This document shows positions 1 through 64,000 of a DNA stretch of 64,000 nt, piece by piece (positions within the stretch are counted from its first letter, which is position 1; the number at the start of each line of letters is the position of its first letter). The position numbers and the translations under genes were made by a program. The notes under the pieces are model-generated. The model did not search any database, was not told where the DNA came from, and was given only the letters and a program-made list of their open reading frames with translations. The stretch lies in the sequence record OZ346189.1; one strand, given 5' to 3'. This DNA comes from a phage.

Positions 1-1
1 C

Positions 2-325
2 GGCGTTAGTTTCAAAAATGGGAAAAAACCAGAAGCGCTTTTGAAGCGAATTTTCGAAATGTGTACGCGAGAAGGCGATTTGGTATTGGATTCATTCGGT
101 GGTTCGGGAACTACTGCTGCTGTAGCTCACAAGATGAAAAGACGTTGGATCTCAATCGAGCTAGGTGATCATTGTCATACCCATATTATTCCGCGCTTGG
201 AAAAAGTGATCGATGGTGAAGATCAAGGTGGTATTTCTAAGTCTGTAAACTGGGAAGGTGGTGGTGGCTTCCGCTATTACAAACTTACCCCGACCTTAAT
301 TGCGAAAGATAAGTCTGACCAATAA
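2..325 (+). CDS. DNA methyltransferase, C-terminal part (5' end lies upstream of window)
   Basis: Frame open from window edge; ...KPEALLKRIFEMCTREGDLVLDSFGGSGTTAAVAHKMKRRWISIE carries the AdoMet-binding D-x-F-x-G-x-G-T-T motif of beta-class N6A/N4C DNA MTases; stop TAA 323-325. Confidence 0.6.
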   Translation, partial: GVSFKNGKKPEALLKRIFEMCTREGDLVLDSFGGSGTTAAVAHKMKRRWISIELGDHCHTHIIPRLEKVIDGEDQGGISKSVNWEGGGGFRYYKLTPTLIAKDKSDQ

Positions 326-338
326 AGAGTACAATCAA

Positions 339-644
339 ATGATGAAACGTTATAAACCATACACTTTTGAAATCGATTTCGAACTTGACGATATGTTCAC
401 TGTGGAAGCTCAGGCAGTTGTCCAGTTGCCAGACCCAGAGTGCCGTGATTCTGATGTTGACTATTACGGATTTAGACAAATTACCGATGTGCATGTTTAC
501 CACAACGGTGAAGAGGTGGACTTCCACCAACTGCCAAACGATTTGCGACACTCAATTTACAAACGTGCAGCCCGTGAACTAGAGTCCTATCTGGATGCAG
601 CGACGACAGCAGCTGCATTTGCTGAAGAAGTGGGAGGTTTCTGA
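339..644 (+). CDS. hypothetical protein
   Basis: ORF track 300-644; first ATG at 339 (MMKRYKPYTFEIDF...); acidic small protein; weak SD. Confidence 0.4.
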   Translation: MMKRYKPYTFEIDFELDDMFTVEAQAVVQLPDPECRDSDVDYYGFRQITDVHVYHNGEEVDFHQLPNDLRHSIYKRAARELESYLDAATTAAAFAEEVGGF

Positions 645-1039
645 TGATTACAGGTGTGAAGGTTATCCAATACCACTTAACCAAATTGGAAGATGCTGAA
701 AAAGAGCTTGCAGAAGTTCTGAATAGTGGATATACTTTGCTATCATGCGCCTGCTCAGACACCTACGCTGTGTGGACACTTATCCGGAAGGAGGAGCCTG
801 CAGGGATCTTGGTGCCAAACCCTAAGATTATCAGTGAAGTGGATGACTGCTCTCAGGACGGCCTGTCAGAAGGCTGGGAAGTATGGGAAGGTGGTGAAAA
901 CCCTGCACCAGGTAAGTGGGTAAAATACAAACTACGTAGCGGTGCACAGCACGCTGGATACTCTGATAACCTGGACTGGAGTCATTCTTCACCGGAATCA
1001 TTGGTAAGTGCATATGATATCGTTGCTTTTCAGGAATAA
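644..1039 (+). CDS. hypothetical protein
   Basis: 131-aa ORF, start overlaps previous stop (ATGA coupling); no recognisable motif. Confidence 0.45.
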   Translation: MITGVKVIQYHLTKLEDAEKELAEVLNSGYTLLSCACSDTYAVWTLIRKEEPAGILVPNPKIISEVDDCSQDGLSEGWEVWEGGENPAPGKWVKYKLRSGAQHAGYSDNLDWSHSSPESLVSAYDIVAFQE

Positions 1040-1051
1040 GGAGAGAGTGTT

Positions 1052-1534
1052 ATGTCAGATTTTATGTGGAAAGTAGGTTATGCCTCTCCTGAAATGTGCG
1101 AGGCTTGCTTTGTAAAAATAGGCCGCGAGGATATTGACAAAGTGATCTTTAAGTTTCGTGATGTATCTGTGATCGGCAACCGAGTGCTTAAGCACTTAAA
1201 GAATCTGAAGCTCACCAAAAAGAAGTTCTTCGGACTTTTCGAAGAGAAAGTTGATGCTTGGACCCATTGCATTCAGGAAGCTAAATCTCACTACAGTGCT
1301 ATCGTTACCCCAGAACGGGTAGCCAAGATGGAAGGATTCATCAACAGCACAGAGTTTGAGTGCCTAAAGGCTGCCCTTAATAGTTATCCAAAGTGCCTCA
1401 AACACCTTGACAAGTATGTAGAAAAGGATGGGGAAATGTACCTAACCCTGGACGCATATTATGAGATGCAAGAAATTTTAAATTTAGATTTGACATTGGT
1501 ATCCACCGAGTATACAATAGGTATCCGGGTTTAA
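1052..1534 (+). CDS. hypothetical protein
   Basis: 160-aa ORF preceded by AAGGAGAG SD; followed by terminator hairpin. Confidence 0.55.
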   Translation: MSDFMWKVGYASPEMCEACFVKIGREDIDKVIFKFRDVSVIGNRVLKHLKNLKLTKKKFFGLFEEKVDAWTHCIQEAKSHYSAIVTPERVAKMEGFINSTEFECLKAALNSYPKCLKHLDKYVEKDGEMYLTLDAYYEMQEILNLDLTLVSTEYTIGIRV

Positions 1535-1540
1535 CACTAG

Positions 1541-1567
1541 GCCCTGCCCGAAAGGGTGGGGCTTTTT
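1541..1567 (+). terminator. rho-independent terminator
   Basis: GCCCTGCCC-GAAA-GGGTGGGGC stem-loop (two G-U wobbles) followed by TTTTT; near-identical copy at 12924-12951. Confidence 0.6.
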
Positions 1568-1585
1568 GCATTAGGAGACAGCAAA

Positions 1586-2350
1586 TTGAAATTCATCTAC
1601 AAAGAACACTACCACAAAGGTGTTGTGTGGAGTCTATTTGACGGGTCTGGTGGTGCAGTTATTGACTGGGCAAAAGCTGGGTACCTGTGCCTGTGCTTTA
1701 ATGCAGAAGGTGCTGACCACGGCAGTTATGCAGAGGTGATAACCGATCATCCTAACATTCACTATGTGGATTATTGGATTGACCCATGGTTCCCTCAGGA
1801 AACTTTTTGCATGTATCCAGCTCCAGACTTTATTCTTGCATTTCCTCCGTGCACGCATTTAGCGGTATCAGGTGCTGCACATTTTAAGAAAAAGCTGGCT
1901 AAGGATCCTTTGATCCAAATTAATGCTGTAAAGGATGCTCGGGTTGCGGAAGAGTTGGGAGAGATTTACGATTGCCCGTGGCATGTAGAGAATCCTGTAG
2001 GGGTTATGTCCACACTGTGGCGAAAACCTGATTACCGTTTTCATCCTTCGGATTATGGTGGGTATTTACCGGAGGATGATGTAAACCCCTGGTTTCCTGA
2101 ATTTATAGCTCCACGTGATGCCTACCCAAAAATAACTTGCGGCTGGATAGGCAATGGATTTATAATCCCGGCCACAAAACCTGTCCCGCAAATAGTTGAC
2201 GCGGTTAGCGGGTATTCCATGCAACACGCCAAGCTGGGTGGAAAGAGTGCAAGAACGAAGATGATCCGAAGCCTCACGCCACGTGGCTGGGCAAAAGCCG
2301 TATTCTTAGCAAACGAGCCTGTAGTAAGGAGCAGAATTAATGGGAAGTAA
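1586..2350 (+). CDS. C5-cytosine DNA methyltransferase-like protein
   Basis: ORF track 1556-2350 but 5' end overlaps terminator; TTG 1586 with AGGAGA SD 1573-1578; motifs FDGSGG (motif I-like), PPCT..S.AG (PC motif, Q replaced by T) and VENPVG (ENV-like). Confidence 0.45.
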   Translation: MKFIYKEHYHKGVVWSLFDGSGGAVIDWAKAGYLCLCFNAEGADHGSYAEVITDHPNIHYVDYWIDPWFPQETFCMYPAPDFILAFPPCTHLAVSGAAHFKKKLAKDPLIQINAVKDARVAEELGEIYDCPWHVENPVGVMSTLWRKPDYRFHPSDYGGYLPEDDVNPWFPEFIAPRDAYPKITCGWIGNGFIIPATKPVPQIVDAVSGYSMQHAKLGGKSARTKMIRSLTPRGWAKAVFLANEPVVRSRINGK

Positions 2351-4418
2351 ATTTATGGCATCTGCATACAACCGTTTCGGTGAGCCAAACCCGAAAGCAA
2401 TTAAGTATAAAAGTGGGGGAAGTGTGAAACGAGACTATCGTGATGAAAAAGAGGTTGAAACTGTAGAGACTGTTTTAGAAAATACTAAAATCGTCCCTGT
2501 CCCACAACAAAATATCGGTCTGATGGCTGCACAATATTTTGGTGTGCGATCAGCATTGTCCCAAGAAGACGGTGTGACAGTCACTGCAACATATTTCCCA
2601 TATTACGACCGATACGGAAATCTGTCCGGTTTCAAAAAGCGTGACTGGACTATTCCTAAAGAACAAAGGGGCCACTTCTCCGTTGTTGGCATAGTAAAGG
2701 CCAACTCCCAGATGTTTGGTCAAAAGCTGTGTGCATCTTCCAACAACCGTAAGCAGATTAACGTTTGTGAGGGAGAAGGTGATGTTATTGCAGCATGGCA
2801 GGCTGCATATCAGATACAAGTAAAAGGGATTCTCACCAACGCTAAAGCCCCGGCAAAGGTGAAGCAGTGGGCTAAAGAGGTCCAGGACGGGATCGACGCA
2901 GTTATCAACGGTGGTGATCTGGCAGGAAAACCCTGCCTGCCTTTTGTTGGAATTAACTGTGGATGTGCAAACGCAGTAGATACTTTTGCAAACAATGAGA
3001 AGTTTATCCGTAGCTATGGAACAGTTGTGCTGGCAATGGATAACGATGCAGCTAACGAGGTAGAGAAGCAAAAACACGTCATTAAAGGTGTTGAGGCCAC
3101 GCACAATATCGCAGCATTTTTGATGGCTGATAACGTTTACCACGTAGAATACCCTGGTGAAGTAAATGACCCTGACGGGGTAAAAGATATCCGTGACATG
3201 CTGAAGGCTAAAAAGCTGGAAGATATTGTCAACATGTTCCGGCACCCTGTTAAATATGTGCCTGATGCTGTGTCGGATTTAGAAGACTTCTCTATCGAGT
3301 CTTTGCGGAAAAAGACTTCCAACGGGGTAGATATCAGCGCAGAGTTCCCAAAACTGCAAAAAATGCTAAAAGGCTTGCACAAAGGGACACTCGTAATGCT
3401 TACAGGGCCATCAGGGGGCGGTAAAACAACTGTAGCTAAAAAACTGGAACATTGTATTGCAAGATACCTAATGGACCCGACATGCCCGAAGGCTGATGAC
3501 TATGAAGAGGATGATCGTCTATGTATGATCCATCTTGAGGAGGACCCAGAGGAAGCAATTAACTCCTTGTATGCAAACCAGTTAGGGTTTGATGTTAAAG
3601 AGTTTGTTGAAGATCCTAGCCAGTTTTTAACTGATCAAGAACACGCAGAGATTCACCAATCATGGGCAAAAGCTGGAAAAATCAAAGTGTTCAAACATTT
3701 CGGATCTATTCCGGTGGACGAGTTGATTACCAAGCTTAAGCAAATGGTTTGCCTGTACCATTGCCGTTATATTGTGCTGGATCACCTATCCATGGTAATT
3801 TCAGGGCTTAATGTTAAGGATGAGCGAAAAGAACTGGACATGGCTATGACTCAGCTGGCTGCGTTTTGTAAGCAGTTTAACGTGTTTATCTTGGTGATCG
3901 CTCACCTCAAACGTACAGAGATTGTGCCTCCTAAGGACAAGGATGGTAACCCGTTACCTTTCTGGTATCCTGTGCGAAAAGAGAATTTGCGAGGATCGGC
4001 GGGGCTTGAACAGTTGAGTTGGGTAGTCATAGGTGTCGAGGCCGAAGAAATGGTGGATCGTTCTCGTGGACGTGTCCGTCTGGTAGGTCTTAAAAACCGT
4101 CCAGCAAAAACTCTAGGTATTGCTGACACTTTGGTTATGGACCCGCACACAGGTAAGTTCCATGATGCCAGTAATTGGTACTGGGACAAAGAAATGCAAA
4201 TGTTTACAGACGGAGAAGGTGGGGAGGTTGTTTGGAGACCTCAGGCTATGTTTGAGGATCAGGAGCATGCAGTTGTAGAAACACCTATGGGCAAGGTTGT
4301 GGCTGATAAGGTTGTAACTCCTACTGTTAAGCCTGTTGACACGCAGGAAGACCTCCAGTACGATGATCCATCCTCTGACCCGGTCCCTGGTTTTGAGGAT
4401 GATGAAACGCCTTTTTAA
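2340..4418 (+). CDS. bifunctional primase-helicase (toprim primase + DnaB-family helicase)
   Basis: 692 aa; toprim-like VCEGEGDVIAAW, Walker A GPSGGGKTT, RecA/DnaB-like C-terminal domain; acidic C-terminal tail ...GFEDDETPF. Confidence 0.8.
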   Translation: MGSKFMASAYNRFGEPNPKAIKYKSGGSVKRDYRDEKEVETVETVLENTKIVPVPQQNIGLMAAQYFGVRSALSQEDGVTVTATYFPYYDRYGNLSGFKKRDWTIPKEQRGHFSVVGIVKANSQMFGQKLCASSNNRKQINVCEGEGDVIAAWQAAYQIQVKGILTNAKAPAKVKQWAKEVQDGIDAVINGGDLAGKPCLPFVGINCGCANAVDTFANNEKFIRSYGTVVLAMDNDAANEVEKQKHVIKGVEATHNIAAFLMADNVYHVEYPGEVNDPDGVKDIRDMLKAKKLEDIVNMFRHPVKYVPDAVSDLEDFSIESLRKKTSNGVDISAEFPKLQKMLKGLHKGTLVMLTGPSGGGKTTVAKKLEHCIARYLMDPTCPKADDYEEDDRLCMIHLEEDPEEAINSLYANQLGFDVKEFVEDPSQFLTDQEHAEIHQSWAKAGKIKVFKHFGSIPVDELITKLKQMVCLYHCRYIVLDHLSMVISGLNVKDERKELDMAMTQLAAFCKQFNVFILVIAHLKRTEIVPPKDKDGNPLPFWYPVRKENLRGSAGLEQLSWVVIGVEAEEMVDRSRGRVRLVGLKNRPAKTLGIADTLVMDPHTGKFHDASNWYWDKEMQMFTDGEGGEVVWRPQAMFEDQEHAVVETPMGKVVADKVVTPTVKPVDTQEDLQYDDPSSDPVPGFEDDETPF

Positions 4419-4480
4419 TGTTTAACAAAGAGTGGGAGGGGTAGTACAACCGCCTCCCCTTTAAGGAGAACGTTTATACT

Positions 4481-7400
4481 ATGAGTATGTGGAATTTTGA
4501 CTTTGAGGCCTCAGGTCTTCTGGACGAGGAAGATCTTTACTACCATTGTGGCCTGTTTAAAGAGTTGAATAAAAATAATTTTATGTTGTTTTTGCCTATC
4601 AATGATAGATCTCATTACAGTGAAGAGGAGGTTGAAAAAGCAAAACAATTTATGCTGGCAAAGCAAGATATCTATCCTAGCTGCTCTGTCCGTATTGCGG
4701 ATTTCAGCCAGCTTGAATGGTGGTTAACCGGGAACTCCGATTGGTCACCCACATCATTAAGTTGTCACAACTGTTTTAGTTATGACTTTATCTTGATGGA
4801 GAAGCTGTCTGGTATTCATTTTGATATGTTCCGTGATCCCAAGTGTATGGGGACAATCAATAATCATCAGGTGAACCTGTTCGACACTCTGCCAATGAGT
4901 CGTATACTATGGCCCGACAGACCGTTACCTAAAGGATGCCCTGATTCTGTATACAATCCTGTTACAAAACGTATGCAGCAGGTAGGTCCTCATGGCCTAA
5001 TGGCGTGGGGGTACGCTTTAGGAAACCAGAAGGTTAAAATTGATGACTGGAGAAATTTACCTCTGTGGAAGTATGTTGATCGTGTATTCGAGGACGTTAT
5101 CATCCAGGAGCTGCTCTGGAAAGAGCTGGTAGCGGAATCAAAAGGTGTATTCTACGGCAAATCTGACATGCAGAACTTTATGTACGATCCAGCCAAAGAG
5201 AAGCCGAAAGGGTTCAAGAAGATTACCTGGAAGAATGCATTACGCCGAGGCATGCTGCAGCACTTCCTGATGGAGCTGCAGGCCCGTCAGGGTGTATACT
5301 TCGACATAGATGGAGCTATTGCTTTACGTGACCGTTGCGATGCGTGGATGAAAGAAATCGCTGATCGTGTTGAACCACAACTACCTTTAAAAGAGCTGTC
5401 AATGTCTCAGCGGCCCAAGTTCCCTGAAAAGCCGTTTAACCAAGACGGGACAATCTCTAATAATGGTTGGAAATGGTTAAAAGATAAGCTTGGCTATCCT
5501 GTAGACATGAGTGCTTTAGAGTTCAAAGCCCCGCCTAAGCGAGCATTTACCTCTACAGGAGATGTCAGCAAGATGGGGATAAAATGGTGTGAAGAGATGG
5601 GCTGCAAAGACCCCGATAAGATGGCTGATTTCTTGAGAGGCTATATTAAGGGCACCTCCACACCACAACCCTTACCTAAAGAGCTGATGGATCAGGCAAT
5701 AAGTGATCTGCAGCAGAAGCGAATGCCTGACTGCAAGATACCTATGAAAATCAGCAATCAGGACGACATCAAGCGATACCTAATCAGTGCTGGTTGGCTC
5801 CCAACAATGTGGAGAACTAAAGATGTAACTAAAGACAGCAAGAAGAAAGCTTTACCTGATGCAGATGTTGATGCACGAGTATATGCATATATGGACGAGC
5901 TTTTGGAGTCAGAGTATTGTGACCTAATTATCAACTTCTGGAACAAAACTGATGCTAAGTTCCAGACAACCGTGCACAAGTTCCGAAGCTTTCCTAACTC
6001 CGAAAGGATTAAAAAGGAAGTATTCGGGAAAATACGTAGAAAAGCCAGGGCACTTATTACTTCTCCGCAACTGAAAGATACGTTTGGACACCTATGCCCA
6101 AATCTTGAAAAATTGAACGGAGAGATGGCTAAAGATATCGTCTTGTGGTTATCATTGCGAAACCGCAGATCGGTCCTTGATCCAATCAAGGAGGATAAGG
6201 TTGATACTGGTCTTCTTAATCACCCACGTTTGAAGATTGACCATAAGCTTCCTGCTAAAAGCTCTGGATTAACAAACACTTCCAGACAGAAACACAGTAT
6301 TTGTGCAAACATGCCTAAACCATCTCCTAAAGTGGTTATGGGTAAAGAGATGCGTAGTCTGTGGGGTGTTCCTCCGGGATACTTTGAGATCGGTATTGAC
6401 GGGTCCAACTTAGAGCAGCTTATCGGGGCTTGGGGTGCCTTTGAGTTCGACAACGGCCTGTATTATGATGTTGTAAGTAATGGCGATGCACACTGTTATT
6501 CAGGAGATACACAAATTCTCACGGAGAAAGGGTGGGTGAGGTTTGAAGATCTTGATCCGGGAACACAAGTGTTCCAGTACGATCACAACACCTCGTCAAT
6601 GAACCTTGTTACTCCATTAAATTACGTTAAGCGTAGTTATTGTGGGGATATGTATCATTTCCACAACAGTAGTGTGGATTTTATGGTTACAGATCAACAC
6701 AGGATGCTGACTGTGGATCACAGAAGCAATAAATTGTTTGAAGATTTGGCAAAAGACCTGAAAGCAGGTAAAGGGTCTAATTCAGGAAGAAGGTTTATCC
6801 ATGCGGCAGAGTTTTATGGGAATACAACCTTATCTCCTGCCCAGGTTAATTTGCTTATTGCTATTCACGATGATGGGCACTTGCATACAAATAAGGACGG
6901 CAGCATCGTGTGCAGGATTCAGGTCGGAAAGGGAAGAAAAGTTGCAACGCTTTTAGATACTTTTTCTGCTCTAAGCCTTAGTTATGTAGAGCAGAGCGGG
7001 AAAACCACAAAAGGGGGCTTACTGGCGAGAAGGTTCCAATTCCACGTTCCGTCCTGGGTATTTGAGTTTTTGGACAACAATAAGGATTTCACCTATAACC
7101 TGATGAACCTTGATAAAGAATCTAAAAACCTGTTTATAGCTTCTTTATCTAACTGGGACGGGTGGGTATCTTCCGAAGGTGGAAAGGTTGCTTACTACTC
7201 CCAGGCCGAGTGCAGGAAGAAATCTGTAGAGGTGGTGTCTGCGCTGGCTACTCAGTGTGGTTTACGGAATAATACGGTGGCGATTCACAAAAAAGGTCGT
7301 GCCGTGCAGCACAGAATCACAATTGGTAGCAAACAGAGAGCAGGGTTGCTGACACTATCTAAAGAGTCTGTCGAGGTGAGCGGTTCTTTGGTTTATTGCG

Positions 7401-7879
7401 TTACCGTCCCTTCTGGAGCAATCATTGTGAGAAGGAATGGTAAAGTGGCAGTGTGCGGTAACTGTAATAACGCCAAAGCTTACTCTTCTGTAGCAGGCAA
7501 GGAGATTTCCCGTAACGATGGTAAACCTATCACGTATGGGGTTATGTATGGGGCACAAAAAGATAAAGTTGCAGATATGCTGGACATCTCCCCAGAGTTG
7601 GGACAAAGGGTAATCGATGCACTCTGGGATGCCAACCCAGGTCTTAAGGGGCGCAAAGAGGATCTGGAGAAATTCTGGGAAGCAACAGGTAAGAAGTTTA
7701 TCTACTCTTTTGATGGTCATGCTATCTGGACCCGATCTAAACACTCTTTACTTAATGCATACCAACAAAATGGCGGTGCATCGTTGTGTGACTTAGTTGG
7801 AATACTCATGCACCACCAGATGGTGAAGCGTGGGTGGTACGATGAAGGTGTTCGTCGTATTATTTATTACCATAAATAA
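4481..7879 (+). CDS. DNA polymerase, family A (Pol I/T7 gp5-like), N-terminal and catalytic part; contains an intein; interrupted before C-terminus
   Basis: SD AAGGAGAA; motif A IDGSNLEQL, Pol I-like DAH segment, motif B SRNDGKPITYGVMYG, Q..G.A.D segment QQNGGASLCD and HDE-like WYDE near end; stop TAA 7877-7879. Confidence 0.85.
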   Translation: MSMWNFDFEASGLLDEEDLYYHCGLFKELNKNNFMLFLPINDRSHYSEEEVEKAKQFMLAKQDIYPSCSVRIADFSQLEWWLTGNSDWSPTSLSCHNCFSYDFILMEKLSGIHFDMFRDPKCMGTINNHQVNLFDTLPMSRILWPDRPLPKGCPDSVYNPVTKRMQQVGPHGLMAWGYALGNQKVKIDDWRNLPLWKYVDRVFEDVIIQELLWKELVAESKGVFYGKSDMQNFMYDPAKEKPKGFKKITWKNALRRGMLQHFLMELQARQGVYFDIDGAIALRDRCDAWMKEIADRVEPQLPLKELSMSQRPKFPEKPFNQDGTISNNGWKWLKDKLGYPVDMSALEFKAPPKRAFTSTGDVSKMGIKWCEEMGCKDPDKMADFLRGYIKGTSTPQPLPKELMDQAISDLQQKRMPDCKIPMKISNQDDIKRYLISAGWLPTMWRTKDVTKDSKKKALPDADVDARVYAYMDELLESEYCDLIINFWNKTDAKFQTTVHKFRSFPNSERIKKEVFGKIRRKARALITSPQLKDTFGHLCPNLEKLNGEMAKDIVLWLSLRNRRSVLDPIKEDKVDTGLLNHPRLKIDHKLPAKSSGLTNTSRQKHSICANMPKPSPKVVMGKEMRSLWGVPPGYFEIGIDGSNLEQLIGAWGAFEFDNGLYYDVVSNGDAHCYSGDTQILTEKGWVRFEDLDPGTQVFQYDHNTSSMNLVTPLNYVKRSYCGDMYHFHNSSVDFMVTDQHRMLTVDHRSNKLFEDLAKDLKAGKGSNSGRRFIHAAEFYGNTTLSPAQVNLLIAIHDDGHLHTNKDGSIVCRIQVGKGRKVATLLDTFSALSLSYVEQSGKTTKGGLLARRFQFHVPSWVFEFLDNNKDFTYNLMNLDKESKNLFIASLSNWDGWVSSEGGKVAYYSQAECRKKSVEVVSALATQCGLRNNTVAIHKKGRAVQHRITIGSKQRAGLLTLSKESVEVSGSLVYCVTVPSGAIIVRRNGKVAVCGNCNNAKAYSSVAGKEISRNDGKPITYGVMYGAQKDKVADMLDISPELGQRVIDALWDANPGLKGRKEDLEKFWEATGKKFIYSFDGHAIWTRSKHSLLNAYQQNGGASLCDLVGILMHHQMVKRGWYDEGVRRIIYYHK
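6494..7462 (+). mobile_element. intein with LAGLIDADG-type homing endonuclease domain inside DNA polymerase
   Basis: 323 in-frame codons between Pol motifs A and B; starts CYSGDTQIL (block A), TDQH (block B), LLIAIHDDGH and LFIASLSNWDGW (LAGLIDADG-like), ends ...LVYCVTV...VAVCGN followed by Cys +1. Confidence 0.7.
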
Positions 7880-8377
7880 CATTGTGGCTTCATAGAGTAA
7901 TCTATGTCGAATAACCTCTTTAACTGCGGGAAGCCTAAACCTTATGGCAAGGTAATCCGCAACGAAGCGCTCAAAAGAGCGAACGCTCAGAGGCCATTCC
8001 GAAAGGAAGTAGACCAGCAAGTGCGGTCGAAATGGGAGGATTCCTGTGGTTGCTTATCATAGGAATATGAGATGGTCCGATCCTACGTGAAAACGTATGG
8101 CTATGCACGTAATGGTGCGGGGTAGCTTAACGACCTACCTGAACTATTGGATGAGTACCAACTTCAAGTGCCTGACACACCGAAGTATAAGACTGTGTAC
8201 ACCTTCGACACAATTGAAGAACTGGAAGCATTTAAGGCAGAGCAGGAAGCCAAACTTCATGTGTTCGACGGTCATAAGTACAAAAAGGCACGCAAGGATG
8301 AGGACGGAAACGAAGTGGTTGACAGAGACGGAAACACGGTGTACGATCCTATCCTGAACGATGACGGAAAGCTTGAA
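7847..8377 (+). other. intervening sequence in DNA polymerase gene (candidate group I intron; boundaries approximate)
   Basis: In-frame stops at 7877, 7898 and 8060 separate ...GWYDE from the polymerase C-terminus encoded in the same frame from about 8378; no large ORF inside. Confidence 0.4.
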
Positions 8378-8503
8378 CTTATCTGGAGCCCTGTGGGTGA
8401 AATGGTGGTACATTGCTTCTGGCAAGCTTCTAAAATGATGGGAGTCCCGTTCCAGATCACAGGTGAATACTTGTGTGGTCGTAATTGGGGTAATTGTCAC
8501 TAA
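8378..8503 (+). CDS. DNA polymerase C-terminal exon (ORF open from 8147)
   Basis: LIWSPVGEMVVHCFWQASKMMGVPFQITGEYLCGRNWGNCH matches the conserved ...VPL.V..G.NW..AH terminus of Pol I/T7 gp5; same reading frame as 4481-7879. Confidence 0.55.
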   Translation, partial: LIWSPVGEMVVHCFWQASKMMGVPFQITGEYLCGRNWGNCH

Positions 8504-8552
8504 TGTAAACTATCAACACATGGAAGTGTTGTTGAGCAAAGAGGAGACTTTT

Positions 8553-8837
8553 ATGGTAGTAGAACCAACAAAAACATTTACATCCATGACTATCCCTGTT
8601 ATTATGCAGGTGGAGTGTGTTCAGGTATCTCAAGTGTGGCCTGGCACCAAAATCCCAACAGGGCCTGATTTCTTTCAGGTTGGGAAAGTGTACAATGTCT
8701 GGAAGGCACCAGATTGTTACCCTTTCATTAAAGATGACCGTGGGATGCTGTGGTATCTTGGAAATGACTTGACACTGCACCTTGGGAATGCTATTATTGC
8801 AGTATTCAGACTTAACAAGAAGGAGACCGATCAATGA
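8553..8837 (+). CDS. hypothetical protein
   Basis: ORF track 8463-8837; ATG 8553 preceded by GAGGAG SD 8541-8546. Confidence 0.5.
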   Translation: MVVEPTKTFTSMTIPVIMQVECVQVSQVWPGTKIPTGPDFFQVGKVYNVWKAPDCYPFIKDDRGMLWYLGNDLTLHLGNAIIAVFRLNKKETDQ

Positions 8838-9061
8838 CGACTTTGGTTAAAGCCACCTTTGTAGAAGAAAAGATGACAGACATGTCATTCTTTAAAGAAG
8901 GAAAGACCTACGAGGTTTATTCCGATAAAGCTCGTGCAAACAAAATGATTAAAGACGAGGAAGGGGTTGACTGGTATATCTCTCACCTGGCAAACGGTGA
9001 GTATCATATCTACGGAACCACTTTGCTTGCCAAGTTTGTAGTTGTTGAAGAGGACCTATGA
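8834..9061 (+). CDS. hypothetical protein
   Basis: 75 aa; AAGGAG SD; start overlaps upstream stop. Confidence 0.5.
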   Translation: MTTLVKATFVEEKMTDMSFFKEGKTYEVYSDKARANKMIKDEEGVDWYISHLANGEYHIYGTTLLAKFVVVEEDL

Positions 9062-9252
9062 AAGTAAAGTATCTTGCTGAAGGTATGAATAGGTATTTTA
9101 CCCTTGGTGAAGAATATTGGCCCTTTACAAACAACGGCGATGTCTACGTGAAAGATAATTTCGGCACGCCGTGGTTTCTGCACTCTAATGGGCTGGGATA
9201 CTCCATTTACTGCGGTGCAGTGAACAACACAACTCTTGCAGAGTTCGTTTAG
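9058..9252 (+). CDS. hypothetical protein
   Basis: 64 aa; translationally coupled to upstream ORF. Confidence 0.45.
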   Translation: MKVKYLAEGMNRYFTLGEEYWPFTNNGDVYVKDNFGTPWFLHSNGLGYSIYCGAVNNTTLAEFV

Positions 9253-9262
9253 AGGAGGTAGG

Positions 9263-9634
9263 ATGTTAGTAAAAGGTACCCACACAGTCAAACAACGTAT
9301 TGAAGTTGAGATTGATGATTGTGAGCTGAAGCATATTTTACGGTCATGCTCCAACGTTTTGCTCCTTAGTATTCTTCAGGAGCGAGCGGAGAACGAGTTC
9401 TTAAATGCATTGGCAGGCCGTCCCGGTGACTTCTGTGTGCGTAAGCGTGGTGACAACAAGTCGTGGTTGTGGGAGATCGATGCCGACTGGGATTACCACA
9501 AAAATGAGGGTATAGATGAGCCTATTCGTGAACTGACGGACAAAGAGATTCAGATGTACAATGAAGTTTGTCATTGGGCAACACGCCAACAAATTTACCT
9601 AGACCCTGTGTGGCTGATTGAAAATAGTCGTTGA
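9263..9634 (+). CDS. hypothetical protein
   Basis: ORF track 9236-9634; ATG 9263 after GAGGAGG SD. Confidence 0.5.
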   Translation: MLVKGTHTVKQRIEVEIDDCELKHILRSCSNVLLLSILQERAENEFLNALAGRPGDFCVRKRGDNKSWLWEIDADWDYHKNEGIDEPIRELTDKEIQMYNEVCHWATRQQIYLDPVWLIENSR

Positions 9635-9659
9635 CAAGAAGTAAGGTTAGATGTAAGAT
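9631..9659 (+). promoter_or_regulatory. sigma70-like promoter
   Basis: TTGACA 9631-9636, 17-nt spacer, TAAGAT 9654-9659; upstream of CDS 9711. Confidence 0.5.
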
Positions 9660-9710
9660 ACTCCTCACAAACAGAGTATTGATTGTTAAATAATTAAGGA
9701 GACCTCTAAG

Positions 9711-9965
9711 ATGAAAATCATGTTGAAACCAGAATGCGTTGCAAACGACCGAGCTTTTAAAGATTGCACACTTGGCGCTACTTATGAAGCAGAGTTTTGT
9801 GAGAACCCTTTGGTAAAAGCCCTTTTGGAAGAAGGGGCCCCTCTATCACAAGAAGAGCTTGATGAGCTGGAAAACTCAGCACAGTGCCTTACCTTTAAAG
9901 ATGATGAAGGAGACTCTGTCTGGTGCACTGTTAACGAAGTAGTTTTTGTAAAAACTGAACATTAA
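9711..9965 (+). CDS. hypothetical protein (paralog of 10029-10289)
   Basis: 84 aa; AAGGAGA SD; shares AF(K/R)DCT and D..GD.V.CT motifs with the next gene. Confidence 0.55.
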   Translation: MKIMLKPECVANDRAFKDCTLGATYEAEFCENPLVKALLEEGAPLSQEELDELENSAQCLTFKDDEGDSVWCTVNEVVFVKTEH

Positions 9966-9968
9966 TAC

Positions 9969-9997
9969 TTGACAACAGCGATAGGACCTAATACAAT
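9969..9997 (+). promoter_or_regulatory. sigma70-like promoter
   Basis: TTGACA 9969-9974, 17-nt spacer, TACAAT 9992-9997. Confidence 0.55.
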
Positions 9998-10028
9998 GGT
10001 CCTATCAAAACGAAAGGGGACCACAGCA

Positions 10029-10289
10029 ATGACCAAACAATATCAACGAATTAAAGCCAAGGTTAAGCCAGACTATCTAGAGAAGGACTCTGCTTTTCGG
10101 GACTGCACAGCTGACAAAGTTTACACAGGGGCCGTCCTGTTGAACGATAAACTTGAAGTAGATGTGCTGGGTAAAGAGGCCGTTATCGAGGATGACAACG
10201 GTGACTGTGTTTTCTGCACCACACGAGAGCTAGAAGTCTTAGAATATTTCGGTGAAATCTTCAACTCCTTAGACGACGAGGAAGCGTGA
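10029..10289 (+). CDS. hypothetical protein (paralog of 9711-9965)
   Basis: ORF track 9969-10289 starts inside the promoter; ATG 10029 lies downstream of predicted TSS. Confidence 0.5.
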   Translation: MTKQYQRIKAKVKPDYLEKDSAFRDCTADKVYTGAVLLNDKLEVDVLGKEAVIEDDNGDCVFCTTRELEVLEYFGEIFNSLDDEEA

Positions 10290-10678
10290 TGAAAAATATT
10301 TGGGATATCGATATCTTTGAAGCCTCTAAGCTTGACGGTGCTGATGGAGTGATTATGGTGTCTGATGGCAAGGCAACACTAACTTCCGGAGATATCATCT
10401 ATGCCTTGGACGAGCTGGCGCTTCTGAAATCTACCGGTAACACTTTGGAGGAGCGTCTTCAAGGATTCGCTTTCAAAGAAGGTACAAATACAGCCATGAT
10501 GTGCACCACACGGACAGTTCAGGTTGGTAACGGTGTCTATATGATTATTGCTGTGTGTCCTAAATTCAGCAACGTCAACAAAGATGATGCTGACGCGGTC
10601 AACGATGTGGTTGTTCTCTTCGTGGGTGACGCTATGGCAGATCTGATGAATGCAGGAGAAGCAGCAAATGAAGACTGA
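10286..10678 (+). CDS. hypothetical protein
   Basis: 130 aa; overlapping start/stop with neighbours. Confidence 0.5.
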   Translation: MMKNIWDIDIFEASKLDGADGVIMVSDGKATLTSGDIIYALDELALLKSTGNTLEERLQGFAFKEGTNTAMMCTTRTVQVGNGVYMIIAVCPKFSNVNKDDADAVNDVVVLFVGDAMADLMNAGEAANED

Positions 10679-10970
10679 AAACATCACCCCAGCAGGGTTC
10701 TTAAAAGTATACCGTGAACTGCTATATACTACAGAGGACAGTGTTCTAGAGTATCCAGAATATCTTTTGCTGTATAAGTATCTGCAGGAGGCTGGTGAAA
10801 ATCTGCCAGTTAGTGCAGAAGGTGGTCCAAACTGGATATACAGCGCATGGAGAAAGGTTGACATTCTCCCAGACCCAGGTAAAGATATGGTAGTTTGGCA
10901 GCTTATCAACAACATCGGGATTCCAATCTTTGATGAAGCTGTTAAAATCTATTTTGAACTTGACGATTAA
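10668..10970 (+). CDS. hypothetical protein
   Basis: ORF track 10650-10970; ATG 10668 with AGGAGA SD 8 nt upstream. Confidence 0.5.
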   Translation: MKTENITPAGFLKVYRELLYTTEDSVLEYPEYLLLYKYLQEAGENLPVSAEGGPNWIYSAWRKVDILPDPGKDMVVWQLINNIGIPIFDEAVKIYFELDD

Positions 10971-10987
10971 TATCAGGAGACCTTAAG

Positions 10988-11233
10988 ATGACTGAAGCAG
11001 TTGCTCGCGCAGGACAGAAAGTACGTTGTGTTGAAGTAGGTTTTGGTGGCAAAGGGTGTCAAAACTTGACTCAAGGCAAGGAATATGCTGTTATCTCTGG
11101 TGGTGGCGACGAAAGTATTGTGTTCGAGGGCCACATCCTGGATGCTGAAAACTTTGAAATCTTTGACGACGATGGGGATCCGATCACCTGCCTGCTGGAC
11201 GGGAATTGGGGAACTTTCGAAGTGATTGGCTAA
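10988..11233 (+). CDS. hypothetical protein
   Basis: 81 aa; CAGGAGA SD. Confidence 0.5.
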   Translation: MTEAVARAGQKVRCVEVGFGGKGCQNLTQGKEYAVISGGGDESIVFEGHILDAENFEIFDDDGDPITCLLDGNWGTFEVIG

Positions 11234-11316
11234 CAAATACCTATTGTAATTTACAGAAGGGGATGCTAAAATAGTGTCTCCTTCTATGTTGTTCAAATAA
11301 AATCGGAGATTCCATA

Positions 11317-11685
11317 ATGGAACAAATGAACGATCAAGAGTCGGTTGCGATGAACGAGCAAGAACAACCTCAAGAATTTTTCTTAGGGTTAAGTAAAGAT
11401 CAAGTGTCTCTTTTGCTAGTGCTTTCTTCTTTCATGGGAAGACTTCAGGAGCTCACACAACAACCGGAGGCTGAACAATTATTTCAGGCTCTGCGTGAAG
11501 AAGAAAAATATCGTCGTTTGGACTATGCCTTAGGTTGGGTAGCTCAACAACGAGATATGCTGATGGCCCTCTCTGGGACCACAAGTTTTGCAATGGGCCT
11601 GTTGGCTCAAGTTCAGGACAAATTAATTCAAGCAGGGTTTGCACACACGGCAAACACTAACGAAGAACAAGGAGACAAAGAATGA
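11317..11685 (+). CDS. hypothetical protein
   Basis: 122 aa; Gln/Glu-rich N-terminus. Confidence 0.5.
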   Translation: MEQMNDQESVAMNEQEQPQEFFLGLSKDQVSLLLVLSSFMGRLQELTQQPEAEQLFQALREEEKYRRLDYALGWVAQQRDMLMALSGTTSFAMGLLAQVQDKLIQAGFAHTANTNEEQGDKE

Positions 11686-12908
11686 GCGTTATTCAACAAT
11701 TCGCTAACCCGATGAATCCGCGTGAAACTGTTTTACTGGCTCACGGCATGATTAAACGCGTCAGCATCAAGCCTATCAAAGGTGCTGATCCTACAACAGG
11801 TATTAAAACCACTGTGTGGCAAGGTAAGAAAATTGAATCCAGCCACACCATCTCTTTACTGATTTCTGAACTGGATTCCTCTGATAACCTACTTCAAGGT
11901 GGTGAAGAAGTTTGGATCAGTATGGGCGATAAGCTGCTTAAACCGGGTCATCAAGACTCTGTCTCTGTTAAAATTGATGACAAGTGGGAAACCGTAACGC
12001 CAGGATGGATCGTAAATATCCCTTTGAAGGCAAACGAGCATAACGGTAAGACCTACTACAAAGGCTCACTGGCTAAGATGGTTAAGCTGGGTGCAGGAGA
12101 GGCTCCAGCAGCGACTCAGCAGCAAAAACAGCAACAAGGTGCACAATCACAAGGCCAGAAGCAGAAACCTCAGCAGAATGCCAATCAGGACGTTTTACGC
12201 ATCTATGGTGATGTGACTCAGATTGTTGGCAACGTGGTTACTGTAAATGACCACAAGATTGGCGAAGGTGCTATGGTTGTAACTGATGAGCAGCTTAAAG
12301 ACCTGGTGGTAGGTGGTCGTGTTGCAGCCATTGTTGACAAAGACACTGGAAACATTATCAGTGGTTTCAAGGCCTATCCTCCTAAGGCAGAGAACGGCAC
12401 TCAAGGCTCCGGTGGCAAGCGTAAATCCTCTTACGACCCTATCGGTGTGGAAACGGGGCATAGCATCAATGCGTTGCAGATCATCCTGGATCGCGGGTTT
12501 AAGGTAGACGACCCACTGGGCGTGGCTAAAACACTGCACGTAGTCACCATTGAGCTTAAGAAAGAGTATGCTCAAGCCACCAACCGAACTGAAGATGAAG
12601 TAGGTGCCAGTGTCGGTAATGCGGTGTTGAACGCTTGTCGCCGTATTGACAAGAAAACGAAAGTTGATGATTTTGCAGCGGCAATTACTGCAGAAGCAAA
12701 AGATGTCTTGACTAATCTGGCTGAGCCGTTGTACGATTGGATCAAGAACGGTGCTGGGTCAACTGACCATCAAGAACCTCAGGCTGCCAAACAGGAAGCA
12801 GCTCCACAGCAAAACACTGTAGACGCTCCTCCTGTAAATGATGGGGAAGATGACCCGATGGATCAGAATCCAGCACAGTACGCCTTTGATGATGACATCC
12901 CTTTTTAA
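11682..12908 (+). CDS. SSB-like protein with acidic C-terminal tip
   Basis: 408 aa; Gln-rich linker (ATQQQKQQQGAQSQGQKQKPQQ) and C-terminus ...AFDDDIPF, identical in form to the SSB tip motif DDDIPF; AGGAGA SD. Confidence 0.45.
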   Translation: MSVIQQFANPMNPRETVLLAHGMIKRVSIKPIKGADPTTGIKTTVWQGKKIESSHTISLLISELDSSDNLLQGGEEVWISMGDKLLKPGHQDSVSVKIDDKWETVTPGWIVNIPLKANEHNGKTYYKGSLAKMVKLGAGEAPAATQQQKQQQGAQSQGQKQKPQQNANQDVLRIYGDVTQIVGNVVTVNDHKIGEGAMVVTDEQLKDLVVGGRVAAIVDKDTGNIISGFKAYPPKAENGTQGSGGKRKSSYDPIGVETGHSINALQIILDRGFKVDDPLGVAKTLHVVTIELKKEYAQATNRTEDEVGASVGNAVLNACRRIDKKTKVDDFAAAITAEAKDVLTNLAEPLYDWIKNGAGSTDHQEPQAAKQEAAPQQNTVDAPPVNDGEDDPMDQNPAQYAFDDDIPF

Positions 12909-12923
12909 CAATTAGTTAACATA

Positions 12924-12951
12924 GCCCTGCCCGAAAGGGTGGGGCATTTTT
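12924..12951 (+). terminator. rho-independent terminator
   Basis: GCCCTGCCC-GAAA-GGGTGGGGC + ATTTTT; second copy of the 1541 terminator. Confidence 0.6.
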
Positions 12952-12970
12952 GTATAAGGAGATCTGAAAA

Positions 12971-13387
12971 ATGACATTAGAAGATATCATTGTTAAACCT
13001 GAGAACTATGACCAATACAACCTGTCAACTCAATCTGTAGACCTTGGATGCGCCACAGTTAGTGCGTGGCTGGTTAATGGAAAAGAGCTGGACAAGTGCT
13101 TAGAAGCTCACATGTCTGTTAACAAGTTTCTGGATGAAAATACTCACTGGCTTGAGGGTGCTGGAGTATATGCTTCATGGTTGGAGAGCATGGGCTTTGA
13201 CTATCAATCTGATGAAGGGTGGTGGAGCTATCTGGCTATCTGTCCAGAAACACTGCAATGCTTCATGAAATACTCTGAAGATCTTGAGTACCGAGCGGTG
13301 GTTGATAGTGCTATTGCCCGTTATAGCCGTAAACCTTTTTCCCATGACATTAAAACTGTGGAAGAATTTGTTGAAGTTTTCTGTTGA
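12971..13387 (+). CDS. hypothetical protein
   Basis: 138 aa; AAGGAG SD. Confidence 0.55.
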   Translation: MTLEDIIVKPENYDQYNLSTQSVDLGCATVSAWLVNGKELDKCLEAHMSVNKFLDENTHWLEGAGVYASWLESMGFDYQSDEGWWSYLAICPETLQCFMKYSEDLEYRAVVDSAIARYSRKPFSHDIKTVEEFVEVFC

Positions 13388-13483
13388 CACAGGTTGAAAG
13401 GTGTGCAATTATAACTTCATAAAACGGGAGGACGCGATGAACGAAGAAAACTGGGATGTATAACTAACAGGAGACCACTGCCC

Positions 13484-13681
13484 ATGATTTATCGAATCCG
13501 TGTAAGAGAAGATGCACCAGGCTGTTACTTTGACTGGCGTGGGTGGTGGTTTCTCCACCCAATGGATGGACTCACAGATAGAATGCTGGATGCTGCCCTT
13601 TATACAGATACCGACATAGAATATAATCTCTATCTGAAGGACGGTATAGATAACGGTCTATTTGAAGCAATTCCTGTGTAA
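13484..13681 (+). CDS. hypothetical protein
   Basis: 65 aa; CAGGAGA SD. Confidence 0.45.
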   Translation: MIYRIRVREDAPGCYFDWRGWWFLHPMDGLTDRMLDAALYTDTDIEYNLYLKDGIDNGLFEAIPV

Positions 13682-13749
13682 GAGACTGTGATAGCCATGT
13701 TTTATGATCTTCCTGTAGCACCACCACCTGTTGAACCTGGAGAACTAAG

Positions 13750-14169
13750 ATGATCTATGAAATGCCAAAACTGATTCGTGACGATGCCCAAAACCACACC
13801 ATTATTATGGGTAAACGCATGAATATCCTTTGCCGTAACGATTTCTGTGGTGTAGAATACGTTGCAGACTACTTCGGTGAGAATGGTAAACACCCTGTTC
13901 AGTTCTTCCTTGACCATGAGGATAACATTATCTGGGAGTTTGAAACTGAAGATATCCGCAACCTCTTCATCTTCCTCGGTGTCAAGGTTAAGGCCAATTT
14001 CGCGGAAGGTGAGTGCGACGATTGTGGATTTTATGAGGTGACAGACTTCTATCTCCCGAGTGGCAAGAACATTTACTATGAGAGTCACTTCGGAAACACC
14101 AACATGCCTCAAAGCTGGGAAGAATTTTTCAGTATCGTAGAAGAGGAGCTGGCATACCGTGATTATTGA
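13750..14169 (+). CDS. hypothetical protein
   Basis: 139 aa; several Cys/His; SD present. Confidence 0.5.
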   Translation: MIYEMPKLIRDDAQNHTIIMGKRMNILCRNDFCGVEYVADYFGENGKHPVQFFLDHEDNIIWEFETEDIRNLFIFLGVKVKANFAEGECDDCGFYEVTDFYLPSGKNIYYESHFGNTNMPQSWEEFFSIVEEELAYRDY

Positions 14170-14617
14170 TACTGTAAAGGGAGATTTAATCTCCCTTTTT
14201 AAGAGCGGTGCTGGTCACCTAATCCACGGTTGTAACTGCTTCCACACAATGGGTAAGGGCATAGCAAAACAGATTGCCCGTGAGTTTCCTCAAGCATTGT
14301 CAGCCGACAAAGAGACCAGACACGGTTGCCTAAGTAAACTGGGTGCGTTCTCCCGATGGGAGCACTTATCTCCGAGAGGTATTGTCTACGGAATCAATCT
14401 GTATACTCAGTTCTACCCAGGGCCTAATGCTGAATATTTCTCAATCCTGAAAGGCTTTGAGCTAGTCAATGAGGTATTCGAGGGATCGACTTTACCATTC
14501 TACATCCCTAAGATCGGATGCGGCATAGGCGGTTTGAAGTGGGAGCACGTAGAGGACGTTATTAACCTCGCCACTTTTGATATAGATATTATCGTGGTGG
14601 AGTACAAAGAGTGTTGA
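14159..14617 (+). CDS. macro-domain protein (ADP-ribose binding/processing)
   Basis: 152 aa; N..(5)..G-x-G-[IV]-A..IA segment (HGCNCFHTMGKGIAKQIA) and IPKIGCGIGGL, matching the two macro-domain signature segments. Confidence 0.6.
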   Translation: MIIDTVKGDLISLFKSGAGHLIHGCNCFHTMGKGIAKQIAREFPQALSADKETRHGCLSKLGAFSRWEHLSPRGIVYGINLYTQFYPGPNAEYFSILKGFELVNEVFEGSTLPFYIPKIGCGIGGLKWEHVEDVINLATFDIDIIVVEYKEC

Positions 14618-14642
14618 CAGCTGACTTTTGAGATGGTATAGT
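14614..14642 (+). promoter_or_regulatory. sigma70-like promoter
   Basis: TTGACA 14614-14619 (overlaps upstream stop), 17-nt spacer, TATAGT 14637-14642. Confidence 0.55.
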
Positions 14643-14673
14643 CACCACAACGATTGAGAGAGGGAGCACCACT

Positions 14674-14874
14674 ATGGAGACTAAAATCTTAATTCTGGCT
14701 GTGATAGATACGACCGAAGGGGCCGTGTTCGAATCTGCAGGAGGGTATTTCTACCTGCCCTACGGAAAAATAACTTCCGAACCGAGTAAAGATTCAATCC
14801 TTAAAGTGTTCCCTTGTGCTTTCTGGCTGGAGATTCTGGTAGAAGATTGCAGAGGATTGGGGAGAGAATTATGA
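14674..14874 (+). CDS. hypothetical protein
   Basis: 66 aa; GAGAGGGAG SD. Confidence 0.45.
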   Translation: METKILILAVIDTTEGAVFESAGGYFYLPYGKITSEPSKDSILKVFPCAFWLEILVEDCRGLGREL

Positions 14875-15065
14875 GAAACAAGAAAGAGCTTTACTCTGGC
14901 GAGTGGATCAACGATCAACAGGTCGGAGAGGTAACCTGCTTCCGGTGTTTTACTCGGTACAATCTTAAAACTGCACCAAAAAGTGTTCCAAAGACTGACG
15001 GTTATTACATAAAAGAACCTCATTGCCCAAAATGTAAATGCCGATTGTACTGGAGCAATCTATAA
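14871..15065 (+). CDS. zinc-ribbon protein
   Basis: ORF track 14814-15065; ATG 14871 after GGGGAGAG; CxxC...CxxC (CFRC...CPKC). Confidence 0.5.
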   Translation: MRNKKELYSGEWINDQQVGEVTCFRCFTRYNLKTAPKSVPKTDGYYIKEPHCPKCKCRLYWSNL

Positions 15066-15069
15066 GAGG

Positions 15070-15097
15070 TTGACATCTGAAAACTGCAGTGTATAGT
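15070..15097 (+). promoter_or_regulatory. sigma70-like promoter
   Basis: TTGACA 15070-15075, 16-nt spacer, TATAGT 15092-15097. Confidence 0.55.
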
Positions 15098-15128
15098 ATA
15101 CACATAAACTAACAGAGAGCGATGTATT

Positions 15129-15320
15129 ATGGTAATTTTTAACCGGGATGGTATCATAGTTAGACAGCACCCGTTCCTTGAATACTATCAAATTGAGCAA
15201 TGGTGCTACGGGGATTGCAGTCACTCCTATGGGCAAAGTTGGGGATATCGTACAGTTTTTGAATCAACAGACCTTGACAAAGTAAGACAGAAAGTTTTAG
15301 AACTTATTAACAACAAGTGA
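15129..15320 (+). CDS. hypothetical protein
   Basis: 63 aa. Confidence 0.45.
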   Translation: MVIFNRDGIIVRQHPFLEYYQIEQWCYGDCSHSYGQSWGYRTVFESTDLDKVRQKVLELINNK

Positions 15321-15329
15321 GTATGATAT

Positions 15330-15662
15330 ATGGTAACATTAGAAAGACGTAAAGCTATCGCCGCCACACTGGCAGACATCTTTTGGGATTGCAACTTAAA
15401 AGATACCAGAAATTGTGGCGCATCTGTAGATGTATTATTCCCACGGCCCACCATTGTTGCAATGGGAAACCTGTTAAACGTAGTGTACGGAGCATGGGAC
15501 AAAGAAGGTGGATTCTATATCTGGCAACCTGACTACAGAGCCTGGAAAGAGGTAAGGGGTGCGGTTGACTTTGGGCCTGCAAGTGCTAAGATGGATGGCT
15601 GGGAAATTTATGTTGGAAACGACATGAAGCTGAAAGGCGAGATTGTTTACTGGTTACCTTAA
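15330..15662 (+). CDS. hypothetical protein
   Basis: 110 aa; weak SD. Confidence 0.45.
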   Translation: MVTLERRKAIAATLADIFWDCNLKDTRNCGASVDVLFPRPTIVAMGNLLNVVYGAWDKEGGFYIWQPDYRAWKEVRGAVDFGPASAKMDGWEIYVGNDMKLKGEIVYWLP

Positions 15663-15682
15663 GAGAATGCAGGAGATAAAGT

Positions 15683-15928
15683 ATGAACAAAGGGTGGACA
15701 TTTGTAGACGGCGTTGAAAACATGCCTCTAGGAAAGTATATTGTAGCCATGGCAGATGAGAATGGCAAGGTTGATTTCGGAGCTTGCGAGGTTGTTCTTG
15801 CAGGATCTGGTGACTATGCTCACAAAACTGGGATAATTAACGGTCATTTCTACTTTGATTACAACCCTGTTGTGGCGTATATGGCTATGCCAGAGTTCGA
15901 GCTCCCAAAGGAGGGTGCGGATGTTTAA
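15683..15928 (+). CDS. hypothetical protein
   Basis: 81 aa; CAGGAGA SD. Confidence 0.5.
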   Translation: MNKGWTFVDGVENMPLGKYIVAMADENGKVDFGACEVVLAGSGDYAHKTGIINGHFYFDYNPVVAYMAMPEFELPKEGADV

Positions 15929-16118
15929 GCTTAAATCTGCATGGAACATCGCTGTGGGGGACGAGATCCGCATCCCAGGTGGAAAGACCATTATGAAGAT
16001 ATCTCGTATCGAGTACGAAGGTGATCGTGTATTTCATATCTTTGCAGAAGATGGTCGAGAAATTTATATACAGGCAGGCTCTCACATCTATATTCGTAAG
16101 AAAGGGGACGACAAATGA
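15921..16118 (+). CDS. hypothetical protein
   Basis: ORF track 15855-16118; ATG 15921 after AAGGAGGG; coupled to upstream stop. Confidence 0.45.
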   Translation: MFKLKSAWNIAVGDEIRIPGGKTIMKISRIEYEGDRVFHIFAEDGREIYIQAGSHIYIRKKGDDK

Positions 16119-16444
16119 CAGAGATCATCATTTCAACTGCAGGGTATGTGTTCCTGACAATCATTGCACTGACCATTTTGGTGGTGGTATATGGAATTGT
16201 TATTCTCCCTATTCTTGAGACAATTAGTTTGTGTCGGTGTTGGAGAAAGGCTTACGGTCCACAGCCGTGGAAGGACTGGCCCCACCTGGTGCACATAGCG
16301 TTCTCTTATGCTTATGATCACGCCAGCAGTGCATGCATAACCGGGTATCACGCCCACAACTGGAGCTGGGAAGGGTTGAGGAAATGGAATGTTACAAAGA
16401 CCATACCTCTGCGCATGTACAAACCTAAAAACAAAGACAGCTGA
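16115..16444 (+). CDS. membrane protein
   Basis: 109 aa; N-terminal transmembrane segment YVFLTIIALTILVVVYGIVILPIL; last gene before the non-coding repeat region. Confidence 0.5.
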   Translation: MTEIIISTAGYVFLTIIALTILVVVYGIVILPILETISLCRCWRKAYGPQPWKDWPHLVHIAFSYAYDHASSACITGYHAHNWSWEGLRKWNVTKTIPLRMYKPKNKDS

Positions 16445-16519
16445 TACTTGAAAATCCCTGGCATATCAAGTGTAAGGAGGATTTCTAAAATGGATTTCCT
16501 CCTTTTGATATTTCACCGG

Positions 16520-17040
16520 GCCAGATATTTTAAAATTCTTAGAAAATCAGAAAATGGATCGAAAACTAAAATGGATTTTTCAAGACAGGCACGATAAGAT
16601 GTGCTGCTCATTCTATCGTTCGCACCGTACTTTAAGTCACTATTCCAGATTTTTCCGCACATACTCTCACCCTTCTACCAGAACTTTCCCAGCTTACCTC
16701 TGACCTTTTATAACAATAAGTCCATTATTATCAGAAAGTTTCGGCACATCTCTTTCGGTACTCGATCTGTTTTTCATTTCAAAGACCTGATTTTCTGAAA
16801 ATTTTTCTCGATAAATTTCTTAGTACTCGATCTGTTTTTCGTTTTCTGAATCGGATTTTCTGGAAATCGTTCCAGCCCTCGACCTGAAATTTTTGGGGAC
16901 GAAATCGATTTTTCGTTTTCAGAAATGGATTTTTAAAATTTCTATATGGGAATATTTTATGGGATACTGTTTTATAGGAAATTGTTACGGAGGGTAATTA
17001 GCATGCTAATTAAATTTATTAAATGCGAGGAGTTCTCATT
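16520..17040. repeat. AT-rich non-coding region with direct repeats and an 18-bp perfect palindrome
   Basis: GTACTCGATCTGTTTTTC at 16758-16775 and 16823-16840, related CTCGACCTGAAATTTTT at about 16876; repeated AAAATGGAT; palindrome TAATTAGCATGCTAATTA 16995-17012. Confidence 0.5.
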
Positions 17041-17049
17041 TAGAATTTT

Positions 17050-17066
17050 GAATGATAATCATTCTC
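17050..17066 (+). promoter_or_regulatory. Fur-box-like site 1
   Basis: GAATGATAATCATTCTC; 15/16 match to the 3' part of the Fur box consensus GATAATGATAATCATTATC. Confidence 0.35.
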
Positions 17067-17080
17067 GTTTGCAGAATAAC

Positions 17081-17104
17081 GGGCAGGCCCGGTGATTGTC
17101 TCCC
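17081..17104 (+). repeat. conserved motif copy 1 (GGGCAGGCCCGGTGATTGTCTCCC)
   Basis: 22/23 identical to the reverse complement of 26869-26891; diverged copy at 17221-17240. Confidence 0.5.
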
Positions 17105-17180
17105 GGCCCCTGTTGCCCCGGCTTGTTATTATAGTATCACACAGGACAAAGAAAGCAAGGATTTTTTGCATAAATTTTTA

Positions 17181-17202
17181 AATGATAATGATAACCGTTC
17201 TC
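17181..17202 (+). promoter_or_regulatory. Fur-box-like site 2
   Basis: AATGATAATGATAACCGTTCTC; core GATAATGATAACCGTTCTC is 16/19 to Fur box consensus. Confidence 0.35.
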
Positions 17203-17721
17203 ATTTTATGCAGCGCCCATCCCCGGTGGTTGTCTCCCCCGTCACCGGTGCCTGCCGTCCTTTCGATAGGTATATTGTGCCACCTGGCGGGGCCGCTGTC
17301 AACACTTCTTCAAAAATTTTTTCTAACATAATGCACCAACCGCTGCAACCTGGCGGGGCCAGCCTGGCAGGACCTGACTGACCAGGTAGGAGAGAGTGAA
17401 AACTTGCAAACCTGGTAGGCCTATGCTACAGGGCAGGTAACAATTGAAGAGGAGGTACAAAAATGAAAAGTAATATAATCCCCTGGAAAATGTAGCGATC
17501 AACGCCGCTGAAGTTATCACCCTGGTTGAAAAGGCTATGGCGGGAGCGTTGGAACATAAAGAAGAGTACGAAAAATGATGGTTAACCTGGCAGGGGCGGC
17601 GGCTGGAGAATTCTTCCCAAAAAATAATTCTAACTAATGGTTGACAGCTCGGAGAGTTCTGTTATTCTTATCCTCGCAAGGTGAACAACACCACACTAAT
17701 TAACAGAGAGGATAAAAAATC

Positions 17722-17919
17722 ATGAACGCCTACGGAATTAAAGTACGTCGCAACACTCACCAGGCCGTCACCGATCAAATGGTTTGCCAGGTGGACGTAA
17801 CCATCAACAACGGGCAAGGCCTTTATAAATTCCGTCGCGGTCAGAGCTATACCCGGCAACAGCTTAATCGTTGCGCCCTGACAAAAGGCCAGATCAACCA
17901 CTGGTTTAATAAAAAATAA
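17722..17919 (+). CDS. hypothetical basic protein
   Basis: 65 aa; AGAGAGGA SD; first gene after the non-coding locus. Confidence 0.5.
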   Translation: MNAYGIKVRRNTHQAVTDQMVCQVDVTINNGQGLYKFRRGQSYTRQQLNRCALTKGQINHWFNKK

Positions 17920-17922
17920 GTA

Positions 17923-17951
17923 TTGACATATAGTCTGACACCAAATACACT
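17923..17951 (+). promoter_or_regulatory. sigma70-like promoter
   Basis: TTGACA 17923-17928, 17-nt spacer, TACACT 17946-17951. Confidence 0.4.
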
Positions 17952-17983
17952 AAAAGCACAAAAGACACTAAGAGGATAAAATC

Positions 17984-18382
17984 ATGAAAACCACTACCTT
18001 TAATTTTGATAATGCGGACTTTTCTTTTTCTGATGTCAAGAACTGCCGCCGGGATCGTGGATTTTACAAGGCTTATAATCTGGTGGGCCTGGACGATGAC
18101 AATAATTTGCACGAAGTAGCTGAGATCCGGTATTATGCCGCCGCCAGCGGGAACACTCAATACTGCGTTTTTTGGATTCACGACAACAAGAACAATAAGT
18201 ACGGTTATACTGGCGGGAAGGCGAGCGGTCACGGTTACGATAAAGCTAATGCAGCACTTGAGAGCGCATTAAATGCTATGGGGATCACTGCCAACGGCTG
18301 GATCTATGAAGAAGAGTTTTTGTCGGCACTTGCTGACCACCTGGGCTATAAAAAGCACATTGTAACATGCGCCCACGAATAA
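17984..18382 (+). CDS. hypothetical protein
   Basis: 132 aa; AAGAGGA SD. Confidence 0.55.
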   Translation: MKTTTFNFDNADFSFSDVKNCRRDRGFYKAYNLVGLDDDNNLHEVAEIRYYAAASGNTQYCVFWIHDNKNNKYGYTGGKASGHGYDKANAALESALNAMGITANGWIYEEEFLSALADHLGYKKHIVTCAHE

Positions 18383-18388
18383 AAATTG

Positions 18389-18416
18389 TTGACACGCTGC
18401 AAAATTCAAGTAAACT
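18389..18416 (+). promoter_or_regulatory. sigma70-like promoter
   Basis: TTGACA 18389-18394, 16-nt spacer, TAAACT 18411-18416; followed by leader hairpin 18427-18445. Confidence 0.5.
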
Positions 18417-18464
18417 AGTCACAAAAGGCGGGAATGTTTCCCGCCAACACAAAGGAAAAAGATC

Positions 18465-18869
18465 ATGAATAAGAACGTACGCCGCATCATGAACGAACTG
18501 GCAAACGATGAAAAAATTATTGACATGCATTTGATCAACATTTGCCGCCGTTGTGTAACATATAACAACCGCGCCGCAAAAGCGCGTGAGATGAACGCAA
18601 AAGGCACCTTAAAGCCATTCCAGGTGGTGGTAAAGGCCATTAAAGATGTAGCTAATACGGCAAACCAGGTACAGGGGAACACCAACGAGAGTACCAATAT
18701 TGATCCGGCTTACATCATGAAACGGATCCGGACCTGCAAGAACAAAGAGCAAGTGTATAATGTCATAGACTGGTTGGATTCTATGGGCGATGTGGTGTAC
18801 AATAGATTCTCGGCAGCTATTGAGATCCAGCTTGACAGGTTAGACGGTAAAGTACTTAAAACTTACTAA
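18465..18869 (+). CDS. hypothetical protein
   Basis: 134 aa; AAAGGAAAAAG SD. Confidence 0.55.
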   Translation: MNKNVRRIMNELANDEKIIDMHLINICRRCVTYNNRAAKAREMNAKGTLKPFQVVVKAIKDVANTANQVQGNTNESTNIDPAYIMKRIRTCKNKEQVYNVIDWLDSMGDVVYNRFSAAIEIQLDRLDGKVLKTY

Positions 18870-18870
18870 A

Positions 18871-18915
18871 TTTATTTTTAGATGGCCTTGACTCCAGGGC
18901 CATCAATAAAGTAAA
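18871..18915 (+). repeat. 45-bp post-gene hairpin element, copy 1
   Basis: TTTATTTTTA-GATGGCC-TTGACTCCAG-GGCCATC-AATAAAGTAAA; stem 18881-18887/18898-18904; directly after stop codon. Confidence 0.6.
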
Positions 18916-18949
18916 TTAATCTCAGCTAAGCGAAAAAGGGGGCTTTAAG

Positions 18950-19069
18950 ATGAGCACTACACGCCAATACACAAAGGTAACTATTATCGCCTGCGTTGTC
19001 GGTTACATCCTGGCGCAAATGTTAATGAGTAGCGCTAACAGTTTTGCAAAATTTTTCTTAAATTTTTAA
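18950..19069 (+). CDS. small hydrophobic protein (39 aa)
   Basis: ATG 18950 after AAAGGGGG SD; MSTTRQYTKVTIIACVVGYILAQMLMSSANSFAKFFLNF; below ORF-track size cutoff. Confidence 0.4.
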   Translation: MSTTRQYTKVTIIACVVGYILAQMLMSSANSFAKFFLNF

Positions 19070-19097
19070 TTGACAAGCTAACTTAGATTGATATACT
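19070..19097 (+). promoter_or_regulatory. sigma70-like promoter
   Basis: TTGACA 19070-19075, 16-nt spacer, TATACT 19092-19097. Confidence 0.55.
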
Positions 19098-19148
19098 TAA
19101 ACACGTAAACGGGAAAACTTCCCAGAACACACAAAAGGAGAAAACACC

Positions 19149-19490
19149 ATGACTACTATGACCGCCGCAGAAAAAGCTATTCAGATCGCCGCACTGAAAA
19201 AACAGATCGCAGACCTTGAGAACAAGATCGATAACTTTGAAATCGACGAGGACAAGTACGACGAAAACTATGATGAATGGTTAGACGAGATCTACGGCGA
19301 AATTATGATCGGAAACATTTCTTTTCTTCCGTCGCGTATCCTCAAGGAGCTAGATCCTATCACTTACCGCTGCGGATTTAGCGACTACATCGACAGCCTG
19401 GATATTGAGGACGATGAAGAATACCAGGAATTACAGACAGAGTTAGAAGAAGCAAAAGAAGAGCTTGCAGAACTGGAAGAAAACGAGTAA
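19149..19490 (+). CDS. highly acidic protein (candidate DNA mimic)
   Basis: 113 aa, about one third Asp/Glu with predicted coiled-coil N-terminus; AAAAGGAGAA SD. Confidence 0.55.
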   Translation: MTTMTAAEKAIQIAALKKQIADLENKIDNFEIDEDKYDENYDEWLDEIYGEIMIGNISFLPSRILKELDPITYRCGFSDYIDSLDIEDDEEYQELQTELEEAKEELAELEENE

Positions 19491-19492
19491 GA

Positions 19493-19536
19493 TTATTTTT
19501 AGATGGCCTTGACTCCAGGGCCATCAATAAAGTAAA
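19493..19536 (+). repeat. 45-bp post-gene hairpin element, copy 2
   Basis: Identical core to copy 1; stem 19502-19508/19519-19525. Confidence 0.6.
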
Positions 19537-19579
19537 CTTTATACTGTTAACACTGAACTAATGCATAGGAGTTAAAACC

Positions 19580-19825
19580 ATGGCAGCACTAATCACCAAA
19601 TATTATGCCCCTACCAACACCAAAAGCGCCCGTATCATGGTAAAAGGCTTCGGACGTAAAAAGGTGTACACCTGGGATTATGCCTTAGACACGGAAGACA
19701 ACTACACCAACGCGATGACCGATTTTATTAATGATCTGAACACGCGGATCTTGACAAATTATAAAATTACCGATATTGCCTATATAGGGGAAGGCGGGAT
19801 CTGTTTTGTCGGTATCGTCAAATAA
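19580..19825 (+). CDS. hypothetical protein
   Basis: 81 aa; TAGGAG SD. Confidence 0.5.
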   Translation: MAALITKYYAPTNTKSARIMVKGFGRKKVYTWDYALDTEDNYTNAMTDFINDLNTRILTNYKITDIAYIGEGGICFVGIVK

Positions 19826-19900
19826 GCTGTTTTTTCGGTGGTCCTGGTAGCAGGGCCATCTATAAAGATAGTTTATCAATACAATGAAAGGAGAAAGTAC

Positions 19901-20254
19901 ATGATCAGCGGGGCAAGTTTTATTATTGGCGCTATTGCTACGGCTTTAATTGTAAACAAGATCCAATCTAAAAACGAAAAAGATAGCAACGCCCTTACAG
20001 AATACCCGTTTTGGGTATTCAACGACAATGAAGACTATATTATCAAGTACAAGAATGAGAAGGGCGACCAGGTAACACCGCGACCGATCCCGGCTTACAA
20101 GATGCAAGAAACACTATACCGCCTAAAGGCTGGAGGCGCAAAAATCGTAGACTTTTGGGGATACGATCACACAGATCAGGAAGTTATAAAGCGCCGTATC
20201 CGGGCTATTCAGGCCAATATTGAAGTTAGCAAGGGGGGAATATATGAAGATTAA
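19901..20254 (+). CDS. membrane-anchored protein
   Basis: ORF track 19838-20254; ATG 19901 after AAAGGAGAAAG; N-terminal TM helix ASFIIGAIATALIV. Confidence 0.5.
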   Translation: MISGASFIIGAIATALIVNKIQSKNEKDSNALTEYPFWVFNDNEDYIIKYKNEKGDQVTPRPIPAYKMQETLYRLKAGGAKIVDFWGYDHTDQEVIKRRIRAIQANIEVSKGGIYED

Positions 20255-20441
20255 TTTTGAGAAGATTGTAAAGCGATCTCATGCTTCCGAAGAGCTGCCG
20301 GAACGCCGCCAGCGCAACAATAAACTGAATAAGCCAAAAAGATTTGGGAAGATCTGGCGGAATCATTATGATCGCAAATTACCGGGCCTGCTTTTGGAAC
20401 GTGAACGACAGGCGGAACGATACCGCCACAAAGGCAAATAA
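20244..20441 (+). CDS. small basic protein
   Basis: ORF track 20220-20441; ATG 20244 after AAGGGGGG; Arg/Lys-rich. Confidence 0.45.
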   Translation: MKINFEKIVKRSHASEELPERRQRNNKLNKPKRFGKIWRNHYDRKLPGLLLERERQAERYRHKGK

Positions 20442-20449
20442 CAACCAAC

Positions 20450-20474
20450 GCCCCGCCATTGTGCGGGGCTTTTT
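20450..20474 (+). terminator. rho-independent terminator
   Basis: GCCCCGC-CATTGT-GCGGGGC followed by TTTTTATTT. Confidence 0.65.
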
Positions 20475-20622
20475 ATTTCTATCCTACGAATAGCGCCCCC
20501 GGTTGGCCCTGTAAGCGCCAAAAAGGCCCCACCTATGCAATCGCCCCCCTTTAACCTGAAAACATCGCTTAGGGCCGTTTTATGGCGTTAAAAATATCAT
20601 TGATAGTGATTTTATTTAAAGC

Positions 20623-20650
20623 TTGACATCTTAAACAGGTTAGCTATACT
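20623..20650 (+). promoter_or_regulatory. sigma70-like promoter
   Basis: TTGACA 20623-20628, 16-nt spacer, TATACT 20645-20650. Confidence 0.55.
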
Positions 20651-20682
20651 AACCACATCAAAGAGAGAAAGGAGTAAACGCC

Positions 20683-20943
20683 ATGCGTAAATTAAAAAAT
20701 TTTGATAAAGTTGATGTTGTCCTGAATAATTTTTACTACTGCAACAACAAGGCCATTTGGTGGCGTGATAGTTCCACCGATAAAGTCAAGGCGCGCTTTC
20801 TCCAGGGGCACTGGCAAGGCCGTCCAGTGATTAAAATCATGGGGCAATTGGTAGCGTTTAAAAATTGCCGCCGTGTTGATGACGTTGAGGAGATTTTAAA
20901 CATTTTGCGCCACAATAATTTAAAAAATAGTGTTGACAAGTAA
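20683..20943 (+). CDS. hypothetical protein
   Basis: 86 aa; AAAGGAG SD. Confidence 0.5.
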   Translation: MRKLKNFDKVDVVLNNFYYCNNKAIWWRDSSTDKVKARFLQGHWQGRPVIKIMGQLVAFKNCRRVDDVEEILNILRHNNLKNSVDK

Positions 20944-20960
20944 ATCTCAATAAGTATAAT
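20933..20960 (+). promoter_or_regulatory. sigma70-like promoter
   Basis: TTGACA 20933-20938 (overlaps upstream stop), 16-nt spacer, TATAAT 20955-20960; leader hairpin GGCGGGAAAACTTCCCGCC 20971-20989. Confidence 0.6.
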
Positions 20961-21017
20961 TAAACACACAGGCGGGAAAACTTCCCGCCACTAACAAAGA
21001 AAACAGGAGAAAATATC

Positions 21018-21641
21018 ATGACCACCGTTAACATTACCACAGGTTACAATTTAGCTTTCGACGTGCTGACCGACGAACAAAAAGAAAAAGCCGTTGAAAT
21101 GGTCCGCGAAAGAGAAGAACACAGCGGGGATAACTTTTTTGCAGAAAGTGTAATTGAAGACTATAAAGAATATATCTTTCCAGAGTATGGCCTTGAAGAT
21201 ACCGAAGTACATTGGTCCGGCTTTTGGTGCCAGGGCGACGGCGCATCAATCAGTGCGGAAAACGTGGATTTAGAAAAATTCTTGCGTAAAGTCAAGTCTC
21301 TGACTAAATTCCGCTCAATTCGTCACTTGTTCGGCACAATGCACGATGGCGAGCTATCCGCAAGTGTTGAGCGCGATCCATATAGCCGTTATAGTCACGA
21401 AAACACTGTAAGCGGGTACATCGATACTACATGGCTAGACCTGACCGCCAAACAAGAAAACAAAGTGGAAGACCTGGAAGAACTGATCACCGAGACGGTA
21501 CGGGAGCTATCCCGCAAGGTTTACGTAGACCTGGAGGAGGCCTATCTAGAACAGTTCACCGCAGAAAACCTGATCGGCCTTATCGAGGCCAATGATTGGC
21601 GGTTTGATGTCGATGAATATGGTGAGATGACTTTTTCATAA
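21018..21641 (+). CDS. acidic hypothetical protein
   Basis: 207 aa; ACAGGAGAA SD; Asp/Glu-rich. Confidence 0.55.
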   Translation: MTTVNITTGYNLAFDVLTDEQKEKAVEMVREREEHSGDNFFAESVIEDYKEYIFPEYGLEDTEVHWSGFWCQGDGASISAENVDLEKFLRKVKSLTKFRSIRHLFGTMHDGELSASVERDPYSRYSHENTVSGYIDTTWLDLTAKQENKVEDLEELITETVRELSRKVYVDLEEAYLEQFTAENLIGLIEANDWRFDVDEYGEMTFS

Positions 21642-21731
21642 ATAAAGTGTTGCAATAGCCTAAAAACCTGCTATATTAAAACTCAAGGGGGCAAGACGTT
21701 TGCCCCCACACAAAACAAAGAGGAAAACATC

Positions 21732-22112
21732 ATGAAAAACACTACTAAAGCTATTGACACTGTTATGTTTAACCTGGTTACATTCCGTGAAGATATGAAA
21801 GATCTTCCACGTGAAACAGTGTGCGATCACATTGAAAACTATCGCAAACTAATCAAAGAGTTGCCTTTAAAACGTGACCAGTATGCGGCTAACGCTATGC
21901 TTAACGCCATGATCAAAAAGATGATTCAGTGTGATTTAACTCTGGCCTATGATTATGCAGGTGGTCGTTTTGCAGTATACAATCAGCCCGTGCCTGGTAT
22001 GAGCACCACCGAAGAATTGCACGCGTTAAATCTGAAACAAGATGTATGGGATAACATGCCCCGCGTGGTGGTGTGGGCAGAAAGCGGAAAGATTTACGGC
22101 GATAATTTTTAA
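21732..22112 (+). CDS. hypothetical protein
   Basis: 126 aa; AAAGAGGAA SD. Confidence 0.55.
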   Translation: MKNTTKAIDTVMFNLVTFREDMKDLPRETVCDHIENYRKLIKELPLKRDQYAANAMLNAMIKKMIQCDLTLAYDYAGGRFAVYNQPVPGMSTTEELHALNLKQDVWDNMPRVVVWAESGKIYGDNF

Positions 22113-22122
22113 TCAGGTAACA

Positions 22123-22148
22123 GGCGGCATATTTGCCGCCTTATTGTT
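22123..22148 (+). terminator. rho-independent terminator
   Basis: GGCGGCA-TATT-TGCCGCC followed by TTATTGTT. Confidence 0.5.
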
Positions 22149-22176
22149 AAACAGAACTGCAAAAGAGGTACATAGA

Positions 22177-22548
22177 ATGGAATTTATTATTTTGGCTGTA
22201 GTAGTTGCCTTGTTCAACGCCTGGATCGCTGGCAAGATAGGTAGATCCGCTTTTCTATGGTTTGTTATATCTATTTTCCTGGGAGTGGTTGCAACTATTG
22301 TATTGGTTATCCTTGCAATTGTTGACAAGGGCGATAATAGAAAGGGTAAAGTGTTTTCCGACCTGTATGACGCACAAACGTTTGTCAACGCCTATTATAG
22401 TGATCTTCCAGTCTCCCTACGCTGCAGCCTGGCACAACAGGTTTTTGATGAGGCTAAAACCAGAGACCAAGCCCATGAGATATGTTTAACTGAAGCGGAT
22501 CGCCTATTTGAGAGGAATAGAAAATATGTGGACCAGCCGTTTAAATAA
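22177..22548 (+). CDS. membrane protein
   Basis: ORF track 22042-22548 spans the terminator; ATG 22177 after AAAGAGGTA; two TM helices (FIILAVVVALFNAWIA, FLWFVISIFLGVVATIVLVILAIV). Confidence 0.5.
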   Translation: MEFIILAVVVALFNAWIAGKIGRSAFLWFVISIFLGVVATIVLVILAIVDKGDNRKGKVFSDLYDAQTFVNAYYSDLPVSLRCSLAQQVFDEAKTRDQAHEICLTEADRLFERNRKYVDQPFK

Positions 22549-22658
22549 CGCCACGTTAATTAATCCCTTTAGTGAAGATTTGAAGCCAGCCGCCTGGCGT
22601 GACGGATTCAATAACGAACGCTTTATTTTCAGGCCTGATCTTGAGGAATTTTATAACA

Positions 22659-22784
22659 ATGGATCGAACAACAGCGGAGATAATTTTTCTTGTGGTGTGC
22701 GTGGTGATAGGACTCCTGGGGGCCATTGTAAACCACGTCACTACTAACAGGAGGGAAGGGGGAGACGATGACAACCAAGGATAA
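22659..22784 (+). CDS. small membrane protein (uncertain)
   Basis: ORF track 22599-22784; ATG 22659; TM segment IIFLVVCVVIGLLGAIV; competes with overlapping ORF 22508-22747. Confidence 0.3.
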   Translation: MDRTTAEIIFLVVCVVIGLLGAIVNHVTTNRREGGDDDNQG

Positions 22785-22891
22785 GCCATGCGCTGATAAG
22801 GTGCGCCGTGTTATGGTATGGCTTGAGATTATCGCCCTTGAAATATTGTTAGGCGTAGGGATGTACTTTATCGCTGTAAGTAACTAAGAGC

Positions 22892-22920
22892 GGCCCCCGA
22901 TCATGGGGGCCTATCTTTTT
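22892..22920 (+). terminator. rho-independent terminator
   Basis: GGCCCCC-GATCAT-GGGGGCC followed by TATCTTTTT. Confidence 0.65.
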
Positions 22921-22942
22921 AAAAAATTTTTCTTCCGGGGTG

Positions 22943-22970
22943 TTGCAATCCGGTCCGGAATGTGGATAAT
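22943..22970 (+). promoter_or_regulatory. sigma70-like promoter
   Basis: TTGCAA 22943-22948, 16-nt spacer, GATAAT 22965-22970; leader hairpin 22981-22995. Confidence 0.45.
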
Positions 22971-23026
22971 AACAATCAACGGGGAGCTAATCCCCACCAC
23001 CACAAAAACCAGAAAGGAGAAACAAA

Positions 23027-23227
23027 ATGAGCAACAATATCCGCGTTATTAACTTCAAAAAAGAAGAAAAAATTGCCGTGCTGATTGACGGTCAAGAAAT
23101 CTTCAAGGGCGACTATGAAGATCATCAAACGGCGATTAGTATCACTCGCGTGATTGGTTATCATAATTTCTACCCCCAAGGCGCTGAGGCAGCAGTTAAA
23201 CGAATCAAAGAGATTGTAGGCCTGTAA
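23027..23227 (+). CDS. hypothetical protein
   Basis: 66 aa; AAAGGAGAA SD. Confidence 0.5.
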   Translation: MSNNIRVINFKKEEKIAVLIDGQEIFKGDYEDHQTAISITRVIGYHNFYPQGAEAAVKRIKEIVGL

Positions 23228-23230
23228 AAT

Positions 23231-23274
23231 TTATTTTTAGATGGCCTTGACTTCAGGGCCATCGATAAAGTAAA
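23231..23274 (+). repeat. 45-bp post-gene hairpin element, copy 3
   Basis: TTATTTTTA-GATGGCC-TTGACTTCAG-GGCCATC-GATAAAGTAAA; two substitutions relative to copies 1-2. Confidence 0.6.
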
Positions 23275-23320
23275 TTTAAACCCTGTTAAAATACCACGCA
23301 GTTAACAAGGAGTGATAGAC

Positions 23321-23620
23321 ATGTTTATCCAGGCTAATAATCTTTATTTCTTTGATGGTCAGATCGTAGATGGTGTGGAAGTGGAGATCACCGGGTGCCC
23401 TGGCGGTCAGGCTATGACTTTTCGGAATAATGCCTTTGATGATTCTCATATCGTTATGAGAATGGAAGTTACGAAGCTGGACGACAAGAAAACACTTATT
23501 GACTATTCTGTGAAAGATCATCCAGACTACCGCATGATCCATGGTGATTTGTGCATTGTTGACCGTGACAAGGTGGGCGGCATTGTGATCGCTATTGTGA
23601 ACGATGTTTTCTCAAACTAA
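23321..23620 (+). CDS. hypothetical protein
   Basis: ORF track 23312-23620 (GTG); ATG 23321 after AAGGAG SD. Confidence 0.5.
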   Translation: MFIQANNLYFFDGQIVDGVEVEITGCPGGQAMTFRNNAFDDSHIVMRMEVTKLDDKKTLIDYSVKDHPDYRMIHGDLCIVDRDKVGGIVIAIVNDVFSN

Positions 23621-23637
23621 TTTCAGCAGGCGATTTT

Positions 23638-23988
23638 ATGAAAGTCAAACTATATTACCTTAATGAGCTTAACCCCCTTGCCCAGGTCCGCGCCCTAGCT
23701 AATACCTTGATTTGTGAGAAATCTGTATATTGTGTTGAGCTTAACGCCATGCGTGAACGTCTCAAAGGTGGTTACTTTGACATCCATGCTGCAATCAACG
23801 GCCTGAATATGGAATTTATACGCTTACGTAACAGCCGCCGGAATCTGGCAAGAATGGAACAAGATCCGGCCCACCTTCGTAAGCTGGTTATTGAAAATCA
23901 TCTGATGTTTAATGCCGAGGGTGATTATTACCATTTTCACCGCAAACGCTGGTACCGTGGCGGCAATACAGGCAAGAATGCAAAATAA
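23638..23988 (+). CDS. hypothetical protein
   Basis: 116 aa; weak SD. Confidence 0.45.
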   Translation: MKVKLYYLNELNPLAQVRALANTLICEKSVYCVELNAMRERLKGGYFDIHAAINGLNMEFIRLRNSRRNLARMEQDPAHLRKLVIENHLMFNAEGDYYHFHRKRWYRGGNTGKNAK

Positions 23989-24023
23989 GGCCCCTAGCAG
24001 GGCCTGCAGCAATATAATCACAT

Positions 24024-24057
24024 AAAGGCCATGCGGTTGCATGGCCTTTATTATTTT
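24024..24057 (+). terminator. rho-independent terminator
   Basis: Perfect 11-bp stem AAAGGCCATGC-GGTT-GCATGGCCTTT followed by ATTATTTT. Confidence 0.7.
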
Positions 24058-24190
24058 GGCGTTACAACGGCATACGGGGCGCTTAAAAAATTTTTAAAGA
24101 AGTACTTGCATCATTCCCGACAATATGGATAATAAGAGTTGTCGAGGGGGAGGCCCCCAATCGTTGACCAGATAGATAGGAGTTAAAATC

Positions 24191-24475
24191 ATGGCTATTG
24201 TTACCGCTGGCGATGTAGTAGAAATGGAAGCAAAATACTTAAAAGCGGGTATGCACATCCTACGGAATGATCAAGAGTTATTATTAACGATGGTTGACTA
24301 TAATCACGGCCAGGATTATCCAAGCATCGACTACTTTTTTGAGTATGTTGATGAAGAGTTGAAAGAGGATGAGGCCTATTGCGGTGAGTTCTGCAACTTC
24401 TTTTGTCCTGATGAGGTTGTAAAGGTTATTTATCAACCTGGCGTAGCTTTCCCGCTGCACGCTATCAATAAATAA
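24191..24475 (+). CDS. acidic hypothetical protein
   Basis: 94 aa; TAGGAG SD. Confidence 0.5.
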   Translation: MAIVTAGDVVEMEAKYLKAGMHILRNDQELLLTMVDYNHGQDYPSIDYFFEYVDEELKEDEAYCGEFCNFFCPDEVVKVIYQPGVAFPLHAINK

Positions 24476-24530
24476 ACCTGGCGGGGCCGAAAAGGCCCCC
24501 AATTATGAAAATAAAGAGAGGCAAATCATC

Positions 24531-24764
24531 ATGATGGAACAAATTAAACGCGCCGAGGCTATTAATGGCAACGTGATCTATTTTGTCAGCAAAAACGAAA
24601 AAGGCGTACCATATGCGGCAGTAATAGTACAACCTGACGGCGATTATTGGTTTACTGTGTACGGCGCTTATTCTTTTGGGCGTCCAGTGCATGATAAAAT
24701 TTTGAAAGTAGCGAACCCTACCGGGAAGAATATCACAGCAGAAAAATTTTTTGAAAATAGTTGA
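24531..24764 (+). CDS. hypothetical protein
   Basis: 77 aa; AAGAGAGG SD. Confidence 0.5.
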   Translation: MMEQIKRAEAINGNVIYFVSKNEKGVPYAAVIVQPDGDYWFTVYGAYSFGRPVHDKILKVANPTGKNITAEKFFENS

Positions 24765-24788
24765 CATGACCATATAAGACTGTAATAT
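24761..24788 (+). promoter_or_regulatory. sigma70-like promoter
   Basis: TTGACA 24761-24766, 16-nt spacer, TAATAT 24783-24788; leader hairpin about 24799-24814. Confidence 0.55.
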
Positions 24789-24839
24789 ATAAATCAAAGG
24801 GGGCAACTAACCCCACCAACTACAAAGAGGATAAAAATC

Positions 24840-25019
24840 ATGGCTATTATTGCAAAGACTGAGATCGTAGGCTTAGATTCTATTCTCCTCGCATATGAGG
24901 AAGCTATAGAAATGTATGTGGTTTCCTATGGTGAGTATATCCGTGAATATAAATCTATTGATCTGGCTTTTGAATGTTATATCCGCCAGGTTAATAAAGC
25001 GTACGATGATTATCGTTAA
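24840..25019 (+). CDS. hypothetical protein (59 aa)
   Basis: ATG 24840 after AAAGAGGA SD; 60 codons to TAA 25017-25019; below ORF-track cutoff. Confidence 0.45.
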   Translation: MAIIAKTEIVGLDSILLAYEEAIEMYVVSYGEYIREYKSIDLAFECYIRQVNKAYDDYR

Positions 25020-25025
25020 AATAGT

Positions 25026-25054
25026 TTGACAACAGCCATCTTACAAAGCATAAT
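25026..25054 (+). promoter_or_regulatory. sigma70-like promoter
   Basis: TTGACA 25026-25031, 17-nt spacer, CATAAT 25049-25054; leader hairpin GGCGG...CCGCC 25061-25079. Confidence 0.55.
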
Positions 25055-25106
25055 ACATAAGGCGGTGGAATGGTCCGCCACCTGGAACAAAGAAGAGGTA
25101 AACACC

Positions 25107-25352
25107 ATGAAAAGCAATAAAGGTTATAACGGTTACAAAAACAAAACTCATTGGAATGTAAGCCTTTGGATTAATAACGATGAGTCATTGTACCGGTTGG
25201 CCCAAGGCTTTATTAACGCCAATGCTAATCGTAATGATGCGGCGCGGGATATGATGCTTTTTCTGGAGCTAACCGGACAAGATAAGACCCCGGACGGCTT
25301 CAAGTACAGCACTACGGCGATCCGTGCCGCGATGGTTGGAATGAAACACTAA
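25107..25352 (+). CDS. hypothetical protein
   Basis: ORF track 25026-25352 starts in promoter; ATG 25107 after AAGAGGTAAA. Confidence 0.5.
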   Translation: MKSNKGYNGYKNKTHWNVSLWINNDESLYRLAQGFINANANRNDAARDMMLFLELTGQDKTPDGFKYSTTAIRAAMVGMKH

Positions 25353-25429
25353 AAGCACATAGCTGCCTTACCCTGGGGCTGTGGTAGCGGCCCCATGAAT
25401 AAGGTTACTAACAGAAGAGAATAAACACC

Positions 25430-25534
25430 ATGAAACAGAAATTAATCGATGCAGTGATCTTGGTTATTGCCCTGGGTATTGGCCTGATTGCAACCATGTC
25501 TAATATGATCTTGTCTTCCAACGGTATCGGGTGA
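25430..25534 (+). CDS. small hydrophobic protein (34 aa)
   Basis: ATG 25430 after AGAAGAGAA; MKQKLIDAVILVIALGIGLIATMSNMILSSNGIG. Confidence 0.35.
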   Translation: MKQKLIDAVILVIALGIGLIATMSNMILSSNGIG

Positions 25535-25543
25535 GGTTGGCAA

Positions 25544-25759
25544 ATGATCACTAACAAAACAGGCAAAACGGAATTTTTACGCAACTTACAGATCGGCAAG
25601 CCTGAGATCTGGTACTGCACTAAAACACCACGTGACGAAATGAAAGACTTCACCGCCACGCTGCAACGGGTAAAGATATCTATCACGCAGAAAAAGGCCT
25701 TACTAGTGGTGGAAGGGGAGATCCCCCAAACCGTTGTTATAGTTGAGCGTACAGCATAG
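25544..25759 (+). CDS. hypothetical protein
   Basis: 71 aa. Confidence 0.45.
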   Translation: MITNKTGKTEFLRNLQIGKPEIWYCTKTPRDEMKDFTATLQRVKISITQKKALLVVEGEIPQTVVIVERTA

Positions 25760-25850
25760 TTTAATTTATACAGATACCTGAAAATTAACCAACAAAGCAT
25801 AAACAGGCGGTTACCGCCGCCTTAAACGTAGCAGAAAGAGGATAGACACA

Positions 25851-26135
25851 ATGAAAAAGATGATCGCAGTGGTTACCCTGGTTGTTGGACTTAATGCGCC
25901 TGTAATGGCTAAAGAGCTGGCAAAAGAGGTTAATCTAACGGATATTCATGCCGTCAATCAAATCGGGGTTACTTATCGCTTATGCCTTGCCGCTAAAACT
26001 TTTAAGGACGGCACAACAGAGTACTACGGATTCGAGGGTATCCGGTGCGGTGAGCTTGCTCGCGACCTTAAGGAAGATCCAGACCTGGAGGATCTGCCCA
26101 TAACCGTGAACGGAAAAACTTACGTGAACCGTTAA
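25851..26135 (+). CDS. secreted/periplasmic protein
   Basis: 94 aa; signal-peptide-like N-terminus MKKMIAVVTLVVGLNAPVMA; AAGAGGA SD. Confidence 0.5.
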   Translation: MKKMIAVVTLVVGLNAPVMAKELAKEVNLTDIHAVNQIGVTYRLCLAAKTFKDGTTEYYGFEGIRCGELARDLKEDPDLEDLPITVNGKTYVNR

Positions 26136-26469
26136 CCATGAGAAAGATAATTATTACCATGGGGATCGTGGCGGCAATGTTGGCGATCTTTCCCTTTATG
26201 GTTAGGTATGTGCTGATTAATGTTGTCCTGGTAGTCAGCGATCTGGTGTTATATATTAACTCATTGTTTTAGGCGCGATAATGACAGCGGAAGAAGTTAA
26301 AAAAAGTACTGGCGGTACTGCGTTATCATAATCATTGCAAGGTGAAGAATGATCCTGATTATCTTGATTCATCCCTTGAAGAGGATACACTACAAGCCAT
26401 AAGCAACATGCAAGAATTGCTTAAGCGTATGACAGAGAAAAACCGACCGGACTACATAGGGGGTAAAAT

Positions 26470-26781
26470 ATGATCGCTATTACGCCAACCGTTTTAGATT
26501 GGTATCGGCAACGCATAGCGCCTCCGCTGGCTATCTTCAAAGATGCGGAAGCAAAACAACGCCGGATCTCAATACATGAGATCATCAACCTTAACGCTGG
26601 AGGCACACCATACCGCCCAGGACCTGGCCGTGAGATGGACAATACATTGGCGATCCTGAAGATACGCCGTAAACGGTCCTCCCTTACGCTGGATTCATTA
26701 CACACAATGCAGTCCCCGTTCCAGGTGACTGGGAAACGGATCGCCAGGTCCTGGACAAAGGCCAATGACCGGACCGTATAA
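26470..26781 (+). CDS. hypothetical basic protein
   Basis: 103 aa; GGGGG SD. Confidence 0.45.
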   Translation: MIAITPTVLDWYRQRIAPPLAIFKDAEAKQRRISIHEIINLNAGGTPYRPGPGREMDNTLAILKIRRKRSSLTLDSLHTMQSPFQVTGKRIARSWTKANDRTV

Positions 26782-26868
26782 ATAAAAAGTGTTTTGGTAC
26801 TGATTTTGGGGTTGACTTGTTCGGCCCCTTTTGCTATTCTTATTAAACGGGCGGCACTTGGGAACAGG

Positions 26869-26891
26869 GGGAGACAATCACCAGGCCTGCC
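26869..26891 (-). repeat. conserved motif copy 3 (inverted orientation)
   Basis: GGGAGACAATCACCAGGCCTGCC on + strand; reverse complement 22/23 identical to 17081-17104, flanking CCCCTGTT also conserved. Confidence 0.5.
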
Positions 26892-26916
26892 TGTCATATA
26901 AGAACTATAAAAACCG

Positions 26917-26945
26917 TTGACATCTGCCAGGGGGTGGGGTAACAT
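26917..26945 (+). promoter_or_regulatory. sigma70-like promoter
   Basis: TTGACA 26917-26922, 17-nt spacer, TAACAT 26940-26945; second candidate TTGACT 26812-26817 / TATTCT 26835-26840. Confidence 0.4.
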
Positions 26946-26999
26946 TTATCTTGAAGGGGCAAAGGTGCCCACACAACAACCAGAAGAGAGGAAAACACT

Positions 27000-27272
27000 A
27001 TGTCAAGCTGGATTAATCAAGAAGTCGAATCACGTTTTAATGCTATTTGGGATCTCATCGAAAAAGAAGACGGCACATCAAGCCCCTACCTCAACAATTT
27101 GGAATTCCATTTTGTGGAAGCGATGAACGCAGAACATGATCACGAAGGTGGTGCGGACGAGTTCGCTAAAGGGTATGGCTTCAACAATGCCAACGAAATG
27201 ATCGAGGCGGTTGTACTCCAGGCTGAGGAAGATTATCAATTAAAAACGCTTGAATTCTGCCGCCGTAAGTAA
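27000..27272 (+). CDS. acidic hypothetical protein
   Basis: 90 aa; AGAGAGGAAAA SD. Confidence 0.5.
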   Translation: MSSWINQEVESRFNAIWDLIEKEDGTSSPYLNNLEFHFVEAMNAEHDHEGGADEFAKGYGFNNANEMIEAVVLQAEEDYQLKTLEFCRRK

Positions 27273-27332
27273 TAAGATAATGACACGGGCCGGGAGGCCC
27301 ACTAATCAGAACCACACAAAGAGGTAAACATC

Positions 27333-27596
27333 ATGAAACGTCTTGATCAGCTTAAACTAGTTCAGTACATGGCCTACAAAGTTCTTGAAGTCCAAAAAGG
27401 TAGCAAAAAAGAGGTTTGCGAGAAAGCATATAAGATCTTTACCCGTAAAAAAGATGATTGGATGTTACGCCAGACCAAAAAAGCCGATATCCTGGGATAC
27501 CTGGAAGAAGAGATCCGACTTGAAGAACAAGAAGAGATCCGCCGTAGTGAGGCAGATTATCAGGCAGCTTGGGAAAACTGGATGAGCAACAAATAA
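27333..27596 (+). CDS. hypothetical protein
   Basis: 87 aa; AAGAGGTAAA SD; Lys/Glu-rich. Confidence 0.5.
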   Translation: MKRLDQLKLVQYMAYKVLEVQKGSKKEVCEKAYKIFTRKKDDWMLRQTKKADILGYLEEEIRLEEQEEIRRSEADYQAAWENWMSNK

Positions 27597-27662
27597 TACA
27601 ACAAGTTACATGGTCAGGGGCAATAAAGCCCCTTGATCACATAAAAATTATGCTATCCCTGG

Positions 27663-27691
27663 TTGACAGGGATCGGCAGTTTTGCTATATT
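27663..27691 (+). promoter_or_regulatory. sigma70-like promoter
   Basis: TTGACA 27663-27668, 17-nt spacer, TATATT 27686-27691. Confidence 0.55.
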
Positions 27692-27740
27692 CTTTTTTGA
27701 AGGGAAGTTGTAAGAAAATTAACTAAGAGGTAAAAACACC

Positions 27741-28160
27741 ATGAACATTAAATCTAATAATCCGGCATATAGCTTTGATAACGCTTTTTGTCACGGTCCG
27801 GCGGCGAAAGGATTCGAAATCGATGGTAAACTAATTATTGTCAATGTTGACGGGGAAGAGGTTGCAGTATATCCGGTGGCAGACGTAAAAAGCCGTTTAC
27901 AATGCCGCATGGATGTTACCGCCTATCAGCTTGATCCGGTCCGCATAGTTGCCCTGGTCCTGGAAGAAGAAATTAAAGCCATGCACCATAGCAACAGATT
28001 TATTGGTGACGCGCAGGATAATATGAAAGTATGCCGCCATAAAGTTAATGAAGTGCTTAAAGAGTACGGCTATAAAGATCTTATGATCAAACGTGAGGAA
28101 AAATTCCGCTACCGTAACGACCTGGCAAATCGGATTTTTGAAATATACGAATCATTATAA
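27741..28160 (+). CDS. hypothetical protein
   Basis: 139 aa; AAGAGGTAAAA SD; last gene of + block. Confidence 0.55.
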   Translation: MNIKSNNPAYSFDNAFCHGPAAKGFEIDGKLIIVNVDGEEVAVYPVADVKSRLQCRMDVTAYQLDPVRIVALVLEEEIKAMHHSNRFIGDAQDNMKVCRHKVNEVLKEYGYKDLMIKREEKFRYRNDLANRIFEIYESL

Positions 28161-28178
28161 TTTTTTAACTGAATTATC

Positions 28179-28203
28179 AAGGGGCTTAGGCCCCTTTCTT
28201 TTT
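28179..28203 (+). terminator. rho-independent terminator at end of + block
   Basis: AGGGGC-TTAG-GCCCCT followed by TTCTTTTT. Confidence 0.65.
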
Positions 28204-28589
28204 GTCTGCTCTTCCTCCTACCACAAACGGCCCAGCCTGGCAAGTGGAATAATTGACTAGCCATCAATCCCACACACTGTACAAATATACATGGAAAATA
28301 ACTATTGCATAATTTTTCATTGTGTGGTAGCAGGTCCATTTTTACCCGTTTTCTCTCTCAAAATTGCACGTAATGCCGCTATTGCACAAAATTTAACCTG
28401 ATGCACATCTTCAATATCTTGTCAACAACTAAAAATCTTTATAAGTCATACACTTACACACTCACAAAAGCGTGTTCTACGTGAAAAATCGAGTATAACT
28501 ATAGCCGCCAGATCTCAGAATTTACAAAGGCCATCATTAAAGCTTCAGTAAAATCAGTCATTCCTCACCTCTTGTTAGTCACTATACTA

Positions 28590-28853
28590 TCATTTATCCT
28601 TGTCGTCAAGAACTTTTTTAAATCTTTCAGGGATATCTCCCGTTCTTAGATAGTTCATGACCTCGCAAGGTTCCCACTTGAATTTCTTACAGAGCAGGGC
28701 GGCTGAGATTGTTTCATTGCGAAAAGAAAGGATATTAATATCCCACTCTGAGAACCCCAACTTCCGAAGGGTAGCTACAGAAATCCTCACCGCAACCCAG
28801 CAGCAAAAACATGCAACAAACGCCACTGCTACAACCCACATCAGGATGTTCAT
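28590..28853 (-). CDS. membrane protein
   Basis: 87 aa; N-terminal TM WVVAVAFVACFCCWVAV; last gene of - block. Confidence 0.45.
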   Translation of the reverse strand: MNILMWVVAVAFVACFCCWVAVRISVATLRKLGFSEWDINILSFRNETISAALLCKKFKWEPCEVMNYLRTGDIPERFKKVLDDKDK

Positions 28854-28862
28854 ATAAGCACC

Positions 28863-28946
28863 TTACTGAAATACAAGACACAGTGTTAAGGTTACTGACC
28901 AGCAAATAATTAACAGTGCCGTTGCAACCTTGGCAAGATTTATCAT
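28863..28946 (-). CDS. micro-ORF, hydrophobic (27 aa)
   Basis: ATG overlaps upstream stop (ATGA); MINLAKVATALLIICWSVTLTLCLVFQ; GAGG SD. Confidence 0.25.
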   Translation of the reverse strand: MINLAKVATALLIICWSVTLTLCLVFQ

Positions 28947-29230
28947 AGTGCCTCTAAGATTTCATATCCTTCGGGTCGGAATACAAGCCACTCCGTGGCT
29001 CCGTTTGGTCGATACGCTTTATACAGAACAACCTGGTCTCGGCACATGCACATGGCTACATAGTTTTCATCCACACCTGCAGCCTGCATTGCATCTTCTT
29101 CTCCGGCAACTGCTTTGCTTACAACTTCCTTGGTAGGCAGGTGTGCGATCAGCTCGTCACCATCATTAATTCCAAAATGGCTGAGTTCGCCGTTGGTATC
29201 TTTAATCTTAATCTTAACCAGATCTTTCAT
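28943..29230 (-). CDS. small acidic protein, paralog family member
   Basis: 95 aa; N-terminal KIKIK and C-terminal ...EGYEILEAL shared with family. Confidence 0.5.
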   Translation of the reverse strand: MKDLVKIKIKDTNGELSHFGINDGDELIAHLPTKEVVSKAVAGEEDAMQAAGVDENYVAMCMCRDQVVLYKAYRPNGATEWLVFRPEGYEILEAL

Positions 29231-29559
29231 TAGTCTTCCCCCAGGTTCAAAGGTCCTAAGATTTCATATGCCAGATTAGAAGTTACAAGAGGGTCTTCTG
29301 CGTCTTTAGTATTATACCACCCGTGAATAACCAGAGTCCCACTTTGTTTCATGTCCAACTGGAACTCTTCTGCCGTTTCCTCATCCAGCTCCAAGATTTC
29401 CATAAGGTATTTGATGTTAGGGAGGTATGCAGCTGTTACAGTCCCCTCTACCAGACCTTCAGGCCAACCTACATCTGGATGACAAGTAGGAACCAGATTG
29501 GTCAGCTTAATGGTGTACGCTTTTTCTGCACGAGCCTTCAGTAACGGGTCAATCTTCAT
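29230..29559 (-). CDS. hypothetical protein
   Basis: 109 aa; acidic. Confidence 0.5.
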   Translation of the reverse strand: MKIDPLLKARAEKAYTIKLTNLVPTCHPDVGWPEGLVEGTVTAAYLPNIKYLMEILELDEETAEEFQLDMKQSGTLVIHGWYNTKDAEDPLVTSNLAYEILGPLNLGED

Positions 29560-29909
29560 TATTCGTCCTCCTCTTCGGTACCTGCTTCCAGTAATAAGTT
29601 AAGAATATCTTCTGCACAAGGCTCATAGAACTCTTGGCCTTCATTATCGATGATTTTGTAGTCATCTCCGCGAATAATCAGAGGATCACTCTCAAAATTA
29701 TCGAGACCTTTAACAACGACAACACGATCGATTGCCATCATTGTAAGAACTTTATCGACATCTTCCTCTGCTACACCATACTGCAGCAGAATGTCTTTGG
29801 TAGGAGGAACAGCATCCACCACAACACCGTTACCAAAACCTTCCGGTAAGTTAGCTAAAATATCTTCCGGAACCACACTAACATCAAAACCAGTAATTTC
29901 TACTTTCAT
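29559..29909 (-). CDS. small acidic protein
   Basis: 116 aa; MKVEITG... start; poly-Glu C-terminus. Confidence 0.5.
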   Translation of the reverse strand: MKVEITGFDVSVVPEDILANLPEGFGNGVVVDAVPPTKDILLQYGVAEEDVDKVLTMMAIDRVVVVKGLDNFESDPLIIRGDDYKIIDNEGQEFYEPCAEDILNLLLEAGTEEEDE

Positions 29910-30170
29910 TTACAGCACCTCTTCGTCAACTACTTCATAAAAATGGCCTGGGATTGCAATAGCGTTCTCACCTTCACCTACAAACACAGTTCCGTCAAGA
30001 ATCAACATCATAAGAGTTTCTGGAATATCCTCTTCCTGAACGTTGCCAAAACCTTTAATCAGCTCGTAGGTTGGAAGATTTACCTCTAAGATGTCACCAT
30101 CTTTAGAGCGGAAATCAACACCATCCTGAATCTCTGCCATTTCAAGGTTTTTCAGTTTAATCTTCATCAA
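29910..30170 (-). CDS. small acidic protein, paralog family member
   Basis: 86 aa; MMKIKLKNLE...HFYEVVDEEVL. Confidence 0.5.
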   Translation of the reverse strand: MMKIKLKNLEMAEIQDGVDFRSKDGDILEVNLPTYELIKGFGNVQEEDIPETLMMLILDGTVFVGEGENAIAIPGHFYEVVDEEVL

Positions 30171-30246
30171 TCAGTCTCCCGTCTTGTTAAGATGAAGGTA
30201 TTATTTCACACAGGGTTGGCGTTGTCAACACCTGTGTGCAAGAAAA

Positions 30247-30642
30247 TTACTGAAACAGTGCGGATAAATTACCTTCTGGTGGGAACTTATCTGCCAAAAA
30301 CGGTGTTAGCACAGTAGCCTTCTGAAGATCTGGGGTCCACTCGTTGTTCAGAACATCCCAGTAGTACGCAATGTTGCTGTGTGGGTGCCGCATTACGAAC
30401 TTTTTCCCTTCGTAGTCATCTGAAACCTCTACAGAAGAAATAACAACAGAATCTTCAAGGGTTTCTTCATAGAAAGATCCACCTTCAAATTTCCAACGAG
30501 ATGCAAGAGCTCCTGCCTTGAACGCTGCAGATAACGGACTGTCTGCAAGAACATACATTTCTTGCACTCTGTCGCTGCGATCTTTGCTTCTTACGTTGTA
30601 TACAGTATCTGAGCTATACTCAACACGGTATAGGCTTACCAT
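30247..30642 (-). CDS. hypothetical protein (paralog of 32449-32847)
   Basis: 131 aa; shared segments ..A.KAG.A.RW..EG... and ..HP.S...YW.....WTP. Confidence 0.55.
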   Translation of the reverse strand: MVSLYRVEYSSDTVYNVRSKDRSDRVQEMYVLADSPLSAAFKAGALASRWKFEGGSFYEETLEDSVVISSVEVSDDYEGKKFVMRHPHSNIAYYWDVLNNEWTPDLQKATVLTPFLADKFPPEGNLSALFQ

Positions 30643-30974
30643 TACCGCACCTCCTCAATAACTTCCACATCTGAGCCCACCACAAATGCAAAAGGACAGG
30701 TTTCATGAAAGACATCCGGATCGCCGCCAAGCTTGCTAACAATCTCTCCACCACTAATAAACACAAGCTCACCGATATTCATCAGATTGCTGAAATAGTA
30801 CCCATAATGATTAAAGAATGCAGCAGGGTCAGGTAGACTAGTAGCCTCAAGCACTACATCAGTTGAGGTTACTTTCTTATCATAACCTCTCGCCTTTTGA
30901 GATGCAAGATCTGCAGAATCCTCAGGCGACCGGAGATGCACAGGAATTGTTTCACCAATAAAGCGTACTTTCAT
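30642..30974 (-). CDS. small acidic protein, paralog family member
   Basis: ORF track 30642-31001; family-type start MKVRFIGE at 30974; C-terminus ...DVEVIEEVR. Confidence 0.5.
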   Translation of the reverse strand: MKVRFIGETIPVHLRSPEDSADLASQKARGYDKKVTSTDVVLEATSLPDPAAFFNHYGYYFSNLMNIGELVFISGGEIVSKLGGDPDVFHETCPFAFVVGSDVEVIEEVR

Positions 30975-30978
30975 ATTA

Positions 30979-31242
30979 TCACCCAACAACCATAGCTTCA
31001 AAAGGGGTCATGAACGAATAAACGGCATCATCATCTGCTTCAGGGAATGCTCCCAAAGACTTCATGTCTGAGCCCTTGACAAATACAAGGTTTTGATCAA
31101 AAGCTTCTTGAGGATCAATCCGATACATATTTCGTAGAATATCGCCTACCTCCTCATCAAGAGGTGAGTATGCTGTGCACGTTTTTCCGATCAAGCTTTG
31201 AGAATCAGGGTATCCACCTGAAGTTTTAAAATAAACAATCAT
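30979..31242 (-). CDS. hypothetical protein
   Basis: 87 aa. Confidence 0.45.
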   Translation of the reverse strand: MIVYFKTSGGYPDSQSLIGKTCTAYSPLDEEVGDILRNMYRIDPQEAFDQNLVFVKGSDMKSLGAFPEADDDAVYSFMTPFEAMVVG

Positions 31243-31333
31243 ATAGTATCACCTCTGGTAAGAGATTGGGATTCCTTTCCCACAAATAATTACAAACCTT
31301 CCTTATCGAGGAAGTATGCTAATCCAAGCAGGA

Positions 31334-31603
31334 TTATTCCTCTACAATCTCATACACATCCGGAGTTACAATCAACTCTTCTCCGTTACCCGGTGCAACA
31401 AACACCACCATGCCTTCAGGTGTGTGCTTTTTAGCCATCTCGATAACATCTTCTCGCAGAGCTGGCTCCATCAGATCAAAACCTTCACCCAGGGCATCAC
31501 GAACCACCTTCATATAGTCAACTGGTTGTGCTTCGACAATCATACCTTCAACCAGTCCACAGTTTTTGTCTGCCAGCTCAGTTTTGAATAATTTAATTTT
31601 CAT
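31334..31603 (-). CDS. small acidic protein, paralog family member
   Basis: 89 aa; MKIKLFKTEL...DVYEIVEE. Confidence 0.5.
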   Translation of the reverse strand: MKIKLFKTELADKNCGLVEGMIVEAQPVDYMKVVRDALGEGFDLMEPALREDVIEMAKKHTPEGMVVFVAPGNGEELIVTPDVYEIVEE

Positions 31604-31629
31604 TTAGAGGTCTCCTCAATTATTTGATA

Positions 31630-31731
31630 TTAATAGCCGTAACCTAACACATTAACTACAACTGCGATTGCAAACATAATTTCAAAGCATGCAATCTCTA
31701 CATTTGGAACTAATTTCTTGATCACACCCAT
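31630..31731 (-). CDS. micro-ORF, hydrophobic (33 aa)
   Basis: MGVIKKLVPNVEIACFEIMFAIAVVVNVLGYGY; GAGGTG SD 7 nt upstream. Confidence 0.25.
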   Translation of the reverse strand: MGVIKKLVPNVEIACFEIMFAIAVVVNVLGYGY

Positions 31732-31740
31732 TGTAGCACC

Positions 31741-32058
31741 TCATTCTCTAAAGTCAATCTTTACTTTGCCTTTCCCCTTACCTTTCTTTCCACCGCATTT
31801 AGCCAGTTGACGTGCTGCAACATCTACCATACGGTCAGTTGCCTCGTAAGCATCACTGCCTTTAGCTTTGGCAATAACTTCTTTTCCAGAATTGTCAAAA
31901 ATGAACGCCATAACTTCCTGGTGATCATTTTCAACTTTTACACTCACACGTGCATAGTTGGCAGAGGGATGCAAACGCTCCAGCTTAGACATTTTGTGGG
32001 AAATGAAAGACACCATACCTTCAGTGATTTCTACGTTGCCAGTGATTTCAATTTGCAT
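31741..32058 (-). CDS. hpf: ribosome hibernation promoting factor / RaiA family protein
   Basis: 105 aa; MQIEITGNVEITEGMVSFISHKMSKLERL...ARVSVKVE...AKAKGSDAYEATDRMVDVAARQLAK parallels bacterial HPF/YfiA (MQLNITG..VEIT.AL...KL......V.LKVEK......A.G.D.Y.AID...DKL.RQL) over its full length. Confidence 0.7.
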   Translation of the reverse strand: MQIEITGNVEITEGMVSFISHKMSKLERLHPSANYARVSVKVENDHQEVMAFIFDNSGKEVIAKAKGSDAYEATDRMVDVAARQLAKCGGKKGKGKGKVKIDFRE

Positions 32059-32140
32059 AACGTGTTCCTTTTAAAGAAGAGGGAACCAAACCCTCTTTGA
32101 AAACAATGATACTAAATCTGAAGCGTTGTGTCAACAGTTT

Positions 32141-32431
32141 TTACAGATTGTTGTCGATAGTTTTTAAAATATCCACAGCAAGATCTGCCATTTTTCGAAC
32201 ATACTCTGCAAACTCAACAGGATCCTTGATCAAAGAATTCACAGGGTCGTACCCTAGAGCGTTCAAAATGGCTGCAGCATCTACAACCTTCTCATCATTT
32301 GCGAAGATCTCTCCATCAAACTTGTAGGTCCATTTTGAGTCAATCTTGGCAGGGAATGATTGGTCAACGCTTGTTACACCATCCTTTTTAAACGCTCCGG
32401 TGTTATCAGTGTCTAGAACTAAATCCATCAT
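32141..32431 (-). CDS. hypothetical protein
   Basis: 96 aa; acidic. Confidence 0.45.
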   Translation of the reverse strand: MMDLVLDTDNTGAFKKDGVTSVDQSFPAKIDSKWTYKFDGEIFANDEKVVDAAAILNALGYDPVNSLIKDPVEFAEYVRKMADLAVDILKTIDNNL

Positions 32432-32448
32432 GTTAGTACCTCACCGTT

Positions 32449-32847
32449 TCAGTTTAGCTTTTCTTCAACAACCCCATAGCTCGGGACAGAGTCAAGAGCT
32501 TTCTGGTTTAAAAGTGGTGTAGCAGAATCTGCAAACGGTGTCCAAGTTTTTGTTCTGGCATTCCAGTAATGCTTCACTCTGGAATCTGGATGCACTATAA
32601 CAAAAACTTTTTCACTTGTCAACACATTAATTTCTTCTACACCCTTGCTGATAATTTCTCCGTCATAGCCACCAGTCTGGTATCCTTCGTACCAGGTTCT
32701 TGCATATGCATAGCCAGCCTGCCAGCATGCAGCCTCCTCCGAGGTGGAGACTACGTAGAAGTCTTTCTCAAATTCTGGGATACGCCCTTGCTTTACGCTC
32801 CAAGCTCCGCGAATTTTCATTGTAACTTTGAACAGTTTATTTTTCAC
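32449..32847 (-). CDS. hypothetical protein (paralog of 30247-30642)
   Basis: 132 aa. Confidence 0.55.
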   Translation of the reverse strand: MKNKLFKVTMKIRGAWSVKQGRIPEFEKDFYVVSTSEEAACWQAGYAYARTWYEGYQTGGYDGEIISKGVEEINVLTSEKVFVIVHPDSRVKHYWNARTKTWTPFADSATPLLNQKALDSVPSYGVVEEKLN

Positions 32848-32859
32848 AACGGTTACCCA

Positions 32860-33114
32860 TCACAGCTCTACAATCTCTGCATCTGACCCTGCCCCAAAGG
32901 CATAATAGGATTCTTCCCCGAAATAATATTCCGGTGCACCAGCAGCGATCAGGTCTGATCCCAAGATAAACACCACGTTGTGGCCTACATAACTGTGATG
33001 TTGCCGCACAGGATCATCCCACGGCAACCCTTCAAAGTATACCGCAGGAACGACCTTTCCCTTCAGGAAGGATTGTCCCAAGTAGACGTTAGAATCAAGA
33101 ATTTTAACCTTCAT
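32860..33114 (-). CDS. small acidic protein, paralog family member
   Basis: 84 aa; MKVKILDSNVYLGQ...DLIAAGA...DAEIVEL. Confidence 0.5.
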   Translation of the reverse strand: MKVKILDSNVYLGQSFLKGKVVPAVYFEGLPWDDPVRQHHSYVGHNVVFILGSDLIAAGAPEYYFGEESYYAFGAGSDAEIVEL

Positions 33115-33331
33115 TCTCGTCCTCCACTATCTCTACATCCTCACCAAGGGCAAAGTTGTAGGTCCACTGGCTGTCAAAGCAGTCCTGAGATGCACCAGCG
33201 GAAATAAGATCTGCACCTTTTATTTTTAAAAGGTCAGGATAATCTTCGTTAGGGATAGCGGTAAACACTTTCCCCACTAAGGGCTCCTGACCAATATAGA
33301 AGCTTGAATCTAAAACTTTAACTTTCATCAA
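33104..33331 (-). CDS. small acidic protein, paralog family member
   Basis: 75 aa; MMKVKVLDSSFYIGQ...DLISAGA...DVEIVEDENEG. Confidence 0.5.
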   Translation of the reverse strand: MMKVKVLDSSFYIGQEPLVGKVFTAIPNEDYPDLLKIKGADLISAGASQDCFDSQWTYNFALGEDVEIVEDENEG

Positions 33332-33615
33332 CGGTCTCCCTCAGGCGGTTGTGGGACGTAAACACTGTTACGAATATCGTCAGCAGTGTAGTAATAAGTG
33401 GTTCCAACCCTATCTCGGGCTGCAATGTACTCTGCTATACCAATAAGTGCCATTGATTTGGTGGCGTATCTTCCCCACTCGTTAGCTCCCCAGTAGAATT
33501 TAGACCAGTAGGGAATAATACCGAACAAATATACCTTTTGACGAACTTCCCAGTAAGTGCCTTTTCCGACAAGTTTAAACTCTACTTCACTACTGTTAAT
33601 CTTTTTCATTATCAA
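33328..33615 (-). CDS. hypothetical protein
   Basis: 95 aa; Trp/Tyr-rich. Confidence 0.45.
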   Translation of the reverse strand: MIMKKINSSEVEFKLVGKGTYWEVRQKVYLFGIIPYWSKFYWGANEWGRYATKSMALIGIAEYIAARDRVGTTYYYTADDIRNSVYVPQPPEGDR

Positions 33616-33908
33616 TCTCCCTCTACCGTGGTCGGATTGTCAGTAAGAAATTGAGCATTGGCTGGAGGCACGCCTGACATTTTCCACACAACCATAAGTT
33701 TGTAACCAGGAACTCTATTAAGTGCAGATCGAGTAGAGTTTGTGCACGTATACTTTCGCTTTCCAAACCCGTTCTCCATCATAATCCAGTACCCAGTATC
33801 TTTGTCACCAGGTATCGGTAGACCACCTTCATCAACCCACTGAATGGACCACGGCACGATGGCTACAGCTTTATATTTAAACTTTTTAAACCACTCAAAA
33901 AGTTTCAT
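33612..33908 (-). CDS. hypothetical protein
   Basis: 98 aa. Confidence 0.45.
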   Translation of the reverse strand: MKLFEWFKKFKYKAVAIVPWSIQWVDEGGLPIPGDKDTGYWIMMENGFGKRKYTCTNSTRSALNRVPGYKLMVVWKMSGVPPANAQFLTDNPTTVEGD

Positions 33909-34003
33909 AATTCAGCCTCGCATAGACATAATCACTATAAACAGGCAAACAATGAATCCGAATGCCACGCCACCCATAAACGTTAATATTGATGCAATCA
34001 TAG

Positions 34004-34189
34004 TCAATCAGCCTCGCTTGGCAACTCTTCTACCTTAACATGCCGAAAAGTGTTACCGTAATGGTTGATCCATGACATCAGCTCGCTTTCTTGCTCTTCC
34101 TCTGGGATGAACTCTCGAATGCTGACAAGTTTTAAGAAAACCCAATCACAATCTGCACCCATTCTACCAGACAGGCAATAGTGCTTCAT
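34004..34189 (-). CDS. hypothetical protein
   Basis: 61 aa. Confidence 0.35.
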   Translation of the reverse strand: MKHYCLSGRMGADCDWVFLKLVSIREFIPEEEQESELMSWINHYGNTFRHVKVEELPSEAD

Positions 34190-34207
34190 AAAACCCCCCC
34201 ACCTGGT

Positions 34208-34402
34208 TTAGAATATTGCTTCTTCCATTGCACCTGAGAGCAACAAAGAGGTGATCTGGCTAACATTCATCTCAGACTCTACTTCCTCCCCTTTGAAAGG
34301 TTCGCGGCAGAATAGGACTGTTTCAGGACTTTTACTTCGAACAATATAATACAAATCATTCAATGTGTTGTAGTAATAAGTGTTAAAACGTAAGTTTTTC
34401 AT
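34208..34402 (-). CDS. hypothetical protein
   Basis: 64 aa. Confidence 0.35.
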   Translation of the reverse strand: MKNLRFNTYYYNTLNDLYYIVRSKSPETVLFCREPFKGEEVESEMNVSQITSLLLSGAMEEAIF

Positions 34403-34686
34403 TTTCTAGTCCCCTTCTTAGATTTTTGTGTAGAAACGCTTTCTGCAATACGAGACAAACGTTCTTCTGAAGCCTTGCCTATTCCAGGTTTTTTGAGTGG
34501 GTTATCTTTATGACCACAATCCAATTGGATATTGGATACCTCTCCAACCTTGTAAGTCAATTCTAGCAAAAGGTTGTCGTCCTTGTCAAATGTTCTTACG
34601 ATAAATTTTTTATCGTTCTCCTGAACTTCGTATCGGGTACCCGCAGTATACAACATGGTGCCATCCGCATAGGATATCCAGATCAT
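34399..34686 (-). CDS. hypothetical protein
   Basis: 95 aa; basic C-terminus. Confidence 0.45.
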   Translation of the reverse strand: MIWISYADGTMLYTAGTRYEVQENDKKFIVRTFDKDDNLLLELTYKVGEVSNIQLDCGHKDNPLKKPGIGKASEERLSRIAESVSTQKSKKGTRK

Positions 34687-35030
34687 TGAACCTCCTTCTG
34701 CTGCAACAGCATTAACTCTTTGTTGGAGATTTTTACTGCTGTTTTTATTGTTCCATCTTCACGAAACCACGACCAGAACTCTACAGTGTCCCCACTGTCA
34801 AGCAAAGCATACCCGTGGTAGAAGTCTTTGTCCTTAGACAGTTTCTCATCTATGTCTGCATCGACACATTCGTGATCCATAGCATTTTGCCTGAATGCAT
34901 CGGTTATACCAATGCACGCCTTGCTCTCAAGACTGGTATATCCGATATCTTTTAATTCAGTTTCCCAAGTCCAGTACCCTATAAAAGCTAAAACAGCTAC
35001 CCACATTAATAACGTTTTAATCTTTGGCAT
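34683..35030 (-). CDS. secreted or membrane-anchored protein
   Basis: 115 aa; N-terminal hydrophobic segment LLMWVAVLAFIGYW. Confidence 0.45.
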   Translation of the reverse strand: MPKIKTLLMWVAVLAFIGYWTWETELKDIGYTSLESKACIGITDAFRQNAMDHECVDADIDEKLSKDKDFYHGYALLDSGDTVEFWSWFREDGTIKTAVKISNKELMLLQQKEVQ

Positions 35031-35092
35031 TCTCTCTACCTCTTTCTTAGTTTATTTCACTATGGCACATCCTTTGTGCCATATCTCAACCA

Positions 35093-35554
35093 CTACTTAA
35101 ATAGTAGTCCAAAATAGTGCAAAATTAACAGAAGTTGAACTACACCTAGTGCAACGGCGAGTATGTTAATCTTAGAATCGAAAAACTTCTTAACTTTTAC
35201 TCTAAAAGGTTCCTTAATGTCCTTTACGATCCTATTTATAGATGATTTCATATCCCTGATTACCATCCTAAACATTAGAGACGGATCTTCCTTCTCTGTA
35301 ATAGAATCGAAAACATACTCTCTTCGGTCATAAGGACCTCCAGATCTGCGTATTAACCTCTCCACAGAGACCTCGTACGACACACCTGTAACGTAATCAT
35401 CTATGATAAGTAGTGACGGGTCTTTATCGTCCAAGGGTATTAAAGTTATCTTTCCAGATTTTGTTAAAATTTCTCCTTTTTCAAGCAAGGTGTACCAATG
35501 CTCTCTACCAAGATTGTTGAGGCACGTTTTTACATATTTAACAAACATCGTCAC
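35093..35554 (-). CDS. C-terminally membrane-anchored protein
   Basis: 153 aa; C-terminal TM ILAVALGVVQLLLILHYFGLLF. Confidence 0.5.
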   Translation of the reverse strand: MTMFVKYVKTCLNNLGREHWYTLLEKGEILTKSGKITLIPLDDKDPSLLIIDDYVTGVSYEVSVERLIRRSGGPYDRREYVFDSITEKEDPSLMFRMVIRDMKSSINRIVKDIKEPFRVKVKKFFDSKINILAVALGVVQLLLILHYFGLLFK

Positions 35555-35736
35555 CCCTCATAGCACGTCTGATATAACCACTCTATGAAATCTTGATACC
35601 ATTCGCCCTCTGAGCGCTCCGTAGGCCAATAATCTTCACCCTCTCGTGCATTAAAATCTGAGTATTCAACTTTCCACTCCTTTACCAGCTCGTGGAGAAG
35701 GTTTTCAGCCTGCTCTAAAGATTTATTTTTTGCCAT
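35551..35736 (-). CDS. hypothetical protein
   Basis: ORF track 35551-35754 (TTG); likely start ATG at 35736 (MAKNKSLEQ...) after AAGGAGA SD. Confidence 0.4.
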   Translation of the reverse strand: MAKNKSLEQAENLLHELVKEWKVEYSDFNAREGEDYWPTERSEGEWYQDFIEWLYQTCYEG

Positions 35737-35955
35737 TGCTGTCTCCTTTTTCAAGATAGTTATACATCAGAACTGCACCACCTAAGATGGCTACCAGTAA
35801 CAATATCCCAGATAGCATCTCAATAAACATGGCTTGAAACACTGGAAGGTCTCCCTAAATTAACGCACCATTTTAAATACATGCTCTTTTCCCATAAAGG
35901 TGCCTGGCTAAGATCTGCGTAGAACGCAATCTCTTTAAGAACAGTATAGATAGTT

Positions 35956-36183
35956 TTAGGTGCGGTCTCCATCCCTACTCTCCTTCCTGATATTCTTGTA
36001 GTAATCAACTAGGCACATTATTACGATGAAGATAACAACAGGCCAAAAAGGTGCAGCAGTGATGATGGTGATAAAATCATCAAACTTCACCCTTCGTCTG
36101 GACACGATGCATACACCTGTCAAGAATACCGCTGTTATAACGGACATTACCAGGTAACCTATTAGCACAACATTTATACTCAT
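35956..36183 (-). CDS. membrane protein
   Basis: ORF track 35956-36273 overlaps upstream gene; internal start MSINVVLIGYLVMSV at 36183; two TM segments. Confidence 0.4.
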   Translation of the reverse strand: MSINVVLIGYLVMSVITAVFLTGVCIVSRRRVKFDDFITIITAAPFWPVVIFIVIMCLVDYYKNIRKESRDGDRT

Positions 36184-36214
36184 TGGTCCTCCCCTTTGTA
36201 GGTTAAATTGTATA

Positions 36215-36748
36215 CTACAAATGGTCGCTGAGGGTGTCAAGAAAATTATCCCGTTCTTTCTCAGAGTTTTCATGTGTGTAGCTGAAAAACATATCGAGAA
36301 TAACCTTATTGATATATTCCAGCTCCTCTGTGTTCAGATGCTTAGCAGGATCTACAATGACATCCCAAATATCATACAGACCACACTCATGATACCCATA
36401 ACGCCACTCAATTGTCAAGCTGAGCGGCAAATCTTTACCGTCACAAACAACCTTCCATCTACATATGTTGGTATCTGGTCGTACCTGTGCACGGTACACC
36501 TGTACAAAATCCAATTTGAATTTGAGGTACTCGTCATACAATTTAAGCACAAAGCTCTCGATTTGTGGAGACACTTTTGCAGCAAACTGTGCGTATTTGT
36601 ACTTGCACTGGATGATCTTTCTGCGTTTTGCAGTTAAATTTTTTGCCGCCAGTTGTTCTTCAGTGTATCTCCACCTACGATCAACAAACGCAACAGGGTC
36701 TTTGTCCCCATAGAGGTCTTCCCAGTTAATCAGAAGCATACCTGTCAC
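36215..36748 (-). CDS. hypothetical protein
   Basis: 177 aa. Confidence 0.5.
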   Translation of the reverse strand: MTGMLLINWEDLYGDKDPVAFVDRRWRYTEEQLAAKNLTAKRRKIIQCKYKYAQFAAKVSPQIESFVLKLYDEYLKFKLDFVQVYRAQVRPDTNICRWKVVCDGKDLPLSLTIEWRYGYHECGLYDIWDVIVDPAKHLNTEELEYINKVILDMFFSYTHENSEKERDNFLDTLSDHL

Positions 36749-36978
36749 TCCTCCACAACTTCAAGGCCTTTACCGCCTCGCTCTGGCAGATTACTTAAAG
36801 ATAGGTAATACATATAATCAGGAGAGATCCTGCCAGACTCTGCACCTGCAGCTAGTAAATCCTTCCCTTTAACCAGGACAACATTCTCGTTTGCAGATAG
36901 CCGTTTTGCTTCCACAATTTTACCAACACAGTCAACCAAGGAAGGGTACCCTAAATCTGTAAGAAATTTAACTTTCAT
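36745..36978 (-). CDS. small acidic protein, paralog family member
   Basis: 77 aa; MKVKFLTDLGY...DLLAAGA...GLEVVEE. Confidence 0.5.
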   Translation of the reverse strand: MKVKFLTDLGYPSLVDCVGKIVEAKRLSANENVVLVKGKDLLAAGAESGRISPDYMYYLSLSNLPERGGKGLEVVEE

Positions 36979-37015
36979 GCTACCTCCTACCTACCATCCC
37001 TGGTAAGATAAATTA

Positions 37016-37414
37016 TTACTGAACAGAGCGCGGTGCTGGGAAGGATAACTCTTCTAAAGAGAAGATTTCATTTCCTACCACCCAAGTTGCTGGGTCATCT
37101 GGATCAACAGGTTGGATAATCATTACCTCATCAGCCTCGCACACACGTTTCCCACCCATAGTAGCGTCAGCCACTAACATACGCGGCTCTTCAGAAATGC
37201 ACAGGTAGCCACCTCGGCCCACTGTTCCTTCCACGGGATCCTGCCCTTTGACCACAATGAATACCTTCTCTCCTGTGGCGATATTACTTTTCACACTAAC
37301 AGTTTGACCAACTTTAGATGTACCGATCTTGGTGGCTTCAAACATTAAATCCCGAATTACTGTTGCATAGTTGCCGGACACTTTCTTACCTTCTTTAGTA
37401 ATCTCAATCTTCAT
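37016..37414 (-). CDS. hypothetical protein
   Basis: 132 aa. Confidence 0.5.
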   Translation of the reverse strand: MKIEITKEGKKVSGNYATVIRDLMFEATKIGTSKVGQTVSVKSNIATGEKVFIVVKGQDPVEGTVGRGGYLCISEEPRMLVADATMGGKRVCEADEVMIIQPVDPDDPATWVVGNEIFSLEELSFPAPRSVQ

Positions 37415-37686
37415 AATCTAGGCTCCTTAAATGAATCTATGTAATCAATTAAATCCCAAGCATCGCGATGGGCTGTCAGAGGGTATACTTCTCCGAGAGG
37501 GATCATAGCAATAAGTCTATCAAAAACCCAGTCTGGACGCAACATTTTATGGTGATATTCCCACTCACCTTCCACAGATTTTTTCTGAGTTATCAGGATC
37601 TCTGTGTAGTGTTTCTCCTGTCTTGAGTAGATTGAAAATGACTTGTACATAAATGACCCCCTCTTGTTGAAAACAACAATACACAA
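37411..37686 (-). CDS. hypothetical protein
   Basis: 91 aa. Confidence 0.45.
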   Translation of the reverse strand: MCIVVFNKRGSFMYKSFSIYSRQEKHYTEILITQKKSVEGEWEYHHKMLRPDWVFDRLIAMIPLGEVYPLTAHRDAWDLIDYIDSFKEPRL

Positions 37687-38001
37687 CTACCAGGTTACTG
37701 TCAAGTAGGCAACCGTATTATTTTTCTCTGGGGAGATGCCAACAACATCTACCTGCAGACCTCCTGCCCTTAAATCTCCAACAATGTGAGGGAAGTAATC
37801 TGAGAGATGCGAGGGTAGATTTATCGAAAATCCGCACCCCAGAAAGCCTGCTAACGCTTTATTTTGTATCTCCCCCACAATCGCATCATAAATGGAGTTA
37901 AGCTCGTCAGGGAGCGTTACAGGACGTTTTAGCGCTAACTGGTGTAATTTGTCCTTAGCACTCATTTTCATTTCAGGTCTACCTCTGGAGGTGCCAACCA
38001 C
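37687..38001 (-). CDS. hypothetical protein
   Basis: 104 aa. Confidence 0.45.
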   Translation of the reverse strand: MVGTSRGRPEMKMSAKDKLHQLALKRPVTLPDELNSIYDAIVGEIQNKALAGFLGCGFSINLPSHLSDYFPHIVGDLRAGGLQVDVVGISPEKNNTVAYLTVTW

Positions 38002-38501
38002 ATAAACGGCGGCAAGTCTAAACGGTTTTTCTTATCCCACACAAAATATGCATATGCTTGCCCGTCAGTTCTGCCGTTTGATTGAAATGATGGACGCTTA
38101 GATATTGTGATCACAGTAGTAGGTGCATTATCAAGCCACCATTCAAATCTGGCTTTGCTTTCCAGAAAATTAAGACGCAAAAGCATAATAACTACGTCAG
38201 CATCTTTCAACGCCTTGTCTACAAACTCACGAGCCAGGCTGTATGGTGGGTTGGTGATAATACAGTCAACATGGTTGTATTCTGTATTCAGATAGTCAAC
38301 ACCTTCTTGTATTTCTCCCCATGCAGATCCTAACGGCATACGGGAGTAGAACACACCTGAGGCACTATTCCTGCAAGGCTCTAAGTAGGTCCAGTCTTCT
38401 GGGAACGGAATAAGGTCATACAGCCCTTCTGCACACCACTCCGGTGTCACATACTCATCGTAGGCGTTACGTTGTTCATCAGGTTTTCGAGCACAAGTCA
38501 T
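37968..38501 (-). CDS. DNA N6-adenine methyltransferase (small Dam-like)
   Basis: 177 aa; catalytic motif ITNPPYS (motif IV, NPPY type). Confidence 0.6.
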   Translation of the reverse strand: MTCARKPDEQRNAYDEYVTPEWCAEGLYDLIPFPEDWTYLEPCRNSASGVFYSRMPLGSAWGEIQEGVDYLNTEYNHVDCIITNPPYSLAREFVDKALKDADVVIMLLRLNFLESKARFEWWLDNAPTTVITISKRPSFQSNGRTDGQAYAYFVWDKKNRLDLPPFMWLAPPEVDLK

Positions 38502-38552
38502 GCAAATCTCCAGATCATAAAAGCCCTCCGAAGAGGGCTTTAGAATTAATGT

Positions 38553-39602
38553 TTAAGCTTCTTCGACAATTCCTGCACCCAGGATTTTTTCATTGAGCTC
38601 TTTTGCTGTTTTAATAATATTGTCCACCAGACGCTTGCGAGTCTTATCTTTTACCTTAACCTCTTCACCGCCGTTTAGGGTTGTCTTCAATTGGGACAAA
38701 ATGTCTTGAAGTTCAACGACAGAGAATCGCTGCAGATCTTCTGAGGTAATCTCACCTAAGGCAATCTTAACGGTCTCACCACTTTCCATCTGCAGGTTCA
38801 GGAACACAGTGTGAACATCACCTTTCGAACCACCAGCTTTTGCAGATTCAACAGCATGAACTAACTCATCTAAAGAGGTACACTGGTGAATCTCCGGGAG
38901 ACCTGCTTCACCTAACACACCTTCTTCATCACCTTTTGCCAGAAGCTTTTTCGGTTTTTGTCCGTTCTGGATGCGTTGTATGTTACCTTCATCCAGAATG
39001 ATAGCTCCAGTTCGAGCTGCCAGCTCCTCTCCGTCCAACCACACTTCACCACCAGCTGTGATGGATGCGATCTCATCTTCTGTCAGCACCCAACCGTAGT
39101 ATTTTTCGATCAGGCGTTCGAAACGCTTTTTCCAGTAGCTGACCTGAGTATTCATGTTCACACCGTTACCATAAGTGCCACCTTGATAGTAGTGGAACAT
39201 AAATTCTGTGTCCGGAGCCACAGTACGTTCTTTGCAACCCAGCCATAAGATTGTTCCCGCAGAGCAGCACATCCCTTCCGCATGTGCAACAACGCTTGCC
39301 TGAGACTCGCGGAATGCCTGCAGATAAGCCATCGCAATGTGCACGCAACCACCAGGGCTGTTAATGATCACTCGAATGCTTTCTTCAGGCTGAGCCATAC
39401 GGATCGTCTGCAGGCGAGACATATGATCCTGCAGGTCTTCCAAATCGTCGATATAAAGAACGTGGTCAACAACAGGTGTTGGGTAGCTGTATGTCTCCAT
39501 AATACCACCCGGCATACCGAACATTTTATTACTCATAGGTTCGAAACCGTTCTGTTTTTCTTTCATGCCGTGTACCATGGTGCTGCGAGGTGTTAAATTC
39601 AT
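38553..39602 (-). CDS. ClpP-family serine protease with C-terminal extension
   Basis: 349 aa; INSPGG, active-site region MCCSAGTIL and His motif FMFHYYQGG (ClpP IHQP-type); about 150-aa Glu/Lys-rich C-terminal tail. Confidence 0.65.
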   Translation of the reverse strand: MNLTPRSTMVHGMKEKQNGFEPMSNKMFGMPGGIMETYSYPTPVVDHVLYIDDLEDLQDHMSRLQTIRMAQPEESIRVIINSPGGCVHIAMAYLQAFRESQASVVAHAEGMCCSAGTILWLGCKERTVAPDTEFMFHYYQGGTYGNGVNMNTQVSYWKKRFERLIEKYYGWVLTEDEIASITAGGEVWLDGEELAARTGAIILDEGNIQRIQNGQKPKKLLAKGDEEGVLGEAGLPEIHQCTSLDELVHAVESAKAGGSKGDVHTVFLNLQMESGETVKIALGEITSEDLQRFSVVELQDILSQLKTTLNGGEEVKVKDKTRKRLVDNIIKTAKELNEKILGAGIVEEA

Positions 39603-39662
39603 GAGAAATCCTTAATATTGGAAGTTGAAAGCTATTTATTTAAACCTGATTCACATTTACCT

Positions 39663-39974
39663 TTATTTAGCAATCACTAGTGAATACTTACGATTGTCAG
39701 AAGCATCACAGCTCAATGATTGCCAGTCTACCACATACCACGTATCATTGTCAACAATTACTTTATCGCCTGTTCTGTAGCAGGTACTGCTTTCAATAAT
39801 CCGAGACTCGATAAAGAATCTGTGTCGGCGCTCACGTAGCAACGCTAAGTTGATTATATTACCACCGCTGTCCTTGATCCACACATTCTTGGATCCTTTA
39901 TTTGCCAAAATTGTCTCGCCGTTGTAGACAAACAGGCAGTATATTTTATTCAGTTTCTCTTGTATTGTAGCCAT
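39663..39974 (-). CDS. hypothetical protein
   Basis: 103 aa. Confidence 0.45.
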   Translation of the reverse strand: MATIQEKLNKIYCLFVYNGETILANKGSKNVWIKDSGGNIINLALLRERRHRFFIESRIIESSTCYRTGDKVIVDNDTWYVVDWQSLSCDASDNRKYSLVIAK

Positions 39975-40075
39975 ACTGTCCTTCTCTCTGTTTTGTCCGA
40001 TAATAATATCTAAAGCTTACCTATTTGTCAACAACTGTTTTAGATATTTAAGGGTGGAATAACCACCCTTCTGTA

Positions 40076-40864
40076 TTACTCGGAAACAGGGGTCCAAATA
40101 TGGTTTGCACGATCCTCAATAAGATTGAGTGCGATCTGACGACCCAACCCGGAACGAACGACATCGTCTGGACTATCAAAGCTGATCATTCCAACCTCAG
40201 GATCTGGATGACGAGTAAAGAAATCCGTCACCCATGCAAGGCCAGATTTACCAGGGATGTCACGTTGGCTATTATCACCCATAATTACAAGGGTGGCCTG
40301 ATCAGAGATCCTTGTGATAATTGACAACATTTCTTCAGGGTTAGTTTGCTGTGCCTCGTCAATCAGGACAAAGCATCGCTCATCGAAACTACGACCACGA
40401 ATGCTTTCAACTTCACAAATCTCGATACGACTGTTCTGACCGTCTCCCAGCATTGCGGCAAAAGCACCTTTGCCAACACGACGACAAATCGTGTCCATCA
40501 TGCTTCGAAGATAGGGCCACAGTTTCTGCATTGCATTTCCGGGTTTAAATCCTGAAGTCTTTCCTGTCTGGACGTAAGGACGTGCAACAATGATCTTATC
40601 AATCTCGTTCTTACGCAGAAGATCACCTGCATATGCAGATGCCATAAATGTCTTACCGGATCCAAACACACCGTTTACAATAATAATCTTACGTGACCCC
40701 AGATAATCAAGATACTTTTGCTGCTTCTTATTCATTGGTCGGAGAGCTGGAGCGGTGTGCTCTCTTTCGTCAGCAAATTTCTCAGCAGCCTTACGCAGGC
40801 GATCAGATTTGCGAGCCTCTCTAGCTTCATCACGCATGCGTTTTGTTTCTTTAGCTCGACCCAT
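40076..40864 (-). CDS. phoH: PhoH-family ATPase
   Basis: 262 aa; Walker A GVFGSGKTF, Walker B VLIDEAQ, typical PhoH spacing. Confidence 0.8.
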   Translation of the reverse strand: MGRAKETKRMRDEAREARKSDRLRKAAEKFADEREHTAPALRPMNKKQQKYLDYLGSRKIIIVNGVFGSGKTFMASAYAGDLLRKNEIDKIIVARPYVQTGKTSGFKPGNAMQKLWPYLRSMMDTICRRVGKGAFAAMLGDGQNSRIEICEVESIRGRSFDERCFVLIDEAQQTNPEEMLSIITRISDQATLVIMGDNSQRDIPGKSGLAWVTDFFTRHPDPEVGMISFDSPDDVVRSGLGRQIALNLIEDRANHIWTPVSE

Positions 40865-40902
40865 GTTGGGACTCCTTTCAGATTGAGATGTGCCAAGTAC
40901 TT

Positions 40903-41253
40903 TTACTGCAACAGTTTTTCAATAGCCGCTTCCATGCTGCTTGCAACAGCCTGAACTCGGATATTCATCTCTTCTTGGTGGATCAGCTCCTTAAGCTCTT
41001 TAATGGTAAATTCTTTAGAGAAACCTTCCACCATAATCTTGTGCAAGGCTTCTTGCGTGTCTACTTGCAAGAACTTTTCCAGTTTGTTGGCAGAGGCTTC
41101 TAAATCAGCCCGAATACGAGGGTCATCTGTGCGATTCAGCATTAGGCGTAAGCCATCAAGATTAGTAGAAATAGCATCTGCATGTTGAGTAACTAACCGT
41201 GGCAAAATGAGGTCTACAAACTTATTAGCCAAATCGATACGTTCTTGTGTCAC
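40903..41253 (-). CDS. hypothetical protein
   Basis: 116 aa; GTG start. Confidence 0.45.
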   Translation of the reverse strand: MTQERIDLANKFVDLILPRLVTQHADAISTNLDGLRLMLNRTDDPRIRADLEASANKLEKFLQVDTQEALHKIMVEGFSKEFTIKELKELIHQEEMNIRVQAVASSMEAAIEKLLQ

Positions 41254-41363
41254 TGTTGCACCCCCTCTTCATCTTCATGATGTTTCTTTTCACGCTTGTG
41301 TTTTTTCTTAAGCTCAAGCGCAATCTCTTTCTTGTACGCCTTCTTCAAGGCTTTTTTAGCCAT
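41250..41363 (-). CDS. small highly basic protein (37 aa)
   Basis: MAKKALKKAYKKEIALELKKKHKREKKHHEDEEGVQQ; strong SD GAGGAGGTG; stop overlaps next start. Confidence 0.35.
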   Translation of the reverse strand: MAKKALKKAYKKEIALELKKKHKREKKHHEDEEGVQQ

Positions 41364-41425
41364 TTGGCACCTCCTCTGCTTTCATTACGCTAATTATAAC
41401 CAACTTAACAAAACTTTGTCAACAA

Positions 41426-41899
41426 TTAGTCAACCTGAACCCAACCACCTGCTGCCTTTTTAAACATTCTTTGGTTATCACTACCTCTGAAGGGTTTTTT
41501 GGTTGGGTTATCTTTTTCGTACTTACCATCCATAATGTAATCGACACTATCTTTAATGTAATCGGGAACCTCTTCAAACAAATACCCTGTGTACACCCAG
41601 ATAGTTTTTGTGTTGCCGAAGTGTTCACGGATAGCGCTAATGATCGAGTACATACCCTCAATATTGTAAGGCGCTAAAGGTTCGCCACCGCATAATGTAA
41701 CGCCAGTAATGTGTTTCGGCTCTATAGAGTGAAGTATACTCTCAATAGTGTCATTTGTTAACGGTTCCCCTTTAGCTGGTGACCAAACACTTTTGTTTTG
41801 GCAACCGACGCAGTGATGTGGGCAACCAGAACAGAACACCGTTGTCCTAATGCCTGGGCCGTCAACCATGCTACACTCTATAATATTAACAACATTCAT
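41426..41899 (-). CDS. nrdG: anaerobic ribonucleotide reductase activating protein
   Basis: 157 aa; radical-SAM-type Cys cluster CSGCPHHCVGCQN near N-terminus; adjacent to nrdD. Confidence 0.75.
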   Translation of the reverse strand: MNVVNIIECSMVDGPGIRTTVFCSGCPHHCVGCQNKSVWSPAKGEPLTNDTIESILHSIEPKHITGVTLCGGEPLAPYNIEGMYSIISAIREHFGNTKTIWVYTGYLFEEVPDYIKDSVDYIMDGKYEKDNPTKKPFRGSDNQRMFKKAAGGWVQVD

Positions 41900-42132
41900 T
41901 CCTTATCCTCTTTTAGGTAAGGATATTCAGGCCCACAATAAGCTCTATCCAAGAAAACAGCTTCTTCCCCTCTGGAATCAGTAGATCTATAATACCCATC
42001 ACCATGGTAACTAACGAACCAGTGGCACCCATCATCGCTTTCTACTGTTGTGGCTCTGTCCGAATGAAAGATAATTTCGTAATCCTTACCGAATGTAAAC
42101 CATCTGTTAGCTTTTACACAGACACCTATCAT
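41896..42132 (-). CDS. hypothetical protein
   Basis: 78 aa. Confidence 0.4.
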   Translation of the reverse strand: MIGVCVKANRWFTFGKDYEIIFHSDRATTVESDDGCHWFVSYHGDGYYRSTDSRGEEAVFLDRAYCGPEYPYLKEDKE

Positions 42133-42463
42133 AAGGAACCTCTCTTCTGTGGTGTGCTTCTATTCAAGATAAACCTATAAAAGTCCATTTGATGAAGCCG
42201 TATAACTTTTTATACTTACGCTTCAGTGCTAACAATTTTATCTTGATTTTCTTGATAGATTCCCGCATTTCGACCCCTTATGCTTATAAGTACTCCGCAT
42301 CGCATTCAGGGCAATGCCAAATAAAATCGTCCAGTGCCTTGCACCAACGAAGATTGCAACGACAACCACACTTGCAAATTTTATAAATACCTTTAGACAT
42401 ACTGTACCCCCCAGCTCACTGTGTGTCAATAATATGCCACATCCTTGTGGCTTTTGTCAAGTA

Positions 42464-43726
42464 TCAGCAACTACAACTTCCATAGTGCTTAACTCGCTCG
42501 ATAACTTCCGCTTGCTTACCTTTATTGTAAGGACGGGAGTTAGGACTGGAAAGGTATCCAGACACACGTCGAATTACACTGATCGTTCCCTCTTCATGGT
42601 TTCCACACTCTGGGCATACAAAGCCTTTAGCTGTTGCACTGAACTCACCAGAGAAACCACACTTGAGACATTTATCCACAGGTTGGTTAATACCAAAATA
42701 CATAATATGTTTATACCCGAAGTCAACAAGAGCCTCTAAAGCATCCAGGTTGTTTTTCAGGTTAGGTGTCTCTACGTATCCAATGTTGCCACCAGAGGAG
42801 ATCATAGCAAAACCTTCCTCATACTCCCACTTATCAAAAGGAGAGCTATTTATCCACACTGGCTGATGGAAACTGTTGGTGAGATATTCATGCTCGTGCT
42901 TTAACACTTCTGGATATTCACGATCCAGACAGGTTGCAGCTTTATAGCATAGACTCTCAGAAGGAGTGCCGTACAAGCTAAATGCTAGTCTACTTTCCTT
43001 CTTGTATCGCTCACAAGCATCTCTCATGTGCTGAAGGATTCCAAGAGCTAAAGCCTTGTCACCTTCTCTGCCCAAAATCTGACAGGTTTCATACACACCA
43101 ATATACCCAATACTGATGGAAGCGTACCCGTCATAGAAGAGTTTATCAATACTTTCTTCGGGATCCAGGCGAGCAAGAGCGCCTTCACACCACATGATGG
43201 GGTTCTGCCCTGCCTTTGTTCCTTTTAGACGGTTAACCCTTACAAGGTGAGCCTCGTATGCAAGATCCAAGTATTCGTCAAGAACTGCAAAGAAATCAAC
43301 ACATTCCGTCTTAGCTTTTGCCGCAATCATTGGCAGGTTAAGGCTAACAACACCCAAGTTGAATCTGCCGAGGTATTTCTCCTCACCTGTTTCCAAGTCA
43401 TTGTATTTGCTAAGAAAACTCCGGCAACCCATACTCGTTACTTTGCCATCTGTCGAGCCTGTCACTTTACGATTTAGTGGAACAGAAACAAAGTCAGGAT
43501 AAATCCGCTCTGCAGAGCATTCCAGAGCTAATCGTTTCAAATCATAGTTAGGATCTCCGGGGTTCATGTTGACACCCTCTTCTAGGAAGAACAGCACTTT
43601 AGGGAACACAGGTGTGATACGTTCTTCACCAAGACCCATTTTGTGGACTTTCAAGTAATTTTTGGTAATCATTCTACCAAAGACCGAGGTATCCAGTCCT
43701 AAACTTAATGTGATGAATGGAGTCTG
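42464..43726 (-). CDS. nrdD: anaerobic ribonucleoside-triphosphate reductase, exon 2
   Basis: ORF open upstream of first Met to 43762; QTPFITLSLGLDTSVFG...ITPVFPKVLFFLEEG...GDPNYDLKRLALECS matches NrdD core; C-terminal glycyl-radical motif RRVSGY and Zn site CLKCG...CPECG. Confidence 0.8.
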   Translation of the reverse strand, partial: QTPFITLSLGLDTSVFGRMITKNYLKVHKMGLGEERITPVFPKVLFFLEEGVNMNPGDPNYDLKRLALECSAERIYPDFVSVPLNRKVTGSTDGKVTSMGCRSFLSKYNDLETGEEKYLGRFNLGVVSLNLPMIAAKAKTECVDFFAVLDEYLDLAYEAHLVRVNRLKGTKAGQNPIMWCEGALARLDPEESIDKLFYDGYASISIGYIGVYETCQILGREGDKALALGILQHMRDACERYKKESRLAFSLYGTPSESLCYKAATCLDREYPEVLKHEHEYLTNSFHQPVWINSSPFDKWEYEEGFAMISSGGNIGYVETPNLKNNLDALEALVDFGYKHIMYFGINQPVDKCLKCGFSGEFSATAKGFVCPECGNHEEGTISVIRRVSGYLSSPNSRPYNKGKQAEVIERVKHYGSCSC

Positions 43727-44523
43727 CTGTCTCCTCCCTGTGTTTCCACAGGGCCAGACTATCTATTACTCTACTTCAATAAGATAATAACCCTTTATTG
43801 TGAGATGCTTACCTTCGGCATTTCCTTCGATAGCCCTGTGAACGTTACCTACGTTCAAATTTAAGGCTTTTGCACAGGCGTAGAGTGAAGGATATTCACC
43901 CACCAAGATTTTCCCTTTGTATGCCTGCACTTTCCTATAGCACTTACCTGGACAAAGTCCTGTTCGGAAAGCATGTCTCTTATTATCTTCCGGCAAAACC
44001 CACTCTAGGTTAGACGGATGATCATTCAATGTATTGCCATCTTTATGATTCACTTCCCAGTTTTCAGGGTCTTCTGGGACATCTGGCAAACAATACAAGG
44101 CAACAACCCTTGAGGTTTGGATTCGAATCTTTTTACCTTTGTGGTTGAAAGAGTACATATAACGGCGTTTAACATGCTTATTACCTTTTCCATAACCTCC
44201 CCACAATATTGGGTGCAGCATTCCACGTTTTCCGTATACGTTTCCAACTTCATCAATCACATAGTTTGATTCTTCACCATTAAGAATGATCTTTTTCATA
44301 GAGCCTCTCCATTTCGAAGTTAGTATTTCAACTAACCCCTACACTACTTGGTTCAGAAATGTTTGTCAAGCATCTCTGCCTTTCGTTAGTCGTTACAACC
44401 GTTCCAACTCCTGTAAGAACTAGTCACGGGATTGGCATAGCTTTCGCCTTAGCGTTCCCCGTTAGCCGGATTTACCGACCCCTCTTATGAGGTTAGGAGA
44501 GTTTTACAACGGCCAGTTTGTTA
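43727..44523 (-). mobile_element. group I-type intron in nrdD carrying an HNH homing endonuclease gene
   Basis: 797 nt between NrdD-homologous segments; 5' exon ends ...AACGGU (U at -1), intron begins with in-frame UAA, ends ...CAG (G at 3' end); joins ...NTLTSVNG to QTPF... exactly as in uninterrupted NrdD. Confidence 0.65.
43766..44299 (-). CDS. HNH homing endonuclease (intron-encoded)
   Basis: 177 aa; HNH motif NHKDGNTLNDHPSNLEWVLPEDNKRH. Confidence 0.75.
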   Translation of the reverse strand: MKKIILNGEESNYVIDEVGNVYGKRGMLHPILWGGYGKGNKHVKRRYMYSFNHKGKKIRIQTSRVVALYCLPDVPEDPENWEVNHKDGNTLNDHPSNLEWVLPEDNKRHAFRTGLCPGKCYRKVQAYKGKILVGEYPSLYACAKALNLNVGNVHRAIEGNAEGKHLTIKGYYLIEVE

Positions 44524-45384
44524 ACCGTTGACAGAAGTTAACGTATTGATTTGATAGAGCAAAGTCTGCATGCTGTCAAATACGTCTTTATCTGTCATTT
44601 GCATTGCAACAGTCTCAGCATCTGGCAACCAATGTTCCTGGCAAAATTTAAGGTTCTTCTCATAAGTCGCCTCAGCATACTGTGCCAAATAATGGTCAAT
44701 ATGGCTCATAGTCTGACCCCCATATTGAGCACTAGCTACTGCACTAGAGATTTGGCTAAGGATTGTTGTTGCAACCCCTATTGACTTCGGCTTACTGACA
44801 TGGGCGTTACCAATGTTGAATCCGTTTTCCAACATATCTGGATAATTTACCAAACAACAGTTTGTTAACGGACTGATCAAGTAGTCAAGATCATGCACAT
44901 GGATGAAGCCTTTATTGTGCTCTTCTGAGACACGGTCTGGCAGGATCTGTGTTGATGCAAGGTGTTTGCTAAGGATGCCTGCAAGCAGGTCACGATGAGT
45001 GTGTACATGATTGGTAGGCTTATTTGCGTTTTCTTTTGTAAATTCATCACAAGTTCGATCCAAGAAGCCACTAATATCTGCAAGCAGTTTTCCACCTGCC
45101 TCTCTGTTATTATCTCTTGTCTGTCTATACTGGATGTATTCTCTGGCTGCACATTTTAAACCCATATCCATAAGAGCATCTTCAACAAGGATATGGATAT
45201 TTTTTACAGAGATCGTGCACTGGTCGGTTGGTAGATTGTTAGCAACAACTTCATTAACCGCACAAGCGATCCGGTAAGCTTCTTCTTCAGTATGTCCAGA
45301 CTCAAGTAAGGCGGACTCTGCCGCCTTGATCACCTTAATTCCGTTATAGACCTCTTCTCTACCGTCCCGTTTTACAACTTTCAC
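44524..45384 (-). CDS. nrdD: anaerobic ribonucleoside-triphosphate reductase, exon 1
   Basis: 287 codons; ATP-cone MKVVKRDGREEVYNGIKVIKA, conserved DLLAGILSKHLA and HVHDLDY segments; stop codon lies in intron. Confidence 0.8.
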
Positions 45385-45659
45385 TTTTTCTCTCCAAAAC
45401 CATTCTTAACAAAAGAGATGAAATCGTCGGCACCGCCTATATGGACACTTTCAAGATTGCTTTCTAAGAAGATCTGCGGCAACGTTCTGGGGACAATTGG
45501 ACTACACTTCTCAATAAGCTCTTCTTTTGTGTAGCCCTCGCCAAGTGTCTTATATACAAAAGGCAGACCTTTGCTGATTGCAAATTCTTTTGCTCTGACA
45601 CAGTGTGGGCAGTTATCCTTACCGTAAATGATGATGAAAAAAGATTTTTCGCAGCTCAT
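45381..45659 (-). CDS. glutaredoxin/NrdH-like redoxin
   Basis: 92 aa; active site CPHC in YGKDNCPHCVRAKEF. Confidence 0.65.
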   Translation of the reverse strand: MSCEKSFFIIIYGKDNCPHCVRAKEFAISKGLPFVYKTLGEGYTKEELIEKCSPIVPRTLPQIFLESNLESVHIGGADDFISFVKNGFGEKK

Positions 45660-45662
45660 ATA

Positions 45663-46751
45663 TTAAAACTCCCAAATTTCTTCTTCAGCGTCGTTAACAG
45701 TTGTGTTGACGCGGTAGTCAGTGTTCGACATTTCTTGGTTCGCCGTCTGTTGCAATGAAGGTTTCATCCACACCTGCATAAACGGTAGCGGGTCCTTTGT
45801 TGGCGGCACAAAGTCTTTGTCGATGTCGTAGTAATCATAAATCGGTGAGCAGTTATAGTCAACCCATTCTTTAAGCAACGGTGAGTTAAGACCTATAATC
45901 GCTCTTCCTTCGCTGAAAATATAGTCACTCCAACCGTACTCTTTGGTTCGCACTTCATCAAGAATCTCTTTTAACTCCCCTTTTATCTCAAGGAAGCTTT
46001 TCTCCCATGCGGGATCATTAAGCAGGATATCAATGATGGCAAAATCACCTTTCGAATGTAGCATTTCGTCAAGCATGATTTTTTGAACAAGCTGCGCCAC
46101 CTGAACAAAGATACCCTGTTCAGCTACTGCGAAAGTGCATGCAAAACTTGCAATAAACTCAATACTTTCCAGAGCTAAAAGTGCAAAAAGCGCTCTAAGA
46201 ATGCATTTCCGCACAACATCTTCTTCAACACTAGAAGGATCCAGTCGGTATTTTGCACCAATAACCTCAAGCTCTTGCATGTATTTGACAATAACGCCGG
46301 ATCTGCTCAGAACGTTTTGGTTTTCCTGAATCTCTTCTATAATCTCACGGGCATTGGGGAGGCATTGTCTAACAATCTCTGAGTAAGTTAGTGCGTGAAG
46401 AACTTCAATCTCCGACTGTTTCATCAATAGAGTGAAAAGCTCACTATTAGTGATGAATGGTGAAAAGAGGCAGATGATCGATCTTGCCGCAACGCTATCA
46501 GCCTCCCATTGCCACATCAAGGTCTGAACCATCACATCATAAGTTGACTTTGAGCATGTTACAAAATCTGAAATAGATTGCGACAAATCCACTTCATCCT
46601 CTGCCCAGTCTTGTTCTTTTTGTTTTTTGTACAGTTCGAACAGTTGTGGATATTTTTTGTTGATAGAGTCGTACATACCCATTTGCTGTCCCAGAAACAG
46701 CGGATAGTCACCAGTTTTATGAGCGGTGTTCTCAGCATTAAATACAGCCAT
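45663..46751 (-). CDS. nrdB: ribonucleotide reductase small subunit
   Basis: ORF track 45663-46811 runs through an intercistronic hairpin; likely start MAVFNAENTAH at 46751 after AGAGGTAGAA; ferritin-like RNR beta. Confidence 0.85.
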   Translation of the reverse strand: MAVFNAENTAHKTGDYPLFLGQQMGMYDSINKKYPQLFELYKKQKEQDWAEDEVDLSQSISDFVTCSKSTYDVMVQTLMWQWEADSVAARSIICLFSPFITNSELFTLLMKQSEIEVLHALTYSEIVRQCLPNAREIIEEIQENQNVLSRSGVIVKYMQELEVIGAKYRLDPSSVEEDVVRKCILRALFALLALESIEFIASFACTFAVAEQGIFVQVAQLVQKIMLDEMLHSKGDFAIIDILLNDPAWEKSFLEIKGELKEILDEVRTKEYGWSDYIFSEGRAIIGLNSPLLKEWVDYNCSPIYDYYDIDKDFVPPTKDPLPFMQVWMKPSLQQTANQEMSNTDYRVNTTVNDAEEEIWEF

Positions 46752-46768
46752 TATTCTACCTCTAAAAT

Positions 46769-46782
46769 GGGGCCGAAGCCCC
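46769..46782 (-). terminator. intercistronic hairpin between nrdA and nrdB (attenuator/processing site candidate)
   Basis: Transcript-sense GGGGC-UUCG-GCCCC followed by AUUUUA, 13 nt before the nrdB SD. Confidence 0.35.
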
Positions 46783-46789
46783 TTTAAAA

Positions 46790-49105
46790 TTATAGTGCAC
46801 AGCTTTCGCAATACGGATCTTCAACTGAACTATCTGCAATCAAAGGATAGTTCTTTCTGGTTTCATCTTCAGCCTGTTTCTTGGCATGAAGTTCCTCTGC
46901 CAAGGAGTCACCCGCACCAACCCTAGAGTTTAAATAATACCATGTCTTCATTCCGAATTTAGTGGCACGGATAAGGTACCCTAGCTGCTCCTTCATTGAA
47001 ATTTTACCATCTTTCAACTTGGTGTAGTCTATGTATAAATCCGCGCTGATTGCCTGACCTGTGAATTTTTGAATCACAGCATACATATCGATCATGTCGT
47101 TAGTATCAACGTCCCAAGCCGAAGTGTAATACTCTTTCAACTCATCATAGTCAGGAACGATAAACAGCACCTGCCCTTGTGGCGACTTTTTAAAGATAAT
47201 GTGCTCACGGACAGGATAAACCCCGTTAGTGGTGTTTGTTGCCAGCGAAGAGCTTTCATTAGGCATATATGCTTCAAGAACGCTATTACGTAGCCCACCA
47301 TTTTCAACGATTTCTTTACGTAACCCTTCCCAATCCTGTTTAAGAGAAGGATCTTTCACCACGCTATCGACCTCTTTGTTATAGGTGTCGATTGGTAACC
47401 AACCTTCTGGATATTTTGTTTTATGCATCCACTCGCAGACACCACGCTCTTTTGCCAACCGTAAACTTGCCTTATGCAAGCTGTAGCTGTGAAGTTCTGC
47501 AAGATCGTGAACGAGCTGTTTACTTTCAGGAGACCCGTAAGTAACCTTGTGGCTGGCAATAAAATGTGCAACATTGGTAAGGCCAACCCCGATGGATCTG
47601 CGTTTTTTAACTGTGCTTTCCATATTTTCATACGGATATGTCATGATTTCCATAACATTGTCAATCATAAGCACCGTATAGTATGCAACATCCTCATACT
47701 CCTCTGGAGTAACCCTCCCAGCTACAAGAGATGACAGGAAGCACAATGCAACCTCTCCATCATCAGCATCGTACTTGAAGATATTACGCATATCTGAATA
47801 GCCTTTTGTCGGGAGGGCTATTTCTGCACACAGGTTGCTTGAATAGATCACATCTTTAAAAGGTGTATGTCTATTCATCTCATCTGTCCAGTATACGTAC
47901 AGCCTTCCCACCTCAGTGCGCTGCGTGATCAGTTCAACAGCAAGATCTCTAGCTCGGATCCATGTTTTAGGAATACTGTCATCTTTAGCAATACGATCAA
48001 CCTCTGCATCAAACTCCTCTATAGACATGGTGAAGATACCCTCATGCAGTTGAGGCGCGTGCTTATAAGAAACAAGCATCCAATCTAAATTCTTAGCCAC
48101 ACGGTTGATAAACGACCTATTAATACCGATGGAGTAGTCCATGGTGTTGATTCTTTTTGAAGCAACAGTCATAGGGTTTCTCAAACGGATTAGCTCATCA
48201 ATCTGCGGGTCCAGTGCAAGGAATGATACTGTTGCAGAACCACCACGTGATTGTTGTCTGTTCTCCTTAACCCCAGCATCAATACCTCGATAATATGGAA
48301 TCTTACCCATATGTTTAATAGTGTTACCACGAACACCATCGCCTGCAGATCTTGAGGATAAGTAGTAGCCGATACCTGCTTGGTTAACCGTCATTGTGTA
48401 CGCAACTTCACGTGCCACACCAATAGATTTTGCTGTATCGTCAGCTTTTATTACACAACAAGATGCATACCCTGTCTTACCTGTGCGCAGCCCGTTTAAG
48501 TACGGTGTCGGGGCATTGATCTTTAAGTCGGACAGGTAAGTGTATAATTTTACAACATCGTTGATACGACGTTCTTTCGGCATATTCTTCATGACAGCCA
48601 TTGCTATCCCCATAAACATCATCTGGGGAGATTCAAACAAGGTGTCTTTAAGAGTATCCTTGATCCCGTATTTGTCGCGAAACTGTTTAAGGACTGCATA
48701 GCCATAACCGAGATCTTTACTGTGATCAATAACAGTGCCTAAAGTGTTTAACTCGGTAAAGCTATAACCCATATCCTCCCAATACCCTTTCTCAACCATG
48801 TCGTTGTAAAATGATGGTAAGGAAGGGATCTTTGTAAACCCTCCAAAAGCCTCTTTATAAATCTGACCAATAAGAACACGACCAGCCATACGGGAATGTG
48901 CTTCGTCTTTACGGCTAACACAGGAGTCTATGATAGCTTGGTTAACTTCTTTGGTTGTACATCCATCATACAGTCGTTTGTATGCATCCAGTGCAATGTG
49001 TGACCAATTGCCGTTACCGTCGTCACCGAAAATAGCTGCCTTATTTAAACGTTCTGGATCGAATGCCACTTCACATCCGTTGCTTTTAATTACCTTGGTG
49101 ATCAA
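46790..49105 (-). CDS. nrdA: ribonucleotide reductase large subunit
   Basis: 771 aa; N-terminal ATP-cone, catalytic SSNLCAEIALPT, C-terminal redox pair ...CESCAL. Confidence 0.9.
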   Translation of the reverse strand: MITKVIKSNGCEVAFDPERLNKAAIFGDDGNGNWSHIALDAYKRLYDGCTTKEVNQAIIDSCVSRKDEAHSRMAGRVLIGQIYKEAFGGFTKIPSLPSFYNDMVEKGYWEDMGYSFTELNTLGTVIDHSKDLGYGYAVLKQFRDKYGIKDTLKDTLFESPQMMFMGIAMAVMKNMPKERRINDVVKLYTYLSDLKINAPTPYLNGLRTGKTGYASCCVIKADDTAKSIGVAREVAYTMTVNQAGIGYYLSSRSAGDGVRGNTIKHMGKIPYYRGIDAGVKENRQQSRGGSATVSFLALDPQIDELIRLRNPMTVASKRINTMDYSIGINRSFINRVAKNLDWMLVSYKHAPQLHEGIFTMSIEEFDAEVDRIAKDDSIPKTWIRARDLAVELITQRTEVGRLYVYWTDEMNRHTPFKDVIYSSNLCAEIALPTKGYSDMRNIFKYDADDGEVALCFLSSLVAGRVTPEEYEDVAYYTVLMIDNVMEIMTYPYENMESTVKKRRSIGVGLTNVAHFIASHKVTYGSPESKQLVHDLAELHSYSLHKASLRLAKERGVCEWMHKTKYPEGWLPIDTYNKEVDSVVKDPSLKQDWEGLRKEIVENGGLRNSVLEAYMPNESSSLATNTTNGVYPVREHIIFKKSPQGQVLFIVPDYDELKEYYTSAWDVDTNDMIDMYAVIQKFTGQAISADLYIDYTKLKDGKISMKEQLGYLIRATKFGMKTWYYLNSRVGAGDSLAEELHAKKQAEDETRKNYPLIADSSVEDPYCESCAL

Positions 49106-49332
49106 TTTGCTTCCTCCACTTCATTAACGTATTTATCAAGGCAGGTATCAGTATCTTGCTGGATAAAGGTATCCTCTTCTACAGAGATATTTATAATTTT
49201 ACCTGTATACTCGTCATAATAAACATCATCATACATTTTAATATCGTTTGTCAGGCCGTTGAACCAAAGCCAACCAACATACTCTGCCCGACTTGCAAAA
49301 CCAAGATCCTTCCACTTGGAGTTATGACTCAT
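49102..49332 (-). CDS. hypothetical protein
   Basis: ORF track 49102-49410 overlaps upstream gene; internal start MSHNSKWKDLG at 49332 after AAGGTGG SD. Confidence 0.35.
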   Translation of the reverse strand: MSHNSKWKDLGFASRAEYVGWLWFNGLTNDIKMYDDVYYDEYTGKIINISVEEDTFIQQDTDTCLDKYVNEVEEAN

Positions 49333-49342
49333 CTTCACCACC

Positions 49343-49843
49343 TTAGCTTTCAATACCGAATAATTTTTCCAGGCGATGCAGATCTTCAAAATTAAAAGGT
49401 TCATCAACAATATGAATATCTTCAGCCTTTTCAGATTGTTTTGTATACTTTCTTACATTAACACGATCCTCTACAGGGATATCATACGGAAGATCTTGAA
49501 CAAGCATTGCCTCACCGGGTGCTTTATCTACATCTAAAATATCTACACCGTTATACATTTGCGGGTATCTAAAGTCTGCACGCATGACACCAGCAAATAC
49601 ATCTGCCTTTCGATAATGTGTTGGCTTATTTTTGCATCGAACGTTTTTTCCACGAAGAACATCAATACTTTTTAAATCAAACCCTACGGCAAAGAGTGCA
49701 GCTCGGAGACCGTTTCGTGTGCGAACGTTAAACCCGGGAACGGTAGATAGGAAATCCAAAGTAACTGAAATAAATGTCTTTTTAGGAATCATAACATTAC
49801 TCATATCTGTCTCCATTTCTGGCCCACTAACAAAGTGAGCCAT
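49343..49843 (-). CDS. hypothetical protein
   Basis: 166 aa. Confidence 0.45.
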   Translation of the reverse strand: MAHFVSGPEMETDMSNVMIPKKTFISVTLDFLSTVPGFNVRTRNGLRAALFAVGFDLKSIDVLRGKNVRCKNKPTHYRKADVFAGVMRADFRYPQMYNGVDILDVDKAPGEAMLVQDLPYDIPVEDRVNVRKYTKQSEKAEDIHIVDEPFNFEDLHRLEKLFGIES

Positions 49844-49902
49844 TATTATAGATTATCTAATACTATTAGTCAACACAAAAATTACCTATCGCTGTGATAG
49901 GA

Positions 49903-50886
49903 TTAACCTTTCACGAAGTGGTTATTAAGCAGTTGTCTGTGCTGAACCCACCCACAAAAGTTGGCAGACCAGAATTTACCATCACGATCTTGATGGGTTA
50001 CACCTTCCTGCCAAGTACTGATGTCTTGTGTGATTTCACATGAAGACAGGTAGTAGTTTAAACGTTCCATTGCGTTATCGTGATCCATAGGTGTCGCCTG
50101 GTGCTCGTAAGGGCTTGCATGAATACGATCCCCACCAATCAATTTTTTAGCCACACTGTCTGCCTTTTCAAACGTGCTGTCAATATTTCGATAAGATACT
50201 TGTGCACAGCAACTAGCACTGATAGACAGAGCTTCTTTAGTATCGAGAATGCAAAGCTTTCCTTCTGTGTCACGTACAGCGTAGTTAAACTCTCCGTCCA
50301 AATAAACGTGCTCTACATATGGGGTGTGCCATTGACCCGGTTTAAGGATTTCAGGAGTGCTATTCCCAAGAGCCTCCCACATACAATTAGCCAACATCTG
50401 AATCGTAGGATCCGCATCGTGCCAGCAACGGAGGTGGAAAAAATTATTCCACTCGGTGCTTGTTACAACTGTTTTCATGCGCTGGAATGGCTCCACTAAG
50501 CGGTTACATACTTGCTTATGGTAACCAGCAAGGGCGAACTTCTCTGCATGCCAAGCGGCGTTTTTTGCAGCTTCTTTCCAAAACTCTTCAGGAGTTAGCT
50601 CCATGTCAGTGTACTCTACACGGATCTTTTGATCGTGTTCCCCACCATCTTCCATTCCTCGCTTATTTACACCGAAGCGAACTGGCATTGCCGGATTCTC
50701 CACAATCTGTTGCAGCATCTTGCCGACAGGTACTGCACGGGAAGACATGGCGTTTCGGCTGAACACTCGGTGCGTCATAAGCTCTGAGTGAATAATTCGA
50801 GGATACTCTAGTTCAAAAGTGGTGATACGCTTACCTTTCTCGGAAATGCTGTCAGCAATAATCTTTGCAGTGCACAGTTTTAGCAT
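49903..50886 (-). CDS. thyX: flavin-dependent thymidylate synthase-like protein
   Basis: 327 aa; ThyX-type motif THRVFSRNAMSSR (RHR..S....S.R pattern) in N-terminal domain; longer than typical ThyX. Confidence 0.5.
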   Translation of the reverse strand: MLKLCTAKIIADSISEKGKRITTFELEYPRIIHSELMTHRVFSRNAMSSRAVPVGKMLQQIVENPAMPVRFGVNKRGMEDGGEHDQKIRVEYTDMELTPEEFWKEAAKNAAWHAEKFALAGYHKQVCNRLVEPFQRMKTVVTSTEWNNFFHLRCWHDADPTIQMLANCMWEALGNSTPEILKPGQWHTPYVEHVYLDGEFNYAVRDTEGKLCILDTKEALSISASCCAQVSYRNIDSTFEKADSVAKKLIGGDRIHASPYEHQATPMDHDNAMERLNYYLSSCEITQDISTWQEGVTHQDRDGKFWSANFCGWVQHRQLLNNHFVKG

Positions 50887-51086
50887 TATTTAGCTCTCCT
50901 TGTTTTAATTTTGGAAATTTCGTCTGGGTTTATGTTGGCCTTAAATGCAAGGTATCTGTTGAACATGTCAGAGCACATATCTTGGGTGATCCTAGAGGCA
51001 TACACTAGCTTACCTCCTAGATCATACACCTCTAGCCAGTCACCGTATCTGACTACAGGATCGCCACCTTTAGAACATCTGCCCAT
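50886..51086 (-). CDS. hypothetical protein
   Basis: 66 aa. Confidence 0.4.
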   Translation of the reverse strand: MGRCSKGGDPVVRYGDWLEVYDLGGKLVYASRITQDMCSDMFNRYLAFKANINPDEISKIKTRRAK

Positions 51087-51087
51087 T

Positions 51088-51681
51088 TCAAATACCTTCT
51101 AAAAATTTTCCTATTTTATACCAGCTATTAGCGGTATAGTCAACACTGACCTTTAACTCCTCGAATTGCTCATAAGGCGTATCTTTTAGGATTTTAATAA
51201 CTTCAGGTCGTGAAGCGAATTGGTTCAGGTATTCATGCCTGTCGTCAATTATAACATCTACAGCCACATTCCCTTTGAAATGTGTGGCGTAGAAGCCGTG
51301 GCCCTGGGTGTGATCGTCCAGATCCATAAAATCACTGGTCCAACGCTTTAAGAACCTTGATTTAGATGCAAGGTGACCTTTCTTGCATACCGAGATAAAT
51401 GCAAGCTTGTGACCACGAGCCACCAAATCTTTCATAACCTCAATAGCCCCCTCTTCAGGCTTAAGGAAGTCGTAGAGGAACGGATCACTCCAGAAATCAA
51501 AAGGTCCTATGATGTTTTCTTTGGGACGATCAGGCCAATACTTTGACAGATCGTAGTACATTAGCCCATTAGAAGGTTTAGCTACTGTCTTACTGGCTGG
51601 ACCATACAAACGCTCCAACCACTCCCACCATGCTGTTCCTGAATCTACCAGTGTCAGATCTACATCAATTCCGATTAACAT
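51088..51681 (-). CDS. HAD-family 5'(3')-deoxyribonucleotidase
   Basis: 197 aa; HAD motif I GIDVDLTLVD (D-x-D-x-T). Confidence 0.5.
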   Translation of the reverse strand: MLIGIDVDLTLVDSGTAWWEWLERLYGPASKTVAKPSNGLMYYDLSKYWPDRPKENIIGPFDFWSDPFLYDFLKPEEGAIEVMKDLVARGHKLAFISVCKKGHLASKSRFLKRWTSDFMDLDDHTQGHGFYATHFKGNVAVDVIIDDRHEYLNQFASRPEVIKILKDTPYEQFEELKVSVDYTANSWYKIGKFLEGI

Positions 51682-52289
51682 TCTTCTTGGGCCTCTTTAG
51701 CATCAATATACTTGCACACAATCTCCGATGCACACTCCCAAGGTGCACCTTCAGGGTTTACAACATCAAACTCAACCCCTTTTATTCCGTTCTTTTCCAG
51801 ACTTAGATAGGTTCTGGAATCATTTCCCCAGTCATATCCTACACGGTGAATACGGAACAACAACAGATCTCCACCTGTGCTGTATGCGTACTCGCTAAGG
51901 CATGCCAGCTCCTCTTTGAATCCCCCATCGGAGTAAACAATAACCCCTTTACCTTCAGGGAAATCTTTCTTCAAAGATGCGACTGAGGCTTTACCGAAAG
52001 CATCTTCACCAAAGATAGGTTTAATCAGATTTTCACTACAATGGATCATCCATTCTCGCGGAGAAACATGCTTGCCGTCTATCATTAAGAAAGGGCAAGG
52101 CTCTTCTTTGTAGTGGCGGTCATAAAGTGCATTCCAGAGTTGAGGAGTTACACCAGCTGCCTTAATTGCCACACTGAAGAGCATTTCCTTAACCTCACGG
52201 TGGTGTGAGTTAGGAATAGCTTCCAACAAGAGATCTGCAATGTGATCCTTACCACTGCTGGGTGGGGCGTTAAGAACAATAATATCCAT
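51675..52289 (-). CDS. deoxynucleoside monophosphate kinase
   Basis: 204 aa; P-loop NAPPSSGKDHIADLL as in phage dNMP kinases. Confidence 0.5.
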   Translation of the reverse strand: MDIIVLNAPPSSGKDHIADLLLEAIPNSHHREVKEMLFSVAIKAAGVTPQLWNALYDRHYKEEPCPFLMIDGKHVSPREWMIHCSENLIKPIFGEDAFGKASVASLKKDFPEGKGVIVYSDGGFKEELACLSEYAYSTGGDLLLFRIHRVGYDWGNDSRTYLSLEKNGIKGVEFDVVNPEGAPWECASEIVCKYIDAKEAQEEC

Positions 52290-52492
52290 TAAAAACCTCC
52301 GTGGTATTCTTCAACTGCATCAATAATACTTTTACACTTATCTACCAGCTCGTTAGCCACTACAGCATCGTCTTCCCAAACAGCCTCCTCAATCTGATCA
52401 AGCAATGATCGCATCTTACTCATCATTTCTGGGATAAAGTTTTCTGAAAAGCTGTCTGGAATTGTTAACTCTAGTGTCATTTCGGTCTCCAA
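52289..52492 (-). CDS. acidic hypothetical protein
   Basis: 67 aa; about 30% Asp/Glu. Confidence 0.4.
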   Translation of the reverse strand: METEMTLELTIPDSFSENFIPEMMSKMRSLLDQIEEAVWEDDAVVANELVDKCKSIIDAVEEYHGGF

Positions 52493-52507
52493 TCATACTA
52501 TGCGTTA

Positions 52508-52966
52508 TTAGAAGTTTGTTTTTACACGTCCCTTCTCATCAACCTCGTTGTTAGCTAAAAGCGTTACAAAGTCTGTGAAACGAACATGAAGAACCCTTTT
52601 CTTATCAAGGTATCCTAAAGCCACCCCTGAGAAATTTAGCATCAAAGGGGCTAAAGAAGCTCTGGCACTGAAATGCTGTTGTTCTACCCTTCCAACACCC
52701 TTAGTGTAGGATGGGTTAAGATTGTAAGTTCTGAATCCCAGTTTTGTTGGAGCTTTAGAATTAAAAACGACTTTATAGCGTTTCTTACTCAACTTATGCT
52801 CCAGGATAAGCATTCCCTTATCACCTTTGATAAGTTGAAAATCTGTAAAGTGCTCTTTTAAGACGAAAGGTAGTGCCAGTCCCATCGCCTGTCCTCTTTG
52901 TACCGCTGTCTCACCAAAAGCTTTTGCATCAGTAAGTTCTTTGGTCAAGTCTATGCTTTTGATCAT
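52508..52966 (-). CDS. hypothetical protein
   Basis: 152 aa. Confidence 0.4.
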   Translation of the reverse strand: MIKSIDLTKELTDAKAFGETAVQRGQAMGLALPFVLKEHFTDFQLIKGDKGMLILEHKLSKKRYKVVFNSKAPTKLGFRTYNLNPSYTKGVGRVEQQHFSARASLAPLMLNFSGVALGYLDKKRVLHVRFTDFVTLLANNEVDEKGRVKTNF

Positions 52967-53777
52967 ACCTGGTCTCCAAAATGTATTGTAGTTCTTTCTT
53001 ACCTATACTCTTCATTCCAGCAGTCTTACCTGCTTCTTCTTGAAAAGAAGAATAGCATTCAGCAAACACTCTGTCAACACCGTTAACTAAAGATTTTATG
53101 AAATATGTTGATTCTTCAGATTTTGGGTCATCATCCCCCAATACTTTTCCAGCATTATACCCAACACGTCTTACACAGAAGTCGTAGTCATCTGGTGTGC
53201 TAAAAGAAAATAACTTATTCTCTCCAATCTCTACAGGATCCCTATTGCACGCCTTTTTCTCCCAAATTTGGAAAACACATGGCACGTCATAAGGTTTGCC
53301 ATTAAGTAAAAACGAATTCTTAGGGCACCTTTCGCTGTAGACAAGGTGCATCGACATGTCCAGTTTGTTTGCAAAAAATATTTTTTCAAATGTCCGTGGC
53401 AAGATGAAGGCTATAGCCCCTCCAAGCTCTAGCAATGATGCACAATGGTTAAAGAATTTGCAAGCTAAGGATGAATTCTTGCCAAATGGTGGGTTACCTA
53501 TGAAGACATCTGCCTTGGGATGCACCTCCAAGAAGTTTGCCTGAATGCACGGTGTTGGTCCTTCAAATTCAGGATCTGGTACTAAATCGTACGACAGTAT
53601 CTCTGAAAATAGTTTTGAAAAAGAACCCCTTCCAGCAGAAGGCTCAACGTATGCACAATTCCCATACTTATCTTTTACTTTACCAACAAGATATTCTGCA
53701 TACTCAGGGTTTGTGTAGTATTTGTCGTTGGACTCTTTCTTGCTCAAAGTGCCTCCAAAAGGAAAAGGGAGGCGCAA
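52929..53777 (-). CDS. DNA N6-adenine methyltransferase
   Basis: 282 aa; motif I VEPSAGRGSF and motif IV FIGNPPFG. Confidence 0.7.
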   Translation of the reverse strand: MRLPFPFGGTLSKKESNDKYYTNPEYAEYLVGKVKDKYGNCAYVEPSAGRGSFSKLFSEILSYDLVPDPEFEGPTPCIQANFLEVHPKADVFIGNPPFGKNSSLACKFFNHCASLLELGGAIAFILPRTFEKIFFANKLDMSMHLVYSERCPKNSFLLNGKPYDVPCVFQIWEKKACNRDPVEIGENKLFSFSTPDDYDFCVRRVGYNAGKVLGDDDPKSEESTYFIKSLVNGVDRVFAECYSSFQEEAGKTAGMKSIGKKELQYILETRYDQKHRLDQRTY

Positions 53778-53792
53778 GCCTCCCTATAATTG

Positions 53793-54776
53793 TTAGATTA
53801 TCTGAATCAGGGTATTTTTCATTTCTTCTCTGGTGCGGATGTTGTTACGGTCACGAACAACAGATCCACAACCTTCGCAGCGGTATGTTTTAAATGCACT
53901 CAGTTGAGTATACGCCAAAGCTTCTTCCTCGTGAAGGTGTTCTCCACCACAGCGTGGGCAACGAACTTTTGGCTCCTCATCCTGGTAGTACAATGACATG
54001 TTGGGGTGCTGCTTAGCAAACGGGCGAGCCAGCAAATACAGGCCTTCCAGAGATAGGATATCGCCAACATTGTACTCCCGCATCTGTTTAAACGCCTCAA
54101 GATCACCGTGAACACACTTGATCCACATTTCAAATGTGTGGTCAATCAGTTTCTGTCGGGCAAGTTGGAAGTATTTGCATGCATACTCCAAAGTGTTTGC
54201 ATTCAAACGGAATGCCTTCTTGATCATTTTAAGGGTGTCAACCTCTTTGTAGGGGCTTGTTGGAGGCAATCCGTGAAATGCAAATCGTTGGTTGGCCCAC
54301 CCACAGTCAAAACCTGAATTGTGGGCTACTGCGACATCACATTTATCCAGATAATACCACAAATCCTGAATCAATTCGAGATCATTGTGAATATCCTCAT
54401 CCCACATTTTGTAATCAGGAAGAGCGCAGTCAACCACACTAGGACTGTCTAACCACTTACCTGCGAAAGTTAGCATGTAGGGCATAATTTCAATACCGCA
54501 GGTTTGAATGTTGGTCTTATAGTGCCCAAAGAACCAGCCGTTTGTTGGAGATGTCTCTGTATCATACACCCAAACTTTAGCACCTTTGTGCTCTTCAAGG
54601 AAGCGCTCCGTTGCTTCTCCTACAATCTCTGACATATTCTCTTGTGCACGTTTAAGCTGTAGTCGGATCCAGCTCTCACGTGACTCACGGCCTAAAAATT
54701 CACGAGCAATTTGTCTATTAGTGTATCCCTGTTGCTTTAGTGTTAAAATTTGCTCAAGAGTTAACTTTGTCATCAT
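53793..54776 (-). CDS. DnaQ-like 3'-5' exonuclease with C-terminal zinc ribbon
   Basis: 327 aa; Exo I VWVYDTETSP, Exo III-like AVAHNSGFD; CPRCGG...CEGCG. Confidence 0.5.
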   Translation of the reverse strand: MMTKLTLEQILTLKQQGYTNRQIAREFLGRESRESWIRLQLKRAQENMSEIVGEATERFLEEHKGAKVWVYDTETSPTNGWFFGHYKTNIQTCGIEIMPYMLTFAGKWLDSPSVVDCALPDYKMWDEDIHNDLELIQDLWYYLDKCDVAVAHNSGFDCGWANQRFAFHGLPPTSPYKEVDTLKMIKKAFRLNANTLEYACKYFQLARQKLIDHTFEMWIKCVHGDLEAFKQMREYNVGDILSLEGLYLLARPFAKQHPNMSLYYQDEEPKVRCPRCGGEHLHEEEALAYTQLSAFKTYRCEGCGSVVRDRNNIRTREEMKNTLIQII

Positions 54777-54788
54777 CGTTAAGATTCC

Positions 54789-55010
54789 TTAGTAAAACTG
54801 AAGAATGTCTTTTAAAGCGAAGTCACGATATTCGCCCTTGTCTACATCGAAGGCACGCATCAACCACTGCTCTTCTTTATGATACTCTGTAGAGCCAAAC
54901 CATAAATTAGGCTCAGTAACGCAGCGATCTGCAACAACACCTTTCCAGTTACGGTATTTCATCCTGATCAGGACTGAGTCGCAAGGATTGAATACCTTTT
55001 TCATCCCCAT
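54789..55010 (-). CDS. hypothetical protein
   Basis: 73 aa; 5' end overlaps Endo VII-like gene, true start uncertain. Confidence 0.3.
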   Translation of the reverse strand: MGMKKVFNPCDSVLIRMKYRNWKGVVADRCVTEPNLWFGSTEYHKEEQWLMRAFDVDKGEYRDFALKDILQFY

Positions 55011-55554
55011 AGAAATCTCTCTCCTCAGTTTTCTTTATAAACTCCTGCATGTAGGACTCAATAGCCTCATGCTTGGTGCACTCTGGATTAATGACAAGAT
55101 TGAGATCTGATTCTGCTCGTGCAATGATCGTAGCTTTAGAGCATCTCCTCAAGAACTTTGTCATATCATCTCTGTAGTTTTTGTGGAGCGGGAAGTCGCT
55201 GTAGTCTTTCTCCAAATAGTCAGCCATCCGGCGCAACGCCTCTGATAAACTGCAATCTGTATACTCGTTACAGTATTTCATCCAGTATTTAAGCACATAC
55301 CCCTCAAAGGTATTAGTGCATTGTGACAAAACACCCCTGCAACGACCAGTCAGATGGTCATGATCCAAACAAGGCTTACGAAGTGGCTCGCACAAGATCG
55401 GATCAAGACCATCCTGCTCCTCTGACAATTCTTTTCGAAAGTTGGCTATGTCCTTAGAATCTTTTAGCCACCCGCTATGAACGGGGGCTTTGACAGCTTT
55501 CTTTCTTATTTTACGCTTTGCGATAACCCCTCCAGATGCGCCCTGCCTATCCAA
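54949..55554 (-). CDS. endonuclease VII-like junction-resolving nuclease
   Basis: 201 aa; CLDHDHLTGRCRGVLSQCTNTFEG resembles the T4 endo VII catalytic/Zn region (..DHDH..G..RG.LC..CN...G). Confidence 0.55.
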   Translation of the reverse strand: MDRQGASGGVIAKRKIRKKAVKAPVHSGWLKDSKDIANFRKELSEEQDGLDPILCEPLRKPCLDHDHLTGRCRGVLSQCTNTFEGYVLKYWMKYCNEYTDCSLSEALRRMADYLEKDYSDFPLHKNYRDDMTKFLRRCSKATIIARAESDLNLVINPECTKHEAIESYMQEFIKKTEERDFYGDEKGIQSLRLSPDQDEIP

Positions 55555-56135
55555 TAAGCATCGGCGAGATCGGCCTTACCTTGTACCAAATTGATCCCAT
55601 CTAGGAACCCAGGTTCAGATACTTCGCAGGCCTTAACCATCAACTTTTTATCCATCGTAACAGGTTTCTTCACAGTATGCTCTTTACCTGTCTTTTTGTC
55701 AAGCTTTTTCTTCTCCTCAAAAGCAAGTTCCTCAGGAAGATGACTACGAGCAAACTTTTTGGCAGTTGTTGGTGTCACGGTGTGGACCTTAAACAGGCCG
55801 TCATTTTCACAATCAGCTAAAGCATCCCAAAGCATAACTTCAAGACCGTAAAACAACCCAGCCAGTTCGCGTGTGGCATCCCCGCGTGATCCAAAGGAAA
55901 GCCCTTCCATAACCACGGTGTCAACGCCGTGCGTGTGGATGTAATATCTGACCTGTTTGCAGATCCAGTCAATACGCTCAGCAGCTGTTGCAAAAGAAAC
56001 CGTCCCTGGTTTCTTCTCTTTTGCAGATGAGCTTTGAGTTCGTAACACAACCTTATGAACAGGCTTTCCATCGTCCCATACAACGCAAGCTGTGTGTGTC
56101 AACGACTGGTCTATGGATAATAGACGCTCTCTCAT
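55506..56135 (-). CDS. RuvC-like Holliday junction resolvase
   Basis: 209 aa; LSIDQS (Asp in strand 1), VVMEGLSFGS (Glu), DAYWIGRAHL (Asp), RNase-H-fold resolvase pattern. Confidence 0.5.
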   Translation of the reverse strand: MRERLLSIDQSLTHTACVVWDDGKPVHKVVLRTQSSSAKEKKPGTVSFATAAERIDWICKQVRYYIHTHGVDTVVMEGLSFGSRGDATRELAGLFYGLEVMLWDALADCENDGLFKVHTVTPTTAKKFARSHLPEELAFEEKKKLDKKTGKEHTVKKPVTMDKKLMVKACEVSEPGFLDGINLVQGKADLADAYWIGRAHLEGLSQSVK

Positions 56136-56464
56136 GCTTCCTCGTCCTCCTCTCCTTCATCAGGAGCATAAGCCTTATCTTTGAACAAGACGAGAGAGCA
56201 AAGCTTAACATCTGTTTCCACACTGGTGAACATGCATAACCGCTCGCCCTCAATCAGCTCACAATCCTCTTTTAAAACAGCAGACCATACACGGTCATCT
56301 GCGTAATCATCCGTGTACAGGATGTATGAAATGGTGTCATCTTCATACAACCGCCACATACCTGTGGCAACAACGAATGTATTTTTTGTTTTAAGTGTCC
56401 CTGTTGTGTGATCATCCTCAAAAACAGCTTCCATAATTGCGTTATCTACAGCATTTTTAGTCAT
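56132..56464 (-). CDS. acidic hypothetical protein
   Basis: 110 aa; poly-Glu C-terminus. Confidence 0.4.
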   Translation of the reverse strand: MTKNAVDNAIMEAVFEDDHTTGTLKTKNTFVVATGMWRLYEDDTISYILYTDDYADDRVWSAVLKEDCELIEGERLCMFTSVETDVKLCSLVLFKDKAYAPDEGEEDEEA

Positions 56465-57603
56465 CAGATTGCTCCAACATTTCTAAGAACGTTAACAAGT
56501 TTTGTCTGGTCATTAAATGTCCGCTTCATATACAAACAGTCAAAAATTATACTCATCCATTGACCTACGGAAATTCTACGATCAATACCATTGAAGTCAG
56601 TATACTTAACAACACCTTTCGGGAACCACTTCTTGTACTGATCAATAATAGCCACCCACATCTCCTTTGGAGTGCTGCACTGAGACAGTAGGTAGAATGC
56701 TGAGGCATCCCCGAACTTACCCTTACCGATAAGTCCTTGATACGGCTTGATGTTGTCAGCAGAGTCACCACACAGCATTTGGTATCCGAAGAACAGCATC
56801 CCGTAACCGCCAACCTCTCCATTAGGCTTCATGAAGATGTTCCCCATACCGTTATCGATCAGCATAGGGGTTTCCCTTACAAAATCTCCCTTATCGTTTC
56901 GCATGGGATCGAACACAAGCCCCGGTAGTGTTCTTTGGTCCTTATCAATAGAGATAATAAACTTGTTGAACTTACCTGTTTTTTGGTAGTGGTTCCAACC
57001 TTCAAATTGCTGGATAGCTAACCAGTCGTCAGCCTCGATACCGTTGATCACTTGAGCATTATACTGCTTTTGGAGATACTGTCTTGCATCTCCAAGCAGC
57101 AGTGGTCTAAGAGTATTGTTACGGTTGGCTTTATATCTTTCCGGCATGGGAAGATCTAGTCTGAAATTACCTGTGCCTCCAAGTACCCCCACGCACCGAT
57201 CTTCCGGAATACCGAGATAATTAAGGACTGCATTAGCTTTACACTTAATTGTGTGCAAGCAGTTCTCTACAGGATCAGGGGTTTGGATATCCAAGACATC
57301 GAAATCTTCTCGTGTCCACGGAATAAACTCCTTGCCAGCCTTTTTACATGCAGCTTCACGGTTGGTATTCTCAGCTTTTAACCAACCACCAACGGTGTTC
57401 TTCTGCCGCCCCCAGAACTCTGTTCGTGTTTTAAACATCTTCTTACGTCCGGAGGCTTTGTGTGTTACCTCAATTGTCCTTTTTTCACAACTTGCTGCAG
57501 CTTGATATGCAACCTGATCGAAGTCATAATAAACTATAGCGTCAGGTTCAAGAAGATCAGCTAGACAATCTATGGACTCAATAAGTGGATATTCTCTACT
57601 CAA
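56464..57603 (-). CDS. FEN-like 5'-3' exonuclease (tentative)
   Basis: 379 aa; NGIEADDWLA and CGDSADNIKPYQGLIGKG resemble the acidic metal-binding segments of flap endonucleases. Confidence 0.4.
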   Translation of the reverse strand: MSREYPLIESIDCLADLLEPDAIVYYDFDQVAYQAAASCEKRTIEVTHKASGRKKMFKTRTEFWGRQKNTVGGWLKAENTNREAACKKAGKEFIPWTREDFDVLDIQTPDPVENCLHTIKCKANAVLNYLGIPEDRCVGVLGGTGNFRLDLPMPERYKANRNNTLRPLLLGDARQYLQKQYNAQVINGIEADDWLAIQQFEGWNHYQKTGKFNKFIISIDKDQRTLPGLVFDPMRNDKGDFVRETPMLIDNGMGNIFMKPNGEVGGYGMLFFGYQMLCGDSADNIKPYQGLIGKGKFGDASAFYLLSQCSTPKEMWVAIIDQYKKWFPKGVVKYTDFNGIDRRISVGQWMSIIFDCLYMKRTFNDQTKLVNVLRNVGAI

Positions 57604-57904
57604 AGACCCTCCTGTTAGTTATTCTGCAAGATGGTTGGATGCTGTAATGAAATGCATCATCACTCTCTGCAATAAGTGACTCAACATCCCAATACTTTTC
57701 AAAAAGGAACGGATTAGACCCCCAGTGGTGGGTTATTTTCATCAATGAGTCTGGTAGCAGATAGCCACAGATCTTAATTACATCACCAGGTTGAATTGTG
57801 TTTTCATAGAGGTTGCTTTCCTTCTTCAGAATAATACCTTTATGATTCTCGTTTGCATACAACTGGACAATATCTTTATCTTCAACAATAAAAATTTTAA
57901 GCAT
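57596..57904 (-). CDS. hypothetical protein
   Basis: 102 aa. Confidence 0.4.
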   Translation of the reverse strand: MLKIFIVEDKDIVQLYANENHKGIILKKESNLYENTIQPGDVIKICGYLLPDSLMKITHHWGSNPFLFEKYWDVESLIAESDDAFHYSIQPSCRITNRRVFE

Positions 57905-57963
57905 GTCTAGTTCTCCTAGTTTATAAATATCTGACTGATAATATCAGATTAATAACACTTTTG

Positions 57964-58260
57964 TCAAGACTTTTTAGTCTTTCTTGGAGAGCTTTTTGTT
58001 GATCTTTTCCTTTTGTGGTAGATTCCAAGTGCAGCGTTTTCTTGGGCGCACGTTTTAACAGTTCTCAGAGAAGAACTTTCAGCTTTAGGCAGGTTTAACT
58101 CCCACCAACCGAGCCAGTAAAGTTCTGATTCCGACAGCTGCTCAGATTCAGCCTTCCGATACAATGATTGCATACCTCTAATGATGTCGTCCAGAGGTGT
58201 ATCGAATACAAAAGCTGTCTTATCAAATTTCTCTTTTACAGGTTTCTTAGCCATGCTCAC
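57964..58260 (-). CDS. hypothetical protein with basic C-terminus
   Basis: 98 aa; C-terminal KRKRSTKSSPRKTKKS. Confidence 0.4.
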   Translation of the reverse strand: MSMAKKPVKEKFDKTAFVFDTPLDDIIRGMQSLYRKAESEQLSESELYWLGWWELNLPKAESSSLRTVKTCAQENAALGIYHKRKRSTKSSPRKTKKS

Positions 58261-59131
58261 CTCTCACACAATCATCCACTGACTTCATAAACTCTTGCAC
58301 CCAAAGTGCCCCTATTTGAGGAACTATGGCGTTACCGAAGCCTTTGTGGCGAGACAATCCCATTGGGGTGGATAGCCCATCAACCAACAAGGGAATGCCG
58401 GGTTCAGGAAGTTTACGCCATTTTCCGTCTCGGCATAGATACTGTCTTGTATGCTCCCACACCCGTAATACATCCTCACCTGCTCCCACAGATTCCCAGG
58501 ACTTAATGACTTCCTGCCAGTTGCTAAGCGTTGTTGCTTGCGCCTTTCCATCGCTTCCTGAGATCTGCACCCTACCTGAGTTACCGTAGGGGTTAACCAC
58601 GTTGCTAACTGCCCCGAAGTAAAGTCGTTCGCGGCGGTGCGGGGCGTTGAGGATTGCAGCATTAAGTATGGAAGCCCCGAAGCTGTAACCAGCGTTTTCC
58701 ATTTCATTCTGCATATCGTCGAGCCATCCGGATTCAATCGCTTTTGCAACCTGCTCTCCAAACATGAACTCAGGTTTAAGCTGTTTAACGAGCCGGAGGT
58801 ATGTTGGTGCAAGATGTCTTGGGTCAAATTTTCCACGTTGCTTACCTGCTTGAGAGAAAGGTTGGCAGCACGGAGATCCTGTGCATACCGACCAAGTTTC
58901 TGGAATGCCAGCAAGTTTCAAGGCCAAAGGCCATCCACCTATACCAGCGAAGAAGTGCCACTGTGTGAAACCTCTAAGATCTTCTACAGTAACCTCTGTA
59001 ATAGAACGATCATCCACCTCGCCTTGAGGAAGTAGTCCTAAAGATATTAGATTCTTCAACCAAGCAACTGCATCTTTATCATTGTCATTGTAGTATACCA
59101 CACTTAATTCTCCAAATACTGATGTATCCAA
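58247..59131 (-). CDS. DNA C5-cytosine methyltransferase
   Basis: 294 aa; motif I FFAGIGGW, motif IV GSPCCQPFSQAGK (PCQ), RRERLYFGAV, motif X GNAIVPQ. Confidence 0.7.
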   Translation of the reverse strand: MDTSVFGELSVVYYNDNDKDAVAWLKNLISLGLLPQGEVDDRSITEVTVEDLRGFTQWHFFAGIGGWPLALKLAGIPETWSVCTGSPCCQPFSQAGKQRGKFDPRHLAPTYLRLVKQLKPEFMFGEQVAKAIESGWLDDMQNEMENAGYSFGASILNAAILNAPHRRERLYFGAVSNVVNPYGNSGRVQISGSDGKAQATTLSNWQEVIKSWESVGAGEDVLRVWEHTRQYLCRDGKWRKLPEPGIPLLVDGLSTPMGLSRHKGFGNAIVPQIGALWVQEFMKSVDDCVRGEHG

Positions 59132-59619
59132 GAAAAGTCAGTCTTCCATTCCGGAACCTTGCTAAGCTCCCGCCACTCTGCAAAGCAGTCTCGATAATAA
59201 GCCTCTGCCATGCCCTTGGTGATCTTATTCACCTTAGCCAACTGATTAACTGCCTGAGCATACTTTCCACGGATATTTGCTAACCCAGGGTGCACCGATG
59301 TGTGACAATCCGGGCACAACGCTATCAGTCCGACAAGACGGATCACTCCATCTTCGAAAGTGTAAAGTTCATGACACTCCACTGGGTGTTTGCTGCCCTT
59401 ACCGCCGCACACCTCACAAGTGTAGTTGGCTTCTCTGTAGCACTTCTTACGGATCTTATCCCACTCACTCTTCTTCACAGCGTTTCGGAGGTTATTATAC
59501 CAAGCTGTTTCTGGGATCAGTTGCACAATAAGCCTGCGTTCAGACTTCATTAAACGTCCGTCTTCCACGTGTTCTCCCTCATTCAAAGAAATGGGTGCGA
59601 GGGCAGGAACCTGCCTCAC
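59104..59619 (-). CDS. HNH-like zinc-binding nuclease (tentative)
   Basis: 171 aa; CEVCGG...HPVECHE...LCPDCHTSVH. Confidence 0.35.
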   Translation of the reverse strand: MRQVPALAPISLNEGEHVEDGRLMKSERRLIVQLIPETAWYNNLRNAVKKSEWDKIRKKCYREANYTCEVCGGKGSKHPVECHELYTFEDGVIRLVGLIALCPDCHTSVHPGLANIRGKYAQAVNQLAKVNKITKGMAEAYYRDCFAEWRELSKVPEWKTDFSWIHQYLEN

Positions 59620-59785
59620 CTTGTTTCACAAGCTCGTAGAGCTCACCTTGGCCTGTCTCATAAAGGCAAATACGTTTACCATTGTCCCGATATACATCGA
59701 CAAGATACGCTGTTTCACCTGCAAACACGACACCACAGGCCAGACATGCTGTCATGAACAAAATTGCCAACAGAAAATCTTTCAT
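59579..59785 (-). CDS. small signal-peptide/lipoprotein-like protein
   Basis: 68 aa; hydrophobic N-terminus LLAILFMTACLACG with Cys at 14/17; overlaps 59104-59619 in another frame. Confidence 0.35.
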   Translation of the reverse strand: MKDFLLAILFMTACLACGVVFAGETAYLVDVYRDNGKRICLYETGQGELYELVKQGEAGSCPRTHFFE

Positions 59786-59848
59786 GGTTAAACCCTCCTA
59801 AACATTTTATGAGGTAACAATACCACGTCCGTGTGGTTATGTCAATGA

Positions 59849-60319
59849 TCAATCCAGGACAACGCCACCTGCTTTTTTAAACACATCGATCAACTTCTCG
59901 ATCTTCTGTTCATGCTGACCATATCCAGCACCAGGTAGCGAAGCCCAGCGGGAACGGCATTTGTGGATAGCTTCGTGGATACGCCCTTCGTCAATGTCAG
60001 CGAGAGCCTTGCACTCACGGATCAGTTGCAACGCAATCTTGTCCTGACTGGCAGGGCCAAAATCTGGTAATCCTAGCTGCTTCATATAGTGTTTAGCGAA
60101 CTTCTCCAAAACCTGGTAACGCCCAGCAGCGGAGGAGGTAAGTTTAGCATTTAGCTTAACGTAAACACCGGGATGCTTGCTGTAATCGCTGAACAGCTTG
60201 CCACCGACTATGACATCGTATCCACGATCCTTGGTAGGTTGTCTACCATTATCTGTGCCTTCCGAATATGCGATCATATCCAAGAAAGCTTTTCGTTGAA
60301 CATTTTTATCAAGTTTCAT
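59849..60319 (-). CDS. endolysin, lambda R-type lytic transglycosylase
   Basis: 156 aa; QRKAFLDMIAYSEGTDNGRQ...GYDVIVGG.LF.DYS.HP...AGRYQ....W.SLPGAGYGQ.E matches lambda R almost throughout. Confidence 0.85.
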   Translation of the reverse strand: MKLDKNVQRKAFLDMIAYSEGTDNGRQPTKDRGYDVIVGGKLFSDYSKHPGVYVKLNAKLTSSAAGRYQVLEKFAKHYMKQLGLPDFGPASQDKIALQLIRECKALADIDEGRIHEAIHKCRSRWASLPGAGYGQHEQKIEKLIDVFKKAGGVVLD

Positions 60320-60443
60320 TTTTCATACTCTCCAGTTTACTCATAACTAACCCGATCAACAACACTGCATAGTGTGGTTATGTAGGTGCCAATTGAAAAA
60401 CCATCATTCAATTGACTACCGTTGCCTACTAAACCTTCCTACA

Positions 60444-61727
60444 TCATTCCAGCACCTCCCAAGTGTCTGGGTTAACATTCCGGACGCAGATACCGACAGG
60501 GAATTGGTAGTTGTTGTCTTCTGTCCTTGCTTGATATTTGAAGGTGACAAACTTGCCGATCATTTCCTGCATTCTGTCATAGCTACGCTCCTCGTGCGTA
60601 CCTTTCATCTTCATTTTAACAACAACACCTTCCTTGTCAACACAGATAAGAACACCTTCATCATTCTTATCTTTCTCAACGTCAATAACTTTCACCTCTG
60701 CGTCGTTGAACTTTTTCCATTTCAATGCTTCAGATGTTCGCTGACCATACTCATATTTACCGCAGAAATTACGCATGATAGTACCTTCATATCCTTCGGA
60801 CATGAATATACCAACAGATTCTTCGCAATGATCAACTGTGTACGCAAGCTCTGCGTCAACAACCTTGATATGATCAAGCATCAGAGTGGTAACGGTATCC
60901 TCTGCATCCATAAGATCCTTGCAGCGTCCAGACTCTGTTTCTGGATCCCACCACACCTTGTCGCTAGGAATATCAAAAATGTGATACTCCAGATCGTAGC
61001 TACAGTATCCACCGTAACGCAAATCATCACGAACAGGCTCAACATCGACAGGAATATCTACCTTGTTGAAGTTTTTGTATGTTGATAAGCCTGCCTTAAT
61101 TGCTGCATGACGGCGTTTTTTATCTGCCTCATAGTCTTTATCGATCTCGGCCTGAATCTCTTCCTGTGTGCGCCACCGTTTAGCAAGAGACACTATTTTC
61201 TGCAAAGGAAGACCATGAATGTATAGTTCCCCATCAAGTTGTTTAATCCCAGTGGTAGAATGGAAAGAACGAAGTTGCTCTAAAAGCTTTCCTTGAATAG
61301 GGTAGGACTTATTACCACGGGAAATAAATTTAGGCTCACCATTTTGGAAAACAACAAGCAGACGAAGGCCATCTAACTTACGCAAGATCCAGCAAGGTAA
61401 TTTAAGTGCCTTGCCACGCTTCAGGTAGTCATGCACCAGCATAGGTAAAAGATCAACACCCTGCTCGCAATCTTCCATGTTTTCAACATACCCCAGACGG
61501 ACTTGTTTTTCCCACTTGCTGATAGCCTCAAGCTCGGCCTGTTGCTCAGCTGTAGTCTCGTTGGCACGACCTACGTTTTTAGGTGTGCATACCGTCTCTT
61601 TGTACTGCAATTTACCGTCAAGCTTGCCAAACTCTACGATAACCTTTTCGCCATCAGTGAATACTTTCCACTGTTGGTAGCTGCCATCTTTGTTCAGTGC
61701 GTACAGTGTTGTTTTGATTTGATGCAT
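60444..61727 (-). CDS. ATP-dependent DNA ligase
   Basis: 427 aa; adenylation motif I K-x-D-G-x-R (ILRKLDGLRLL). Confidence 0.6.
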   Translation of the reverse strand: MHQIKTTLYALNKDGSYQQWKVFTDGEKVIVEFGKLDGKLQYKETVCTPKNVGRANETTAEQQAELEAISKWEKQVRLGYVENMEDCEQGVDLLPMLVHDYLKRGKALKLPCWILRKLDGLRLLVVFQNGEPKFISRGNKSYPIQGKLLEQLRSFHSTTGIKQLDGELYIHGLPLQKIVSLAKRWRTQEEIQAEIDKDYEADKKRRHAAIKAGLSTYKNFNKVDIPVDVEPVRDDLRYGGYCSYDLEYHIFDIPSDKVWWDPETESGRCKDLMDAEDTVTTLMLDHIKVVDAELAYTVDHCEESVGIFMSEGYEGTIMRNFCGKYEYGQRTSEALKWKKFNDAEVKVIDVEKDKNDEGVLICVDKEGVVVKMKMKGTHEERSYDRMQEMIGKFVTFKYQARTEDNNYQFPVGICVRNVNPDTWEVLE

Positions 61728-61996
61728 TACTCGGCCTCTTCCTTAAAAATTTTAAACATCTCTTCTTTACTCATTACCAACCAGTCTCCCATAAAGTCAA
61801 CTAACCAATCTCCCTGGTACAAAACCAAGTTGCCAAACGGCTCAACAAGCTCACACATGCGACGAATATCTCTGGTCCGAACAGGTGACGATGTAAACAC
61901 ACCTGTATCAATCCACCGTTGCAGATCAGATACTGATGAAGAGCTTCCATCAAACTGGTGTGCTTCTACAGGTTTAGCAAGATTAAATAACGGCAT
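61727..61996 (-). CDS. hypothetical protein
   Basis: 89 aa. Confidence 0.4.
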   Translation of the reverse strand: MPLFNLAKPVEAHQFDGSSSSVSDLQRWIDTGVFTSSPVRTRDIRRMCELVEPFGNLVLYQGDWLVDFMGDWLVMSKEEMFKIFKEEAE

Positions 61997-62291
61997 TGCA
62001 GTCCTCCTTCTGTAGTAGGTCTTTTATAGGATAAACAAGTAAGTGTGGATCGGAATAACGTATAGTCCTATTCTGCCATACTATGAACTTTATTACAACC
62101 AAATTTACAATATCTTTATCACCATGTAGCCCAACACACACATTTGTCCATATTTTGTGGTTGAAGATCTTGCTATCGATGTAGATTTTAGTGTCAAACT
62201 TATCTTCCATTCTACCTATAAGTTTGATCAGCTCCTTCATCTGGTCGCCAAACACAGCATCTTTTTCAAGATCTCTGGAATGCTTGTACAT
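61983..62291 (-). CDS. hypothetical protein
   Basis: 102 aa. Confidence 0.4.
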   Translation of the reverse strand: MYKHSRDLEKDAVFGDQMKELIKLIGRMEDKFDTKIYIDSKIFNHKIWTNVCVGLHGDKDIVNLVVIKFIVWQNRTIRYSDPHLLVYPIKDLLQKEDCNAVI

Positions 62292-62353
62292 AACTAACTA
62301 CCTCACTGCATACTTTCCATAATAAGTAAAGCCGGGTAATCCCGGCTATGTTG

Positions 62354-63067
62354 TTAAATATACTCTGTTACATCCTTGAAGCTCGAAGGCTTCATAATCT
62401 TACCTTTACTGTCAAGGAATATAATAGCTTTATTACCGTTGTAGAACTCCTCTTTAGCAACGAAACCTTCGTAGCGACCACCAAAACGACGCTCAAGATC
62501 TTCAATCTCTAACTCTATGAGCAATTCAGTAGACATATCTGCACTGGCACCGTGAGAATATCGTAGATGGTTGATCCGTGCAAACTTGCTGTCATTAGAT
62601 TTGAGAACCTTCCGCATCATCCCACACACATCGCCGCGAAGCTGGAACAGCAAAGCTGTTGACAACTCCGCTAAGCGGTAAGCTGACGCTCTTTGCTTGG
62701 ATGTGTTTTTCGCAGCGATCAGTGTATCATAGAACTCACCGATCTTGAACTTAAGACCTCGTGGATTATCAAACAGGTTTGACCACTTTTCGTGATTATC
62801 ATTAACAAGATAAGCGGCATAACTTGTGACAACGTGAAGATCGCAGGCCTCTTTTAGCAGGTGATCTCCACCATCACCTTTCTCCAGCTCTTCCAAAACC
62901 TCATTGAACTCTTCCTCAATGAAGCTAAGCTGTAATTCGAATGGTGTGTATGATTTTTTCACTTTAGCTGCCACACGGTTCCAGTTTTCCACCCAGTTGG
63001 CAGACCAAAGGTAGTTTTCAGGCTGAGACAGTTTTTCCAGGTTGTCGATCAGTTTAGTATTCAGCAT
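62354..63067 (-). CDS. MazG-like nucleotide pyrophosphohydrolase (tentative)
   Basis: 237 aa; EE..E..E...D helix pair FIEEEFNEVLEELEKGDGGDHLLKEACDL typical of all-alpha NTP-PPases. Confidence 0.4.
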   Translation of the reverse strand: MLNTKLIDNLEKLSQPENYLWSANWVENWNRVAAKVKKSYTPFELQLSFIEEEFNEVLEELEKGDGGDHLLKEACDLHVVTSYAAYLVNDNHEKWSNLFDNPRGLKFKIGEFYDTLIAAKNTSKQRASAYRLAELSTALLFQLRGDVCGMMRKVLKSNDSKFARINHLRYSHGASADMSTELLIELEIEDLERRFGGRYEGFVAKEEFYNGNKAIIFLDSKGKIMKPSSFKDVTEYI

Positions 63068-63080
63068 TGAAGGTCTCCTT

Positions 63081-63842
63081 TTAAAGTTCCATAAAGTTTT
63101 CTACAGTTTCAATAAATGCTTTATCAGAGAAAGCGTCAACAGCACCGTTAAACCATACAGGGATCCCGCGATCCTCATATTGATAAAGGTCGCTACGTGA
63201 AATGCCACTTCCATCTGCACTCTGCGAGTCATACTTGTTTACAATCAGCAGTTTTGTGCCTTTACAAGTAGCAGGAAACAATTCCCAGTTAAAATTAATA
63301 ACTGTGTTAGAACAACCTACTAGGATCACCATATCATTGCTTGTGAGAGATGTCAACAGGTCATACATGTCTGTATACTTAGGAGCAACCTCACCGAAGA
63401 ACACTACATTGGGCTTAACCCAGGTATACTTGCCTGTATCTACCTCCGTGTATCCGATATTTTTAATTACATCATTACCTTCAGCATCTTCGTAGGTGAT
63501 TTCAGGCAAATACCCGTGGACATGTAAAATATCTTCATGTTTTACACCAGCACGCTCCAGCAAATCATCTACATTGGTGGTAAGGTTGATCACACGACCA
63601 GACCAGCGGGAATACCACTCAGCGATCCGAAGATGTGCAAGGTTAGGATCAACACTGCCCAGAGCTACACGACGTGCATTGTAAAAGTCATGCACCTTAT
63701 AGTAATTCTTGGCAAAGGTGTGAATGTTGCACACCTCATCGATGCTGAAATTCTCCCACATTGCAGTGCTACCAGATCGGAAAGTGGGAATACCAGATTC
63801 AGCGCTCAAACCAGCACCGGAGATAATAATCAGTCGTCGCAT
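63081..63842 (-). CDS. Sir2-family (sirtuin-like) NAD-dependent enzyme
   Basis: 253 aa; NAD-binding signature ISGAGLSAESGIPTFR and TTNVDDL...HVHG. Confidence 0.7.
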   Translation of the reverse strand: MRRLIIISGAGLSAESGIPTFRSGSTAMWENFSIDEVCNIHTFAKNYYKVHDFYNARRVALGSVDPNLAHLRIAEWYSRWSGRVINLTTNVDDLLERAGVKHEDILHVHGYLPEITYEDAEGNDVIKNIGYTEVDTGKYTWVKPNVVFFGEVAPKYTDMYDLLTSLTSNDMVILVGCSNTVINFNWELFPATCKGTKLLIVNKYDSQSADGSGISRSDLYQYEDRGIPVWFNGAVDAFSDKAFIETVENFMEL

Positions 63843-63850
63843 AAGTGTCC

Positions 63851-64000
63851 TCAGTAGATGTTTTGTTTAATCTCTATTCCAAACTTCTTGAATGAGTCAG
63901 CAGCAAGCATAAATTTACGAGCTGCCGATGGATTAGAAGTATGCACGAAAATAATCACGTTGTCAATAAGTGGTGGCTTTCCGAATACAAGTTTCTCCTC
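63851..64000 (-). CDS. hypothetical protein, C-terminal 49 codons (5' end beyond window)
   Basis: Frame open to window edge, ...KFMLAADSFKKFGIEIKQNIY then TGA 63851-63853. Confidence 0.4.
   Translation of the reverse strand, partial: EEKLVFGKPPLIDNVIIFVHTSNPSAARKFMLAADSFKKFGIEIKQNIY

What the first reader, a model, noticed from the sequence alone, without database searches (positions are those of the whole stretch)
14159..14617. Macro-domain protein; with the Sir2-like and MazG-like genes it suggests a phage NAD+/ADP-ribose module
ORF 14159-14617 has both macro-domain signature segments (N-x5-G-x-G-I-A..I-A and I-P-x-I-G-C-G-x-G-G). The same window encodes a Sir2-family protein (63081-63842, GAGLSAESGIPTFR) and a MazG-like pyrophosphohydrolase (62354-63067). 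Established: macro domains bind or hydrolyse ADP-ribose derivatives and Sir2 enzymes consume NAD+. Inference: the phage may manipulate NAD+/ADP-ribose signalling, for example to reverse ADP-ribosylation or degrade NAD-derived signals used by host defence systems.
Basis: partly seen in the sequence, partly recalled or inferred. Interest (0 to 1): 0.7.

Follow-up and report, generated by a model that had tools for sequence, protein, structure and literature searches.

The report
Phage macrodomain, T4 AdfM (Tk.4) ortholog
The ORF is a real macro-domain gene of an rV5-like E. coli phage and an ortholog of phage T4 Tk.4/AdfM, so it most likely strips ADP-ribose off phage DNA to defeat the bacterial DarTG2 defence system; the distant Sir2 and MazG-like genes belong to a separate RNA-repair gene cluster, so no three-gene module exists here.

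Summary
ORF 14159-14617(+) encodes a 152-aa macro domain (Pfam above threshold, AF2 pLDDT 96.9, TM 0.78 to TARG1). The Sir2 gene and the MazG-superfamily gene are also real.

The window is a Vequintavirus (rV5-like E. coli myophage), and relatives already annotate all three genes.

The macro protein aligns end to end with T4 Tk.4 (40% identity) and RB49 Tk.4 (69.5%). A 2025 preprint showed genetically that T4 Tk.4 is AdfM, the factor T4 needs on DarTG2 hosts. Its only hit in the NCBIfam and PADLOC libraries is the macro half of DarG.

The family carries a conserved Gln (116/120) where DarG and TARG1 have the catalytic Lys. SCO6735, an efficient thymidine-ADP-ribose DNA hydrolase, has the same Gln.

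The three-gene "NAD+/ADP-ribose module" is not supported:
- The genes lie 49 kb apart on opposite strands.
- Their distributions across phages are independent (2812, 1023 and 300 phage records).
- They almost never neighbour each other (1/80 and 1/57 loci).
- Sir2 and the MazG-like gene instead sit with RNA ligase, kinase and phosphoesterase genes, a predicted RNA-repair cassette described in 2022.

Verdict: an ordinary, untested member of a known anti-defence family. Interest is low to moderate.

The parts
14159..14617 (+). Macro-domain gene (152 aa, GTG start), an ortholog of T4 Tk.4/AdfM. Predicted orphan DarG-like DNA ADP-ribosylglycohydrolase with a Gln-type (SCO6735-like) active site: H23, N26, N80, Q84, and glycine-rich loops at 32-36 and 119-125.
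14143..14148 (+). Shine-Dalgarno sequence GAGGAG, 10 nt upstream of the GTG start.
   Evidence: sequence read directly
13750..14169 (+). Upstream 139-aa ORF of unknown function (PHROG 8157). Its stop overlaps the macro start by 11 nt, so it probably lies in the same transcript. It is not found next to tk.4 in T4 or RB49, so it is not a conserved partner.
13384..13412 (+). Candidate sigma70-like promoter (TTGACA-17-AATTAT, TG extension, 10/12 matches) that could drive orf65, orf139 and the macro gene. This is a consensus match only.
14614..14642 (+). Strong sigma70-like promoter match (TTGACA-17-TATAGT, 11/12 matches) overlapping the macro stop codon. It marks the start of the next small early gene. 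Such sites are enriched in this block (20 found against 10.8 +- 3.0 expected).
63081..63842 (-). Separate unit: Sir2-family gene (253 aa). The catalytic His109 and the NAD-binding motifs are conserved, but the Cys4 zinc site is absent. It belongs to the phage sirtuin clade linked to RNA-repair genes.
62354..63067 (-). Separate unit: MazG/PRA-PH-superfamily all-alpha NTP pyrophosphohydrolase-like gene (237 aa), immediately downstream of Sir2.
60444..61727 (-). ATP-dependent DNA ligase gene, a conserved member of the Sir2/MazG/RNA-ligase neighbourhood in the rV5-like supergroup.

Best explanation
ORF 14159-14617 encodes a stand-alone, early-expressed macrodomain of the T4 Tk.4/AdfM family. This family is a phage-borne 'orphan antitoxin' related to the N-terminal macro half of DarG. 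When a host DarTG2 toxin-antitoxin system is triggered, DarT2 ADP-ribosylates thymidines in single-stranded phage DNA and blocks replication. The phage macrodomain binds the ADP-ribose through its two glycine-rich loops and hydrolyses the ribose-thymine bond, restoring replicable DNA. It may also inhibit DarT2 by direct interaction. Catalysis would be of the SCO6735 type: a conserved Gln (Q84) positions the distal ribose and a water network, in place of the Lys used by DarG, TARG1 and the chimallivirus AdfM. What is shown: domain identity, fold, family membership, residue conservation, purifying selection, and independence from Sir2 and MazG. What is inferred by homology: the DarT2 target, the DNA substrate and the Gln mechanism. 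Sir2 plus the MazG-like gene form a different unit, a predicted NAD-dependent RNA-end repair cassette.
For: (1) Orthology. The protein aligns end to end with T4 Tk.4 (40% identity) and RB49 Tk.4 (69.5%, lying in the canonical vs-tk.4-tk synteny), and shares HGCNCFHTMG-G-A, NLYTQF-PGPN and P-IG-GIG.
(2) Genetics in T4. tk.4 was the single HIDEN-SEQ hit on a DarTG2 host, a clean knockout sensitises T4, and the gene was named adfM. T5, which lacks this macro gene, is DarTG2-sensitive (preprint 10.1101/2025.11.20.689424).
(3) Library hits. The only NCBIfam hit is antitoxin_DarG (7e-13, model positions 2-143 of 338). The only PADLOC hit is DarG (3.3e-14), which is stronger than T4 Tk.4's own hit (1.3e-9).
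(4) Structure. PDB sequence, profile and fold neighbours are DarG, TARG1, SCO6735, BT1257 and Poa1p, all of the ALC1-like class.
(5) Active site. Q84 is conserved in 116/120 homologs and aligns with TARG1 K84 and DarG K80. SCO6735 has Gln85 at that position, its Q85A mutant is dead, and SCO6735 removes dT-ADPr from DNA and rescues DarT toxicity (PMC9411070).
(6) Neighbourhood. Across 51 phage lineages the recurrent neighbours are DNA replication and dNTP genes: DNA pol A, DnaB and SNF2 helicases, dCMP deaminase and Tk. In the window the gene lies about 3.5 kb downstream of the polymerase/primase block, on the same strand, among sigma70-promoter-rich early genes.
(7) Selection. dN/dS is about 0.11.
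Against: There is no experiment on any Vequintavirus protein. Identity to T4 Tk.4 is only 40%. The T4 evidence is genetic and comes from a preprint, which itself inferred enzymatic removal of ADP-ribose rather than showing it. The DarG/TARG1 catalytic Lys is absent, so activity rests on analogy with SCO6735. The N-terminal motif (H23, T30) also resembles that of yeast Poa1p, an ADP-ribose-1''-phosphate phosphatase. In 4 of 51 lineages the macro gene lies near Nampt, and in one KVP40-like contig it sits inside an NAD-salvage/Sir2 cluster. Other or additional substrates are therefore not excluded. Whether DarTG2 restricts Vequintaviruses at all is unknown.
Confidence: 0.65

Rival explanations
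1. The macro protein works in trans with the phage Sir2 (and the MazG-like enzyme) as one NAD+/ADP-ribose pathway. It would deacylate O-acyl-ADP-ribose or dephosphorylate ADP-ribose-1''-phosphate / ADPr>P released when the sirtuin consumes NAD+, for example in a KptA-like RNA 2'-phosphate removal step.
For: Both genes are in the same genome. TARG1 (named O-acetyl-ADP-ribose deacetylase 1 in its PDB entries) and Poa1p are among the closest structures, and H23 and T30 match the Poa1p positions that depositors mutated. In one KVP40-like contig (L084) the genes NatV(Nudix)-Nampt-Macro-HAD_SAK2-dCMP deaminase-x-Sir2-DUF3127-x-Prs are clustered, with the macro start overlapping the Nampt stop. Nampt lies near the macro gene in 4 of 51 lineages.
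Against: The genes are 49 kb apart on opposite strands. Sir2 lies within 10 kb of the macro gene in 1 of 80 loci, and the macro gene within 10 kb of Sir2 in 1 of 57 loci. T4-like phages keep Tk.4 without any Sir2, and T5-like phages keep Sir2 without it. The T4 knockout phenotype is DarTG2-specific. Iyer et al. state explicitly that this sirtuin clade is not coupled to a macro gene. The window has no Nampt, NatV, Prs or HAD homolog.
Confidence: 0.12
2. The macrodomain counters a different ADP-ribose-based defence. It could reverse RNA or protein ADP-ribosylation (for example CmdTAC-type mRNA modification, or uracil/RNA ADP-ribosylation), or it could hydrolyse or sequester NAD-derived immune signals such as Thoeris cADPR isomers or His-ADPR.
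For: Members of the ALC1-like class such as TARG1 and SCO6735 act on both protein and nucleic-acid substrates. The literature lists reversible RNA ADP-ribosylation and macro-domain sensing of His-ADPR. [quoted passage not shown]
Against: Of the defence systems reported in the T4 screen, tk.4 is described as a hit only with DarTG2. The only defence-library similarity is to DarG. No Thoeris-type or CmdTAC-related similarity was found.
Confidence: 0.13
3. The protein is a non-catalytic ADP-ribose binder. It would act as a reader or sponge, or as a stoichiometric DarT inhibitor, because the catalytic Lys/Asp of TARG1 and the Lys of DarG are missing.
For: Q84 replaces the Lys and G124 replaces TARG1 D125. 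Catalytically dead SCO6735 Q85A still inhibits DarT by interaction.
Against: The Gln is conserved in 116/120 family members. The equivalent Gln85 is essential for the efficient hydrolase activity of SCO6735. The ribose- and phosphate-binding residues N26 and both Gly loops are conserved as in active enzymes.
Confidence: 0.07

Closest known systems
Phage T4 Tk.4 = AdfM (anti-DarT factor Macrodomain; HIDEN-SEQ preprint 10.1101/2025.11.20.689424)
   Same: Same family, aligned end to end (40% identity; 69.5% to RB49 Tk.4). Both are stand-alone macro proteins of about 150 aa, share the conserved residues H23, N26, N80, Q84 and G120, and are non-structural early-region genes.
   Different: The genomic position differs: there is no vs/tk synteny, and the gene lies among small early genes downstream of the replication block. 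No experimental data exist for the Vequintavirus protein.
Streptomyces coelicolor SCO6735 and Bacteroides BT1257 (Gln-type ALC1-like macrodomains; PDB 5e3b, 2fg1/2afc)
   Same: Gln at the position of the DarG/TARG1 catalytic Lys. In the profile alignment BT1257 reads 'ANMIGQ' against the family's 'NLYTQ'. BT1257 is the best PDB profile hit (7.9e-19). SCO6735 hydrolyses thymidine-linked ADPr on DNA and neutralises DarT.
   Different: These are cellular proteins. Sequence identity is only about 22%. The extended mobile DNA-clamping loop described for SCO6735 was not examined here.
DarG antitoxin of DarTG2 (T. aquaticus and M. tuberculosis; PDB 5m31/5m3e/5m3i; NCBIfam NF048014)
   Same: The macro fold and ADPr-binding loops match. 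DarG is the best single-sequence PDB hit (5m3i, 8e-8) and the only NCBIfam and PADLOC hit.
   Different: The phage protein has no C-terminal DarT-binding domain and no adjacent darT. It has Gln instead of the catalytic Lys80. Its score of 48.5 bits is far below the equivalog cut-off of 250.
Chimallivirus AdfM (PhiKZ gp104; Cell Rep 2026, PMC13309987)
   Same: Also a phage-encoded orphan macrodomain. It was shown to remove DarT2 ADP-ribose from DNA and to protect against DarTG2, so it has the same predicted role.
   Different: It belongs to a different clade, with only 20% identity (E=7e-5) to the window protein. It has the DarG-type FPTK motif with N23/K78 and a much stronger DarG HMM score (4.4e-39 against 3.3e-14). 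It is targeted to the phage nucleus.
Human TARG1/OARD1 and yeast Poa1p
   Same: These are the closest solved folds (TM 0.78 and 0.71). The N-terminal H-x-C-N-C...G-x-G-I-A motif is nearly identical to that of Poa1p.
   Different: The TARG1 Lys84/Asp125 dyad is replaced by Gln84/Gly124. The Poa1p substrate (ADPr-1''-phosphate from tRNA splicing) has no demonstrated source in this phage.
rV5-type sirtuin RNA-repair neighbourhood (Iyer, Burroughs and Aravind 2022, PMC9503650)
   Same: The window's Sir2 plus MazG-like pair, with the flanking RnlA-like ligase, cREC-like protein, P-loop kinase and calcineurin-like phosphoesterase seen in relatives, is exactly the configuration described for Escherichia phage V5.
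   Different: It does not include the macro gene. Its function is a published prediction, not an experimental result.
KVP40-type NAD+ salvage cluster (NadV/Nampt plus NatV; named from my own knowledge of KVP40, not tested here)
   Same: In one 247-kb viral contig a Tk.4-type macro gene is embedded in NatV-Nampt-Macro-HAD-Sir2-Prs.
   Different: None of the salvage genes (Nampt, NatV/Nudix, Prs, HAD) has a homolog in this window. The association is seen in 1-4 of 51 lineages only.

Membership tests
Macro domain superfamily (Pfam PF01661) | Profile HMM score above the curated gathering threshold | tested here: met
   28.5 bits against a cut-off of 22. The local match covers aa 22-53 only. The full-length PHROG 335 match is 2.9e-60.
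Macro domain superfamily (Pfam PF01661) | Three-layer alpha/beta/alpha macro fold | tested here: met
   AF2 pLDDT 96.9 and pTM 0.91. Foldseek matches TARG1 at TM 0.78 and probability 1.00, and 154 PDB hits have E<=1e-3, nearly all of the 50 listed being macro domains.
Macro domain superfamily (Pfam PF01661) | Two glycine-rich ADP-ribose phosphate-binding loops | tested here: met
   G32-K-G34-I-A36 and I119-G-C-G-I-G-G125 are present. G34, A36 and G120 are invariant in the 58-sequence alignment and are kept in 116-119 of 120 homologs.
Macro domain superfamily (Pfam PF01661) | Binds ADP-ribose or a derivative | not testable with these tools
   Requires ITC or a co-crystal structure.
AdfM, T4 Tk.4 type (anti-DarT2 orphan macrodomain) | Full-length homology to T4 Tk.4 | tested here: met
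   tblastn gives 39.9% identity over aa 1-150 (E=1e-31) to T4, and 69.5% to RB49 tk.4. The alignment is A2.
AdfM, T4 Tk.4 type (anti-DarT2 orphan macrodomain) | Family-conserved residues (H23, N26, N80, Q84, G120; motif NLYTQ) | tested here: met
   All are present. Conservation is 116-118 of 120 homologs, and T4 and RB49 are identical at these positions.
AdfM, T4 Tk.4 type (anti-DarT2 orphan macrodomain) | Stand-alone macro domain, with no DarT-binding domain and no adjacent darT | tested here: met
   The protein is 152 aa. It covers DarG model positions 2-143 of 338 and 3-141 of 329 only. All neighbours are small hypothetical genes.
AdfM, T4 Tk.4 type (anti-DarT2 orphan macrodomain) | Required for plating on DarTG2 hosts | not testable with these tools
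   Shown only for T4. It needs a Vequintavirus knockout or complementation of T4 delta-adfM.
AdfM, T4 Tk.4 type (anti-DarT2 orphan macrodomain) | Removes ADP-ribose from DarT2-modified thymidine in ssDNA | not testable with these tools
   This has not been shown biochemically even for T4 Tk.4. It has been shown for SCO6735 and for PhiKZ AdfM.
DarG antitoxin (NCBIfam NF048014 equivalog) | Score at or above the equivalog cut-off (250 bits); two-domain architecture | tested here: not met
   The score is 48.5 bits, and only the macro half of the model is matched.
DarG antitoxin (NCBIfam NF048014 equivalog) | Catalytic lysine (Taq K80) | tested here: not met
   The Lys position aligns with Q84: 'INFPTK' in 5m3i against 'INLYTQ'.
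DarG antitoxin (NCBIfam NF048014 equivalog) | Encoded next to darT | tested here: not met
   No such gene is annotated near the macro gene in relatives.
Chimallivirus AdfM (PhiKZ gp104 clade) | DarG-type active site N23/K78 and close sequence similarity | tested here: not met
   The Asn is kept (N26), but Lys is replaced by Gln. Identity is 20% with E=7e-5.
Gln-type ALC1-like macrodomains (SCO6735/BT1257) | Gln at the position of the TARG1 K84 / DarG K80 catalytic Lys, which is essential for activity in SCO6735 | tested here: met
   Q84 is present. BT1257 has Gln in the same profile column. The equivalence with SCO6735 Gln85 is taken from PMC9411070.
MacroD/YmdB-type O-acetyl-ADP-ribose deacetylase (the annotation used in some GenBank records) | Sequence or profile similarity to MacroD/YmdB-type structures | tested here: not met
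   All profile PDB hits at E<=1e-10 are ALC1-like macrodomains. The only other hit is the uncharacterised TTHA0132 (8.7e-4), and no chain named MacroD or YmdB is listed at E<=0.01. TARG1-class enzymes can still deacylate OAADPr, so the activity itself is not excluded.
Sirtuin (Pfam SIR2) - gene 63081-63842 | HMM above threshold, GAGxS...GIPxFR NAD-binding motif, catalytic His | tested here: met
   98.2 bits against a cut-off of 24. G9, A10, G11, S16, G17, F21, R22 and H109 are invariant in 29 phage homologs.
Sirtuin (Pfam SIR2) - gene 63081-63842 | Cys4 zinc-binding module between the catalytic His and the FGE motif | tested here: not met
   The window protein has 0 Cys in this segment, and 29 phage homologs have 0-2, against 4 in E. 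coli CobB.
CobB-type protein deacylase (NCBIfam equivalogs) | Score at or above the equivalog or subfamily cut-off | tested here: not met
   The best score is 122.6 bits against 243; the prot_deacyl_CobB model gives 104 against 320.
Defence-type SIR2 NADases (PADLOC models) | Match to any PADLOC SIR2-containing model | tested here: not met
   No PADLOC hit at E<=0.01.
MazG / all-alpha NTP pyrophosphohydrolase superfamily - gene 62354-63067 | Profile similarity and the EExxE...ExxD metal-binding motif | tested here: inconclusive
   The window copy gives PRA-PH E=0.089, below the cut-off. Of its orthologs, 17/17 hit PRA-PH (best 4.8e-6) and 15/17 hit MazG (best 5.9e-5). The motif is E51-E-E-F-N-E56 ... 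E73-A-C-D76. There are no PDB sequence hits. The model is moderate (pLDDT 71.5), and the best fold hits are dimeric dUTPases at E about 0.8 and probability 0.94.

The most novel reading that the evidence does not exclude
Gln-type Tk.4 macrodomains may not be dedicated DarT2 erasers. They could be general ADP-ribose 'clean-up' enzymes of a phage NAD+ economy. In Vequintaviruses the protein would then also act in trans on ADPr-1''-phosphate, ADPr>P or O-acyl-ADPr released by the zinc-less sirtuin of the RNA-repair cassette. In KVP40-like phages it would feed ADP-ribose into the adjacent Nudix, Prs, Nampt and NMNAT NAD+-regeneration genes.
Probability: 0.1. Interest if true: 0.55.

Novelty: new member of a known kind. 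Interest (0 to 1): 0.3.

Why it matters
If the prediction holds, Vequintaviruses carry a ready-made counter to DarTG2. These are broad-host-range E. coli phages used in therapy cocktails and as the BASEL set Bas54-59, so the gene is relevant for predicting host range on clinical strains.

The residue analysis also adds a mechanistic point that I did not find stated in the papers I read. The two phage proteins now both called AdfM belong to different clades with different catalytic residues: the T4/rV5 type has Gln, like SCO6735, and the PhiKZ type has Lys, like DarG. Phages therefore appear to have recruited DarT-reversing macrodomains at least twice.

Beyond that, the finding is ordinary. The genes are already annotated in relatives, and their contexts have already been described in the literature.

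Tried and rejected
- Searching papers for 'Vequintavirus' plus 'macro domain' gave one review in which the two terms were unrelated.
- ICP1 AdfB was checked as a possible macro-type anti-DarT factor. As described in the paper it acts through direct interaction with DarT, and it is not described as a macrodomain protein.
- PDB sequence and profile searches with the MazG-like protein found nothing meaningful. Foldseek on its moderate model (pLDDT 71.5) gave only weak dimeric-dUTPase hits. The MazG call therefore rests on Pfam hits of orthologs and on the motif.
- The Poa1p structural paper is not in the library. The roles of H23 and S30 are known to me only from PDB entry titles.
- MAFFT misaligned the PhiKZ gp104 'FPTK' motif by 3-4 columns. 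I used the DarG-anchored alignment and the residue numbering from the paper instead.
- Nampt, NatV/Nudix, Prs, HAD_SAK and dCMP deaminase homologs were searched for in the window, and none was found.
- A conserved partner for the translationally overlapping upstream ORF was considered and rejected, because that ORF is absent next to tk.4 in T4 and RB49.
- Genome-level co-occurrence could only be estimated from record counts, organism breakdowns and evenly spread rows, not from full hit lists.
Full report
WHAT THE WINDOW IS
Megablast of the macro region and of the Sir2 region finds about 120 records of Vequintavirus, the rV5-like E. coli myophages. The macro region is 99.0% identical to Escherichia phage MaxTheCat (Bas57) and 98.9% to A6-1. 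The Sir2 region is 99.8% identical to isim, pangalan and CarlMeissner. Several of these records already annotate the three genes. They use 'macro domain protein', 'O-acetyl-ADP-ribose deacetylase' or 'phosphatase, contains Macro domain' for the first gene. They use 'Sir2 NAD-dependent deacetylase' and 'nucleotide pyrophosphohydrolase' for the other two.

THE OBSERVATION
ORF 14159-14617(+) exists as described: GTG start, 152 aa. A GAGGAG Shine-Dalgarno lies 10 nt upstream, and the start overlaps the stop of the preceding 139-aa ORF by 11 nt.
- Pfam Macro scores 28.5 bits against a cut-off of 22, though only on the N-terminal loop.
- PHROG 335 matches the full length at 2.9e-60.
- An AlphaFold2 model built on 58 homologs has pLDDT 96.9. 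Its best PDB matches are TARG1 (TM 0.78), Poa1p, T. aquaticus and M. tuberculosis DarG, BT1257 and SCO6735.
- The gene is under purifying selection, with dN/dS 0.12 against Murica and 0.11 against an IMG/VR allele. The protein is identical to MaxTheCat bas57_0089.
- Sir2 (63081-63842, minus strand) scores 98 bits on Pfam SIR2.
- The MazG-like ORF (62354-63067, minus strand) is itself sub-threshold (PRA-PH E=0.089). However, 17/17 orthologs hit PRA-PH and 15/17 hit MazG. It carries an EEEFNE...EACD motif. Its weak best fold matches are dimeric dUTPases of the same all-alpha superfamily.

WHICH MACRODOMAIN IT IS
A tblastn search of the phage collection finds homologs in 2812 records. The ranking runs from Vequintaviruses through RB49 tk.4 (69.5% identity) to T4 tk.4 (about 40%). 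It also includes Felix-O1-like, Ackermannviridae, Pakpunavirus, phi92-like and jumbo phages. The window protein aligns end to end with T4 Tk.4 and RB49 Tk.4.

In an alignment of 58 homologs, G24, N26, C27, G34, A36, N80, Q84 and G120 are invariant. Over all 120 retrieved homologs, H23 and N26 are present in 118 and N80 and Q84 in 116.

By sequence and profile, the closest solved structures all belong to the ALC1-like/TARG1 class: BT1257, TARG1, SCO6735, DarG and Poa1p. The only NCBIfam hit is the equivalog model for the DarG antitoxin (7e-13). It is matched over the macro half only and scores far below the cut-off. The only PADLOC hit is also DarG (3.3e-14).

WHAT THE FAMILY DOES
A bioRxiv preprint of November 2025 (10.1101/2025.11.20.689424) reports that tk.4 was the single transposon-sequencing hit when a T4 library was grown on a DarTG2 host. 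It also reports that a clean tk.4 knockout becomes DarTG2-sensitive. The authors named the gene adfM and inferred, but did not show, enzymatic removal of ADP-ribose from DNA. A Cell Reports 2026 paper (PMC13309987) independently named a chimallivirus macrodomain AdfM. [quoted passage not shown]

I retrieved PhiKZ gp104 and compared it with the window protein. The two share only 20% identity (E=7e-5). PhiKZ gp104 has the DarG-type 'FPTK' motif, whereas the window protein, T4 Tk.4 and RB49 Tk.4 have 'LYTQ'. The Lys-to-Gln replacement does not argue for inactivity. SCO6735 has Gln85 at exactly this position, its Q85A mutant is dead, and SCO6735 removes thymidine-linked ADP-ribose from DNA more efficiently than DarG or TARG1 and rescues cells from DarT (PMC9411070). 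BT1257, the top profile hit, has the same Gln.

The best-supported mechanism is therefore an orphan, Gln-type, DarG-like DNA ADP-ribosylglycohydrolase that neutralises DarT2. Family membership and residue conservation are shown here. The substrate and the biological role are inferred from the T4 ortholog and from SCO6735.

IS THERE A MACRO-SIR2-MAZG MODULE?
Five lines of evidence say there is not one in this phage.
1. The genes are 49 kb apart, on opposite strands, on either side of the GC-skew and strand switch near 28 kb.
2. Their distributions differ. The macro gene is in 2812 phage records, Sir2 in 1023 and the MazG-like gene in 300. Pseudomonas, Acinetobacter, Aeromonas and Shigella phages account for 477 of the macro-bearing records. 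None of these genera reaches the top ten of the Sir2 list, whose tenth entry has 10 records. No T5-like (Markadamsvirinae-size) genome appears among 60 evenly spaced macro hits, although such genomes dominate the Sir2 list.
3. I fetched 80 viral loci centred on macro homologs (+-10 kb, 1.43 Mb, 51 lineages at 60% identity). A Sir2 gene lies in the flanks of one locus, and a MazG-like gene in none. The recurrent neighbours are dCMP deaminase (9 lineages), family-A DNA polymerase, SNF2/ResIII helicase and DnaB helicase (8 each), and thymidine kinase. These are DNA replication and dNTP genes, as in the window, where the gene follows the primase-helicase/polymerase block.
4. In the reverse test I fetched 57 loci centred on Sir2 homologs (1.12 Mb). 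A macro gene lies in the flanks of one locus. In the rV5-like supergroup loci, Sir2 lies within about 5 kb of the MazG-like gene (13 loci), RnlA-like RNA ligase (11), P-loop kinase (12), phosphoesterase (12), a cREC-like ORF (8) and DNA ligase (15) (Murica annotation).
5. Iyer, Burroughs and Aravind (2022, PMC9503650) described this exact neighbourhood, naming Escherichia phage V5, as a predicted NAD-dependent RNA-repair system. In their model the sirtuin acts like KptA/Tpt1, and they note that it is not coupled to a macro gene.

The Sir2 protein is not a CobB equivalog (122.6 against 243 bits). It matches no defence-type SIR2 model. It lacks the Cys4 zinc site.

One 247-kb KVP40-like contig (L084) has NatV(Nudix)-Nampt-Macro-HAD_SAK2-dCMP deaminase-x-Sir2-DUF3127-x-Prs, with the macro start overlapping the Nampt stop. 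Nampt lies within 10 kb of the macro gene in 4 of 51 lineages. The N-terminal motif, including H23 and T30, resembles that of Poa1p, the yeast ADP-ribose-1''-phosphate phosphatase. TARG1-class enzymes also deacylate O-acetyl-ADP-ribose. None of the NAD-salvage genes has a homolog in this window. I give a trans-acting role with Sir2 about 0.1 probability.

NOVELTY AND VERDICT
Relatives already annotate the gene as a macro-domain protein. Its family has a published genetic function, and the Sir2/MazG context is already in the literature. Two things are new here. First, the Vequintavirus gene is assigned to the Tk.4-type AdfM family. Second, Tk.4-type AdfM (Gln, SCO6735-like) and chimallivirus AdfM (Lys, DarG-like) are distinct clades. 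This makes the gene a new, untested member of a known kind. Interest is 0.3.

SEEN IN PASSING
- A group I intron lies at 7864-8099 inside the DNA polymerase gene (the CDS is annotated as joined in MaxTheCat).
- Relative to Murica, 4,464 bp are missing at window 28526|28527. The junction is found in none of 122 public relatives.
- The macro allele is much more divergent between Vequintaviruses than its flanks (dS about 1 against Murica).

Noticed in passing
window 28526|28527 (examined 28000-31500): Relative to phage Murica the window lacks 4,464 bp. The missing stretch holds eight small genes, gp129-gp136, including a 'transcriptional regulator', and about 2.2 kb of the roughly 2.5-kb non-coding strand-switch region. 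None of 122 public Vequintavirus records has this junction contiguous, and there is no microhomology at the join. A preprint reports that the equivalent intergenic region of Bas54 tolerates no transposon insertions. The window is either a genuine deletion variant or an assembly join.
   Followed up: partly
window 7864-8099 (+): Rfam group I catalytic intron (64.7 bits, E=4e-14, full-length model) inside the DNA polymerase gene. This is consistent with MaxTheCat annotating its polymerase CDS as two joined pieces.
   Followed up: no
window 63081-63842 (-), aa 109-151: The phage Sir2 has no cysteine in the segment where CobB and other sirtuins carry the Cys4 zinc module. 29 phage homologs have 0-2 Cys there, against 4 in CobB. 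The NAD-binding motifs and the catalytic His are invariant. It scores below all CobB equivalog cut-offs and hits no PADLOC defence SIR2 model.
   Followed up: partly
window 60444-64000 (-) and beyond the window end (by comparison with Murica, L002 12000-16500): Sir2 and the MazG-like gene are part of a conserved cluster with DNA ligase, RnlA-like RNA ligase, a cREC-like ORF, a P-loop kinase and a metallophosphoesterase. This is the predicted NAD-dependent RNA-repair cassette of Iyer et al. 2022. The window cuts it off at 64000.
   Followed up: yes
L084 7050-15573 (IMGVR_UViG_3300034095_001474, 247 kb): A KVP40-like contig carries NatV(Nudix)-Nampt-Macro(Tk.4 type)-HAD_SAK2-dCMP deaminase-x-Sir2-DUF3127-x-PRPP synthetase. 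The macro start codon overlaps the Nampt stop. This is a genuine NAD+/ADP-ribose gene cluster in another phage lineage.
   Followed up: partly
window 14159-14617 compared with L004 23033-23491 (Murica) and L006 3001-3456 (RB49): The macro allele differs by 93 of 453 nt from Murica (dS about 1.0), while the surrounding 2.8 kb is about 93% identical across relatives. The protein is 69.5% identical to Tk.4 of the unrelated Krischvirus RB49. This suggests allele exchange or horizontal transfer of this single gene. Truncated copies of 92-121 aa occur on some contigs, three of them about 135 kb long.
   Followed up: partly
window 11000-17500: Sigma70-like promoter matches are about twice as frequent as in shuffled sequence (20 against 10.8 +- 3.0). 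Near-consensus TTGACA-N16/17-TATAGT sites lie at 14614 and 15070, in front of small ORFs. This is typical of a host-RNAP-transcribed early region.
   Followed up: no
whole window: The window is a mosaic relative to public genomes. The macro region is closest to MaxTheCat and A6-1 (99%). The Sir2 region is closest to isim, pangalan and CarlMeissner (99.8%) and only 97.9% identical to MaxTheCat.
   Followed up: no

Follow-up and report, generated by a model that had tools for sequence, protein, structure and literature searches.

Strictly lytic phages are usually regarded as indifferent to host transcription factors. The DNA analysed here (64,000 nucleotides, hereafter the window) comes from an rV5-like E. 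coli phage of the genus Vequintavirus, which is strictly lytic, and an initial annotation of it had pointed to two Fur box-like sites in an apparently non-coding locus. This raises the question of whether these sites are Fur boxes and, if they are, what they would govern in a phage of this kind.

Fur-type boxes at the locus

Both of the sites claimed are present (Table 1), and they are not a product of chance: with up to 3 mismatches, the palindrome AATGAnAATnATTnTCATT is matched six times in the window against 0.91 expected, a number that none of 100 shuffled sequences reached. Box 1 had been credited with 15/16 positions; the site holds, but the score was obtained with a truncated consensus, and the overlapping sequence TTGAATGATAATCATTCTC (17048-17066) agrees with the full E. 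coli 19-bp consensus GATAATGATAATCATTATC at 15/19. For box 2, the score of 16/19 (17184-17202) was reproduced. This is the sole match with 3 or fewer mismatches to the 19-bp consensus in 64 kb, where 0.04 are expected; the site at 17187 shows 2 mismatches to the palindrome, and the box 2 allele of rV5, AATGATAATCGTTCTCATT, shows 1. The sites, described as about 130 bp apart, are spaced by 136 bp as measured. A degenerate third box precedes box 1, and its rV5 equivalent, with 3 mismatches, is also found 29 bp upstream. Relatives carry two to four boxes each, in arrays phased at an exact period of 29 bp, the same as that of the third box here, and many of these relatives have a box with 0 mismatches to the palindrome. 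At the level of sequence, the identification of the two sites as Fur boxes is supported.

Box 1 is unchanged in 8 Vequintavirus genomes and occurs in 21 of the 21 M1 loci compared, from at least 7 genera. It is the best-kept element across Vequinta-, Phapecocta-, Certre-, Seuna-, Mydo- and Avunavirus and the Aeromonas Plateaulakevirus, being retained in phages of Escherichia, Klebsiella, Salmonella, Cronobacter, Pectobacterium, Erwinia and Aeromonas in which the adjoining small genes differ. Absence of the motif copies from related genomes, named beforehand as grounds for giving up the regulatory reading, was not what we found, since related genomes do have the boxes, and most of them the motif as well. 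The exact 19-mer was also found in bacteria, in at least 120 species and frequently next to iron genes. In a small random sample of adjacent genes (n = 9), two were iron-specific, coding for an FTR1 iron permease and a FUR-family regulator, and three more were of kinds often linked to iron uptake (multicopper oxidase, solute-binding protein, ABC ATPase). No Fur homologue was found in any Vequintavirinae record, and the 31 phage records with a match all lie outside the group.

Table 1. Features of the locus and of the distant inverted module, with positions in the window
Feature	Position	Strand	Sequence or remark
Three 47-nt direct repeats	16748-16933		Spaced 65 and 74 bp; T-tract rich, iteron-like array
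Perfect A+T-rich palindrome	16995-17012		TAATTAGCATGCTAATTA; read from sequence; nearly invariant in Vequintavirus
Degenerate third box	17022-17040		AATGCGAGGAGTTCTCATT; exactly 29 bp upstream of box 1
P_R1, candidate promoter	17048-17077	+	TTGAAT-18-CAGAAT; -35 and spacer under Fur box 1
Fur box 1 (predicted)	17051-17069		AATGATAATCATTCTCGTT; 1 mismatch to palindrome AATGAnAATnATTnTCATT
109-codon ORF (annotated ORF198 in rV5)	17052-17381	+	Pro/Gly-rich; not a gene
Module M1 core	17069-17106		Includes motif copy 1, GGTGATTGTCTCCC (17091-17104); E = 8e-12; cross-genus alignment
P_L1, candidate promoter	17131-17158	-	TTGCTT-16-TACTAT; faces P_R1
Fur box 2 (predicted)	17181-17205		Two overlapping matches inside AATGATAATGATAACCGTTCTCATT
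Module M2 core	17207-17241		Includes motif copy 2, GGTGGTTGTCTCCC (17225-17238); E = 7e-5
P_L2, candidate promoter	17274-17302	-	TTGACA-17-CACAAT with TG; 10/12 in promoter scan
Second exact copy of ACCTGGCGGGGCC	17348-17360	+	Inside CCTGG-rich spacer 17301-17455
Frameshifted remnant of 58-codon gene (phrog_21957)	17463-17640	+	Its start is the "10-codon ORF"
Module C3, inverted third copy	26812-26945	+	P1, motif on - strand (26869-26882), P2, then gene 27000

Conservation of the non-coding core

Boxes and motif are contained in a non-coding core (16771-17300) which is found again in phages of two subfamilies and in those infecting Aeromonas. Mean identity is 94-97% in the core, 73% in the adjacent spacers and 86-99% in the flanking genes; for 16771-17030, the mean pairwise identity of 8 Vequintavirus genomes is 94%. 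The non-coding nature of the locus and purifying selection on it are both supported. The left part of the core is the repeat array, with a GC content of 32-36%, and in the other genera lineage-specific repeat arrays occupy the same position, in every genus. The repeat reported near 17283, 17349 and 24477 was confirmed as the exact 13-mer ACCTGGCGGGGCC at 17282, 17348 and 24476, which gives 5 matches with at most 2 mismatches against 0.6 expected; the spacer 17301-17455 is poorly conserved (73% mean identity, with indels). The flanking proteins received no functional assignment in Pfam or PHROGs, and the upstream genes are not the same in all lineages. The other "non-coding" region of rV5 (27.5-30.1 kb of the window) has neither repeats nor boxes and holds converging small ORFs. 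A genome end or packaging site was also considered, one record beginning 70 nt before the box, and was rejected because this record has an 80-nt terminal overlap, so that its start looks like an assembly artefact.

The 14-nt motif and its three modules

Exactly three perfect copies of the 14-nt motif GGTGRTTGTCTCCC exist in the window, at 17091 (+), 17225 (+) and 26869 (-). The motif is central to a module of ~40 bp, and the profile of the ~40-nt core has likewise only three matches there, C3 with E = 4e-10 besides M1 and M2, the next best having E = 1.1. The motif had been placed about 15 nt after each box, and we measured 22-24 nt. Its inverted copy at 26869 is indeed 22/23 identical; it was said to lie upstream of the promoters of gene 27000, and lies instead between the two candidates, P1 (TTGACT-17-TATTCT, 26812-26840) and P2 (TTGACA-17-TAACAT, 26917-26945). 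In all three modules, a -10-like A/T-rich hexamer is found at a fixed distance from the motif.

M2 is confined to Vequintavirus, a different element of ~100 nt being found at that place in other genera. C3, without a Fur box in the window genome, is kept in Phapecoctavirus, Justusliebigvirus and Certrevirus; a Fur-type box lies downstream of the C3 copies of CR3 and POP18. M1 and C3 are divergently oriented, 9.8 kb apart, and are so in Phapecoctavirus anhysbys as well. Since Phapecoctavirus has the same 9.8-kb arrangement and only ~23 bp are common to the two modules, a transposon or invertible segment bounded by them was rejected. The motif variants of M1/C3 are A/A in the window, T/G in the genomes L287 and L057, and A/T in CR3 and POP18; within genomes they do not co-vary, which argues against selection for pairing in trans. 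A motif scan of IMG/VR returned mostly one chance match in a lambdoid prophage gene, and 5 loci were relevant. None of the host-factor consensus sequences tried matched the motif, and nothing similar to it, as target or homologue, was found in E. coli genomes by a search blind to matches of ~16 nt or shorter.

Open reading frames

The 109-codon ORF had been judged Pro/Gly-rich and non-coding, and comparison bears this out: of the 16 non-Vequintavirus relatives that keep the ATG, 11 have a stop in this frame after only 6-38 codons, and the ORF is therefore not a gene. Moreover, its ATG falls within the Fur box, it has no ribosome-binding site, and its 3' end shows indels within the genus that are not multiples of three. 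Against these observations stand the hypothetical-protein annotations of rV5, WalterGehring, slur16 and GEC_vB_MG, and we regard a protein product of ORF198 as extremely improbable. The 10-codon ORF reported at 17463 with a GAGGAGG ribosome-binding site is real, but it represents the 5' remnant of a 58-codon gene which most Vequintavirus genomes have intact but which carries a frameshift in the window; one unbroken match covers at least 80% of this gene in 72 of 100 records. The stretch 17463-17640 is a decayed small gene, not a regulatory RNA.

Facing promoter candidates

P_R1 matches the promoter consensus at 8/12 positions and is found at the same offset in most genera, with a predicted start; it is absent in Phapecoctavirus, Mydovirus, W70 and the Aeromonas phages. 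P_L1 is weak in Vequintavirus (7/12), reaches 9-11/12 at the same offset and with variable spacers in Certre-, Seuna- and Mydovirus, a Hena1-like contig, PhAER-3 and L044, and 8/12 with TG in W70. The spacer of P_L2 contains ACCTGGCGGGGCC (17282-17294), and its equivalent attains 10-12/12 in 14 of 16 genomes outside Vequintavirus, the exceptions being L044 and 2L372X. In most genera the hexamers keep set offsets, the -10 ending at anchor +21 and +72 to +76. The predicted starts of facing candidates would be ~38-50 bp apart, and those of P_R1 and P_L1 ~38 bp.

The candidates best kept across genera are thus on the - strand, which places the motif in the putative overlap of convergent transcripts. 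The initial annotation had assumed the opposite strand; of its regulatory locus, the non-coding nature and the Fur-type boxes stand, and the restriction to the + strand does not. A G-rich, R-loop-prone leader was considered as well and set aside, its strand bias being inconsistent.

A possible Fur-gated switch

A regulatory role would be the most economical reading of the locus, and we tentatively favour a Fur-gated switch of convergent promoters in a non-coding control region, an explanation that is quite possible if somewhat short of probable. It draws on the sequences, statistics, conservation and conserved promoter-hexamer positions described above; Fur binding, all transcription starts, promoter interference and any biological output are predicted from these. 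Each module lies between face-to-face sigma-70 candidates, of which the rightward one is weak and has its -35 and spacer under a Fur box, and the leftward one is better kept. In iron-replete cells, Fur-Fe on the boxes would shut the rightward promoter, and it may also slow leftward elongation, as the boxes are ~55-75 nt downstream of the putative P_L1 start. When iron is scarce, Fur would leave the boxes and rightward would collide with leftward transcription, the two RNAs being antisense to each other. The amount of leftward transcription entering the A+T-rich repeat array would in this way be set by the iron status of the host. C3, in the leader between the two promoter candidates of the gene-27000 operon, could share the same control because of its identical face-to-face geometry and the 22/23 complementarity to the predicted M1 rightward RNA. 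In favour of the switch, C3 repeats the geometry of M1 and has a box of its own in CR3 and POP18; against it, P_R1 is a weak match missing in several genera, and P_L1 reaches only 7/12 in Vequintavirus. Through such a locus, a strictly lytic phage may read the iron status of its host.

The arrangement resembles the Fur-repressed promoters of aerobactin iucA, fepA-entD and fur in its candidate sigma-70-type promoter, the 19-bp A/T-rich consensus palindrome over -35 and spacer, and the several adjacent sites. Unlike them, it belongs to a strictly lytic phage, has no iron gene downstream and faces another promoter candidate ~38 bp away; moreover, the bacterial promoters have overlapping hexamers, whereas the boxes here are phased at exactly 29 bp, a layout not known from Fur sites at bacterial promoters. 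With the P2 Pe/Pc and 186 pR/pL switches it would have in common convergent promoters, here candidates with predicted starts a few tens of bp apart, and repressor sites that would pick the winner, but here there are no lysogeny genes, the proposed repressor is that of the host and three copies exist per genome. A prophage-borne Fur-regulated operon, sitABCD, is known on lambdoid phages of infant-gut E. coli (PMC6969025). There, a Fur box in the phage genome links it to the Fur regulon of the host, as the boxes here would; however, sitABCD is temperate-phage cargo with an obvious iron function, and the boxes described here lie in core non-coding DNA of virulent phages.

Other explanations of the locus

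For the small RNAs proposed for the locus, structure conservation in related phages had been named as a check; no sign of a discrete structured RNA was found. There was no Rfam match at the gathering score, nor any to E = 10 for the locus or to E = 1 for 7 relatives; folding of the module RNAs, on both strands and for the three copies, gave z-scores from +0.4 to -0.9, not better than shuffled sequences; and no intrinsic terminator lies inside 17040-17460 on either strand. The supposed middle helix shows no compensatory change, all four AGG/CCC x TGT/TAC allele combinations occurring, and for the ~100-nt element of the relatives, absent from the window, the RNAalifold covariation term was near 0 on both strands. 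Together with the facing conserved promoter candidate only ~38 bp away, the lack of anything similar in E. coli genomes (in a search blind to short seeds) and the missing co-variation of M1 and C3, this makes it unlikely that P_R1 and its M2 counterpart drive Fur-repressed, trans-acting small RNAs whose 5' end GGCAGGnCCGGUGAUUGUCUCC would serve as seed in the manner of RyhB. Such RNAs would agree with the Fur box overlapping a promoter-like site, with conservation that is highest from the predicted start and varies in the 3' part, as in 5'-seed small RNAs, with a hairpin followed by a U-rich tail ~95 nt downstream in Avunavirus, and with the 22/23 complementarity to the C3 leader. Small RNAs of the RyhB/PrrF type likewise have a Fur box at the promoter, and the C/U-rich conserved 5' stretch seen here could act as their seed does; in contrast to them, there is no sequence or Rfam similarity, terminator or stable fold, and the transcript would overlap a convergent one. 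A transcription-activated replication origin, in which tandem P_L2 and P_L1 fire into the A+T-rich zone and iteron-like array, Fur is an architectural or licensing host factor and C3 a second start in the opposite direction, is rather unlikely but would account for the direct repeats and low GC (32-36%), for the arrays, which are lineage-specific but occupy one position in all genera, a pattern that co-evolution with a binding protein would produce, for conservation equal to that of coding sequence with conserved promoter candidates aimed at the array, and for M1 and C3 pointing apart at 9.8 kb in the window and in Phapecoctavirus anhysbys. As the leftward candidates would, promoters of the T7 primary origin, T4 ori(uvsY) and ori(34), and ColE1 fire into an A+T-rich zone, with adjoining repeat arrays. 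Unlike at those origins, neither DnaA or IHF consensus sites at the putative origin nor a conserved initiator gene adjoining it were found; in addition, the leftward RNA has no consistent G excess, a local GC-skew switch is missing, and the authors of the rV5 genome attributed all its skew changes to transcription direction (PMC3606486).

Host Fur might also be soaked up, as the phage genome multiplies, by boxes this close to the consensus, of which a genome often has 2-4; host iron uptake and other Fur-controlled genes would then be derepressed, to the advantage of the phage. Multicopy Fur boxes do derepress the Fur regulon, which is what the Fur titration assay exploits. We consider such a decoy improbable, as it could work wherever it lay with respect to promoters and motif, yet the geometry is conserved, and the window has only two good boxes. 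The exact 29-bp phasing could point to a different, phage-encoded binder. If boxes and motif were operators for phage proteins, with a coincidental likeness to Fur sites, the small uncharacterized genes adjoining the locus in relatives and the failure of the motif to fit any host-factor consensus tried would also find a place; there is little likelihood of this, since many relatives match perfectly a palindrome used beside iron genes across bacteria, and the box is kept from Escherichia to Aeromonas phages although the neighbouring small genes differ.

Implications

New here are the conserved core, the 29-bp box arrays and the facing promoter candidates with the leftward ones better kept; a search of a literature library for published Fur boxes, small RNAs, transcription starts, transcript data or an origin for this phage group found none. 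The locus is the best candidate so far for an unmapped control or origin region of the group. Switch and origin would meet if host Fur were a licensing factor, the boxes between convergent promoters gating the transcription that primes or activates replication, with C3 as the oppositely directed partner. We think this distinctly unlikely; if true, it would couple phage DNA synthesis to the iron supply needed for ribonucleotide reduction. Near-perfect boxes are maintained in a fixed arrangement across two subfamilies, with hosts from Escherichia to Aeromonas. Should the Fur-gated reading be right, a large phage group with many candidates for therapy and biocontrol would sense or manipulate host iron status. 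The gut and infected tissue, where such phages would be applied, offer little iron.

Conservation of the Locus

Mean pairwise identity among eight Vequintavirus genomes, calculated by segment, was 94% over 16771-17030 (direct repeats and A+T-rich DNA) and 97% over 17031-17300 (boxes, motifs and promoter candidates), versus 73-74% in the two adjoining spacers (16578-16770 and 17301-17455) and 86-99% identity to the window in the flanking genes. These values indicate that the core is under selection as DNA or RNA. All genes around the locus lie on the + strand. The region 16400-18000 is matched at 80-99% identity by 122 phage records, nearly all from Vequintavirus (rV5-like E. coli myoviruses), and phage inoa is closest over 17030-17420 (99.7%). 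A sensitive search with 17030-17420 matched 273 phage records. Outside Vequintavirus the match was limited to the first ~60-135 nt, that is, box 1 and the motif, at 72-89% identity, and it was found in Phapecoctavirus, Certrevirus, Seunavirus, Mydovirus, Avunavirus, Erwinia and Pectobacterium phages and Aeromonas Plateaulakevirus, almost always in unannotated DNA. The inverted copy C3 is also conserved in Phapecoctavirus, Justusliebigvirus and Certrevirus and, in Phapecoctavirus anhysbys, M1 and C3 are likewise separated by 9.8 kb and oriented to each other as in the window.

In rV5, the counterpart of the locus lies at ~116.2-117.4 kb, where the small hypothetical ORFs 196-199 are annotated. 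The rV5 genome paper is silent on it, and the region called "non-coding" there is elsewhere, at 104.0-106.6 kb (PMC3606486).

Features of the locus and of its equivalents in related phages

Feature	Genome	Coordinates	Strand	Description
Box 1 (Fur-type)	window	17051-17069
Box 2 (Fur-type)	window	17181-17205
Degenerate third box	window	17022-17040
M1 (module copy)	window	17069-17106
M2 (module copy)	window	17207-17241
C3 (inverted module copy)	window	26812-26945		before gene 27000
P_R1 (candidate promoter)	window	17048-17077	+	TTGAAT-18-CAGAAT, 8/12; -35 and spacer under box 1; offset kept in most genera
P_L1 (candidate promoter)	window	17131-17158	-	TTGCTT-16-TACTAT, 7/12; weaker form, of window and Vequintavirus
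P_L2 (candidate promoter)	window	17274-17302	-	10/12 with TG
P1 (candidate promoter)	window	26812-26840	+	flanks C3 motif
P2 (candidate promoter)	window	26917-26945	+	flanks C3 motif
29-bp box array	nepoznato	1132/1161/1190/1219
29-bp box array	CR3	8121/8150/8179
29-bp box array	POP18	962/991/1020
Repeat units	POP18, BIS47			GGGTTCTCGATCG; left of boxes
Repeat units	W70			GAGAACTTGAGAGGTTTTTC; left of boxes
Direct repeat and ~100-nt element	L124	~1330-1480		between M1 and P_L2; equivalents in L123, L125, L126, L128, L153, L154, L156

Fur-Type Boxes

All the elements listed in the initial annotation exist in the window. The site at 17184-17202 is the sole match with at most three mismatches to the 19-bp E. 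coli Fur consensus in 64 kb (0.04 expected). At 17048-17066 there is indeed a Fur-like site, identical to the consensus at 15/19 positions with the central 13 bases exact, but the 15/16 claimed for it came from a truncated consensus. Against the palindrome AATGAnAATnATTnTCATT, the two boxes have one and two mismatches, and the rest of the window at least three. Perfect boxes, AATGA(G/T)AATCATTCTCATT, occur in relatives, where two to four boxes often follow one another at exactly 29-bp intervals (Phapecocta-, Certre-, Seuna- and Mydovirus and POP18; L123, L124, L137, L153 and other loci); in the window, a degenerate box lies 29 bp upstream of box 1 (span 17022-17069). Exact 29-bp phasing is not known from bacterial Fur promoters.

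At least 120 bacterial species contain the exact 19-mer. In a random sample of nine genes whose starts lie no more than 100 bp from it, two were iron-specific (FTR1 iron permease and a FUR-family regulator) and three more were of kinds often linked to iron uptake (multicopper oxidase, extracellular solute-binding protein and ABC ATPase); the sample, though small, fits the known use of the palindrome. Judged by sequence, the boxes are Fur boxes. No Fur homologue is encoded in any Vequintavirinae record, so host Fur is the only known protein that reads the box sequence.

Promoter Candidates and the Three-Copy Module

The initial annotation had assumed the + strand, but the stronger and better-conserved promoter candidates point the opposite way. 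Of the 16 non-Vequintavirus genomes, 14 have a P_L2 equivalent that scores 10-12/12, the exceptions being L044 and 2L372X. P_L1 is found at a fixed offset with 9-11/12 in Certre-, Seuna- and Mydovirus, a Hena1-like contig, PhAER-3 and L044, and with 8/12 and TG in W70; its hexamers are conserved and its spacers variable. The weak rightward candidate is missing in some genera. The predicted starts of P_R1 (~17084) and P_L1 (~17124) are face to face at a distance of ~38 bp, and the motif lies where the two transcripts would overlap. The geometry at C3 is alike, with the motif between the predicted start of P1 (~26848) and that of an opposing -10-like TTATAT (~26889). With convergent promoter candidates on both sides, the motif is thus the centre of a bracketed module.

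Three perfect copies of GGTGRTTGTCTCCC are present in the window, and they alone are found by a ~40-nt core profile built from 24 copies (M1 from 14 genomes, C3 from eight, M2 from the window and the orphan L092). Between each box and the start of the motif there are 22-24 nt, not ~15 nt as had been described, and the inverted copy, though present, sits between two promoter candidates rather than upstream of both. In the 24 aligned copies, the core consists of an A/T-rich -10-like hexamer (CAGAAT, CTGAAT, TTATAT or TATATA), RRC, GGGCAGG (or GGGCACC), 2-3 nt and CGGTG(A/T/G)TTGTCTCC. In CR3 and POP18, a separate Fur-type box comes after C3, which is therefore a full inverted paralogue of M1 there. 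L092 (IMG/VR, 1.2 kb) holds an orphan module copy and a degenerate box between two genes of a phage, oriented like C3: promoter, motif in GGGGGAGACAATCACC orientation, second promoter.

Left of the boxes, three 47-nt direct repeats accompany an A+T-rich tract; at the same place, each of the other genera carries a repeat array of its own. On the right side, genera other than Vequintavirus carry, in place of M2, an invariant direct repeat CTTTAC-N5-CTTTAC (GTAAA-N5-GTAAA on the other strand), which presumably resembles a CpxR-type box. A second feature of these genera is a ~100-nt G+C-rich element with a few compensatory changes (such as CCCC/GGGG to CCAA/TTGG in Ro1), no net covariation signal and no Rfam match, past which lies a small minus-strand gene with no assigned function.

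Coding Capacity and RNA Structure

The 109-codon ORF, whose ATG is inside Fur box 1, was rejected as a gene, in agreement with its earlier description as non-coding, since stop codons end its frame after 6-38 codons in Phapecocta-, Seuna-, Mydo- and Avunavirus, Aeromonas phages and L044, and its 3' end is shifted within Vequintavirus by a poly-A tract of variable length. The frame is long in G+C-rich DNA alone. The supposedly free-standing 10-codon ORF belongs to a decayed 58-codon gene at 17463-17640 (+), broken in the window by two homopolymer changes (one C short in a C-run and one A short in an A-run). WalterGehring encodes an intact 58-residue protein at this place (phrog_21957, E = 5e-36), and in 72 of 100 Vequintavirus records a single unbroken match spans at least 80% of the gene; inoa shows the same truncated match as the window (residues 7-45). 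The strong ribosome-binding site and ATG are retained in all aligned genomes.

On both strands, the RNAs predicted from the three window copies were no more stable than dinucleotide-shuffled controls (z between +0.4 and -0.9), and module copies from other genomes had z values between -3.3 and +1.9 and favoured neither strand consistently. Two either/or triplets occur in the otherwise invariant stretch, AGG or CCC at 17086-17088 and TGT or TAC at 17112-17114, and both 5' alleles are present in Certre- and Seunavirus too; gene conversion between paralogous copies could explain them. The triplets would oppose each other in the obvious M1 hairpin, and since all four combinations are found within Vequintavirus, that pairing is not preserved. 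Around the motif there is a recurrent short stem (CCGG/CCGG, GCG/CGC or CACCGG/CCGGTG), whose partners differ in M1, M2 and C3.

Exact copies of ACCTGGCGGGGCC were located at 17282, 17348 and 24476, as reported initially. The third (24476-24500, +) is the 5' arm of a GGGGCC-GAAAA-GGCCCC hairpin directly after the stop codon of gene 24191-24475, with no T-run behind it.

Discussion

Neither Fur boxes nor convergent promoter switches are new as types of element. The data are best fitted, tentatively and at somewhat less than an even chance, by a control region gated by a host factor. A weak rightward promoter, opposed by a stronger leftward one, would lie under high-affinity Fur sites. The relative output of two short convergent transcripts would depend on iron status, and would in turn determine how much transcription enters the repeat array. 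All steps past sequence and conservation are ones that we infer.

The rival explanations overlap with this control region and do not exclude it. A replication origin that the leftward promoters activate is unlikely: neither DnaA and IHF consensus sites nor a conserved neighbouring initiator were found at the locus, and the leftward RNA is not consistently G-rich. The Fur-repressed small RNAs proposed initially seem quite improbable. A discrete structured RNA is not supported by the z-scores or the unmaintained helix, and the locus has no terminator-like site inside it and no Rfam match; moreover, M1 and C3 variants do not co-vary within genomes, which weakens any model needing pairing in trans between copies. 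Short unstructured antisense transcripts may nevertheless be made. We regard as very unlikely both a decoy for Fur and a set of operators for phage proteins.

We found no published account of Fur boxes for this group of phages. The nearest published case is the Fur box upstream of the sit operon in temperate lambdoid phages (PMC6969025), whereas the boxes here are in virulent phages. In the literature searched, we found nothing on deep Fur-box conservation in virulent phages, 29-bp phased arrays or the three-copy module. If Fur binding holds, the control region would surprise phage biologists, and the claim is directly testable.

Additional Observations

The stretch called ORF-free in the rV5 paper (rV5 104013-106618; PMC3606486) corresponds to ~27500-30100 of the window, which has small ORFs on both strands converging at ~28.2-28.6 kb, and neither a repeat array nor Fur boxes. 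About 20 GenBank records titled "Campylobacter phage" (MG0656xx; hits H10-H13, H38, H40 and others) are 92-99% identical to E. coli Vequintavirus across the locus and are probably mislabelled or contaminant assemblies. A group I catalytic intron lies at 7864-8099 (+) of the window (Rfam RF00028, full-length match, 64.7 bits versus a gathering score of 50).
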